Shown here: positions 1 to 64,000 of the stretch, one piece after another
Layout of the letters: every line of letters starts with the position of its first letter
Position numbering within the stretch: the stretch's first letter is position 1
Assembly: GCA_963924565.1 (NCBI GenBank)
Contig: OZ004614.1
Span: 10,602,001 to 10,666,000 of the forward strand
DNA: 64,000 bases
Reading direction: 5' to 3'
DNA from: Ascidiella aspersa
Lineage: Eukaryota
The notes under the pieces: model-generated
What the model was told of the DNA's origin: nothing
Database searches by the model: none
The model's input: only the letters and a program-made list of their open reading frames with translations
Made by a program: the position numbers and the translations under genes

Positions 1-1647
1 CTAATCTCCTGGTAGTGAAGTTTGTTGTTTTTGACTTATCACAATTTAACGGACATAAAATTTTAGATATTTTATTATCAGGAAGGTTCATAAAGTTACA
101 CATGGTTTAATGCAGGGATCGGGAATCTATGGCTCTTTTTGTGACGCCACATGGCTCTTTTGATGAAGGAATCTTGCTTACAGATAAATCTAAGCTATCA
201 TTTCTCAGCATGATCTGAATAAAACTGCACGCGGCCATGACCGCTTTCCTAACTTTATATTTCCTATTTTATTACACATAGTAGCGAATTTTAGACGCTT
301 CGCGCAAATCTCTTGGTTTTGGAGACTGTAATGTGTCATCCCGTTTGAGAAATCTCTATCTCTTGGCCCTATTCTTTTAACGCAACTCCGTAATTAAAGT
401 TGTGCAAACTTAGCTAACTTATTTTTGGTGCATGTTCTGTCCTTTAAATGAAAACAAAACAAACGGCCCTGCTCAATTGCTCAATTTGCTCAATTTTTTT
501 TTTCGCCAACCTGTACCTAGATGTTAAAACAGTATAATATGGCTCTCACGGAAAAACAACCAATAATATTTGGCTTTTATGACTCCCTAACTTAAAAAGG
601 TTCCCGACCTCTGGTTTAATGCATATTGTCAAACTACATGCCTTTGGTGTACGGATGACGTGTTAATTCCAGTCGCAGTGGGATATTAACTTAAAAAAAG
701 CAAAAGTAACAGTGAGCCGCAGCACACGAGTTGTAGATATTTCGCATTATTTGTACAACGCACTTCTTTTAGGAAACAACTATTTTAGATGGTGTTGATT
801 TGCATGCAGTTAACCCAGCGCAGTTAAAATTAACCGCCAACAATAGATAAAACACAATAGAATAATATGCCGAACTCGAAAGTAAATTTGAACTGTTTCA
901 TCTTCAACAATGCATCTAGATATACCTTTGTCTAATCGTAAGGTACAAAGCAAACTAAGTTCTGTGTATATAAAACTCGGGCCGACTTAACAGTAGACTT
1001 GGAGAAAAACGTATATGTTTTATACTTCAAAGGGAGTCAAGCAAGAGTCGTATAGCATACCAGTAGTGCCTGGTAAATAAAAAGAAAGGGTTGCACAAAG
1101 AGGAGTTTCAAAAACATGGAATCAAGTCACACAACACTAATGAACGTGGAAAGCTCCCCTGGTCGATTTGAGCCAGAGTGGATTTGCGCAGAAATGCTCA
1201 ACATTGTTGAGACTATGTGCGTAATTTGGTTTGGGGTAAACTTTATCGTGTACGGAAAACGCAACGACAAGTGGAAAATAACAGCGCGACAACAGGATCC
1301 AAATGTACAGTCAAGGCCAGTTTATGTCGCTACACTTAGTGCCATTGTGTTTGCACTACTTCGTCTGGTTGCTCACCAATTATGTTTTAATGTTGGTTAT
1401 GGTAGAAATAATATCAGTTGTGAAATTGCCAGTTATATTTCCTACGCATTTTTTACACTGTTTTACATTAGTTACTACCTAGTTATTTGGTTCAGACTTC
1501 ATAACTTGTACGAGAACATCTCTCATATACAAGCAGTTAAAGTGTGGATTAAGTTTCTCAAATATGTAATGCTGGTATTTGTAATTTTATCTGGTTCGTT
1601 GTCTAGTTCGATTTACGCTTATCATCAGAAGATGATAGCATCCAAAA
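1..1647. repeat. Copy 1 of a direct segmental duplication (matches 5332..6978)
   Basis: Sequence from position 1 recurs at an offset of 5331. I saw only one substitution (115 G vs 5446 A). Identity stops after ...GCATCCAAAA at 1647/6978. Confidence 0.95.
113..613. mobile_element. hAT-type MITE (duplicated at 5444..5944)
   Basis: Imperfect TIRs CAGGGATCGGGAA...TTCCCGACCTCTG with a perfect 8-bp TSD GTTTAATG (105-112, 614-621). Related copy at 21259..21524. Confidence 0.8.
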
Positions 1648-1673
1648 TTTTCGAAAAAACGCATGCATTTTAA
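1116..1673 (+). pseudogene. 3'-truncated copy of the 7TM receptor-like gene (185 aa, about 4 TM helices)
   Basis: Identical to 6447.. up to codon 177 (…KMIASK), then reads into unrelated sequence beyond the duplication breakpoint (IFEKTHAF*). Confidence 0.85.
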
Positions 1674-2282
1674 TTGGGACATTGAAAAAAGTTGTTATAA
1701 ATTTCCTTTACAGAACATTTGTGTTTTTGTAAGGCTAGTCCGCGACAAAATTTCAGTTTCAAACCGGTCCGCAGTGTAAAAAAGGTTGCCGACCCCTGGT
1801 CTAACTCACTACTTAAAAAAATGCACACCATTTTTTGAAATTTCACGCTGGTTCATGGGCTTTAGTTTTAAGAACCACAGCTATATAGGTTGGCCCCTTG
1901 CTGCAAAGTAACGATTGGCCTCATTACTACTATACCAAAACGAACAAACAACTGACTTGTTATGAATAAAATAAGCGTTTCAGAGTGGAACACAAAATAA
2001 TTTTGTACGCCTAGACATATTCAACAAAATACCACACAATGCACAATGACGCCAGGACCTTACTTTAAAGGATGTATGTGATGAAAAAAAGGTTTAGGTG
2101 ATAAAACAAAGGTTTAAAGAGGCGGATCACCATATTATTCCCAGCCACTAATTCCTCATGCATACTTTCGTTAACCGAAACATGCACTCGACTTACTTAA
2201 GTTTACCGTCTACCGAAGGCATTGGCCATATATAACCATTCCGTATTCAAGAATTAACCGAACGGTTGTCTTTCGCTCCTAG

Positions 2283-4853
2283 GTGCTCGCCGCCTGCTAC
2301 AAGGCCCTCAACGACCACCACGTCTACCTGGAGGGAACTCTGCTCAAGCCCAACATGGTCACTGCCGGGCACGACTGTCCCACCAAGTACACTCCCGAAC
2401 AGGTCGCCCAAGCCACTGTCACCGCACTGCGTCGCACTGTACCACCGGCAATGCCAGGTACGCTATTATTATTATTTTATTTTTTCTGATGGGATTCTAG
2501 ACCAGCGCCCTTTTTTCTGCCAGTGCGGTGCAGCGCTAGTTTTTCCAAATATCTAGGTTTTCTATTTTTTTTTTTTTTGAAATAAATAAATTCATTAAAT
2601 AAAAAGTATAGCCCTATAAAAGTATGAACTACAAGTCATTTGGGCGCTGTGAACTAGGAACAACGCTTTCGCGTTACTTAGCTAAAGCCTACAGAGAAAC
2701 GACGCTAATGTGATAGTTATAGATAAAAAAAACTGGACAACGTGTGGTCCAAAGTCCATCGGGTTGCGTCACCAGTGAAGGGCACGCCGACATAGCCTCT
2801 GATAGTAACAACGGCTCGGCTTACGTTTAAGAAGCGGTTGGTAAAACGTAGTTAACAATATAATATGCCATAACAGGAAACATTTTATTTAAAAAAATAC
2901 ATTTATAAAAAGAATAATCTAAACCAGGGGTTCTTGAACTTTTTTTTTCGCGGACCCTTAATTTATTTTTTTGCTTCGCGTGGATCACGGTAGGCAAGAA
3001 ATTTTCAGATATAACGTCATAAATTTACGTCAGAATACAAATAAACTCAAGAAATCTCCCGAATTTGGTCCTAAAAATATGTAAGTGAAATGAAGTCGAA
3101 ATACATTCTGTAATAAAACGTTTTATTTTTACATAAACTTTTTTTGAAATATTGATTACTTCTCAAATATACATTAACAATTCAATTAGGCCTTCATGGA
3201 CCCCAAGGGATCCATGGAACCCAGTTTAATAACCCATGATCTAAACTGTATATATTTTATTGGCTGCTCGTTCTAAGGATAGTCTTGGACTCTTGAGTAA
3301 TATCTCGGATAAAGAATGATTTAGATTGTTAGGAAATCCGACGACCGTTATTTTTGCTCAAAACTGATGGGTATCGATTTTGAAGAAAATACGAAATGTC
3401 GAACGTACATAACACTCCGTATAAAAGGACTTTGAGGAAAATGCGTTGCATAATTTTTTCTTGTATCTAAATAAAGGCGTGACTTTCCTCTCCGGAGGCC
3501 AGTCGGAGACCTCGGCTACCGAGCATCTGAACGCCATCAACCAGCATCCAGACCTCCGTCCATGGGCTCTGTCCTTCTCTTACGGACGCGCCCTGCAGGC
3601 CTCTGTGCTGAAAGCCTGGCAAGGCAAGGCCGCAAACGTCGCGGCTGCCCAGAAGGTTCTCATGCACCGCGCTAAGGTGAGTAGTACTCTGTGGTATGGT
3701 TTTTAACGCTTCTCTGGTATGGTTTTTAAGGATTGTTATTCTGGTTGCACGTTGGCAAAAGGGCTAAATTCATAGCATTTAACCTGAAAAAATAATCTGT
3801 GGTGTTAATAGGTTTTAGGCTATAATCGCAGAATTCGCCTAAAAAACGTTACTGATGTGTTTGTACACAGCTTTTGCTATGTTTATTGTTTACACATCAT
3901 TTTTTCGTAGGCATTTTTTAATATATCGTCAACCGTTAATGTAGGAAAGTGTATAGTTATCCTAAATACGGATTACAATGTTCTTTGTATAAGTTCAGCA
4001 AAAGGCACGTATAGCTAGAAAAAAACTGACTTGCTGGGTGAACCGGTTAACTAAAATACAAATAGACGGATTATTATTGTGTAACCCATCAATTGTTTAC
4101 CGTATTTAGGCAATAGGCTATTTAAATTCTAGCGTAAATCTATTTCCGGAAACGCAACTGAAAACGTTTTGTCACATACTGTACACAAAATAATGTTTTC
4201 AGCGCTGTCGCCGATACTCGATATTTTTGTTTAATGTTTTTTTTTTCACGCAACTTTTTATTTGTTACAAACACGCAACAAAATGGAAAGACGGACAAGA
4301 AATAAAAAAATGGCACCTATCAAGAAGCGACAGGTTGGGCTAAAGGCCAGCCCATTAGCTTGATGAATTGCAAGATTTTCGGAATTAAATGCGCAGATAT
4401 ACTGTTTTGCTGACTTTATCATAAAAACAAGCATACAAAGCGTCGGTAATGTATTTGCATACTTACAACGATATATAACGAACCGTGTACATAACAGTAA
4501 GCAATTTAACAGATCATTGTCAACACGACTTCCCAACAGGGTTGTTTTGTTTGATGTTTGACTTGAATTGAATTCTTAATTTAAACCTCGTGACAATTCG
4601 TGGCATATGGTGAATGTGCAATGTGCATTGACCGGCCGAAAAAAACATAGCGCAATTCCGTTGGTATTATTGCTTTGAGATTTTAAATCTTCACCGGAAA
4701 TCCATCTCCTCTTCCCTTTGTTTATGAACTTTAAATAAACCTTTTTGCGTTTCTTAGATGAACTCTATGGCTGCCTTGGGCAAGTACACCCCAGCCATGG
4801 AAGACGGAACAGCCGATGCTGATGATCTGCACGTCGCCAACCACCAGTACTAG
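2283..4853 (+). CDS. Class I fructose-bisphosphate aldolase, last three coding exons only (probably an orphan duplicated 3' part)
   Basis: Exons 2283-2457 ([29 protein letters not shown], contains the Schiff-base Lys motif), 3477-3676 ([11 protein letters not shown]…[14 protein letters not shown]) and 4758-4853 ([10 protein letters not shown]…HVANHQY*, C-terminal Tyr). GT-AG introns are phase-compatible. No upstream exons lie between the breakpoint at 1648 and 2283. Confidence 0.92.
2925..3238. mobile_element. hAT-type MITE in an aldolase intron
   Basis: CAGGGGTTCTTGAACT…AGTTTAATAACCCATG termini with 8-bp TSD ATCTAAAC. An inverted relative lies at 56142..56481. Confidence 0.75.
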
Positions 4854-5331
4854 TCACCAATATACCCGAAGATTTTGTCCGCATGAAACCAATAGCAGTA
4901 TCACCACCCCACCCCCAGCTAATGTTAATACACGTCAATTGTATCCTGTAAAAAGTTAATGTTGTTGAGTATGCGCCCGGCTTTATGGCCGCCGTTTTGA
5001 CGAACAAATTCAATATACCCTATACACTGCAGTAGACATCCTTGGTTGTGCGTGGTTTTAAGGTTTTAAGGTTTATTGACAGCACAGATTCACAAAATAT
5101 TTTATTAGGGTCCATGCGACATGTATAATAATTATATATTATAACTTTAAAGCAAACCAGAAAGGGGTTTTCAATGAACAGCAGCAATTGTTTGCCAAGA
5201 AAAAAGCTTCAAAATGCATTGCTAAGTAAATAATGAGACCGATGAGGTCCGGATTCAACTCTGAAAAGGTCCGCATTCGGACCTCGGTCCGCCAGTTGAT
5301 TAGCCCTGTTCTACAATATAGTTTGGACATC

Positions 5332-6978
5332 CTAATCTCCTGGTAGTGAAGTTTGTTGTTTTTGACTTATCACAATTTAACGGACATAAAATTTTAGATA
5401 TTTTATTATCAGGAAGGTTCATAAAGTTACACATGGTTTAATGCAAGGATCGGGAATCTATGGCTCTTTTTGTGACGCCACATGGCTCTTTTGATGAAGG
5501 AATCTTGCTTACAGATAAATCTAAGCTATCATTTCTCAGCATGATCTGAATAAAACTGCACGCGGCCATGACCGCTTTCCTAACTTTATATTTCCTATTT
5601 TATTACACATAGTAGCGAATTTTAGACGCTTCGCGCAAATCTCTTGGTTTTGGAGACTGTAATGTGTCATCCCGTTTGAGAAATCTCTATCTCTTGGCCC
5701 TATTCTTTTAACGCAACTCCGTAATTAAAGTTGTGCAAACTTAGCTAACTTATTTTTGGTGCATGTTCTGTCCTTTAAATGAAAACAAAACAAACGGCCC
5801 TGCTCAATTGCTCAATTTGCTCAATTTTTTTTTTCGCCAACCTGTACCTAGATGTTAAAACAGTATAATATGGCTCTCACGGAAAAACAACCAATAATAT
5901 TTGGCTTTTATGACTCCCTAACTTAAAAAGGTTCCCGACCTCTGGTTTAATGCATATTGTCAAACTACATGCCTTTGGTGTACGGATGACGTGTTAATTC
6001 CAGTCGCAGTGGGATATTAACTTAAAAAAAGCAAAAGTAACAGTGAGCCGCAGCACACGAGTTGTAGATATTTCGCATTATTTGTACAACGCACTTCTTT
6101 TAGGAAACAACTATTTTAGATGGTGTTGATTTGCATGCAGTTAACCCAGCGCAGTTAAAATTAACCGCCAACAATAGATAAAACACAATAGAATAATATG
6201 CCGAACTCGAAAGTAAATTTGAACTGTTTCATCTTCAACAATGCATCTAGATATACCTTTGTCTAATCGTAAGGTACAAAGCAAACTAAGTTCTGTGTAT
6301 ATAAAACTCGGGCCGACTTAACAGTAGACTTGGAGAAAAACGTATATGTTTTATACTTCAAAGGGAGTCAAGCAAGAGTCGTATAGCATACCAGTAGTGC
6401 CTGGTAAATAAAAAGAAAGGGTTGCACAAAGAGGAGTTTCAAAAACATGGAATCAAGTCACACAACACTAATGAACGTGGAAAGCTCCCCTGGTCGATTT
6501 GAGCCAGAGTGGATTTGCGCAGAAATGCTCAACATTGTTGAGACTATGTGCGTAATTTGGTTTGGGGTAAACTTTATCGTGTACGGAAAACGCAACGACA
6601 AGTGGAAAATAACAGCGCGACAACAGGATCCAAATGTACAGTCAAGGCCAGTTTATGTCGCTACACTTAGTGCCATTGTGTTTGCACTACTTCGTCTGGT
6701 TGCTCACCAATTATGTTTTAATGTTGGTTATGGTAGAAATAATATCAGTTGTGAAATTGCCAGTTATATTTCCTACGCATTTTTTACACTGTTTTACATT
6801 AGTTACTACCTAGTTATTTGGTTCAGACTTCATAACTTGTACGAGAACATCTCTCATATACAAGCAGTTAAAGTGTGGATTAAGTTTCTCAAATATGTAA
6901 TGCTGGTATTTGTAATTTTATCTGGTTCGTTGTCTAGTTCGATTTACGCTTATCATCAGAAGATGATAGCATCCAAAA
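5332..6978. repeat. Copy 2 of the segmental duplication (matches 1..1647)
   Basis: Direct sequence match at offset 5331. Confidence 0.95.
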
Positions 6979-7400
6979 ATGGTTGCATTGTGAAGAACCC
7001 TGCGGGAGTTATACATTGGTCGCTGAATGTTGGATTTGGGATAGTTTGGCTTGGACAGGCGATAATGATCTTCCAATTCCTATACCCACTTCGTCTTCAA
7101 CTTCGAGGCAGAAACGCAATTGAAATCCTGCGAATTGCCAAACGATCGGCCATTATTGCAACTGTAGGCGGTGTTACGGACGCCACAAGCATGTTACTAC
7201 TTGAGTATGGCTTGCCAAACAACAGAGTGGCCACCATTAGCCTTTCCGTGTTTGATCTTGACGTATCCATCAACCTGTTGTGTGTTCTGCTTACTTTCGA
7301 ATTCTGGCCACAAATAGTTACTTGCATTTTAAGGAAGAAGCCTACTAGTGTCGCCGTTGAGCCATCAACCACAAACGCTTTGTCGTTGGAAAACTTGTAA
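6447..7400 (+). CDS. Intronless seven-transmembrane, GPCR-like orphan receptor (317 aa)
   Basis: About seven hydrophobic segments, a Cys at the start of TM3 (SCEIAS), a WFR motif at the end of TM3, a Cys in ECL2 (NGCIV) and a basic/Ser-Thr tail. TATA-like GTATATAAAA lies at about 6297. Confidence 0.8.
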   Translation: MESSHTTLMNVESSPGRFEPEWICAEMLNIVETMCVIWFGVNFIVYGKRNDKWKITARQQDPNVQSRPVYVATLSAIVFALLRLVAHQLCFNVGYGRNNISCEIASYISYAFFTLFYISYYLVIWFRLHNLYENISHIQAVKVWIKFLKYVMLVFVILSGSLSSSIYAYHQKMIASKNGCIVKNPAGVIHWSLNVGFGIVWLGQAIMIFQFLYPLRLQLRGRNAIEILRIAKRSAIIATVGGVTDATSMLLLEYGLPNNRVATISLSVFDLDVSINLLCVLLTFEFWPQIVTCILRKKPTSVAVEPSTTNALSLENL

Positions 7401-8020
7401 TTGGGTAAGCGAATTGCAGGGAATTTAAAGACAAAATTACGTACAAGGCGACACTGTTTAAACGCTTTTTTACTTTTTTGCAAACAATGTTGTACACAAA
7501 TATACTGTTGCTGCCAGGTATTGTTTTGATTGTAAAATTGTTTTTCCGACATGTCGCAAACTATATCTGCAAAGTAGCTGCTAAGGATAAGAAATGACTT
7601 TACGTTCTCGAGCAAGTCGTTTATTGGACAGTACGATAATCAGTTAACGGCAAACCCATGCGCACCAAGTGCTCGCATAAGGCTACAACTTGTCTCTAAC
7701 CACGAGATTGCAAACTGTCCCTGAAATGCGTCCGATCCGCTCGGTATCCAACCGACGAATAATGATGCAATACCAAGCAATACAAAACCGAATCGCACCT
7801 AACGATATAAAAAAACAGTAAAATCAAGACAAGCTTATTAGAAAATTCGCATACAACAGGCGTTATTAACCTCTCTTAAGGGCAACCTTATGATTCATCT
7901 ATTTCGAGACAAACATTTTAAAGTTTGCGAAATGAAAACCAACAAACGAGAGAAACATCGCATGCACATGCAGGCTACAGTCGTTGAACTTTAAACAACT
8001 CTGGTCATCGCCATGACCCA

Positions 8021-8146
8021 TTAAAACGCGCGCCGCTTAATTTTGTCTCTGTCCGGTGAGGGTCGCACACATTGGGCAACTGGTGACATGTCAAACACCT
8101 TGTTGAGGTCGTTTGCCGTAATGACCTTGCTTCCATCCTGAACCAC
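8021..8146 (-). CDS. Terminal coding exon of an unidentified minus-strand gene (VVQDGSKVITANDLNKVFDMSPVAQCVRPSPDRDKIKRRAF*)
   Basis: Acceptor gctttcgtag| followed by 41 codons with coding-like composition and TAA. Minus-strand AATAAA at 7620-7625. Below the ORF-track cut-off; upstream exons not found. Confidence 0.55.
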   Translation of the reverse strand: MVQDGSKVITANDLNKVFDMSPVAQCVRPSPDRDKIKRRAF

Positions 8147-9059
8147 CTACGAAAGCTCCCGTATCAATGCACAAGCTTCGGACAAAAATCGGTCTAAAGC
8201 GTTTAACGGCAAAAAATAGATATGTCCCAAAAATAAATTTTCGGCCCATATAATTAGGAAAAACGGCCACTGCTGTGGTATATTTTACTTAATCTACAAA
8301 TTGAGAGAGCAATTATAGGCTATACGTATCACAAGAGTTTATGCTGTCCGCTGGTTGTTAAAGTTTCCTTTAATTAATCAAAAAGCAAAAAGTGCGTTTG
8401 TTGTACAACTTGCCACAGTTTTGTACGACCTTCGAGAAATGTTAAATCAGAATAATCGGTACAGTTGATAAAGGCTTCAGTTTTGCACAAAAGTGGCTCC
8501 ACGGGTGAGCACCAGGGCCATTAAATTACATTTTTGTCAAACTTAAAATTTAAATACAAGAATTTTGCCCAATTTTTTTTCAGAGTGTAGCTATCTTGAT
8601 GCTTTGGGGTTCAATTGTGCTATATAGATTGCCCTAAAAGCAATTTTGTAATGTGTTAACTAGTACGACCTTAAAGAGCATCACACAGTTCGTTTGTTTC
8701 GTTAAAGTTTTAGGTTGGAGTAGTGTTACTTTTAATACAAAAGATACTTTATAAAGATGTTATCGATTTAGGGAAAGTCATTAAACGCCATTAGCCTACA
8801 TCAAAGTTCATAGAAATAATACAAGTTGTGCAACTCAGATTCATGCGCGCTCAAATGTTTACCAAATTGCCTCAATTTATAATGGGCTCTTACGGGAGCA
8901 AAATAGAACATCGTCGTTTTCAACTTTTTTCGGCAATTTTGTAAATTGTGACGTCCCAATATACAAACGTATATGTGTAATGAACAAAATTAAGTTGAAA
9001 TACGTTACATTTGTGTGTTATATCGCATTAATTTGGTTAGATTGGCGTTCGAACGAAAA

Positions 9060-9330
9060 GGGCTCTCTTTCACTATTGTACGTAAAAATTAATAAAAAAA
9101 AAAATTACTTCAAATGCCGCATACCACAACGCATATTGTTTGGGTTAGGGTGCGGGTTAGCGTTTGGTTGAGGGTGGGACAAGTTATTATTAATAATAAA
9201 CATAATATTACTTTACCCACCCGCACCCAAACGCTAACCCGCACCCTAACCCAAACAATATGCGTTGTGGTATGCGGTATTATTATTTTATTTTGCATAA
9301 CTTTTCACGTACAATAGTGTAAGAGCGCCC
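9060..9330. mobile_element. Palindromic foldback MITE with telomere-like GGGTTAG motifs
   Basis: Arms GGGCTCTCTTTCACTATTGTACGT…/…ACGTACAATAGTGTAAGAGCGCCC, plus an inner ~60-bp near-perfect inverted repeat. Flanking direct repeat GAAAA (or CGAAAAG if the termini are GG/CC). Confidence 0.8.
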
Positions 9331-9908
9331 GAAAAGGTAGCAACTATACAGGTTTAGGCATTTTGTTAGGTAAGAAGCTATTTGCCCGGATCACTAAGTA
9401 GGTAAATCGATAAGTAATTACAAATTAGTGTATGCTTGGTCGAGTGTGCCAGGCAAATAGCCAATAGGTACTTTTTTGGTTATTTACCTGGCTAAGAAAT
9501 TTATTTAAATGAGTTAGAAAATTAATCATAAAAATAATGCAATCATCTGAAAATTAAAACAGCCAATTTTTTGTAGTTTTCCTATTATAGATATCTAAAT
9601 ATGTTCAAAATAAAACCTAGCATATTGTCTTACAGGTGATATACCCCTGTTTTTAACAGAATATTAAAATATTTAAAATCCTGCTGTTACCGGACTCCCT
9701 GCTATAAGATTTGCAAGATATCTTCACTGCATCCAATGGATGTTTTTAAGGAAATTATAATTTAACAAAAAATTGTTCAACTTTGTTTTTAATCTACACT
9801 GTAAATGGGGAAAATAAACTTCCTTGATTTTAGTTTGAATATTGGTGTTTATTTACATTCTGGAAAATGAGCCATTTTTAATAAAATTATGTGTTGAGGT
9901 GAAATTAT

Positions 9909-10045
9909 TCTAGCGTATCCTTTTATTATATGTGTTACGCGACATGCTACAAACGACACATCTTTCTATCGTGCTCTTTCCGAGCGGTCACTCGCTCGGT
10001 CAATCGAAAATACAAGCTGACGTGTGCACTGCTCTGGCTCCTACA
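9909..10045 (+). repeat. 5' LTR
   Basis: TCTAG…CTACA (the TG terminus is mutated to TC). About 5 differences from the 3' LTR. Confidence 0.9.
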
Positions 10046-12727
10046 AATGGTGACCCCGGCAAGCAAAGTAAGTGCAAGGTAAAACCACAACACATTGCTA
10101 GGTTGTAGGCTAGCTTATGTTCAACGCACTTAACACTTAATTCTATGATGGACGAAGAAAATGTCGCAGCCGTTGCTGTTAAAATTTCGCCATTCTGGCC
10201 ACAAGACGCCGAACTATGTTTTTTACAAGTGAAGCACAATTCAGTGTGAAAGGCGTAACACTATCGAAAACAAAGTACCATCATGTGGTAGCAGCAGTGT
10301 CACCCGAAATCGCCGCCGTTGTGCGGGACATTATAAAAAACCCAGATGACGCGGATCCTTACGCGCAGTTAAAATGTGCACTCATCAGCAGGGTTTCGAT
10401 GACCAAGCATCAACGCTTACAGAAACTTCTTCGACATGAAGACCTGGGCGATCGCAAGCCTTCAGAAATGTTGCGAGAAATGCAACATCTTATGGGCGAA
10501 GAAGATTCGAAAAATTTGCTTCGCGAACTTTTTCTTCAACGATTACCAGGCAATTTGCGAGTAGTTTTGGCCACACTTGATCTGGAATTATCAGCTTTGG
10601 CGCAGAAAGCCGACAACATGATTGACCTGATGGACACGTCACCCATTTTGGCCCAAGTCAATCAACTGCAAAAAGAAATTGCAATTCTGAAGCGCAATAC
10701 GCCGCAAACAAGAAACCTGCACGACGCTCGACTGTGCTGGTACCACAGGCGATCCGGCGGCTAGTGCCGCTGGTTGTTCTCGCCGTCTTCTTCACGTTAA
10801 TGACCGCACCACTGGACAAAGGTACCTCGTGGACTCCGGTGCTGCGATTAGCGTTGTTCCTGCCACAAGAATGGATCGCAACAGTTGTAAAAGAAAGCTG
10901 GAACTCGTTGCAGCAAACGGAAGCACCATCGCAACATTTGGTACGCGGTCGATCAACCTAGACATCGGGCTCAGCAAAAAGTATGTATGATCTTTTATTA
11001 AAGCCGAAGTCACGCAACCGATTCTCGGCGCAGATTTTTTTCGACATAACGGAATACTAATCGACCTTGGTAAAAATCGACTTATTGATGCTAAAACATT
11101 TGACTGTGTTTCCGCTGGTGTTTCCCGCTCATCTTCTTTTGGTTTGGTAGCATGAACCCATACCACAAATGAATTTGGAACACTGTTTAAAGAGTTTCCT
11201 TCTATTCAAAGCGCGGTTTACAATGACGTTTCTTTGAAACACAATATTAAGCATCACATCGTAACTAATGGTCCCCCAGTACATACAAAGGCACGTCGAC
11301 TCTCTCCTGAAAAGATGAAAATCGCTGAATTCCAAAACCTTCTAGACTTAGGAATCGTGCGCCGTTCGTCTAGTACATGGGCTTCGCCTTTGCACATGGT
11401 TTGCAAAAAGTCCGGCAAGTGGAGGCCATGTGGCGATTATAGGAATCTAAACAGTCGAACTATTCCTGATCGATATCCGATTCCTCTTATACAGGACTCA
11501 TCTGCTAACTTAAACGAAGCGAAAATCTTTAGCAAAATAGACCTCGTCCGTGCCTATCACCACATTCCAGTAGCAGCAGAAGATGTACCAAAGACCGCCA
11601 TTATTACGCCGTTCGGCACTTGCGTCAATTGTTTCAAAGGCTTGCGAAATTCGGCATTGTCGTGAATCCAGACAAGTGCGAGTTCGGTACCTCAGAGCTT
11701 GAATTTCTAGGACACCGCATTTCAACTGAAGGAATCGCGCCACTTGCCGGAAGAGTTGAAGCTGTTAAGATTTCCCGCAACCGACATCCAAGAAAGGCCT
11801 TCGTGAGTATTTGGGACTCTTAATCTTTTACCATAGGTTCATCCCAGGGTCAGCAACAATTCTCCACCCACTCCACCTTGCCCTGGGTGGGCAAACCAAC
11901 GATTTCGTATGGAACAACGACTGTACAACTGCTTTTCTAGCATCAAAACACGCACTTGCCAAAGCAACGATGCTGGTACATCCCAAACCTGATGCGGCAA
12001 CACGAATAACAACAGATGCTTCTGCAGTTGCTGTGGGCGCATCTCTCGAAAATACCTCGATGGCAAGTGGCAACCGATTGCTTTTTTTTCCAGAAAACTA
12101 AAACCCGCCGAAACCAGGTACAGTGCGTTCGACCGCGAACTTCTCGCAGTATATTTGGCCATTCGGCATTTTAGATACTTTGTAGAAGGACGACAATTTT
12201 CAGTGCTCACTGACCAAAAGCCATTAAGTCATGCGTTCGACAGAAACTCCAACGAACTTTCTCCACGCCAGGTTCGTCACTTTTCTTTCATTTCAGAGTT
12301 TACAACGGATATTCGACATATTAAGGGCACTCACAGTTCTGCCGCAGATGCATTATCTCGCGTTGCTATAAATTCAACGATGTCTCCTGCGATAGATTTT
12401 GCCGCTTTGGCTACAGTACAAAAAGGTAATCGTGACATTCGTGCATACCGAACAGCTGTAACGTCACTTAAATTTCAGGACCTTCCGCTCCTTGGATCTA
12501 GCGATACTATTTTATGTGACATTTCCAAAGGTTATCCCAGACCCGTTGTGCCACTAGCATTTCGGCGCATTGTCTTTGATGTACTACACAACCTTTAAAA
12601 TCCAGGTATTCGCGCCTCTCGTAAACTAGTTTCCGATCGTTTCATTTGGCATAGCTTAAACAAAGATGTTGGGCTGTGGGCTCGCACGTGTTTACAATGC
12701 CAGCGGGCGAAAATTCACCGCCATACA

Positions 12728-13699
12728 TTGTCACAGCTTGGTTCACTTACGCTTCCCGACAAAAGGTTTGCAGAAATTCATGTGGACATCGTCGGACCGC
12801 TTCCGATGTCGCAGGGTTACTCTTACATATTTACTTCTATAGATCGTTTCACTAGGTGGCCGGAGGCGATCCCGATGGTGGATGCTACGTCAGAGTCGTG
12901 TGCCAGGGCTTTGCTGTCGTGGGTATCTCGTTTCGGTACACCACAGTCCGTAACTTCCGACAGAGGCCGTCAATTCGAGTCTAACCTATGGGCAAACCTA
13001 AACTCCCTCTTAGGTTCCCATCGCCAAAGAACCACCGCTTACCACCCGCAATCCAATGGAATAGTGGAAAGACTCCACCGGCAAATGAAAGCAGCACTCA
13101 AAGCCCGATTGGACAACAACCACTGGGTGGACCAACTTCCTGCAGTCATGCTCGGCATTTACATCGGTTGTTCTGCCGCAGAGCTGGCGTACGGCACGAC
13201 ACTGCGGTTACCAGGGGAGTTTTTCTCACCACCGTCACACGGCACCACTACAACCACAGCGGAGGTAACAACATTCCTGTCCAACTTCCAGAAATCAATG
13301 GAGAACGTTCGCGCCATTGCGACATCACGACACAGACAATCGCATAGTAGTGTACCGCGTATACTTCAAACGTGTAAATTTGTTTTCGTGCGTCGTGACT
13401 GTCATAGATCGCCCTTACAGTGTCCTTACGACGGCCCGTTTAACGTTATAGAAAGAAACAGTAAATTTTTCAAAATTAATGCTAATGGCTGTGTAGATAC
13501 TGTCTCGATTGACCGACTTAAACCGGCTTACACTGATAATGATTTATTAAACATGGAAAATACTCGCCCCACTTTTACCCAATGTTTACCACAACGTCCC
13601 GATATTCCATGCATACCACCGCAACCCTCTGTTCCCATTCGACCGAGGTTAACTGGACGTGGTCGTGTTATTACTGTGCCTGCTCGTTACCGAACGTGA
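12728..13699 (+). pseudogene. Integrase remnant of the Gypsy element
   Basis: DDE core (HVDIVGP…VTSDRGRQF…NGIVER) and a GPF module, separated from upstream pol by stops and frameshifts. Confidence 0.85.
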
Positions 13700-13721
13700 C
13701 TAACGCACCGGTGGGGGGTTT

Positions 13722-13858
13722 TGTAGCGTATCCTTTTATTATATGTGTTACGCGACATGCTACACGCGACACGTCTTTCTATCGTGCTCTTTCCGAGCGG
13801 TCACTCGCTCGGTCATTCGAAAATACAAGCTGACGTGTGCACTGCTCTGGCTCCTACA
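13722..13858 (+). repeat. 3' LTR
   Basis: TGTAG…CTACA, preceded by the PPT and followed by TSD TTAT. Confidence 0.92.
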
Positions 13859-14628
13859 TTATAACAAATGTTTGCAATTATTGTGATTTTGTAATTTATT
13901 TTAGTTAAAGATTAAAACTTGCCAATATAAAAGCACTTACCAAATACTGTTAAGAAATGTAACTATGTTCTTGGAAAATAAAGTTTGTTTTATTCTAAAT
14001 TCCATTCTTTCACAAATAATAAAAACATTGCACGAAATAAATAATAAAAACAAAATGCAACACAAACATACTGAAAAAGGGGAAACCAAATGACTACACA
14101 AGTTGTGTGGGATAAAGTCAGTTACAGTTCAGGCTTTGTTGACAGCAAGCGCAGCTAGCAAGGTAAACCCACAAAATTGAAAAATCTTGGGGTAGGAGAA
14201 ATAAACATTGCCCTCAGACCTCAGTTGATAAATTGTTTCCTATAGTGATAGGGTCTATTTGTTCCATTACTTGATGCTTGCTTTGGCCACACCCTTGTAC
14301 AGAAGTGTCGTGCTGTGCAAGTTTCACTCAGTTTAGACTTCAAAGTGCAAACTGCAAACTTATGCCAATAACTATAAAAGTCTCGTTGAACAGAAAAATA
14401 TGCTGCAAAGGTTGACTAGGAGAAGACACTGTGTAACCTTCAGACCTATGTCGTCCATAAATTCAGTTTTTAAAATTGTTTCATTTTTAGACAAATTTCA
14501 TGTAAAAAAATATCGTTTCTATCAACCTATTATCAAGTTATAATTCTATTGATTGTAAAATCCCCCTGTCAAAAGATGGCAAATAAAAGTTTGCTTTCAA
14601 CATACACATAGCTCTTATCTATTATTAT

Positions 14629-14834
14629 GGGTAATACTAATTTATGGAAGGATGAATGGTCGGACGCTCACTAATTTAAGTGTTACCCTGTTAAAACAAT
14701 TGTTAAACCAACGCACAATATTTGAGTTAGGGTGGGGGTTAGCGTTTGGGTGAAGGTGGGTCAAGTGTTACTATATTTAATAATAATACTGTGAGCGTTC
14801 CGACCATTCATCATTCCGTAAATTAGTGTTACCC
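14629..14834. mobile_element. MITE with GGGTAA(C/T)ACTAATTT TIRs, possibly Merlin-like
   Basis: About 45-bp TIRs, perfect 8-bp TSD ATTATTAT, and an internal GTTAGGGTG(C/G)GG(G)TTAGCGTTTGG motif shared with the 9060..9330 element. Confidence 0.75.
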
Positions 14835-15550
14835 ATTATTATCAAATTATCAAACCAATAATTAAGAGTCTATTCAAATGGACAACAGTGCTTTTTTAAC
14901 GTAGAGGTCTCCTTAATGCAGTCTATAAACTGGAACAGTTACTTTAAAATTTAAAGCTTGTTCAACCAATAGTAACAATCAAATATTTTCTTGATTTTCA
15001 TTAAACTTTACATTATATTTCCCCCCTGCGCCAAGGTACGAGGGCGCCAAAATGAGGCTGATTTTTCTTTAAATACCGTGTTGTATTAAATTTGAATCGT
15101 TTTTTTGTTTAAAGTAAGGTATATTATGTTATTGTAATATAAAATGTGATTAAACATGAAGGAAGGGCGCCAATTTTATAGTTTGCCCCCGGGCGCAAAA
15201 TACGCCGTTGGGCTCAAAAGATTTTGTTAAAATTGCCAAAGACATACTAGAACCTAATACAGATTCGCCCAGAGCGCGAAAACGTTGGCATTTTTGTAGT
15301 TACAATAGACAAAAAAATACAGTCAGTGTGAGGGGGACATGGTCACATGACCCTTGGATCCGTTCCTGGGCATGGCCACGTTTTTCCCTCCCGGATCAGC
15401 TCCTGGCCACAACCCATTCAAATAAAAGTTAGAATAACTGGTCTTTGAATTAAACCAACGACATAGAAATCCTCTTTATATGTCGTTGATTAAACCAAAG
15501 AGATTATCTCTTTGATTAAACTGAAAATCTCTTTGATTAAACTGAAAACA

Positions 15551-15653
15551 TTTGAACGCCTGTTCTGCTCATCCATTTTGCGCCATAAACTCATCCGAAA
15601 TGTTTTTGTGCTGGCGCCAATGCAAATTGCGTTTCGCGGTTTAAAAAGTAAGG
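15551..15653 (+). promoter_or_regulatory. Candidate cell-cycle promoter and non-coding first exon of FEN1
   Basis: TTTGAA at 15551, TGGCGCCA at 15612, octamer ATGCAAAT at 15620, E2F-like TTTCGCGG at 15632, CHR-like TTTAAA at 15640, then donor |GTAAGG at 15648. Candidate acceptors at 18620 and 18633 lie just before the FEN1 ATG. Confidence 0.4.
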
Positions 15654-16526
15654 CATGGGATTTGTTATGATTGCCTCTTTGCAAAGAAATGTTTTTTCAG
15701 TTTTAGTACAGAACATTATTGAATATTCAAATGCTCTAAACTTGGTAATGGTAACTTGGTAAAGATAGATATGCCTGAGTCAAGTTAAAGTGTTTCATAG
15801 GGTTTTAACTTGTCGTTTTATGAAGTTCTAACGAAACATTGTCAAACATGTATACAGTTGTGATCGTTTACGTTATTACCTTTTGTGTATCCCTGGTACT
15901 AAGCAATGTGTGTTGTCGATCACAACGCTGGTATACCCTTTATAAAAGATACTTTAGGAGTAGCAAAGTTAGACTTTCGATGTTTTAAAAATTTGACAAA
16001 CACCTGATACGCGTCACTTTGGGCTGATCTAGAATTCTACCACATTTTCATCTGGGGAGCTATATTTCTAACGTTATTTGGGCTAGGGTGCGGGTTAGCT
16101 TGTGGGTTCCCAGTCTTCAAAGCATGGCATATCTCAACGAGATCTCACATGTGCACGGCCGAAAAAATCCAGGTTACCGGGTGAAACAACGGTCAAAAAA
16201 ATGCACCTCGGGTGCACTTTTAAATTTTCGTGTGTGCTTTATGATTTTCTGATGCAATCTGTATTGCAAACATTGCACTGCAAACATATAAATAGGGGTG
16301 CAAGGACGATTTTTGTGGTGTACTTTTAAAAGCTTAAAAAAAAAACTCGTGGGTGCACATGCCACACTTTCGCCAGTGGGTGGGTTCTGGTGGGTCAAGT
16401 ACTATTATTATATTTTCTCTCGCATTTTTATTTCTTCCTTGCAATTTCAATTTTGCCAACTCATTTTGTTACTTGAAAAAAGTGGTAGGATTTTAGACCA
16501 GCGCTCTGACTTTTGTAGTACTTGAG

Positions 16527-18391
16527 GGGTGGTACTAAATACCGAATGGCACCGAATGGTACCGAATGGCACCGAATGGCACCGAATGGCACCGAATGGA
16601 ACCGAATGGAACTGAACGGAACCCAATAGAACCCACTGTAACTCGTAATAGAAACACTAAATACTAAATGGTACCGAATGGCACCGAATGGTACCGAATG
16701 GAACCCAATAAAACCCAATGAAACCCAATAGAACCCACTGTAACTCGTACTAGAAACACTAAATACCGAATGGTACTGAATGGTACCGAATGGCACCGAA
16801 TGGCACCGAATGGAACCCAATAGAACCCACTGTAACTCGTAATAGAAACACTAAATACTAAATGGTACCGAATGGCACCGAATGGTACCGAATGGAACCC
16901 AATAAAACCCAATGGAACCCAATAGAACCCACTGTAACTCGTAATAGAAACACTAAATACTAAATGGTACCGAATGGTACCGAATGGCACCGAATGGCAC
17001 CAAATGGTACCGAATGAAACCGAATGGAACCCAATAAAACCCAATGAAACCCAAAATAACCCATTGTAACTCGTACCAGAAACACTAAATACCGAATGGT
17101 ACTGAATGGTACCGAATGGCACCGAATGGCACCGAATGGAACCCAATAGAACCCACTGTAACTCGTAATAGAAACACTAAATACCGAATGGTACCAAATG
17201 GTACCGAATGGCACCGAATGGAACCCAATAGAACCCACTGTAACTCGTAATAGAAACACTAAATACCGAATGGTACTGAATGGTACCGAATGGCACCGAA
17301 TGGAACCCAATAGAACCCACTGTAACTCGTAATAGAAACACTAAATACCGAATGGTACTGAATTGTACCGAATGGCACCGAATGGAACCCAATAGAACCC
17401 ACTGTAACTCGTAATAGAAACACTAAATACCGAATGGTACTGAATGGTACCGAATGGCACCGAATGGAACCCAATAGAACCCACTGTAACTCGTACTAGA
17501 AACACTAAATACCGAATGGTACTGAATGGTACCGAATGGCACCGAATGGAACCCAATAGAACCCACTGTAACTCGTAATAGAAACACTAAATACCGAATG
17601 GAACTGAACGGAACCCAATAGAACCCACTGTAACTCGTAATAGAAACACTAAATACCGAATAGTACTGAATGGTACCGAATGGCACCGAATGGAACCCAA
17701 TAGAACCCACTGTAACTCGTAATAGAAACACTAAATACCGAATGGTACCGAATGGTACCGAATGGTACCTAATAGTACCGAATGATACCCAATGAAACCA
17801 AAAATAACCCATTATAACTCGCAATAGAAACACTAAATACCGGATGGTACCGAATGGAAGCAAATAGAACCCATTGTAACTCGTAGGAGAATCACTAAAC
17901 GGTTCTATTGGGTTCCATTCGGGACCATTCGGTATTTAGCGATAATCCTACGAGATAATTGGGTTCCGTTGGGTTCCATTCGGCATTCAGTGATTCTTCT
18001 ATGAGTACTATTGGGTTCAATTGAGTTCCAATGGCTATCATTTGGTACCATTCGGTTCCATTGGGTTCCATTGGGTTCCATTCGGTACCATTGGATACCA
18101 TTCGGTACCCTTCGGTATTTAGTACGATAAATCTCCTACAACATTGGGTCGAACGAGCTACATTAGGTCCTCTTGGATTATTTTTGGTTCCATTGGGGTC
18201 CAATCGATACCATGTTCCTTGCATCCCTCCGTAGGCCTCATACGTTTTAAAATACTCTCATGCGACATGATATCCTTCGTGTAAAATTAAATCAGATTTA
18301 GGAGTAAAACAGACGTTTAGTTTGGTTGGCATTCGTTAGTATTCGATCCCTTGTGGTTCCATTCGGTGCCATTCGGTATTTAGTACCACCC
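16527..18391. mobile_element. Foldback transposon with minisatellite arms (10-bp ACCGAATGGN units, 82-bp higher-order unit)
   Basis: TIRs GGGTGGTACTAAATACCGAATGGCACCGAATGG at both ends. 9-bp TSD GTACTTGAG/ATACTTGAG. Repeat orientation flips at about 17900. Confidence 0.85.
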
Positions 18392-18648
18392 ATACTTGAG
18401 GACCAGTCTGCAATCAGTGTCAATGAGCCCACCTCCTCGTTTTTTTCCAAAAGTTTGTGTTTGTATATATGATATTAATGGTATGTTAGCTTAAATCACC
18501 TTAAGGGTGCACAAAATTCTGATTGCATGTTAAAATAAAATTTCACTCTATTGATGCATTTATTTTAGTTGATTTATCTTTCAATTATTCTCGCATAGTT
18601 CATACATAAAAACTGTGCAGAATTATTTTTAAGTGAGAACCTGCAAAT

Positions 18649-19791
18649 ATGGGAATATTAGGTTTATCGAAACTTATCTGTGATAGGGCGCCGTCAGCTG
18701 TTAAAGAAAACAGCATCAAGAACTATTTTGGGCGCAAGGTTGCAATTGATGCATCCATGACTGTATACCAATTCTTGATTGCCATAAGGCAGGATGGCAA
18801 CCAGCTTACCAATGATGAAGGAGAAGTCACAAGTCACATTGCTGGTCTCTTCTATCGCACAATCCGTCTTTTAGAAAACGGAATCAAGCCGGTGTTTGTT
18901 TTTGATGGAAAGCCGCCTAAAATGAAATCTGGCGAGCTGGCCAAGCGCGCAGAGCGCCGGGAAGAGGCAGAAAAACAACTCGCCAAGGCACAGGAGGCAG
19001 GCGATGCGGAGGATGTTGACAAATTTTCCCGACGTCTCGTTAAAGTCACCAAAGAACATATGTCTGATTGCAAAAAGCTGCTCAAACTCATGGGAGTTCC
19101 AATTGTGGATGCTCCAACTGAGGCTGAAGCCCAATGTGCATCTTTGGTGAAGGCGGGAAAGGTGTATGCGACTGCAACGGAAGATATGGATGCTTTGACC
19201 TTTCACTCCACCAAGCTTCTCCGTCATTTGACCTTCAGTGAAGCTCGCAAAATGCCGATTCAGGAGTTCACTTACGATCGTGTGCTTGAGGAAATGGAGT
19301 TTACCCATGACCAGTTCGTTGACCTTTGCATCTTGCTTGGCTGTGACTACTGTGGGCACATTCGTGGAATTGGACCTAAGAGGGCATTCGATCTCGTCAA
19401 GCAGTACAAGAATATCGAAGAGATCATTAAAAACATTGACACAAAAAAGTACACAGTGCCAGATGGCTGGGTTTTCAAGGAAGCCAGACAACTGTTTTTG
19501 GAACCTGATGTGTCTGATGCCAAAGATGTTGACTTGAAATGGACTGAACCTGACGAAGAAGGAATTGTGCAATTCATGGTGAACGAAAAGGGCTTCAGTG
19601 AAGATAGAGTGAGAAATGGGGTCAAAAAGATTATCAAGAGCAGACAAACAACCACTCAAGGCCGATTGGATGATTTTTTTAAAGTAATGCCTTCCACCCC
19701 GAAAAATAAGAGGAAATCTGACACCAAAATCAAAACAGAGTCTGCCAAAAAGAAAGCTAAAATGGCAAATGGATTTAAAAAAAGAAGATAA
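18649..19791 (+). CDS. FEN1: Flap endonuclease 1 (380 aa, intronless CDS)
   Basis: XPG-N ([20 protein letters not shown]), XPG-I ([14 protein letters not shown]), H3TH (LLGCDYC…IRGIGPK), PIP box QGRLDDFF and a basic tail. Confidence 0.98.
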
Positions 19792-20154
19792 CTTTGTTGC
19801 CTTATTAATTTAATTGGCTATAAATTTGTTAATACTAGCCTAACTTCTCAAAGAAATTGTCTACCTTTTGTTAACTGATGTTATAAAATTATCTTGTTAC
19901 CCACGTTTTTGAATTTATTTCATGTTGATCCATTTAAAATTGTTAAACTGAAATGACATTTACACTGCCATTATATTTTTTGTGTAGCTCAGTTGTGTGT
20001 TATTTGATATGCTGCCATAAATTACGCTGTATAAATGTAGAAAGTCTTCATTGATTATTTTTTAAACTCTTTATGTGTAAATATAAAGGTCCTGATAACA
20101 TAGGTTTGTAACAAAGATTGTAAAACTACTTTCTCGAAACTAATTGCTAGAAAG

Positions 20155-22183
20155 ATGTCAACTAGTTTTCCTTCGTTCACACCGCAGACTTCAAACTGCT
20201 TGTGGTTTGATGTCTCCGGCCAGAGAAATACCGAAAAGGAACTTTGCGAGCTTGAGGCTAAATACAAGAACTGGGTAAACTTGTAATTGTCTTTGAATTT
20301 GTTGTTTTATTAAACAATGTTTTAAACGTATTTAATCATCGGTTAATAAAGTCTAACAAAACCAAATTAGGTTTAAATATTGCAACAAAAATCATAAAAT
20401 TTACAGCCTTTGTCATTTTGTAATATTTTCTACTATTTGCTGAATATTTTTACTGTATATAACTAACGATGGCCTCTGTTTAAATATTTTTTGGCCAACT
20501 TTAAAACCAGATAACAACAAAAGAAAGCTTTTTACACCCATTAAAGATAAGACATCTTAATACTACTGACAAATATTTTTCGTTCAGGTCTAGCAAATAC
20601 ACAAAGCAGTTAACTGCATTTACTTGTTCTTTTTATAAAACCCTTAAATAATATAAGTAGTTTTACATTATTTCAGATGGAATCCATAATCGGAAAAGAC
20701 CACGACACACAGTACATCGGAAAAAAGACAGACGCAATGGTAGGCTGATAAGTTTTTTAAAGCTTTAACCAGGGCTGTGGAGTCGGTCTCGGGACTCAAC
20801 AAAATTGCACATTTGCTGTAGAGTCCGGGCCGCACTCGGGACTCAACAAAATTGCATATTTGCTGTAGAGTCCGGGCCGGACTCGGGACTCGACAAAATC
20901 GCACATTTGCTGTAGAGTCCGGGCCGCACTCGGGACTCAACAAAATTGCATATTTGCTGTAGAGTCCGGGCCGGACTCGGGACTCGACAAAATCGCACAT
21001 TTGCTGTAGAGTCCGGGCCGCACTCGGGTTATTTTTAACTGACTCCGCAGCCCTGGCTTTAACTATCTCCAACTCTCAACCAATAGGCGATCTGGCAAAT
21101 TGTTATTTTATTTTCAAAGGTTCCCAGCGAGCAAGAACCGGAAGACCAATCGGAGGAAAGTGAGGATGAAGAAGACACAAACGGATTTCAGGATTCGCCA
21201 GATGAACAGAATCCTGGCTTGCAGGTAAGTGCAATTTGTATACTGTTATCATGCAGATCAGGGAATCCCATAATATCTAAAAGGCCCCATTCTTTCAACG
21301 AAGAACCTACTGTACGTAATCAAAGTTTTCATTTTTGGGAACATAGCATGTTCTGTTCTGTGCTTTAGATGAGAACAAAATAACTGGCCCTGCTCAATTT
21401 AGTATTTTTTGCCAACCTATAACTTGTTATTAAAAAAAGTATTATATGGCACTCATGAAAATACAACGTTACAAGAAATTTTGGCTTTTATGGCTCCATT
21501 AGCTAAAAAGGTTCCCCACCCTAGATGTAGATAAAGGGTATTTATTTATCGTAACTACTGTAGTTGTTGTACGGTAGAATATTCCACTTTTCAATTCTAA
21601 ATCCAAGCAAGTTGTTTTTATAAAGTGTGAATTTGCGAATACCAAAACGTCACATTTTCTTATGTAACTATACATTTCTTGCTTCTATTTGGTTCGATCA
21701 GATGTTTTATTGGACAAGTTTTTCTGGATAACTATGCAATGTTAAAATGAAAATGTGGTGGTGTTTAGAAATATAGTTGAGGGAGTATTTTGTGTGTTGT
21801 TTACTGAGGTTTTTAAAACACAAAACAGTTTTCGCTGTGAAACAAATTCTGCTACAAGTAAAAAAACAATCATTGATAGGTTTTTGCTTTTTGTTGCCAT
21901 TTTTGTTTTTCGTACAGTATAAGTATGAAATACAACAATAAGACCTAAGTGTATATTATGTGGTTGCGGTACATTTGACGTGTTTGTACCAGGGGTATAG
22001 ATAGAAAAAAATATTGTTTGCACCATAAAAAAATATGAATTGTTTCTACCGATTTTTCCCAATTATGGCTATTTATCGAAAAAAACGAGTTATGTTTTAC
22101 TATCAATTATTATTTCCACACCATAGGGCGATATAGACATGGAAGTGGTTGGCGATGGCGAAGATAGCACTTGGATGATCTAG
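20155..22183 (+). CDS. ANAPC15: Anaphase-promoting complex subunit 15 (114 aa, 4 exons)
   Basis: Exons 20155-20274 (MSTSFPSFTPQTSNCLWF…KNW), 20677-20739 (MESIIGKDHDTQYIGK…), 21120-21224 (acidic) and 22127-22183 (GDIDMEVV…TWMI*). All introns are phase 0 GT-AG. Matches the vertebrate APC15 pattern MSTLFPS…LWF…W…IGK…acidic…WMI. Confidence 0.9.
20770..21055. mobile_element. hAT-type MITE containing five 47-bp tandem repeats (ANAPC15 intron 2)
   Basis: TIRs CAGGGCTGTGGAGTC/GACTCCGCAGCCCTG, TSD GCTTTAAC. Units start at 20788, 20835, 20882, 20929 and 20976. Confidence 0.85.
21259..21524. mobile_element. Degenerate hAT MITE related to 113..613
   Basis: Shared 3' half (GGCCCTGCTCAATT…TTGGCTTTTATG…AAAAAGGTTCCC) and TSD ATG(C/T)AGAT. 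Confidence 0.65.
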
Positions 22184-22983
22184 ATTTGACAAGCTTTTTA
22201 TCGCCGCTGTCTGTATTGAGACAGCGACTCCTTGCGGCGAGTTTTGCAAAATAAATTTATTCAATAGAGGGCGACAAACAGCCACTTTTGAGCGTTTTTG
22301 TTTATACCTGTATACTGTATTTGTATGTCTAATAGTAGACTGCTTACGATCGAATAATACAATATTAAAACGATGTGAAGAGTCTTTCTGTTTCCAAAAT
22401 AGATTTTAAAAACGATCGACCAGTTTCTCCTGTGTCTTTCATCGATTTATATTGTTAATGCGGTGTGATTAATACTGGTTTAGCAACTAGGATTCTTTTT
22501 AACAAGTTTTGCATTTCGTACTTTTCTATATGCTTACTTTTTTATATCTTTTGCTTAACGTTGTTGTATTTCTTGTATTAAATCTATTTTGTGACAGAGA
22601 GTGGAATAAACTTTACTTTTTTGCGCCTTGTCTTTTTTTCAGCTCTTATTTTTAATGCCGCGGCGTTACCAATTTTAACTGATTGTTGAGAAGAACATTT
22701 TTTTTAAGTTCTTAGGTATATACATTTATTGTATACCGTTATGTGCTGTGACATCTTGATCCCTATTTTGTACTAAGGTTTCCCCAATGCCGGTCGGTCA
22801 TTATTCAAATATATATTTTGCGAAGCTTTCTCTTCACTTGTATATCGGTTTACCCTGTATTCGTACAGCGCATCCACCATTTCTAAAATCTGCCTTATGT
22901 CCCCATAAGCAGGTTTTTCAATAATTCTGTGAAAAAAAAAACGTTAGCCTTTGCTAAAGTTTCTTAACGAATCGGACATCGCC

Positions 22984-25900
22984 ATGAAGCGCAAAAAAGA
23001 CGTGATAGTGGGCACGAAGCGGACGCTCTACCCGGCTGCTGGCGTGCAGTCCGACGTCGAGGCCTTGCTGCAGAAATTCGTCGACACCAACAGCATCAGG
23101 TGTGTGCTTTCCTCTCGGTCTTAACCGTATTTATCAGCGAAAAAACTTACTGCTACACCCGATTCGATCCGTTGGCTTCGCAATGAGTCGCTTTATCCAA
23201 AATGACAAAAATCATGATTTTGAAGCGTTATCGTAACATGGCCCATGGTTAAGATGTTAATTTTTTTGTCTGTCTTTTAAATACTTTGCGATTACACATC
23301 CAGCGAAGCTTGTAATCGTGTTGGATTGTCATTTGATTTCCACACAACCTGATAAAGTTTTTAGTAATTGGATTTGTGATAGGATTTTTCGGTAAATTTT
23401 TTAACTTTTTAAAACTTCTTTTACTCGCCTGACAACAAACCCAAAATAAAACCTAAATTTCCTGAATGTTTTCGAAAATTGGTTACAGGTACGAGGACTT
23501 TGCGCGGCTTTGGCGCCAGAGCAACTTTTCTCTAATCCACTGCGGCAGGGCCGGGCTGCGAGAGAAGCGAGAATTCGTCGAGGAGGCTTTCAAGATCGTT
23601 CTCAAGTTTGCTCTACCGCCCTACAGCTTGCAGGTAACTCGCCTGCCACAGCGCGTGCTAAAAATACAAGTAAATTTGGTTCCATTTTTAATGTGTTTAT
23701 TGCTGTTTACCTCGATAAACGTCAATGAAAATTTTTGTATGTAGCGTCGTCACTGCATTTCGATACACTTTATCCCTAAATAACATGAAGTTGGTTTGAC
23801 TTGTCAGTTGTCAGTTTTTAAAAGTGCTTTCCTTGTTGATAAAGTTCCCTAGAAGTTCATCTGATGCTCCCAAATATCACTTGATTAATTTTAAGGCACC
23901 CTAAAAATGTTTTTACATTAGGTTTTACACAATAATCCATTTGCACAATAATCCATTTGCAATTGATTTACATTTGGTTGGGCATCACTCGCGTTTGAAA
24001 AATGAACCTTGATCGACTTCGCGACATCACGACATCCCGCATTGTAGAAATCCTTCGAACTAACCACTAAAATCAGACTGTAAAAAACTAATGTATTTTA
24101 TAATTCTGATGATATGTGGTGTCCGGCCTTTTTTCCCAATGTGGTTGACTCTTATCATATTGTAGATTCCTATCGTGTCTGGCAATAACTATCTCGGGAT
24201 ATGCGTTAATTCTTGTATCGTTGTCGCCAATATGTGGAATAATATCGGAACTTAGCAGGTAATGTGTTACTACCGGTACCGATCCAACCAAATAGGATGG
24301 AGTTGGATTTTTTAAAGTCACGAATTTCGCAAGTATATTGGGCTTATTTCGCTGTGTGATAATTTTTTTTAGTGTTTCGCTAGGTTTTACCTTTTCGGTA
24401 TCGGTTTTGTTAAATTTGTTGAGTAAACATTCACACATCCCCTGCTAAAATTACCACCGAAACAGCCAAGTTCAATATGATACAACAAGACAAATCACCG
24501 TGTCCAATGCCTGTCACTGTCAGATTTTTAAAGTTTAGTGTATTGACACATAGCAAGGAAAGATTCCTTAATCACCCTTTTCCATAAGTGTACTGGCAAA
24601 TTGACGCGCGGATAAGACCTAATCTCGTCCCCGATCAAGGATTTGCGATAAAACACGATATTACACGCATTACATTACCTAAGGAAGAAGCCAAATCGAT
24701 CTAACATTTTATTCCGGTTGAGGGTGGAAGAGGTTTATTAATCCAACGACCCAGGCAGGCCTAAAGCACACGTTCTTATGTCCGATTATATTCTTAATGG
24801 CTCGTATATTTGTCGACAGGCGTGTAATATTCGTTTAGGGATTATTTATTCCAGATCGGACGGCGACAAATCGAAAATGCAAAATCAATACACTTGAAAA
24901 TAAGGCCGTCGGGGAATCTCTCTCCATTAAAATCGCCATCGAATTGTATTATGTGTTGTAACGAATACGCCCCGTTGATCCATCTACTGACCGTTTCGCT
25001 TGTGTAACCCGACAGGCATCCTTTGAGACTTGTGTGTTGCTTCCGAAAAAGGAATTTGTCTCGCACAAATATAATCTGGTCGCCATAAAAAATAAATTTT
25101 CTGTTGGTACCAACCCTTCTTTTGGTTGGTTGTTAGCAAACATTTTTAGGTTCCGACGTTCCACTTTTGTCATCCGTATATCAAATTACCAGTTCGTCGT
25201 CAAATTTGTTAAAATAAGAAAAAATCATCACACTATTACCAGGAATAGCTTTTACAAGCAAGAAATGCGAGTGTAACCTTGAGCAGAAAAAACGAAAATA
25301 GAAGTGTAATTTCGTTTTTTACCCCGATGTCGTTTGCAATCAGCGATTCTGGGCAGCCTTTCCGTAATCCGCAATTCCACTCCTTCAAGCTGCGCTCGCA
25401 AGCTTTTCAAACAATATCTCAAGTGGCCTTATGCGGATTCCAGCACTACGAACGCCTTTTGCAATCAGCGTCGCCATTTTAATGAAGCGAGTAATCGACA
25501 GATTACGAGCTGCTGTCTATTTGACCAACGTCCATCCGTTCCCGGTCCATATCTCGGCGTATTTGGCGGCTAAGCCACTCAAGTAGGCCCTTCGCGTCTG
25601 TTGCAGTAAGGCCCACGCTCCATGAGCGATTGCCTTTTCGTTCGAGAGAGCCTAAATACACGCGAATCCCTTTGATTGTTTCAAGAAAAGGTGCTAGACA
25701 TCAGAAGATCTCCAAGGCAAGGCACATCAAACGATGGCATTCGGTCACAGATCTGCCTATATGTTGTTTTAACAGTTCATTTTTATCATGCTTGGACTTT
25801 CTTGTTCTTTGGCGGGTCGCTGCCTTTTCACGAATAAGCAAACTTGAAAGGCTAGCGAATAAACAAACAAACCAAACGAGAGATGAAAAGTGACGCACGA

Positions 25901-28900
25901 TTCCTAAAACTCGTAAGATTGCAAATAAAAGTGCTTTGAAAATAACAACATAAAAAGCGTTGCGAAAAATATTGATTTCGAATCAACCCCTTTAAAAGCA
26001 AATAATTTAACCAATAACCTTTAACCGTCAAATATTAGATTTTTTTTCTGAATTTAAACCAACTGTTGTTGTAGCAATAGCTTGCTCACTGCAACTTCGA
26101 AGGTTTGAACTTTGCTCCCTTGGGTCGGCAATATTTTTTTTTGAATGTTTAATTGTATGTATGAATAACCACTGAAGGTATAAGTCTTTTTAAGTTGAAC
26201 AACAGTGGTTAAACATGTTTGCTGTCTTGCGAGGTAATTTGCCGCATCTTGTTTCGCCAACCAAAAACTCAAGAAGCCGACTAAACACTAAAGCAGGGGT
26301 TCTTAACCTTTTTTGTATGTTTTAACTCTTTAACAAAGATGAATATCAGATTTACCCCCAATATATAAAATGGTACTGATTTACTAAAAAACGAAAGTAA
26401 CAAATTACAGTAGGTATATTCAATGCGACGGCTGCCCTTGCTTTTTGGCAACGATTTGTTCAATATTGTCTGGTAAAGTAGTAGATAATGCAAACGAATA
26501 TCAGATTCAACATGAAGTCGGTTTCGTGCTTTGGTTTTGATAATATAAGAATTGCAGAGAAGCCGCATTCGCATAGGTTTTCAAGTTGAAGAAAACGGAC
26601 CCAGAATATTCAGAGCTTGAGTACCTATCTTTGAAATTAACCCTTAAACGGAGAAATTCACCCCCTGGGGTCAATTTACTCCCAGGTTAAGAAAGGCTGC
26701 TCTAACGCCATCGCCTCGTGTATTCTTCAGGTGCGCGTGGGCGCCGTTTACTTGCTGTACGGCCTCTACCACACGCAGCGGCTAAGTTCGAGGGTCAAGG
26801 TTCGAATCCCGCTCTCGTGCTGGCAAGAGGTCGACGCGCTGCATGACGAGGTGCGCTCCAACAAGCACCTCGATATCGATTACGTCATGCGGCTATTGAA
26901 GCACGACGGAGCGTTCGAGTTCGTGGCCTACCCATCGCACCTCACCCTAGGTAGGTTGCATAAAGTTGCGTTTAGCAGTTGATATTTTTAGGATAAGCTA
27001 AATATTTTCAGGGAGAATTGAATGACATTTGTCATTTTTTTCAACATTTATTGCCTTGGTCGTCTTTGCAATGTTAGCCCATCACACCTCACCCTAGGTA
27101 GGTTGCATAAAGCTGCGCTTGGCAGTGGATTTTTTTAGGATAAGCTAAATATTTTCAGGGAGACTTGACATTCGTCATTTTTTGTTAATTTATTGCCCTG
27201 GTCGTCTTTGTAATGTTAACCTGTCGCACCTGCACTCTAGGTAGGTTGCGTAAAGCTGCGCTTGGCAGTGGATTTCAGGATGAGATAAACATTTTTAGGC
27301 CGGCTTGAATGACGTTTGTCCTTTTTTTAATTTATTGTCTTTGACGTCTTTGCAATACTAGCTAAAAACCGTTAACAATGTATTACCACTTTATTTGGTG
27401 TCCACTAACTTATTGTTAGGTTTATTTTGAATAACTCGGTGATACTTTAAAAGCGATAACTAATAACTCGGTGTTAGGTAGAGGTTGAGAACCTATTTTT
27501 TGTTCGAGGAGAATTGACACTGTGTTCAGTGTCCGTGTTGCTTTTCAGCCAGCTGTGCTGAAAAACCTCCCCGCAGTGACTTCTAGTGTTATGGTGGACC
27601 ACGGTGTGGTAATCCTGTCACCCCAATTTCACAACGGCAGTTCTATCCGTGCTATCCACTCCTTTGAGATCTTTTTGAGACTTTTTTCCGGCCACCCTGC
27701 CACGCTGTCGTGACTCTAAATCTGACGTTGCACTCCCCTGAGGGATACGTATATGCTTGGGCCGCTAGTTGCTACTATTCGTTTGAGGATCTGCCATTAA
27801 TGTAACCTGAAATGCAATATCCATACTAGGCTATAGTTTGTTTCCTATATTTTCCCTGGCATTTCCTCTCTCATCCTACAGCTTGTGGCTTTCGGCACAA
27901 CTTTGAACATGCCCGCTAAAGTTCTCAACTACTAAGTAACTTGAATAATAACGATCGACAATTATTTTGGACATGCAGAATATAATGTAAAACTGAATTG
28001 ATATTAGCATGGCTATTTATTTGCTGCCTTTCTTCAAAAATGAATCGAGTTTTTCCGAAATAATAGTTTGGCTGTGTTCGTATGGAGTTAAACTTTTTAC
28101 TGGATACATTTAATTTAGGGCACTCTAGTATGTTTTAATCCGCGACTTTTTCGCCGATCGTGAGAGTTCATTTGGAGGCAACAGGCGTTTTATTACTGCC
28201 CATTGTGCTCCAGAGGTGTCTGACACAAATGAGTATTTGCCATGGTATACCAATATACTGGACTAGGTAGCGTTTTATTGCCCCCGTCCGCATGCTTGTT
28301 TGCTTTATATTGTTGGTCTAGCTCTTATTTGTCCATTCGAATCGGCGAATCCACTTTAAAAAAGTCTTTTTTTGTTTTTTGAAGTGTCTTTACAGCCAGG
28401 AATCGAAATGGTCGGTAAACTTATATGTGCCAAATGACGCGTATATCTATTTGTCGTGTTGTCACAGCCGCCACGTAACGTTTATGTCTGATTGTGTCAT
28501 TTGACGAAGTCACGCTGCCACCATTGCAGACGATGCGAATCGACAACGTATTCGATACCAAACCGTAATCCGGCGTTTACAGACGCTAGACAAAAAAGAC
28601 AAAAGTACAGCAGCCCCAGATGTCGCACATCAAACGCAGGGCTGTTTCCGCCCGCCATTACGCCACGGGCTCCGTTTTACGCGAAGTCCGAAGACGGTTT
28701 ATTGCCGCAGTTTCGTGTAACTTCTGTCATCCCAACTCGCTATTTACTGTTCCACTCTTGGTTGACTGACCGGCCAAATAGAACACTGTATGCATGTCGG
28801 CCGTTTTAAATCCACAAGGCTTCTCTGACTATTTTCGACAACCTGAACCGGTTTAATGACTTTTTCGGAATCTATTGCCTTGTCTGATGCCAACAGAACC

Positions 28901-31900
28901 AAGGGTCAAACTACCCCCCCCCTGCTTTTTAGGCCATTTTCTTGTAATAAATACATATTCTGGTTTCTCACGTTCTTTAGTCCTGGGGGTAACGTGGCGT
29001 GTCTTTAAAAGCTCTTGGGGTTTTGATAGTGCCGCTTACGATTCTGCGGTGAAATAAACATATATTTGCCGTTCCAATAAAATAAAACAAAATAGTTTCA
29101 ATATGTTTGTAGTTCTGATCCGCTCAGTTTTTTATTAAAATTTGTCATATTTAATCCTATGTTGATTTAAAAATATCCAGTGACAAATTCATTGATCGGT
29201 TCGGTAGATAAATAAAAAAATGTGGTAGATAAATCAAAAATGGTAAAAGGGCAACATTTCGCCAAAAAATATAAAATTGCTCAGAATCGCGGCTTAAAAC
29301 TACGCCTGGCGCTTAGTATAAATTTGCCAAATATAAATTTGCTTGGCGCTTAGTATAAATTGCCAATCAGACAATCGACTTTCCTTTCCTTATACTGTCT
29401 GGTTATTTTATTGTAGTGATGTTTGTGGTTTTATTCCGCCCACTTTTTATTAAAATTTATCTTATTTAATCCTATTTTGATTTTTCGAAGTGAAATAAAA
29501 TTATCCATTCACAAGTTTTGAGGTCGGTTCATGTGGCAGAAATGGTGAAAAGGGCAACATTTTAACTCGCCCAAGAATATAAAATTTCTCAGAATTGCGG
29601 TTAAAAACTACGCCTGGCGCTTAGTATAATTTGCCCTAAAAACAAGCCAAAGGGTTGGAATGCTCGAAAAGAGGGATCCTGGCGTCGAACGAAAAGCGCT
29701 TTGTAATCTAACGAAAATCGCCAAACTTGCACCGACAGTTCGACACGAAATTCGCTTACGTCTCGTTTCGCTCGCAGCATTTTTACCGTTCGCTTGACCG
29801 TTTATTTGGTCAACTTAAGGCCGTTCCGCGCGATGGCACGCCACGGCAAAAAACTGGCCCCAAGCGAATTCCCGGGCGTTTATCTGCCGATGTACAGCGT
29901 CGATTATGCGTCCGCTCGCAAAAAGATGGCCCAGTGAGATTGATTCGTCTTTGATCGTCCGCGACGCACTAACCACCTCAGCGTTGCCTGACCCTTTTAA
30001 CGCGATCTGCTATTTTGGCTCGAAATAAACCCGAATTTGCTATTCGCCTCTGAATTACACGATTGCCATCCGCCTGGTCGTACCTTGTATTTGCTTACTT
30101 TCACATTTGCCATAAAGTAAGGGACGGCTGCTACTGCCGCAGCTTGATAGTTCTCCTTAAGGCTTTGTGTGTTATTTTATGGATAAAAGGCTTAGCCAGC
30201 GCGCAACGGCAAGCTGAAATTTGCAAAACACAACTCGCGCACTCGGCTGTAATTTCCACCGCAAAGCGTCAAAGAAGCAGCCAATTTGAAGCGACAGATG
30301 TTGTGCGCCTTGGTTGCTTTTTAGGATTTGACCGCCAGCTTTACGCGGACAATTCGAGGTGACTTTCACAAAATTTGCAGCAACCCCAGCCGTTCTTTGT
30401 TTGCCTAGTTTCTTCGACCAAACAGCACTGCCAAGGTAAATGCGCCAAAGCGTATAGGAGAGTTACTGCTTATGTATTCGGCCAATTTTCCTATTTGAAT
30501 CTTTCAATGAAACAGTAAAAACCTTTTGTTTGCCGATCGTGGCTGCAGTGACGCAACTCAAATGCCTGTAGACGCCTGTCATAGGTTGCTTTATTTGACG
30601 GCATCTTGTCTTCAACTCTTTTAGACGCCTTGACGCGCATTTTGCGTAACAGTCAAGCGATTAAATCACGACCACAAGCGTAGAACGGATGACGTAACCC
30701 TAAAAAACTGCGCGGAATTTGCGCATATTGGAATAAAAATTCCGTAGAATTTACAACGAGTTATAGCGGCTGCCCTAGCCTTTGTATAGCACCAGATATT
30801 AGAAGCCATCAAACGCGTTTGTCCAAGAGTGTTGACGGCACCGCCATTCAGCTATACCAGTGGTTCTTATCCTTTTATGGCTTGCGGCACCCCTAATTAA
30901 TAATAAATAGAATGCGGCACCCCTACAAGATTTTGATGTAGGTAAATTAGTAAAATGTCACAATAAACGGTACTGGAACAACACACATCAACTGTGCACA
31001 ACGTAGGAAGTTTTAATTGGATTTATTCCACTCTAATCTTACACAAAAAGTTGTACGAGTTGCGATAAATCAGATTCTTAAAGATTCTCAAATGCATTAG
31101 AACCCCTGGGCATTGGAAATGGTACCCCAGGGTCCCGTGGCACCCCGGTTGAAAACTGATGGGGTATACTATAGTATAAAGAACTAAAACAGGTGGACGG
31201 CTTACAGTTTTCCGTTTGAGGGCGTTGTCTGTCAAGCGTTAAGTTCGCCTGAATACCGGGACAACAGCAGAACAGCGTTTGCGAATTAAATATACACGTC
31301 AAACTAATCAAAACCGAGGCTTTCGGAAACTCGGAACGGATTAACCAGCGTTTTGCGCCCGGCGTCACAGCATTTTGGGCAATTCGCTTTTTTACAACTG
31401 TCTCCGCTTCGTTTGGCTCGCAGCCAGCGCCGCTGGTCAACGGGTTCCGGCTTTGTCGCCCGGCAAATCGTTAATTTCGCAGCTTTGTGTGCGCGCAGGA
31501 GTCGTCAGACCCCCTTCCCCCCTTTCTCGTCGTATAGATTTTATGGATTGGGATGTGAGCTAAATGAGGGCCGCCTGTGTGTTTGGATTGAAACTCTTGA
31601 CTGCGTTCTGACGTGCATGTGACATTGGGTTGGTCGGGTGTCTTTTTTTCCACGTTACTTTTTTATCTATCTGTCTATCTTTTTTGCAACTTTACTCGTT
31701 GTGTTGGCATTATTTTCTAACCTTTTGCACAATTTTGTATTACTATTTACGCCCTATAAAAATTAATCTATATGTAACAAATTTTTACATCTTTGTGGTT
31801 GTGCTTTTTGACAAAGTGCGTAATGTTAACAATATCGTTAGCCAAATCTAATACCATTTTCCACGTCATACTATTTAATGATAGTATAATTGGTAATACA

Positions 31901-34900
31901 AGGCATTTATGGTGAATAAAATCGTTTCGAAAGTTCTCTTAAAAAAATACAACTTTTATTTAGTTCGAAGGTATATTACGATTAATAGTCATAATTGGCC
32001 TTAAGAGCAACTTTTTACAAGGCTCTTTTTTTATCGCAAATTTTGCTCCTAATGGCGTTCGAATTCAAAGCGTCTTCTAACGTTTGCTTGGCTCTTGAAA
32101 AATTTGGAACTGTTCCACAAAAAAACGAATTTCTTCTCTCGTCTAGCGACGCTCGCCTATATATCGAAGGGACGAAGGGCACGACGAACACGAAATACCT
32201 TAAACCGACGTAACATCGTTCGGATATCTGCGGCCTCGAAAGTGGTCGGACGGGTTGTGTACCCGCCAAGATTTTTTCGGCAACTGCCCGTGCCGGCCCA
32301 AGCTATTTCCGCGAACGGATTATCTTTGAGCGATTGCAGTCGTCTACATATTTTTTGGCATACTGCCAAAAAAAGTTAGGCTCATCTTTTCTTTTATCGT
32401 TTTGAATGGCCATTACGACGACGTACCTTTCTCAAAGTGTTTGTTTTTTTCGCGTGTCTCGCCAGAAAAGTGTTTCTTGGCAGTAGGTGAGGTGCCAAAT
32501 CTATGCAACATATCGTCCTCTCTTACACAACAGCTAATAGGCCTAGTTGCTAAAATGGTCGCGGTTAAACGACGGGCCAAAACATCACGAATACTTACGT
32601 AGACTTCTCATAGTATAGCGATTCTTGGTTGAGTTTTCCGTATTATGCATTTGCAATTTCATCCACCCTTTTTTATTTCATTTTCTAATTACTTTTGTCC
32701 ACTTTTTTAAATCAACCATTTCGTATCCACCATATCCAAAGACTTATTTTGCGCCGTCGTCTTCATAACTCCAACTAAATACAGACGTTCCTAGTTAAAC
32801 CAAACTATTTTCCAGTCAATTGTGTGACATCAGCCAATTCACAAGGTGTTTTGGCGTTAAAATCGACCTGTCTTTGTGTCGTGCTTATTCGCACTTTTCG
32901 GGGACCTAAAGGTTAGTACAGTGGTTCTCAACCGGGGTGCCGCGGCACCCTGTAGTACCACTTCTAATGCCCAAGGGTGCCGAAAGATATTTGGGAATCT
33001 TTAGGAATCTGATTATTACTCAACTCTTACAAGTTTTTGTGTAAGATTAGAGCGGAAGAATTCCAATTAAAACTTCCTACGTTGTGCAGAGTTGATGTGT
33101 GTTGTTCCAGTTCCGTTTATTGTGACATTCTAGTAATTTACCTAAAAAATCGTGTAGGGTTGCTGCAATCTGTTTATTATTTCTGAGGGGTGCCGCAAGC
33201 CATAGAAGGTTGAGAACCACTGTTAATATAAAGTCTAAACCAAAAACACAGCGGAAGCCACCGCAGGCCGGAAAAGGCACTGAAAGGGCGCGGTATTTGA
33301 CCGTTCTTTCTCGCGCGTTCGCCCAAGGAAAGGAAGACTTTGTGATCCTCGACGGCGTTGAGAACTCGTTCGCTTGTGTATAGAGCAGCAACACGCCCCG
33401 ATCCAAAAATGCGGCTGGCCAAGCTCGCTCAAATACGGCGAACCTTGCGTCTAGTTATGCTAAAAAGCGACTTGGTAATCCAATTAACAGGATGTGCAGG
33501 CTTTTCTTTCTGCTTGCTTAATTTTATATTTACGTTCTACAAAATCTCCGTGTTTTTTGCTGTTTAGTTTTTTCAATGAAGAGACTTGTTACCAACCAAC
33601 GTAAAGCAAACACTTTTTTATGATAAGCATTAAAGTGCAAAAGTTTACTTGACGAGCGAGATTCCAATCGGGCGCTCAGCTTATTCCATCGTTTTTGCTT
33701 TTCCGAGTTTCTGCCATTTTTTTCACCTTTACGCGGAAAGGGATGAACGATCCAAAGATAAACGATGGGCCAAAGATAAGCCATAGCAGGTAGAGGCTAC
33801 ATTTTCCGGGACATGATCGTTTTTAGGCAGAATAACCGCACGATTGGTAATATTTAGACACGCGCTGTGCCCTCTATGTATACAAAATGGAAAGAAACGA
33901 GAAGTTAATGCCGCGTGACTCCACTTTATAAGGTTGCTGAATGGTGAACGCATTTTGCTTTGCGAGAAAACTGGAAAGTTTAAGTTCATAATTCCGTTGT
34001 TGCAAGTTACAACATTTCTACTCTTGCGTAAACACTTTTTGTCGATTTTTTCTTTCTTTTTTACAATGACTGTTCTTAAAGTAAGAGAAATGACCCGTGA
34101 ATCTGGACAGATAATCCCTCAATCACTCTTTTCGCTTATAAGCTTTGTGTTTTATTTTGCTTATTTGATTTGGTGGCTCAAGTTGTTTATTTTATTAAAT
34201 GCTCAGGGTTAAAAAATTGACGGGGTATCATTAGGTGGTTCTTACGTACTGTAACCGTTTTTTCATCCATATGTATTCTACCCGCGCTTTCGACACAATT
34301 ACAAATCTTTTAATCTATGTGTCCTTAAAAGGGCTTTTATTGTTTTAAAGGTTTTTTATAAACTTTATTACGATTGTACATATGTTATGCATCTCTCTTT
34401 AGTATGGTTTAATTTTTAGAGGCTGGAAGTAGTTTTGAATGTTGAACACCCACTACCAGAATTAAATTGTTTTTTTTTTATTATTTAACGAGAATTAAAA
34501 TTCGCCGTAGCAGTGCGATAGAAATCACATTTCCAACCAGCCCCAAGGCAGACCTCGATGCAAAAAACGCTGCACGACTTTTTCCCGCTCTTTCGTTTTG
34601 TCCATTTTTTTCTTTTTCTCCTTAAACTTCTCTCTCGCTCTGCTGGTCACGCTGAACGCTCGACTGCTTCGGTGATGTAACTGGCCGCGATTCGAATTAG
34701 ATTCTTCTTTGTAATTTACGCGATTGGAATGTTTGCTGCGGTTTAACCGGTCGGTTTAGTGATTTAGGTAAGAGCCACGTTTTTTTTTTTTTACTTTATT
34801 TCGTTTCGAAAGGAACGTTACCTGTTTTATTTTTAGTGTTAACCCAGAGTTTTTGTCAGAAAAACTTTATCTTGCCAACCAAAACGCAGCCTCACGCAGC

Positions 34901-37900
34901 CATTGTTTTTGTCTTTGTATTTTGCGATGTGAAAAAATGTGCATTTGTAGGCTATCGCACTTATTACGTTCACAATAATTGGTTTCATAGCAAATTTTAA
35001 GGCTTTTGTCGCTGCGCCCAAATTCGACCTCGTGTAGCAAATTACACACCGCATATTCAATACCTTAACGCCATGCTCGCTCGGCGTAAACTTGTCACAA
35101 AAACGCATCGCGCAAAGCAGTTCGAAAATACCACTTAAATCACCATTTCGTTGCTTTTCCCATGCCCCGCTTCGCCCGCCATCTAAACGCCGGCGTTCGA
35201 ATTCTAATCGTAAGCAACATTTGCAAACACGTAATTTAAAGCGCACACCGCCGCCAGGCCATTAGAACGCTGTACCTTAGCTGGCCAGCGCACTTGCCCA
35301 AACGTCAGTTTTGTTTATCGCCAGTGACCGTAACCGTTCGTTCGGTCACCGTGCTTTCTCTCTCTCGCTCTTTTTTCCTCCTACTTCTCTCTTTTTTGCT
35401 CTCACTCGTGCGCTCTTGTTAACGCTTTAGACTCCGTGTTTACGCCAATGTGTGGTGCGGCAATTTTACACTGGCTTTTAGAATTCAACCCCGAGAGAAA
35501 CTATTGTTATACTAGGTGCTCTTTCCGGCGACGACAATATATGTTGTTTTCTACTTTAGACAGTCGCGAAACACTCATTATTTGCTGTTGGTGTGACTCA
35601 GCTTGTAAAAACGCGCCGTGATTTTTTTTCGCCGAAAATCGCAGAGTTTCTCGTAAAACATATAAACATAGTGACGTGGAACGATTGTGATTGTGGTGTG
35701 TTCGTAAAACCTATATGCCATCATGAATTGTTCAATTGCCTCGTGACGCAAAGAAAGTCGAATTTATGTCGAAATTTAGTGAAAAATAAAGCGAAACAGC
35801 AATTCTCGCCTAAAATCGTGAAAAAATGTACCGAAAAGAAGAGAAAGGATCGCAATTCATTTGTTTATTTCACGTGCGTTGCCAACCGGCACTCGGGCAT
35901 ACTGGCGCCGAAAATATTTCTCGCCGCCCTCCGCTCGAGATGGTTTCAAGCGCTAAACTGTTGTCCTTGCCCGGCCTACGTAAGGTCAGGCGAACCCCGT
36001 AATTTTGGCAAAAAGCGCGAACCGCAGTGGCCCACATCTCACTCGTGTGCTTTCGTAATTGAGACCTGCGCTATTCCCAGGCGCTCTTTTAGTCTCGAGC
36101 TGCTTTTCGCCATGAATGGCGACCGGCTGACCGCTCTTTCACGTTATGTATTGCGGCGGGGTTTCGTTTTAAGGCTGGGCGCTTTGTTTTTCTGCGCAAT
36201 CTTGGCACTGGCACTTTGCCGAAACCTGTGGTTTGTGGTCGGCTTAGATCTCAGTCATTTATCGTGTCACTTGACTTAGCCAGCTGAACGAACGATAACC
36301 ACCACCAGTACCTGGACTGCTGCCGGTGGTAACGACCAAATCACGTTTAATACGCCTGGACTGTTGCGCGACCACTTTCATTATTGCGGTTATTGAATCT
36401 CTGCCACACAATAAATTCCGACGAATAGGCCTACTGTATGCTTGTTAGGGGGAGACAAATGCAACTGTAACTTCAAAGAGGAAGAACTGATGCAGCAACC
36501 GCCAACGCGGTCCATACATCGTTAATTCCACTATTACCAAAAAACAAAAGGTTTAGATAAAAAATAATCGACGTTGGCTTTGCTATAATGTCTTGGTACA
36601 CACGGATGCTTAGGTGCACACCTTAAAATTATCTCTTTTCATTTTACTATAATGTTTGGCAATGTGACAAAAACCATGCTAAGACTATACTCGTACGGAA
36701 TTCAAAAATAGAAGTATCTGTATTTTTTCTAAATTTACTATATAATGATGAGTAATGATCATTTTAACGGAACGCCAATACCAAACTTTACCAGTCAGGT
36801 GCCATATATAGTGCCACATGATTTAAAAACACTTTTAACCTATGTATTAACCCCAATAGTGTATTTCGTCGTACAGTTTATAAATATCGATTGCGACACA
36901 GATGTTTGTGCCTTCACAATATAGGTTTTGCATACAACTTAACTCTCGTTACAGTTGATTTCCTATGTGTGACCATTTCAAAGCAAATACCTTAGTTGTG
37001 AATTTCACCTCTCTTTGATAGCTCTTGGCGACCAAGCGAGAAGTATTGCTTGTCCTCCGCAGTTGTGTAGTCATTTACGACTGCTGATAAAAAATGGCTA
37101 TTTTAAAACTTAAGTGGCTTTTTTATGGTAACTCGCTCTTTATTTTTCCTTTTTTTTGATTATTAAAAACATATCCGTTCTTACAGTGAACTTGTTCTAT
37201 AGTTTTATTTCGCAAAAACTCACGTTTGTTAAATGTGTGTGGAAATGATCTTTAGCGAATATATACACTCCTTCTACTAAAAAAGTTGCTCTTCCCGCAC
37301 ATATATAATAGAATAGCTTTCTTTTGGCATTTTTTTTGACATCATTCCTGGTAGCAACAAATTAACACCACTGCTAAATATTCAGGTTTAGACTGTCGTG
37401 TTTGAAATTGAAATCACATCCTGATTTTAGTTGCGCGGTAAAAAGAATTGCGCTCAATTAAAAACCTGTTTTTTTAGCATTTTATTATTTTGCAGGTTAT
37501 TCAAACAATTGATGAAGTAACTCGATGTTAGACAAACAAATACGCACAGGTGTTATGTAAAAAAGGTCAACGTCCACAACCTATTATCTAAACCAGGGTC
37601 CATATTTAAGGATGATCCAACAATAAACTACACGTCCGTATGGTTCATCACGGTTTTTGGTTCGCGAACGAAACCACCCTGGCATTTTGTAAAACCGAGC
37701 GACCACGTTTTTTAAGCGAGCGCCTTGACGATAAGCAGCCACAGAGGAACACAGCAGGCTTTCGCCGGACGCGGCGACACAGTCCAGTCGGCCTGTTAAC
37801 AGGCCTTAGTTCTGGCACAACAAGCAACGCACCAAGGCCTCCAAGCTTCCTTTTGCAGCCGGGCGTAGCGGCACAAACAAGAGAAACACCCCCAAACCCG

Positions 37901-40900
37901 ACCCCCCTTCCACATACCGAGCACTGTTGCTTGCCCGCTTTCTTCACTTCTCCCCTGGGCGGTTGGTTATAACCGATCGGCGATTTTTTGTTATTTTCCT
38001 TTTTTGACCCACCCCTTCTGCATACCGGGGTGGGTTCCGGCTCGTTGCGCCTGACCGTGTATTGCCTCGACCGGCGCCGCTTGTTTCCTTTTGACCCAAG
38101 GGGCGTTTTTTTCACGGGGCCCGACCAAACGCGGTAAATAATTTACGTCAGGCTTGACAGGTTTGGATAGTTCTAGAAAGGAATGAGGCTATGCGCGCAA
38201 CTTTGAGCCCCGACTAAAATTCAACCGTTTCCTTCCTTTCGTTTTTTCATTCTTTTATTTGTACAGTTTTCAGCCGTTCAACTGTACTTGCGTAACCATC
38301 GGCGAATTTTGCATGCAGTTAGGACGCTTTACGGGGTCCAACTTAACACAAAAAAGCGTATTTTAGCCTCACCACTCGTTTTGAACGTACGCTTTTCGTA
38401 GAATAAGCCATTTGCTTTCTTGGTTTTTTCCTATGTCGCTCACCACTAGCCACATAACTTTCTTGCCGGTCAACTGCCCCTGTAAAATACCGAACAATAG
38501 ATGGAACCCCGTACATATGCTGTGGCTTGGAAAGCTCTCAATGCTGCATATTAGACAGTTTTTACAATTTTTTAGTTAGTAAGCTCTAGCTTTATTTGCT
38601 TTTCACCTTGGATACTTTTCACTCGTCTTGGATGCTAGTTTAACATTTCCCCTCACTGTTTGTTTTCTTGATCTTTGAAAACGCGTGTTTTTTAAAGAGT
38701 GTTTTTTTTTCAAACACTCGTTTACAAAATACATTGTCTGATCGTTAATGAATACACTCTTTGTTTGGTTATGTAGATCACTTTTGGCGGGGTTCATTTT
38801 TGCATGCTCAGTTAGCAGCTGTATAATGTTGGATGTATGAACGAAATTAGGAGGACAAGGCAATCCACATATAGCAATGGTTCTCAACGAGGGTGTCATT
38901 TCTGATGCGTAAGGATGCCGAGAGATATTTAAGAATTTTTGAGAATCTAATTTTCGCTTAGCTCTTACAACTTTTTGTGTGGGATTAGAGTGGAATAAAT
39001 CCAATTAAAACTTCCTACGTTGTGCAGAGTTGATGCGCGGTGTTCCAGTTCCGTTTATTGTAAGTGTGATATTCTAGTGATTTACCTACGGAAAAATCTT
39101 TTAGGGGTGTTGCAATCTATTTATTATTTCTGAGGGGTACCACAAGCCGTAAAAGGTTGAGAACCACTGACATATAGGCACTGTCGCCATTTCTTGGGAA
39201 GCATAGTGCCTATCACAAAAGCTAACTGCGAAACTTTTGCAACGCTGTGCGCTTTCTAAGCGCCAAGAACGAAGCTATAGGATATTCGACAATCCTTTGG
39301 GAATGCTAAATGGGTAAAACTGCTGAACTCGATTATGTAACGCACGGCCTTGATTTCAAACGGGCGTTTTGTTTAACAAAAAACGCTGTCGCTTTGATGT
39401 TCAATCGACAGAGGTGTAGAAAATCAAATTAACGCCAATAAAGTGTCGTCTGCGCTAACCGCATTGCAACGTTTCCGAGTGTCAATAGTGGATGTTCCTT
39501 GATATTTTGTGGCGTCGGGTGAAACGCTTTGAATTTGCTTTTTAAGGATTTACATGTTCAATATTAATGGGGCGCCACGATCTCGTTAAAAACAAACCAC
39601 ATAGACTTAACACTATTTTTTTACGCGAGATACTGAAACTGCGCCAAGCTTGTCATACAATAGTGAAAAAAAAACAATTGTTAAACAAATGGACACATAA
39701 GCCGTCATGTTTTTTCGCGGCTCTAGTGTAATCCATCCTCCGGCATTATGCCGTCTGAATGCGCCTAGGATTTGCAGCAAATCCCTTGTCAGTATCGATG
39801 TCCATTCAATCAAGCCAAGTGCCGTTACTCTAATACACTGAATGTGTCGTTGGGCCATTGCAATGCTTAACGTATTCCGCGCGGCTAAAGTAAATCAATT
39901 GGGTGTCGCGCGTTTGCACAAGCCGCCACGTCCGTTGCCAGTTGGAACAAGTCTAACCTTAGCCTCTCGTGTTTGCCCGGTGGCGATTTGCCCGGTGTGT
40001 GTGTTTGGCGTTCGCGCACACTACCTCGTGTTATTTCAATCGTCCGCACATTTTTTTACGTTCGAGTACAACTTTTCCTAGAAGTGTTATATAAGGGTTG
40101 CAATTTCTTTATAATTACAAAAAAGTTTACCGTGAAAGCGTGTGTTTAAAACGGAAGCTGGCAAAAGTAGCAAGCGATGAAAGGGACTGGTAAACATAGC
40201 TATACGCTTCAGGTATGTTGTGAATGCAAATAAATTGGAAAGTTACCGAAAAACTTCGTAAATGATTTTTGTACCAAGCTTCCCAGCTAATTTACCTTTT
40301 TTACCAATTCGGAATGTTCGCTTATGTACTTAATATTTGTTACTTTTTTTAAACGCCGAGGCAGTATGCAATACACTTTCAAATCAGGTCCCGTTCTTCA
40401 ATTAATACGCTCGATTTTTGGCCTATCTTAGCAAGAAAAGAAAAAAAATGTAGTCGCGTTTGATGTGGCAAGAATTCAAAGCAGATAACACTGGCACAAC
40501 GTAATTGTCCGAGCAGCGGTAACGGCTAAACGCGATCGCGACCTCCAGTATTGACTTAAGCGGCGACGACAGAAGCCCAAACCAGCAGAACCGCCCGAAA
40601 GTATTTCGATCGGCAATAAACATAATAAAACACGAGCAAACGCTCTCTCCATTTCTCTCTCTCTGTTAACGCCTGAAAGCAGCCCAAGCAGCGGTTGCAT
40701 ATTTAAGCGCAGATCAACTCGAAGCGATCGCGACTGGCGAGTGGCCTGAGCGGCGTGTTTTGACAGCTCCCCCTCCCCCTTTGGCTGGGTGTTTCTTCGA
40801 ACACTCCGCCAAGCGTCCAGCGCGCGCGACGCTTGGTCAACGCCGAATAAACAAGCGTACGCGCGATGGATCTGGAAAGGAATAGGGAGCAAAGCGCCTT

Positions 40901-43900
40901 CCGTTGCCCGAAAGCCTACAGCTCGTTTGTCCGGTGGCTCTCCTGAAGTGCACTCCAGGCGCGGGACCGATGCTTATTAGGACGCGCGCTCGTGTTGACT
41001 GAGCCTTGTGGCCTGCTGGTGGCCGATCGCTCGCCGCACAGCAGCATTTGGCCTGATTACGCGGCTACTTCACGAGCAGTTCGGCCCACTTTATCCACCC
41101 AGCTTTATCGCGGCTGGTTTTTAACTGCGAAACGCGACGGTTTGTTGCAGACTTGGACAATTGGATAACTCTCTAGCTGGCTAATTTGATGAATTAGAGC
41201 GATTCGCTGCTAATTTTAATTCGAATTTAATTGGTAAATTGCCTGTGTTTTCTAATTCAGGATCTAATCTAATTTCCAATTTTACCGACATGCTACTTTG
41301 TCCAACGGCATTTTTAGTTTCTCGGTCGGAAGAAGTTTTAAGTCATGTCGGTGAATCATTCAGCATGTAACAGTCTAGGCGTACGAATCTTTCTCTTCAC
41401 ATTTTTAGGGGAAAGTTGCAGTTTGACTTTAGTCAATTGTCGTTCAGATTTTGTTTTGTATCTTTTCCGAATTCGGTGGTAATTCAAATCTAACTATTGT
41501 TTTGAAATCTGGGTTGTTAAACGTTGTTAGCGTTTTTTTTTACAGCGGTGTTAATCTTTGCTTTGGACATGAACGCTTGTCTGAAATGGGCCTGGCTCTT
41601 TTCAGCTTGGCCGTACAAATTGGCCGTTGTGACGAGTATGCCAGCACTGGAATGCGTGCTCCAATACCCAAGTGTTTTCAACAATCGGCTGAGCCTTTGT
41701 TTGGATTGCGTCTTGTGGTATTAGGGAATGGTGGCTGACCGGCATCGTGTTTGCCAGCATAAGCAGATTTCAGAAGGATTATTCCCGTTTTGGTTTGCTG
41801 TGGTTATTGATATGATTTTAAATACGTATACTACATAGCGACTTTGCACTCTGTGACCAGCAAACAACTTATAACTCGCATAATGTTATATCGTTTTTAA
41901 GCCGTCATTTGAAAAAAACGTAAAGAACCTGACACAAACGTTGGCCATTAACCTTTTTCTATATATTATACAAGCAAAACAGCTCATGGTTAACGCGCGT
42001 TTGATACTCAAAGACTCAAAACTCTCGTAGTGCTATATCGTTTAAGTTGTATATTAAAAAACGTAAAGAACCCGACACAAACGTTGGCCGTATATCTTTT
42101 TCTCTATTATGTTTTTTTACGATCACACAGTGAACATGAAAAGTAATAGACTTGACATCAATAGCGTAGCTGTGCAATTTTTTATGTGAGCCTCCGATTA
42201 TTTTAGTTTCAGTCCCCTATTTTATTGATTAACGAAACTTTTAAAATTAGTTAACATAGAAAACATCAATGCTTTTTGTCCATTTTTTGCGCTTAAAAAC
42301 GTTACCGCCAAGCGTATCCAGAATGCTAAATTAAGTTCCTTCCAAGTAAACGTAACGAATAAACTTATCTATTATTTATGGCACACGTGCCTTCGCTATT
42401 TCGTAACAATACCGCAATTGCTTGTTACTGGTGCGTACACAATAAATTCGCGCCCACGTTTAATGAACCTATATTCACAACAATTACCTGAAGAGTATTC
42501 ATCAAGTGTATGTTACGCAAAAGAGAGCCAAGCAGATATTCGACATGACACTTAAGGCTCATATTGGAACAATACACCCACTTTCACCGTTTTCCAAATT
42601 AATTTCAAACCTGTTCAGCCGCTGCTGTGTGATATCGACTTTCGATAACATAACGTCAATCTAACAAGAATTTTTCCGTTTTTCAAGTCAGGTTGGAATC
42701 GCAATAAAACGTTTAAGCTGTCACAAATTAGATTTAAATTAGAGTTCCTTCTTTTGCGAAAACTAGAAATCAAAGTAAGGCGAATATATAAATAGAAAGA
42801 ATGATTTTGTAACATATATTTTGCACCAGGTTTAATCTGATGATTAAGACTGTTTTATTTAACAAATTAAAAAGTTGCAATAACGGGATTTTAGCACGCA
42901 AGTTTGTCAAACAAACTTGCCTGTTAATGAATTGCCAAAAAATTACAATAGGTTGACATCATCTTGATTAAGATGTTTCGATACGAACTTGTATCATCTT
43001 CCGTTAATGTGACTAAAAAGTAAATCAAAGCATCACTTATAAAAGGTAGGTTAACATTCTTAGTTTCTATAGTCGGGGCATTAATTAACTATAGGTGATA
43101 CAAGTTCGTTTTATAAGTTCAAGAACTTCAAATCAAAATGATGTCGATCTACTCGACCTTTTTGGCTTTGAAATTTCAAGCCTATCCATTACAGATCCGT
43201 GCATAGTGTACCCAAATTTACCTGTATTTTTCTTAACTTCGTGATTCTCTAAAACTGGGGTTTATCTGATTGCAAGCAATGCCGGGGTAGTTCCTAAAGG
43301 GAATTTTTTTGGATTACACAGAGTAAAGCCTTGGCCTGGTCCTCTGCCTTGACAATACCCCTCCAGGACGCCAGTTGGCTTATTGGCCGGCCGATTCCGA
43401 TTTGTTCCAAACCACTGCAAGCCCAATGACCTTTGCTTTCATTGAGGCCGCGAAAGGTCGCTTGCTTAACGACGCCTTGGCACCGCTTCACTCGCTACAA
43501 CCGCGCGAGGCAATCCATTTGAAAAGCGCCTAGCTTTTTTACGGGGCAGAAAAGCCACAGAAAGTGACTTGTTTTTACATATTAACTGTGGCGCTGCGGT
43601 CGATTGCAAATTGGTAACACAAAGTCTTCAGCCTGTGCGGAATTTTACTCAAAACAAGTTCACTTGTGCCTTAGAACAGTGTTCAGGTGAAATGGTTCAC
43701 CCCAGGGTGAATATTTTCAAGAGTTAACAAACCAAAAGGGGTGAATAAGGGTGAACTGTCAGAAATGGATGATAGCTTGCCAAACAACCTAAGTCATTTT
43801 GTGCTGTTATATATAGACGTGATAGTTTCATCATATCATGAGACAAGGGTGAATGAAATCTGGAGATAGCTGCTAGGGGTGAACATAACTAAAAAAAGCG

Positions 43901-46900
43901 CTGCATTAAAAGAGTGCGTGCGGCTTCTAGTTAAAGTCGTTTCAAGTTCAGGGCCGAATTCTGCGGTTGACACACTGATTTGCATGCTACAACTCCGGCG
44001 ACAAGGAAACGCCGTTTATTTTAAAGAGACTACACATCACTTGACGTGTGTGGTTGCAGGTGCACCGCGAAAATAGTCGGGACTCCAGTGAACCCCGACG
44101 TAACCCCGCTTTGTGTTTTCGACGCTAGTTTTGGTTCTGGGTTGTGTTCAGCCTATCGGAAAAATCGCGTGTTGATTGGTATGCCGCGCCGACACTTGGT
44201 TGCATTGAGAGATTTAAGAGACGCGTAACAAAGAGTATTGCAATAACCATTAAGCATCAATTTCTTTTTTGGGGGGATTTTCATTTAACGTACCGCTGCA
44301 TGTTGTATTGAACGCACAGACGCCGTCGTAGCCGGTTACAATAGTCTTTTTGTTATAGAGGTCGCAGTATCGGTTCTAGTACAGTTTAGGGGCCGATCCC
44401 ACTTTTATAAACCTGCATTTTAGCCAAGGTTTGCGATTTAACTTTTTAGCGTTTTTTTAGCGCTGACGCAAATTTCGCTTAACAACTTTGAAAACAGTAC
44501 ACTAGCACGTTTTATTTTTTTTAGTATGGCTTATTTAACTATAGTTCATTTGGCATCGAATCAAACGTTTGCAGTTTTTGTCAAAAAATATCGATACATT
44601 TAAAATAAAAAGCATCGGACTTTCCTATACCATAGTGGTGTATCGGCGCTTCCTTTCCAAAAAACGGCAATAAAACAGCCAAGGCCCTTTGCGCAAACGC
44701 AAGTGCAAGTCGCGGGAAAAGCCCGACGTGTTTAAGTTGGGGTGCAATTACGAGCGCTAATTACGAACCCGCAAACACCGCCCTTCGCCTTTTCGCGCGG
44801 CGCAAAACGAAAAGCGTAGCGCTGTTTCTGTGGGAATCGTCAGCAGTTAATTAATGGCACGTCGCCGCAGAAAAGACAACACGCGGTCTGGTGGCAAGTG
44901 TACTGCAATTTCTGGGGAATTTCCCTGGGCCTAGGGCACCCGTTTTTTTTCGCGCTGATTGTGGCCGTTCCGTGCCCCAGCGTCGCTGTAATTTTCGATG
45001 CTTTGCGCGGCTTTTTTGATTTTCGCTCGTGCGAAAAATCGCTGCAAATTCGCCAAAAACCGCCTTCGCATTCAGGGGCGTCCCCAATATGGATTTATCC
45101 GCCCTTTGATGTTCCCTTTTGCTTCGTAACTTTTCATGACAAACTGTTAAATAAACTGTTTACGTTGTCTCAACGCTGTGTGGTCAACAGTGACATAGTG
45201 TGACTCGACAACAAGTTTAGAATACTATATGTGGCCCCAGAAGCTTGCAATCTATCGTGCAGCTCACTGGAAGGTCTATTGGACACATCGCAGCTATACT
45301 CCAGAATCTCGATCGAGAGTTTCTTCTAGTTCGGTGTCCAGGATTTCGCTTAATTCCCTGTTCTATTGCAAGCCGGTGGTTCAACGACAGCACGCCACCG
45401 ACACCCGATCCGTTGGAAATTAGTGCAGTTTTGTGTGTTAATTTAATAATTAATTGATCGCTGGGCATAAGATAATTTCTCGTCCAGGGTATATAGGATG
45501 GTTACGTCACACATTGATGTATTGCAAGCGTTTAAGTAATTATTTAATCAAGACACAATATTTGAGTTAAGGTGCTGTTTAGCGTTCGGGTTTATGCAGA
45601 TTTGTTAGACTAAATTAGTGCATTGTCCAAGAGCTAAAAGTCAGACTTTTTGATCCTTCGGATGCCCTAATTGTCGTACACCTTTTTGCCTAGAACTGCA
45701 CCAATTTCTAACGTGTCGGGTGCCACCGAAACCGGGGAAAAAACAAAATTCGTCCGCAAATTTGCACCGAACAGCGGCGACCGCGCGCGCCAAGAATCGC
45801 AAACAGCCTACCGAGCTCGCATTGTGGTCCGCGCTTTGTTTCTCGAGTTCCCGGTGCACGCTTGCGATTGTTGGCCGTCGCGCGGCGCCCCTTTTCCCGG
45901 TAGAAAACCAATCTTTCGCGCCGAACGCCCCGGCACCGTTTCGGCCCATTGTCAGGTGCGCCACGCCATCAGTGCGCCTCTCAGTTTCGCCAGAAAGTTT
46001 TGGACGCGACCCCCCTCCCCCTCACCTCGCCCCGCTAACCTGACGGGACAATGCCGGTTATTAGACAACCGCGTTCGTTTTGCAGTTTGCAAGATCTTTG
46101 CCGCGCACGGCTTTTTAATCCTTCTATTCATTTTAAGGGCGGCCACGTCAAAAAAAGGAAAGCCTTGATTGTTGCGCCTTGAAAAACGCGATTTTGTGTA
46201 CGCCCGGTATGTATGTGATTTGTATGTGCGTACGCAGTGTTTTTTTTTAAGGTGTTTTGGGGGACCGAAACGGTTTTCTCCAGCGGTTTCCCAAAATTTG
46301 GACTTGCAACTTTTTGGTATTTAAATGAAACACTTGCGGTCTCTTAAAACTACTTAGCGGTCACCCAAACCAAACCTTAAAAAAAAAAACCCTGTGCGTA
46401 CGTGCTATTGTGCCATTATGTCTACTCTAAACAATACCGTTTTATCGGTGGATTAATTGAATATCGCAGATTGAAAGACGACTCGTTTCCCATCAAAAGC
46501 GATTGTCCTGTCACATTAAGCGTGAAGCATATGTTTGGTGACCGTGTTTCGAAAGTATGTTTGCGAACTTTATTTTGTGAGTTTGTAGGCGCATAAACAA
46601 TAAACATACGCGTTGGGGTAATCAGTGCAGTTTCCTTTTTTTTTTGATCTAAAATACATTCTGGTTTGTATCCACTTTTTTAGGCTTAATTTATCACATT
46701 GACAGGCGACAACATGCATTTTTGACTAGCTAACAACGGATGGTAATTCTTTACGAAGGGTTTAAATATTTTAATTCAACCCTAATGATGAGCATTTCAA
46801 AAATGGTCGTCGTCTCGTTTGTGTTTTGCAATATTTTACAGGACATTTTTTTATTCTTGATAACAACGTCCTATAGCCTTACTAATTCGTTTAAGGCGCA

Positions 46901-48339
46901 AATATATTCTGATACACTTGTTTGGACACCGAAGAAAGGTTCTGAAAGGCATATTGTCCTGAAACAAAAAGATTGGCGTCGGTTTAGAATCTTTATTGAT
47001 AAACTCGTCCAGGGTTTTACAATGCTCTAAATCTTAGATAAAAGCAAAATTTAGATAACTTTTAATGAAACTTCAAGACTTAAAATTCTTGATAAAAATC
47101 GCTTTCATGCGTTCGACAAAGCGCCTTTCAGGAGAATGCATTGTTTTTGGTTCGAAGCATTTTTCGGAATAAAATATTGCTGTTGATCTTTGTGTTGATC
47201 AACAGAAAAATATGCCACACCAAGTATTTGGACCCAAAACGTGAAATATTTTTTTACATATAAAGATGTGTTGAACAACAAGAAATAAATTTTCGGCCCA
47301 TATAATTAGGTCAATACCAACAAACCCTGTATGTGTTTCCCAACATAAAAATGCCGCCAAAAGTCGTTGTTTAGCGTTATACTACGATCGCTTTTCGATT
47401 TTCTTTTAGAACTTAAATCGAACACTCCTAAAAATGCCACGATCGCCGACCAGAGACGCCAATTAACAATTGACACTCGACTTGGCCGCGACCCAAAACG
47501 CGACCTTCCCCTTTTGTGGTACCACGCCGACAAAAAGCAAACGCCCTTGGCGGAAAACACTACACCACCGACACTCGACATAGCTCACGCCGTACCCCGT
47601 CGGTCCCACACTAAAGCTAGGGCTATTTCACCGACGGGTGCAGGACCAAAAAGCCGCGTTTGTTTAGTGGCTCGTCAGCGGCGGTTTCCGTCTGGGTGCA
47701 GTTGACCGTTTCGCGCGAGGGTCCGAAGCCCTTTCAATCTCCACCTTTTCGCCGCTCTGTGCAATTCGACCGTGGCGAAACGGCGGCTGCCCCGGCGACA
47801 CACCTACCTTCCAACACTGCCGGTCGTACGCGGAATAAAGGCGGTTGCGTGCCTTTTTTGAAATGTCAGCAGCGACGGACGATGCCTTGGCGGTCAGCGG
47901 TATTGGTGTACTTCGATAAAACGACCAGGTCTTGCCTGTTCCCTTACACACACACCGCGCCAAAAATGTGTTTTCTTTTGCGCACCCTCATGTTAGTTTG
48001 CCGTTAACACTGACCGCTTAGCTGTGCCTAACTTAAGCGTACAAGAACACAGCAGTGGTCAGTATGTGGCGGTCAGTGTCAGCCCTCCGGCGAAGCGGAC
48101 AATTCGGAATTCCACATTCTAAAAACCGCGCGACGCTGTTTCGCTCGTTTTGCTCCCTTTTCTCTCTCTCTCTCTCTCTGCTTGGAGACCGGGCGGCGCC
48201 TTGTTTGTGCCTTTTTTTTTAATTCGCAATGCGATGACCACTCGTTCGCCTTTGGACTTGACGTTTCCGAGAGCTTGCCCAAAACACACCAAGCAAAAAA
48301 AAGTGCCACTCAAACATCTCGGGCGCGTTAATTGGCGTT

Positions 48340-48374
<35 letters not shown>

Positions 48375-51300
48375 CTCTTGCTACTCCGTAATCGCCGCGC
48401 TTTGTTTATTTGAGCCTCGGTCGATCTCTCGCCTCTCTTCCCCTGCGCGCCGAGATAAGCGCAAAGAGCAAGCGAGAGGTTTATCTCTCACTCTCGCGCG
48501 GAGCAAAGCAAAAGAGAGCCAAGCGTGCCTTTTTTCTTTGTTGAAGCGCGAGAGAGCGCTCGGCTCCGAACGCGAGGCGCGTATGTATAGTGGTGGACAA
48601 GGTATGCAGTGACCAGAAGCATCTAGGTGCGGTTTTCGACGGAGAGTAACTGCGCGAGCTACTTGGATCGTTCGTTTGGTTAATGCATGCGCCCGAGTGA
48701 AACAGGACGCCGCAATTTGGATTCGGGCCCAAACGCGTTTTAGTGTAGGCTCGCGAGCGCTTGACAGGTATTGGCTTAAAATTGCCGTCAAAGTGTGAGT
48801 TGAGGAGAATTTCTTCGCGTATGTTTTCCGTTTGACGGCGCTTTTCGCCGCAATACACAGGCACGTGTCGCAGCGCCAAGGCTCGCAAGTTTCAAATTCC
48901 GAAACGATTAAGGACTGAGTTGTTGTTTAAACTTACATGCGTGGTTCCGCCGTTGGTTGTGTGAATGTGGAGTATTGTGGAGCTTGCAAAATTAGGTTGA
49001 AGCAGTTCTCAGTTAGTTATGTTTTATGAGTTTATGACCACTTACATTTACTTCTTCAACATAAATATTTTTAGGGATATAAAAAAATCGATTTGAAGTT
49101 TTAAGTCGTTGCTGTAAAACTTCGTTCGCCGCTAGTTGTTAAATTACGCTCCTTTTTGTCGCAATTGACAGAAGTAGTACAATATTACTCGTGCCGAAGT
49201 TCCAACTGCTTAACTCACCAGTTAAGCGACACTGCAGCATCAGTTATTTCGGCCGCATACACCGGTTGGCCGCATACACACTTTAGGATTGCGCGCACAC
49301 CGCTTTAGCCTTGCGTCGTCCGTTGCGCAATTGGCTTTGGCCTGAATATTCCACCGTCACCGACGGGCCAGGTCGCCGCGCGAGATTGCGGGCGCGCGCG
49401 GTCGGTCTGATACTTGGTTTCCTTTGTCCATCCCGGTCACGCGTGGCTGGGCAAAGCCCGGAGAAAAATGCGGCGATTACCCAAAAACGAAAAGAAGAAA
49501 AAAACACAAGTGCGACTGGCCTCTTGCTTTTTACCGTATGCGTGTGCGCGAAGGGCTGCCGGCGATACTGTGAGGCTTGCGTATCGCACTGTCTTGCCAC
49601 CGGTTGCCTGCGGTCGGTCTACCTACCTGACGTTTGCTGGACGCGCTTTTCGCCAGGCTATTATTCTTCAGGGAACGCCGCCCGCTTGCCTTAGTCAGTT
49701 TTTGAGTTTCAGGTCAGAAAAATTGTGTAGTTCACAGTGTTTGGCAGAATTTGGATTGAGTTGTAGCGGTTTAGCGTAAGGTGTTTAGACTATTGTTCAC
49801 TTCGATTTAAAGTTTGTTTCTTATCACGCTTTTCGACAGTAACTAATTCGTCTTTCAGGTGCTTAATTGTTGCCTTTTTGGGGAAAGATCTTATCGCAAT
49901 TGCTGTCATTTTATCACTTATCATTCTTAGCACGAAAATCGAAATGTTGGTAAAGGTACTATTCAGTGAATTAACCTAAATGTATACTTCTTTTTATTTC
50001 GACCGAAAGTTCTATTTTTGTAGTATACAAAGTGAAGAACAATAAGTTATTGAAATAAATGAAGCTTACTAAAAAAAATACTTATTACGATTAAAAATTT
50101 ATCCCTTATACGAAACCGATGGCAGAAGAAGCACAATATGGACTTTTTTGTTTAGTGATCAGTTTGCCTTGTTTTGCTATTCCGCCACCACTTGTTGTTT
50201 ACCGCAGCGTTTCTTACGTCATAATGCCCTTGAACCGTCGAGGTAAACGCCAGCCGCTGGGCAATTTTTCAAAACTTCGACATTAATGTGCATTCAGGAT
50301 TAACCGATATTTTTGTATAGCCTAAAGCTATTCCACGCCTTTTTTATTAATTGTTTAAACGAGCTTGAAAACACACACATACATACAGAGCATAAGGTTG
50401 AGGGTTTCCGGTTGCGTTGTTGTTTTGCGTGGGCACACCGCGATTTACCTGCTGCCTTTGACATTTAAACCGCAGGAATAACCAGCAACCCAGATTTTTC
50501 TACCTGGCCCGCATTTTCTATTTTGCTATGAAATTGCGCTCGCTTTAAAAATGAAGAGCCACCAATTCACTTGCCTAGCTTTCGATGGTTGTTCCCATGT
50601 CTAAAAAACTTTTCGAAGTCAGATAACATCGAATTCGTCACTTCGCCCCAAGTCGCGCCTCCGTATTTTCGTCAGTAATTGCGGATTGAGTCACCGAAAA
50701 AAGGCGTGTTTTCCCTTTTCAGCAGCGTAGCGCGCCTGAAGTAAGCGTTTGTCATCAAAAAAGAAGTCGAAAATTACACTTTTAGCGGTCAACCACGCAA
50801 CAAACAACTGACAAGTCAATGACTCGTGATACCGCAAGCCTTTGCGCATCATTGACGCGCGGCGGTTTTTGAGTCTCTTTGGAATCGAGCATTATAAGGA
50901 AAAGAGCCTTTTGTAGCGGACGGACACTCTTTCACTTTTCAGGTATTTTTTTTCGGGGGGCTAAATGCTACTAAATTGCAAATATTTCGAAAGGACACTC
51001 TTTGACTTTTTAGATAATTTTTCGGGGGGTACATGCTACTAACTTGTAAATATTTCGAACGGACACATTTCACTTTGTACAACATTTTTTAGGCTAAATG
51101 CTTCGAACTTTTGAATATTTCGAACTGTATTCAGCGCAACGCGTTCCATTGGCTTAACCTTAAAGAGAGAGACGCCGCTCTGGCAAAAACAGGCCTTGCA
51201 AATTGGCGCACTGCCCCACTCGGCACAGCGCATCGTCGTTAAAACTACAATACCTAAAAAACTGGCGCCCGCCCACGTAATAACAAAACACGGCGAGCGG

Positions 51301-54300
51301 TCGCGATGGATATGGCCAAAAAGAAAACAACGGCCAATGCTTGTTTGGTCAGCGCCCGTCCCTCTTGTATAGTGGTCGGTTGGTTGGCAAAAGACTGCGC
51401 GCGGGTTATTGTTGCTTGTTGAGGCAGAACCGGGCCTTTTGCTGCCGCCCGCGGGACCGCACCCCTTTGCCAGTAAAATTGACTGGACAATGCCGGGAAT
51501 GTGTTTTCCCAGTATCGGTATTTCAACGCTCGCTCAGGCCTTTTGATTGGTTTCAACCGGGTAAATTCATAAACTTATTTTGCTTATTTTGAGTATTTTG
51601 AAAAAGGTGATCTATACTAGATACGCTACACTGCCCTAAAGTCGTTTTGTGGTTTCTTGGTCGATGTTCAACTGTTTCGTTTCGGGTTGAGCGATGTAGT
51701 AGATTTCCCACCGAGTAAATATTGGTGCTAAATTGTTACATTATTTTTAGACTACAACGGTCTATTCAAGGAGCGCAACTCACTAACGCGTTTGTGTTTA
51801 ATACCTTTTTCGACCGCAATATCGCTGCGACTGCTGTCTGCCGTGCATGTAGCCCCCCCACATTCCCCCCATCTTAAAGGTATCCCCCGCGCTGCGGTTT
51901 TCGCCATAGGGACGCTTCACTGCACTTGCCTTGCGCCTTCACGCAAACGCGGTCAAGTAAAAACCGCAATTTTAACGCTATAAAAATGGCTTCAGTTTGC
52001 TTGATTTTCCTAGATCTGTGTTTTACCCTTTGTCCAGCTTCACGCGGCCTTCTTCGGCAGTGTGACCGGTTTGGTTGGAAAATTTCTTCTCGGCTTTTGT
52101 GGTTTATCTTGGCGAATTGCGGAACAAGGTTTTGCTGGTCTTTTTATGGCGAACATAGGGTGATTATAAACTGCATCCAGCCTTGTTGCTTAACCGCACT
52201 CAAAATGGCCGCATTTTAACAGATGTTCGCTAACGCTGGACTTTGGACTTGGTTTTAATTTGCGTGTTATGGTTTATTTTGAGAACACCTGCTCTCGTCT
52301 TATTTCTTTTGGACTATAATGAAAAAAATAACGCCATCCTTCATTTAAAACCGACATTTTTGGCCTCTTGCGTTTGTAAAAAAGCAGAGCATTGTTATTT
52401 TCTTATCGAGACATTTATCTTTTAATCGGTTTATTGATAAATATTTTCGCGATTTCCTACTGGTTTCACAAAACCATATTTTCGTTCGGCTTGTTTCCTT
52501 AAATATTTGTGTTTTTATGCTTTTGTATATTAGGTTGCGTTTAAATAGTCAAGAAAGGTATTTCACTTATAGTTCAGGATGTATTATTTATTACCTTTTT
52601 ATTTTTGTGTTTTGCAAATCCCTAACCTCACAACGAAATAACGTGTTTTTTTGGGGGGGTTAAATATTGGAACGGCCAAAAAGCATAGTTATTTCAGATA
52701 GGGACCAAGTAATGGTATGTCTGTTTTTTTTAATACCCTTTAATTTCCTGTTTGTTAAGGATGTCTGGTATGTAGCAACGAATTAACGTATTTCGATTTA
52801 CTATTTACGGTATTTTCAGCGTTGTAAACTAGGTTATGTTTTCCTATTTTTTTTGCGCGATTTCATTTGATGTAGAAATTAAAGGCAAAGGTTGCAAAGT
52901 GTAATCGCTTTGGGCATCGATTTGATTTCATTCCCGCTAAAGCGCCGCGTGTATATTACTGCCGTCAATCCGTTTTAAATTAAATAAAAATTAAATAAAA
53001 AAAATTTTAACTACATCCTTTTTACTTGCTTTCGACAGAGCATCTGTATAATTGCGACGAAGAACCTGCAAGTAGCGAGTCAAATGCGACCGCTGAAATA
53101 AGCTGGCAAGGCAGCAGTAGCGAAACCGGTCAAAACCAGCAGCAAGAACAACAAGTACTGGACGAAGACAGCCTCGGTCAGCTATCGGCCGTCCACGACA
53201 AGTACCACCTGCTAAAGTGTCAACTCAATCAACTACGTGAGTGTAGAAAACTTTTGCAGTACATTTTTTCATGTTCCGAATTCGGATTCGATTTTGTATT
53301 GCGACATAGCGAGCTTTTCGATTTAAAACTGCGAGAACTGCTGAACAAAGAAAAATTCGATCTTGTATTTCCTCTTATTGTTTCTTAACAATGCTTAGCA
53401 GTGCGACCAATAATTTAAGTTTTTAAAAATTGCCTTCCTAGGGAATTGAATTTAAATTTATATAAATTAAGAGTGTTACTTACAACGGGTATAATATAAA
53501 TTTCGCTAGTTTTCCGCCCCTTAGTCGAAAGAAGTTCTCCTTTATGGCGAACCGTAACCAATTGTCATATAGTTGTTTAATTCATAAAAACCAAAGCTGT
53601 TTTTAATTTTATCATAAAACATGCAAGCTTTTTACTAAATAGTCGTCCAACCAGTGCGAACCAATGACCCAGTTTGATGATCAGTGATTACTATTGTATG
53701 CCATCAGTCTCCTTATAGCTGATTTTTTATAAATTTTCAACACAAGGGGTGCGGGGTATTTAGGCATTGTAATATTTAAACAAAATCAAATATTTATAAG
53801 AGTTGCGTATGGGTGTTCACTCGGCCTTTTTGACCTGCTTTAAAAGTTTTTTTTTGTACCAGTCAAAAGTTCGTTGTTAGTTTGAAAGAGTTGCTTACCG
53901 CGTGCAATCTGCACCGGTCCTCTGCGAACAGCTCCGCGCTATTTTTTTTTTGTTCATTCATTCATCCATTCCGAGAATGACAGGGGAACTCGTCTGTTGT
54001 TTTACCCTCGAAATTAAACAAATACGAAGCGAAATGTTTTGTCGGTAAATCACGCCCGCGCTTAATTGCAATGTGTCGCCTAGCCGTTTTTACGATCAGA
54101 ATTACTTTCGGGTTTAGAGGTGCGGACCTGCACACCCGCAATAACCGCCTGCTCGTCGCAATAAAGTTTCTGTTATGAACCACCCTCGTATGACCTTGAT
54201 AGAACGCTTTAAGTTTTCATGATGCCTTTTTCCCTTTAAGCCAGTGGATTTTAAACGTTTCTAGTGGATTTAACTCTCGGTGCATACAAAACAGCAATTA

Positions 54301-57300
54301 TTTTACTTAAATTACAATTGTTTTTAAGTCAAAATAAAAAAACTTGTCAGATGCAGACTCACAAATATAAATCTCTTTACCGATTTACATCGCCATTTTG
54401 TCGAGCATTTAATGTGGAACGCTGCTATAGTTGAATTGCTTTTACCCAATACTCATTACAAGCTCAGCGATGCGTTTCAATCGACCTTTCCCTCAGTTTC
54501 GAAGTTACGCATTCCTGTTTTTTTTTTCAAGTTTCTTCTTAGCTTCCTGGTCTCCGTTGATTGACGGTGCGCGACGGCGAATCGCTGTACACAAATTACT
54601 GCTTTCTTAGAAATAGTTTCGTCTTTTCGGACGGACTTGAAAATTGAAACGCGTCGCCGGAAAAACAATGCGCGCGTTCGCTCAACGTCACTGTCAACAA
54701 CTGCGGACAAAACTGTAAACAGCGGCTTACTGGCCCCAACTTTATAAACAAATTTGTCTAGGTTTTTGAAAGCGACTTTCACATTATTTTTCTGCTTTTT
54801 TTATGTCTATACTGTGGCCTATGCATCTTGTAAAACAAACGGGAAAAGTGCTTTGTTGATTAAAAAAAAAATTAAATCCCATGGACTTAATCAGCGCGCA
54901 ATGACTTGCTAAGTTCAGCCATTTTTTTAAAATTAAAGTAAACGGTTTTAGGTGTATCTATGCCGCGTTATTTGTTACAAAATAAATTGCCGGTGTGATG
55001 TGCGGACCGCGTTTGGCAAAGTTTGAAAGAAAGCCGAAACCTGTTTCAAGTCTTGTACTCGTCGCCTATTTGGGTAGACCAGGCACGAAGCACTGTGCTA
55101 GGTGCAAATTGCGTCCAAGTTTAGAACGCTCTGTTTACGCGTTTGAAGCTGGCGTTTAGAAGGACCGGCTACTCTAATGCCAGTTTACCGCCGTACTTGT
55201 GTATGGTGCAGTGCTGCCGTGTTTACGCTTTTCTTGTCTGCCTCGACCGAATGCTATATCACCGCGCCAACTTGAGCGCTGTCTAATCGCATTTTAAAGG
55301 TACGGCGACTGGCCGGCCTTCTGCAATTATTTACTGTCCATGGGAATTTGACCGCTTCAGATTTATGACCGCTGCCTGGCAAATCGCCCTTTCGCTCTCT
55401 TGCCTTTACTCCGAGATTAAATTACAGAGCATGCAAATTACAGTTATTACGGCTGGGGGGTTCTTGGAATCAATAGGCAAAGGGTGCTGTAAGTGCTTTG
55501 ACCAATCGGTTGTACTTTGGGTTACCTTTTAAATATTTGCATCGCAAGGTTTGCTTTTGGCTAATCTAATCCATTTTTGGACAGATAATATATACAGGAT
55601 TGTATTTTCAATCCGGTTACTCCTTTTAAGCCACTTTAAAAACTGTTTTGGTACGTTTGAAAACGTATAATTTACGCTTAGTGGGTGTTTTTATATTTAT
55701 AATAATATTTAAAAAAAAAACGTATAATTTACTACGAAAAAAAACTGATTTTTTTTAAACACCTGTAATTTACATTTTTGTGGCAGTTTTAATTTTTTAG
55801 TTAGCAATATATCGGCACAACGCGCTGCCTCAGCCCCTAAATAGTTTTTATTGCTGTTAGCTGCTACGCTGATGTCCGATGCTTTTTACTCCAAACCTTT
55901 TTTTCATTGCGTTACTTTCCTTTGATTGACAGGCGGCGGCGAGGCCGGAGCGCCCAGCAGCTCGCTTGATCTCATTCAGAGTGACATCGTCGAGACGCTT
56001 CTGAAGATCAACGAGGAAGTTATTCACCTCCCATCTACCTCAGTCCTCTCTCCGGACCGAGACAATACAGCCAACCGGGACGTGTAAGTTCGGCCGTCCT
56101 TGAGTTTTTGTTGCCCGTGTCGTTATTGCCTTTGTGTAAAACAGGGATCCTTAAACTGGTGTCTGTGGACCCATTGGGGTCGGTGAACTACTTTTAGAAG
56201 GTCCCATGAAGGCCTAATTAAAATATTAGTGAATATTTAAGAAGTAATCAATTTTTTTCAAGAAAACAGTTTAAAAAATAAAACCGCTTTGCAAAAAATA
56301 AAACCGCTTTGCACTGAATGTATTTAGACTCCATTTCACTTTCACATTTTTGGACCGAAATCAGCAGATTTCAAAAGTTTATTTGTACTGAGACGTCATT
56401 TTTGAAAATTTCTTACCTACCGTGGTTCACGCTAAGCCAAAAAAATGAGGGGTCTGCGTTAAAATAGGTTAAAAAACCCTGATTTAAAATATATTTTCAC
56501 TTATCCGTGTATTTAAGTGGGTAATGCCTATATTTTCCATCGCATTTATTTTACTTTTTTTTCATTAAGATCGCATTTCGGGTAATTCCAGGTAACTTTG
56601 AGTTGATTAATTATTTTTTTCTCTGCAGCATTGAATTATCTTTTTTTATTGACAAATAAACATTTTTAGCAACTCGTTTTCAACTATACATGGAGTAGAG
56701 CAGTTGCCTAAAATTTACCTACAATCTTCTTGCACCATTCCCGCATTTTCGCCACAGTTTTCGTCGCCATGCCGCAGCTTTTTTTGCGCTTTTTTGAGTG
56801 GCAATCGCCAGGCCAGGACGCCGTCACGGATACCCGACACCACCAAGCCTGCTTACGCGAACTAGTTGAAAATACCAAAAACTGCGGACAGTCTTGTTCG
56901 CCTGGCCAACCATGTGTTACAGGAATGCGGGTCCGCAGCATTCGCTTGAAGCTTATTGGGGCGTGGTAAACACGCAACCCTACTGGCTGGACATGGGGCT
57001 ACTTATTTCCGGGGTTAGCTAGCATTTTAGAAAGAGCGCAGTCGGCTGACCGATTCGCAGTTATTTCTACGTTAAAGCGACGGCGAAGCATTCCTGTCGG
57101 CCACTTATTTTGTCACCACTGACCACAGTTTTAGCAATTACTTGCTGCTGAGGCGTACAATTTAAAATAAACACGGCCGCTAACCTATTTTACGACAGAC
57201 TTTTATGGTACTTCTGCTGGATTTGTAGCAAATGTCGTTCCTCCTAACTTGGGCCAACCTAAACGTTATTATAAGATCATATTTTTATCGGAATTTTAGC

Positions 57301-57822
57301 GGGATTTAGTTTTGTAAGTGGTAGTCTTTATAGTGGAGGGCTACAGATAAGTTCAAACCTGGTTTAACATGGTAAAAACATATAAAAATGATTTCGAAAC
57401 TGTTTGATTGTATTGTGTATGATATGGAAGGCTTTCTTTTCCAGTGCGGTCCACATTTTCTATAATATTATTCCAAGAGAACTTCTTTTTATCACATATT
57501 TTACCGTTTTATGTAATGTAATGCGTTTTACAACATCTGCATGTTTAAAAAAGGCACATTGTTTGATTTCTCAAAATGTGCGCGCTTTGCTGACTTTGCC
57601 TCTTTGGGCAGTCAGCAAGCCTTGCGGTCGCGTCCGACCGGTCAAGCGTACAAAACCTAGAAAATACCGCCGCCTAAACTGGACGTTCCTCTTTTTCCGC
57701 AGCGCCGGTGACCATTCAAGCGTGTCGGACGTCATTTCTGCCCGCGATCGAGCCAACCGAATCCAGGAAATCAAAAAGAGAGCGTCGTCCGCCCGCGCTA
57801 GCTCGCGATCCGGAGCACTAAG
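22984..57822 (+). CDS. SNAPC1: snRNA-activating protein complex subunit 1 (SNAP43), exons 1-6; 3' end runs into the FoxH locus
   Basis: Exons 22984-23099, 23489-23633, 26731-26950, 53039-53236, 55933-56083 and 57703-57822. All introns are GT-AG and phase-consistent (2,0,1,1,2). The protein has GVQSDVEALLQKF…RYEDFARLW…LPPYSLQVRVGAVYLLYGLYHTQ…VHDKYHLLK…SLDLIQSD…DRANRIQEIKKRA, collinear with vertebrate SNAPC1. Confidence 0.9.
26294..26699 (-). mobile_element. Non-autonomous hAT (Buster/Charlie-like) element with a transposase C-terminal remnant
   Basis: CAGGGGTTCTTAACCT terminus. The minus strand encodes broken LCECGFSA…IKTKARNRLHVESDIRL…KKQGQPSH* (hAT dimerisation domain). Confidence 0.75.
26931..27360 (+). 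repeat. Three ~145-bp tandem copies including the SNAPC1 exon 3 donor
   Basis: CACC…CTAG|GTAGGTTGC(A/G)TAAAG recurs with donors after 26950, 27097 and 27240. Confidence 0.85.
30858..31161. mobile_element. hAT MITE family (CAGTGGTTCT TIR), copy 1
   Basis: Inverted relative to 32919..33222 and 38875..39169, with shared internal sequence. Confidence 0.75.
32919..33222. mobile_element. hAT MITE family, copy 2
   Basis: TIRs CAGTGGTTCTCAACC…GGTTGAGAACCACTG. Confidence 0.8.
38875..39169. mobile_element. hAT MITE family, copy 3
   Basis: Same TIRs and internal sequence, with a perfect 8-bp TSD ACATATAG. Confidence 0.82.
48160..48371. repeat. Two (CT)n microsatellites within a CpG-rich island
   Basis: (CT)n runs at about 48160-48179 and 48342-48371. 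Confidence 0.8.
56142..56481. mobile_element. hAT MITE, inverted relative of 2925..3238
   Basis: CAGGGATCCTTAAACT…GGTTAAAAAACCCTG termini and shared internal segments. Confidence 0.65.
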
Positions 57823-58403
57823 GTACGATTTTTTCCGATTTATTTTAGCGAGCGAAAGACCGAGCCTTTTTCTACTATTCTCTTATGGCTTTGTGCCCTT
57901 GTTTTTTGTGGCAAGCGCTGATCGACCTTTAAAATCCCGCCAACTGACCTTATGATTCACTACGACCACCATATCTGACATTTAAAAATAATTTTACGCC
58001 TAAAAGGCTTGCACACAACCCTTATAAAATCAGTATTTGACGCTTTGAAAATGAACCTTTCGAATTCTGTTAGTGAACACTACGATCACACGGCAGTTTG
58101 CGTCGCAACGCGTTTCGCGTTAAATTATGTATTTATGCCTAATATATAGCATAGGTTAAGCATAACCTGTACCACACGTTGCACCGCGGCCAACGTGTTG
58201 TGTGTGTTCTGCGCAGCGTTCTTATCGCGAGTCCCGCGGCTATTCGTGCGCCCCGAACGACGCCCAACGCTTCGCAAATACGCAAGTTGTTTAGAGAAAT
58301 TTCTCGGAACGCGCGTGCGCCTGTGTGTAATCCCGCTCGTGTGTTGCGTAAAAACGCGCCCGCCGACCAAAAAGTGACGCGTCGCTACTCTTTGCCACCA
58401 GTG

Positions 58404-61400
58404 ATGACGTCATGCAGCGATGAGGCTCTAGCGTTGGCAAGCAGCCATTGGCCCTCCAGCATCGCGTCGATGACGGAAACAGCAGCGGCACCGAGCATCT
58501 CCCAGTTGCAGCAGTCGGTCCTGGCCTACAGTAACGCGGTCGATGCCCAACAGGAATCCCCCGCCGCCCCTGGAACCACGGACGCCCTGGTGAATGCCGC
58601 CGTCCTGCGACAGAAGCTGGAACTCTATTGGAGCCAGGTGCTCCAGTTTCAAGAGCAAAAGAGCAAAGTATCGCCTGCTACGCAAGCCTTACCGATTTCC
58701 ACGCCCAATCCGGCGGCCATCGTAGCATCTCGAAGTCTACCGCCGCTTGTTGACTCCGTAGCGGAGGCGAGGAGCATGATGATGCAGCGACTCATCAACA
58801 GCGGGAATCCGACATCCGTGTCCAGTCCTCTTCACCACAACAACCAGCAGCAGCAGCAGCAGCATCATCCGCTGTCTAGTCTCGTCGCCATAGCGGCCAA
58901 CCAAAAGGCCTTCAGCGAAGCGGTGTCCGCCAGCCACTCCCTCGGCTCCCTGCTCCCTCCTCCGCCACTCCTACCGCTTTGCTCCTCTTCCTCCCACCAG
59001 GGAGCACTACCACCACCACCGCCTCCTCAGTACAGCTTTCCGCAATCACTTATTTCGCCGCATCGCCACACCGCTCCGTCTACTGTGCAAGCCCACCGCC
59101 AACCCCAAGCTACCTCGAGCCCCCTCGATCTTTCAAAAGTCCACGACTCGCCGCCTCCGCAGCGCAAAAAGACAAGTCTGCCTCCGGCTAGCTCAGCCGC
59201 GAACGACAACCAACAAGACGCCGTTCCCCTTGACTTGAGCACCTCAACGAAGCGCCACCATTCAGACGACCGCTCAACCATCTTGCCGGACAAGCCAGTG
59301 CTGCAAAGCACGCCGCTGAGGAAATACACCGAGCCTTCGTCGGTCGCTGTGACGTCTCTTCCGCCAATTGCATCCACAACGTACGCTTCTGGTATTCCCC
59401 AGACCACGCAAGCCCTGTCGGCCATCAACGCTCAACATCTCCTAGCCCTAGGACCGTATCTGCAGAACAGCGCTGCCGCTAACCGCGTGCCGCACTCCCG
59501 ACCCTTTCCCACCCACAACGGAGCCCTGCCCCAGTACCCCCCGCCCCAGCCGGCCCCACTGGGCAGCGACTACTTGCAGAAGTGGCTTCAGGCAGCACAG
59601 CAGCAGCGCCAGCAAGTGGCCACCATTGCCCAGCCCCCGACCAAGAAACCGCGAACGGTGAGAGAGTTGTTTTTTTATTCTACCGCTTAAGTTGTGTAAT
59701 GAAGATTGCCATTTCTTGTACGTGTGTAAGTTTAGGTCATTTAGTGGTTGCGATTAGATAAACTTGATGGTATATATTCCTCCAAACCACTATCGACTTT
59801 AGTTTCACCAACTTCCCAAGCATACGCACAGAAATTCTAATTCCGCTTCACTTTATTTTGTTGCCTGTCGACTAACACAACACTAGGAAACTTTGCGCAA
59901 TCGTAAAACTAGTGCTACGTCGCTGGTAATGTTACGTTTATAAAAGCGCTACGAAAAGTTTTTTTTATGTTTGTTTGCTGTTTAAAAAAGCACTACTGTC
60001 AAAATTAACCGAGTGTCGGTTTTTCGCAGGACGACTTTCTCGCCGCCGCCCAACTCCAATTCAACGCCTTTAACGCGTCCAAAGCGGCTTCGGTGGCAGC
60101 TGGTGGCCACCAGGCCGTCCAAACCGCGCCCGGAGCCCAACAGACGCGCCCCGGCGCCCGCCAAGTGGGCCTTAATCAGCAACCAACCGCGGCCAACGGC
60201 GCCAACGGCGGCGCTTCAAGGTCCAGTGGCAAGCGGTACAAACGCTACGCGAAGCCGCCCTATTCTTACGTTTCGCTCATTACCCTCTCGATTCTGAGCT
60301 CGCCCGAGAAGAAGCTGCGCCTCTCACAGATCCTCAAGCGCATCTCCGAGATGTTCCCCTTTTTCAACGGCTCCTACCAGGGATGGCGCGACTCTGTCCG
60401 GCACAATCTCTCACAGAACGAGTGTTTCGTCAAGGTGAGCGCGCCCGTCTTTTTGTTTGTTTTATGTTTGAGTGCTTTTGATTTATTCCAGTGCTTCCCA
60501 ACGTTTTTCGGTTCGCGGCCCACTTTTAATGCAAGTTTATTGTGCGACCCACAATAAAATTTGTTTAGCCATAATTTTAAATGCAACTAATTAGAAATAA
60601 GATAAACAAAGCCTGCATCTTTACTACTGGCGTATGTACTAAAATAGTTAATGCGACAAAACACATTTAATTGTTACGTATTTGTTACTTTGTTGCTCAA
60701 ATGTTACGGAATGATTGCAATAATTTTCCGATATAACAGAAAACTAACATTTAGAAATTCTTCGCCACCCGCCGACCCACTGGTTGGGAAGCACTGCTTT
60801 AGGGACATTTTACGACTTTTTCTTCGGGTCAAATGTTTGAAAGGAATAAGTCCCATAGCATCAAGCGCAAAATATTCGGGAACTTTTTTTTAAAGAATAA
60901 AAAATAATTTAACCGACCAAAAACAACATTGCTGGTTTTCTTTACAGCTAAACATTTCGGTTAAACGAAAATTATGTAATTTGCGACCAAACAGTTTTGA
61001 AACTTTCTTGTAACGTTTTCGAATCGACGCCATCTGAAAAAAACGTGTCATTTATGAGAGATCAAGCTGTAAATATACGATTTGACAATTGACGATTGAC
61101 ATTTGCCATACGTAAATGTTGTGCATATTCAATATAACTAGATGTTAGTGCAACGAAACCTAGACTTCGTTATGTTTTCTTTAAAAGAGATTTGTTGTTT
61201 ATGTCGTTATGAAAATTACACTTAACCATTTTGCCGACCGCTTATTTTCGGGGAAAATTTTTTCTGGGGATGATTTTTATCTTAGAAACTGCCGGAAGAT
61301 TGTTGCTATTGCATCAGGTTCCCAGTTTTTCAGATGCACTATTAAATATGAATGTTTTTTAATTAGACTTTTCGTTTACATGTTTACCCCATAAAGTCTC

Positions 61401-62454
61401 CTAAATGCGAGTTTATTTCAATATTCGTTATTTTGGGGGTACAACTTTTTCATTTTTTTGGCGACGTTAGTTATCCGCACACTGCAGTTGCGAATCGCAT
61501 AGTAATTTAAACTAGGCAACGTTTTCTCAAGGTTGCAATTTTAAGTGGAGTGGTCTGTATCTCCCGATCTTATCACACAGCCCACATGGCCGCTGATTTC
61601 CTATCTCCTTACGGCAAAATGACAAATGGTAACTTTGCGGAAAAAAGAGCGCTTTCAAATTTTGTGTGATTAACCCTCGGCGCGGTTTTGCTCATGCAAC
61701 CCGTTGTACCCAGTTTCCTACCTAATCGCCCGAAACCGCCCTGAATAATTGATGCCAACCAGCCGCCGTCTGTTTTGCAGGTGCTCAAGAACCCGTACCG
61801 GCCCACGGCCAAGGGCAACTACTGGACGGTCAACGTGACGGCCATTCCGCACGAGCTCTTGCTTCGCCAGAACACGTTGGTGTCGCGATACGCACAAGAC
61901 TCCGGATACCGTTACCGCAAGGACCTGACCGACGTCTTCGACATGATCAGCGGCGAAGTGCGCGTCAATATCCCGCGGTACGTGTTCGATGGCGCCGATC
62001 TCGTCGAAGACCCGGCCGCCATCATGGAGTCGCTGCTCTTGGAAGAGAAAGGCGCCGACGACGATAGCGGTGGTATTGGTGCGGCGGGAGCGATGCCAGC
62101 GCACGGCGGTAGGGTTTACTCGCTAGCAGACATGTTCAATCAAGACGACTTCATCGAGGAGGACCTGCTGCGTCAGCATCAGCACCACGGCAACCGGTGG
62201 AATGGCAAGGCACGCTCTAGAGCTGCTCAGAACAAGGCGGCCAAACTCCAGCAACAGCAACAGCAGCAGCAGCTTCATCAACAACAGCTCCAACAACAAC
62301 AACAACAACAACAACAACAGCAGCAACAGCAGCAACAGCAACAGCCCTTCCAGCAGTACATGAACAGCATGGAGTCGCAGAAGCTCGCCCTTCAAATGAT
62401 CACCAACCAGCAACAGGCTTTCAGCACAGCCAACACCATAACCACCAGTAGCAC

Positions 62455-62485
<31 letters not shown>

Positions 62486-63160
62486 ATGATCGCGCAGCAG
62501 CAGGAGATTCTGGCCAAGGCGCTGTCGGGCCAGATGCAGGGCTGCTTGCCCACTCTGCTGCAAAGCATCTACGCAAAGAGCCAGGCCGCGCAAAGTCGCG
62601 CCGCCGAGGACGCGGAGGCTGTGGTCCCGGTCGCAAAGTCCCCTGTACAGTCTCCCCCCGCTACAGTCGCTACAAACCATTCCACCCACAGCGAGTTTGA
62701 GCACGCCAACTTGGCCGCCAAGTTGGAGCCGGCGAGTGGCGACGAGCCTATGGCCGAACACAACTGGAATCAAAACAACGCCAAGCGCAGTCGACGCAAG
62801 GGAGTGCAGCCGATGCGACGCTACTCGTCCAACGACTCCGGCGTCAAACCGGAGGCAAGCCCGCGCGCTACCAGCGTCGTTGACAGCGGCATCGTCGGTT
62901 CCTTGTCTCCGCGCTCGCCCACCCGGTCCTTTTGCTCCAGTGAGCCCGACGTCGGCCCCGTCGGCGGCCTCGCGATCGACCAGTCGTCGCCCGTGCGCTC
63001 GCAGTCGTCCGACGTCTCGGCCGTCGACACGCTCTCGTCGTCGCCGCGTGACGACAGTGATGACGTCATCGTGTCGCCCAATAGCTTCGCCCCGCCGTCG
63101 TTTGTGCTTTTCGGCGCCGCGGCCGCCGCCCGACCGATGGAGACCGGCAAGACCATGTGA
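58404..63160 (+). CDS. FoxH: Forkhead box H (FoxH1/FAST-like) transcription factor, about 1,012 aa from ATG 58404, possibly extended N-terminally by SNAPC1
   Basis: Exons 58404(or 58217)-59657, 60030-60434 and 61781-63160, with phase-0 GT-AG introns. The forkhead domain [13 protein letters not shown]…FPFF…[20 protein letters not shown]|[23 protein letters not shown]…LLRQNT…KDL carries FoxH-type features. Confidence 0.9.
60489..60796. mobile_element. hAT-type MITE in a FoxH intron
   Basis: TIRs CAGTGCTTCCCAAC…GTTGGGAAGCACTG. No clear TSD. Confidence 0.7.
62249..62486 (+). repeat. CAA/CAG polyglutamine tracts in FoxH
   Basis: Interrupted Gln tract of about 30 residues at 62249-62345 and a 10-Gln run at about 62456-62485. 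Confidence 0.9.
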
Positions 63161-64000
63161 AGAGCTAAACTCTCGGATAACGATTTGAAGATAAGTGAGG
63201 TTTTTACAGAAGAAGAATATTTTATGGATTCGTCTCGGATGGTTCCTGGATGCATCGTACGTCATATGCGTTACGTCATAGACACGCCCTTTTGCTTGTC
63301 ATTGTGCCGCTCAGATGTGCTTCTGTATTTTGAGGCTCCCGAGCATTGACCTTATATCTCTTAACCTTATTGGTCAGCAATTATTTGCTGTTCTCACAAG
63401 AGATATTACACACTATATATTTTTGTTTTTAGCACTCGCTTTATTTAAACCGCATGCCAACGCATTCAAGGCCTGTACATCGCCGGGCGCCTGTTATATA
63501 TATATATATATTGCCAAAGATTTCGCTGTTATCTCTACACTACTATGCCTGTTTATTTTATTTTTTTTTTGTATAACATCACGAACTATTTATCTCAGGG
63601 AACTCACGCTTTTCAGGGATGGCACAAAAACTACAAAGTGGCCAGAAGAACATGCGGTCTGGCCACGCGTCTTGAGTATTGACGGTGTCTGAAAAAGTTA
63701 AACGATATCATAAAATTAAACGTTTCTGTCTGCCGGTTTCACTAAAAATAGACCTTTGTTTGGCTTCCGCTTGAAAGATTCTGTCGTGGAACTCGCAAGC
63801 TTAGGCGTAAATGACACGTGGAACTGTAAGGTTTTCTACGCAACACTCACACGTATATACACAAGTAGGCGAATCACGCCCCCCCCCCCCCCCCCCCCAG
63901 TTAAAGTCGCCGTTGTGCAGCATTGTACATAGACAAGCTGGACGGCCAAAATGCAGAGGGTCCTATGCTGCCGGTCTCGTGCCTGTATAGTGCAGTGTTT

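Follow-up and report, generated by a model that had tools for sequence, protein, structure and literature searches.

FoxH nested in an intron of SNAPC1 in an ascidian genome, with a conserved splice acceptor two nucleotides before the FoxH start codon

Introduction

Bicistronic mRNAs with an overlapping stop and start, on which the downstream frame is translated by termination-reinitiation, are mainly viral. A different two-gene arrangement, to be seen beside the unc-60-type terminal-exon switch, is the cholinergic locus unc-17/cha-1 of C. elegans, in which, according to PMC3875643, one gene lies on the same strand within an intron of an unrelated gene, and splice choice after the shared upstream exon, a single 5′ untranslated one, gives either of two products acting in one pathway. 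In Ciona, operons resolved by a spliced leader (SL) run head-to-tail on one strand without intercistronic DNA and with the acceptor just before the downstream ATG; the upstream mRNA ends at the acceptor AG (PMC1488885), and gene models often wrongly show loci of this kind as fused genes (PMC2760879). SL addition requires an unpaired acceptor, whereas paired acceptors favour cis-splicing (PMC1488885, PMC3074122).

Here, a locus is described from an ascidian window, i.e., the whole stretch of 64,000 nt that was analysed (G000:C8:10602001-10666000, from a genome of 308.6 Mb), in which the gene for the forkhead factor FoxH lies inside SNAPC1, on the same strand. As in unc-17/cha-1, the host is an unrelated gene and upstream exons appear to be shared, with splice choice giving either product. 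Unlike in unc-17/cha-1, the shared exons (at least 4-6) are not untranslated but encode conserved SNAPC1 sequence, the nesting is in intron 6, the two frames have 20 nt in common, and a subunit of an snRNA transcription factor is paired with a forkhead factor. The Ciona operons are alike in the head-to-tail order on one strand, in the acceptor just before the downstream ATG and in the presence of SL genes in the genome; however, SNAPC1 does not end at the FoxH acceptor but goes on past FoxH, and its donor appears to be cis-spliced to that acceptor. With reinitiation mRNAs of the viral type the likeness is one of geometry alone (the upstream frame ends no more than 20 nt from the ATG of the downstream one), and the upstream frame may be absent from the FoxH mRNA. 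In the main texts of the open literature searched, no published description of SNAPC1/FoxH nesting was found, and FoxH is mentioned in PMC4133040 in the references only. The nested structure is already contained implicitly in public annotations, and it may likewise be visible in existing Ciona tables of gene models or SL sites.

Results and discussion

SNAPC1 continues beyond FoxH

Four genes follow one another on the plus strand of the window, namely an intronless frame that we take, from its sequence, to be FEN1-like, APC15 (identified by a Pfam match), SNAPC1, and FoxH, the first three of which likely form an operon upstream of the FoxH locus. The closest protein matches for the window genes came first from Phallusia and next from Ciona and Clavelina. 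The FEN1-like frame, APC15 (four exons, 20155-22609) and SNAPC1 stand head-to-tail at 18651-23099, with 364 and 375 nt between one stop and the next ATG.

The SNAPC1 model starts with the coding part of exon 1 (22984-23099), placed by GT-AG sites and a translated match to Phallusia SNAPC1, and continues with exons 2 (23489-23633) and 3 (26731-26950), which match the SNAPC1 domain PF09808 at E values of 1.2e-11 and 2.2e-20 (45.5 and 74 bits against a curated cut-off of 23.8). Intron 3 (26951-53038), at 26,088 nt the longest of the 12 introns, is followed by exon 4 (53039-53236), exon 5 (55933-56083; GT-AG model, Phallusia match and length arithmetic) and exon 6 (57703-57822; GT-AG model, Phallusia match and the metagenome locus L021 described below), which ends in a phase-2 donor. 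Intron 6 starts at 57823, passes the window end at 64000 and reaches exon 7 at C8:10674456 (14,633 nt), and the ten introns other than 3 and 6 measure 389-3097 nt. A search of the same genome with Phallusia SNAPC1 gave eight matches, every one on the plus strand of C8, and two of these, which belong to C-terminal exons, are found 16-17 kb beyond the stop of FoxH. Seven more exons (7-13) were placed 9–17 kb past FoxH, outside the window, ending at C8:10682794. The 13-exon GT-AG model encodes 617 aa with no internal stop, is colinear with the SNAPC1 of Phallusia, Clavelina and Styela, and is 55% identical to the Phallusia protein over 443 columns (45% over the last 98), the support for the low-complexity exons 8-11 consisting of splice signals, frame and alignment. 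The join of exons 6 and 7 reads ALR|YISSDP, equivalent to ALRYINTSP in Phallusia. A HMMER scan recovered SNAPC1 homologues for exon 3, for which a word-indexed search had returned no match; the best among its 134 hits (661, 704 and 727 aa) extend past 'LRY' and have a common C-terminal domain.

Because SNAPC1 exons 7-13 resume beyond FoxH, FoxH sits within SNAPC1 intron 6, with all three of its coding exons on the same strand as the host: exon 1 (58404-59657), which aligns with Phallusia FoxH from residue 1, exon 2 (60030-60434), which carries the forkhead domain (PF00250, E 2.9e-22), and exon 3 (61781-63160), which runs to the stop of a 1012-aa protein. That this architecture holds for FoxH as a whole is very probable. 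The protein was assigned to the FoxH subfamily through PF00250 and its best named relatives rather than a tree, the region of the Phallusia ortholog retrieving ascidian sequences and then vertebrate ones mostly named FoxH1, which acts as a Nodal effector in vertebrates (PMC3102743). An earlier note on this DNA had taken a 323-aa protein to be free SNAPC1 and had set two acceptors 185 nt apart, 58217 and 58402, against each other; given the SNAPC1 exons past FoxH, the main free product would instead be the 617-aa protein that skips FoxH, and the true choice would lie between exon 6 to FoxH and exon 6 to exon 7, whose acceptor is 14.6 kb downstream.

Exons 12-13 (L017:6744-7794) encode a C-terminal domain of ~100 aa found in 4 of the 134 SNAPC1 hits, all ascidian-like and the same sequences from which its profile was built. 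The Atlas model of this domain gave matches to parts labelled PF31078 (TM 0.82-0.85) and to clusters with DUF7869, DDE_1 or Peptidase_C48; judged from the model, the domain is possibly transposon-derived, and it is absent from the predicted 323-aa isoform. High-copy repeats, with depths hundreds of times the background, lie in SNAPC1 intron 5 (about 56200-56450) and in FoxH intron 2 (60490-60800).

Probable splicing from SNAPC1 exon 6 to the FoxH acceptor

Four sequencing runs (X1-X4) were placed on 52900-64000. The DNA runs X1 and X2 were continuous across the intron. X3, whose library type is not on record and which is taken as RNA from its spliced pieces, yielded a contig of 3923 nt (contig 17) with pieces matching SNAPC1 exon 4 and the three FoxH exons, and hence spliced. 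In this contig, exon 4 occupies record positions 2387-2586 and 58400-59656 occupies 867-2117; the gap between them, 269 nt, equals exon 5 plus exon 6 minus 2, the two being the shared letters AG. In addition, the X3 bin depths of 6.5 and 4.31 agree to two decimals with a contig that covers exon 6 and then resumes at 58400: at 58094-58464 the depth of 4.31 is that of 58400-58464 alone, whereas 16.6 would be expected with a start at 58215. No X3 contig lies over 57823-58399, including 58217–58399. The 57822^58402 junction is thus inferred from the lengths and depths of a single contig, which add up exactly, rather than read from a listed joint, and it points to a FoxH mRNA spliced from a SNAPC1 exon; a single contig is, however, not proof of a single transcript. 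A further 1337 nt of contig 17 lie upstream of exon 4, beyond the stretch examined, which leaves room for SNAPC1 exons 1-3 (479 nt) and APC15. X4 consists of raw reads, of which about 6% were read, at a sparse depth of about 1-5; its bin 58094-58464 holds about 412 letters, which would take no fewer than 7 reads were all of them past 58402, and a few reads upstream of 58402 are possible. No loose end at 58402 was seen among the matches listed, at an X4 depth of about 5. An end of SNAPC1 by read-through of the exon 6 donor (stop at 57955, 360 aa) was rejected in view of the existence of exon 7 and of the lack of any X3 contig across 57823-58093.

The acceptor itself (58381-58403; AG at 58400-58401) stands 2 nt before the FoxH ATG at 58404 and has a TGAC at 58375, as the earlier note had read from the sequence. 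Joined to the phase-2 donor at 57822, it would add SDDVMQR and a stop at 58421-58423 to 316 aa of SNAPC1, and the end of the predicted 323-aa frame (58402-58423) overlaps FoxH codons 1-7; this reading of the note is likewise confirmed, and the use of 58402 from exon 6 agrees with the contig arithmetic and with conservation in L021. The description of the site as more pyrimidine-rich than 58217 holds for the fraction (0.76 vs 0.59), but its tract is C-rich whereas acceptors of the locus are T-rich. By sequence, 58402 is the less typical acceptor of the two, because its C-rich tract scores -5.2 against +4.2 for 58217 (-2.4 for the orthologous L021 acceptor) in a crude matrix of 17 sites, 14 from this locus and 3 from L021. 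No T[AG]A[CT] motif occurs in the last 69 nt before the L021 acceptor. A second in-frame AG at 58418 was discarded as a candidate, the AG being missing in L021.

Conservation in other ascidians

A metagenome scan gave five loci from 92 pattern matches, among them L021 (overlapped by L020), which holds a FoxH ortholog with SNAPC1 exons 4, 5 and 6 upstream. The exon 6 donor is kept, the acceptor (CAG|TG ATG) lies 2 nt before the FoxH ATG as in the window, and the SNAPC1 frame ends in SDDVLRR with its stop in the same place. Intron 6 shares chance words only between the two loci, whereas identity is 84% over the 38 nt around the acceptor and start. A non-coding element upstream of exon 4 (49416-49470) matches L021:3557-3611 at 78.6% over 56 nt (E 6e-5). 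A search for SNAPC1 exons 7-13 in the 9.4 kb downstream in L021 gave chance hits only, and the conserved exons would probably lie farther downstream.

Clavelina RefSeq places both proteins under a single gene, LOC143463139, with isoform X1 for FoxH and isoforms X2-X4 for SNAPC1, and an independent Clavelina annotation lists the N-terminal part of SNAPC1, FoxH and the C-terminal part of SNAPC1 in this order (CAK8697084, 86 and 88). Near-consecutive identifiers in C. savignyi (H2ZI60, a fragment of SNAPC1 that breaks off at the boundary of exon 3, and H2ZI64, FoxH) and in Styela (XP_039264726/735) are only a hint of adjacency, SNAPC1 and FoxH being listed as separate neighbouring genes in Styela. 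The FoxH N-terminus M-[TM]-[ST]-C-[SG]-D-[DE] is common to the window and L021 and to Phallusia, Ciona and Clavelina, whereas Styela and P0147 lack it, so that the protein read from Met 58404 matches three named ascidian FoxH proteins and L021. UTR variants are suggested by RefSeq, where a single FoxH protein stands under three accessions for Ciona and under two for Clavelina. The metagenome ascidian (L023, L024) and Styela (P0149) have a further FoxH-like gene that is more distant, and the flanking sequence available for it gave no SNAPC1 match.

Possible routes to the FoxH protein

The locus is real and conserved, and is best described as a terminal cassette that is nested in its host and shares exons with it. 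FoxH likely serves as this alternative cassette: splicing from the donor of exon 6 would lead either to exon 7, with FoxH skipped over 14.6 kb to give the 617-aa SNAPC1, or to 58402, out of frame, to give the FoxH mRNA; the donor would thus choose between a near, atypical acceptor and a far one. FoxH transcripts would most likely start inside intron 3, either with a first exon of their own or by SL addition at the then unpaired exon 4 acceptor, so that exons 4-6 would form a 471-nt leader, along which ribosomes would scan past short uORFs to Met 58404, and NMD would be escaped. As an overall explanation, the nested cassette is modestly favoured, and for the intron-3 start as the main route to FoxH, which we infer only, the chances are about even. 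The routes to FoxH considered here can coexist, and the mode of translation would depend on where the transcript's 5′ end lies: leader-type with exons 4-6, bicistronic with exons 1-6. The suggestion of the earlier note that the short-SNAPC1 mRNA may be bicistronic remains plausible in this wider form, leader-type or bicistronic, in view of contig 17 and the L021 acceptor.

Exons 4-6 of the window contain one ATG only, in exon 4, opening a uORF of 5 codons, and those of L021 contain four, with uORFs ending 177-381 nt upstream of the FoxH ATG; in both loci together, all five ATGs open uORFs that end 177-408 nt before it. An in-frame SNAPC1 Met in these exons would create a uORF overlapping the FoxH start. 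Met is absent from this region in 5 of 7 ascidian-like sequences compared with 7 of 85 among the remaining homologues (a coverage filter let through 85 of 127 rows, and two non-SNAPC1 hits were left out), the exceptions being P0003 (5 Met) and P0013 (2), both unnamed and placed among the ascidian-like sequences by similarity. This lack fits leader use but is suggestive only, and the signal is weak because ascidian SNAPC1 proteins are related and contain little Met in general (about 0.7-1.7% outside exons 4-6); exons 1-3, too, have few ATGs (3, with 4-6 expected). Intron 3 may be the seat of FoxH enhancers or a promoter, and window 48000-49700 is a candidate FoxH promoter or first exon. This segment is GC-rich, carries GA repeats and a donor-like site near 48602, and includes the conserved element 49416-49470; a comparable donor-like site lies near 3004 in L021, upstream of its element.

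Splicing of exons 1-6 to FoxH, from the FEN1-APC15-SNAPC1 unit, could instead give a bicistronic mRNA encoding the 323-aa SNAPC1, with ribosomes reinitiating 20 nt back from 58423, which is rather unlikely to be the main explanation. Reinitiation after an ORF of 323 codons is inefficient in most animal mRNAs, and such an mRNA without it, having two introns downstream of the stop, is a predicted NMD target, in which case the splice would tune SNAPC1. The geometry would nonetheless fit, as in both species each of the three frames of the spliced mRNA meets a stop no more than 20 nt from the FoxH ATG. The stop over FoxH codons 6-7 is retained in the two species and needs GAT, which serves 3/13 and 4/14 Asp codons of FoxH exon 1, yet its chance level is about 7%; D-[DE] occupies positions 6-7 in all five FoxH N-termini of the M-[TM]-[ST]-C type. 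Moreover, the 323-aa form retains the PF09808 core and resembles an ordinary SNAPC1, 25 of 85 non-ascidian homologues ending within 30 aa of its end column, and exons 1-3 together with APC15, if they filled the 1337 nt of contig 17, could favour this route, which leaves the lack of in-frame Met in exons 4-6 unexplained. It is unlikely that in ascidians generally a single transcription unit gives a natural bicistronic mRNA on which a functional short SNAPC1 ends over the FoxH start and FoxH is made by conserved termination-reinitiation, and that FoxH skipping yields a long SNAPC1 extended by a domain of possible transposon origin; if the reinitiation reading were true, the splice switch would couple transcription of snRNAs, including SL RNA, to a Nodal-pathway factor.

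Two further explanations concern the sequence between exon 6 and the FoxH ATG. An independent FoxH start within intron 6, with the SL added at 58402 or no splicing there and the cis junction as a side product, has a low probability. It would suit the separate gene listing in Styela, the GC- and CpG-rich stretch 58151-58401 (GC 0.56, CpG o/e 1.68) and any X4 reads upstream of 58402, and a 16-nt SL branch is probably trimmed from contigs by assemblers. Against it stand the X3 contig, which goes from exon 6 into FoxH with none over 57823-58399, the merging of both genes in the Clavelina annotation, and the preferential cis-splicing of acceptors paired with an upstream donor (PMC1488885). In favour of SL addition, a pattern of the Ciona SL (PMC7986045) plus donor had 573 genome matches against 1 control match. 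The fusion proposed in the earlier note, a 1391-aa SNAPC1-FoxH protein from the 57822^58217 join, keeps the FoxH frame through the candidate acceptor (AG 58215-58216) and a 185-nt linker, together 58197-58401; the acceptor is within the top 1.6% of 1161 intron-3 AGs by the matrix, and the X4 bin total leaves space for linker reads. However, the open frame of the 62-codon linker (58218-58403) is within chance (1973 of 20000 dinucleotide shuffles, about 10%, stay open), X3 has no contig on 58217-58399, and none of 22 AGs in L021 yields an in-frame fusion, the FoxH frame there being open just 24 codons upstream. Furthermore, the 87 FoxH hits in the range of 510-1624 aa are no longer than 1069 aa and none lists PF09808, and Forkhead was found in none of 15 scanned SNAPC1 hits (the 4 best of 134 and 11 others, mostly long). 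On these grounds the fusion was rejected as the main product; as a regulated product it is highly improbable, and as a minor species-specific isoform it is doubtful. The three-protein switch of the note accordingly keeps its stand-alone FoxH, whose Met 58404 matches ascidian N-termini, but not its fusion as a conserved product, and the nested cassette is the more orderly arrangement.

If ascidian FoxH is made via exons of SNAPC1, a housekeeping gene, its dose would be in competition with that of full-length SNAPC1 for a single donor. Gene models and RNA-seq counts as well as reporters and knock-downs would then be confounded for either gene, and RefSeq already merges the two in Clavelina. The same exons would be coding in one mRNA and leader in another, and so be doubly constrained, apparently throughout the main groups of ascidians. 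Since this is a chordate that trans-splices, the locus would make cis- and trans-splicing directly comparable at one acceptor.

Other features of the genome and window

SL RNA gene-like tandem arrays with a 584-nt period occur at G000:C3:5218799-5450447 and elsewhere, with 573 matches genome-wide. In the window, two copies of a membrane-protein-like ORF, the first shorter, lie ~5.3 kb apart (1077-1673 and 6408-7400), and the exons between them are presumably aldolase-like. Frames at 10183-13699, several of them in different phases, are taken to be Gag-, protease-, RT- and integrase-like and apparently form a broken LTR retrotransposon, and a long tandem repeat region with repetitive minus-strand ORFs occupies 16461-18257.
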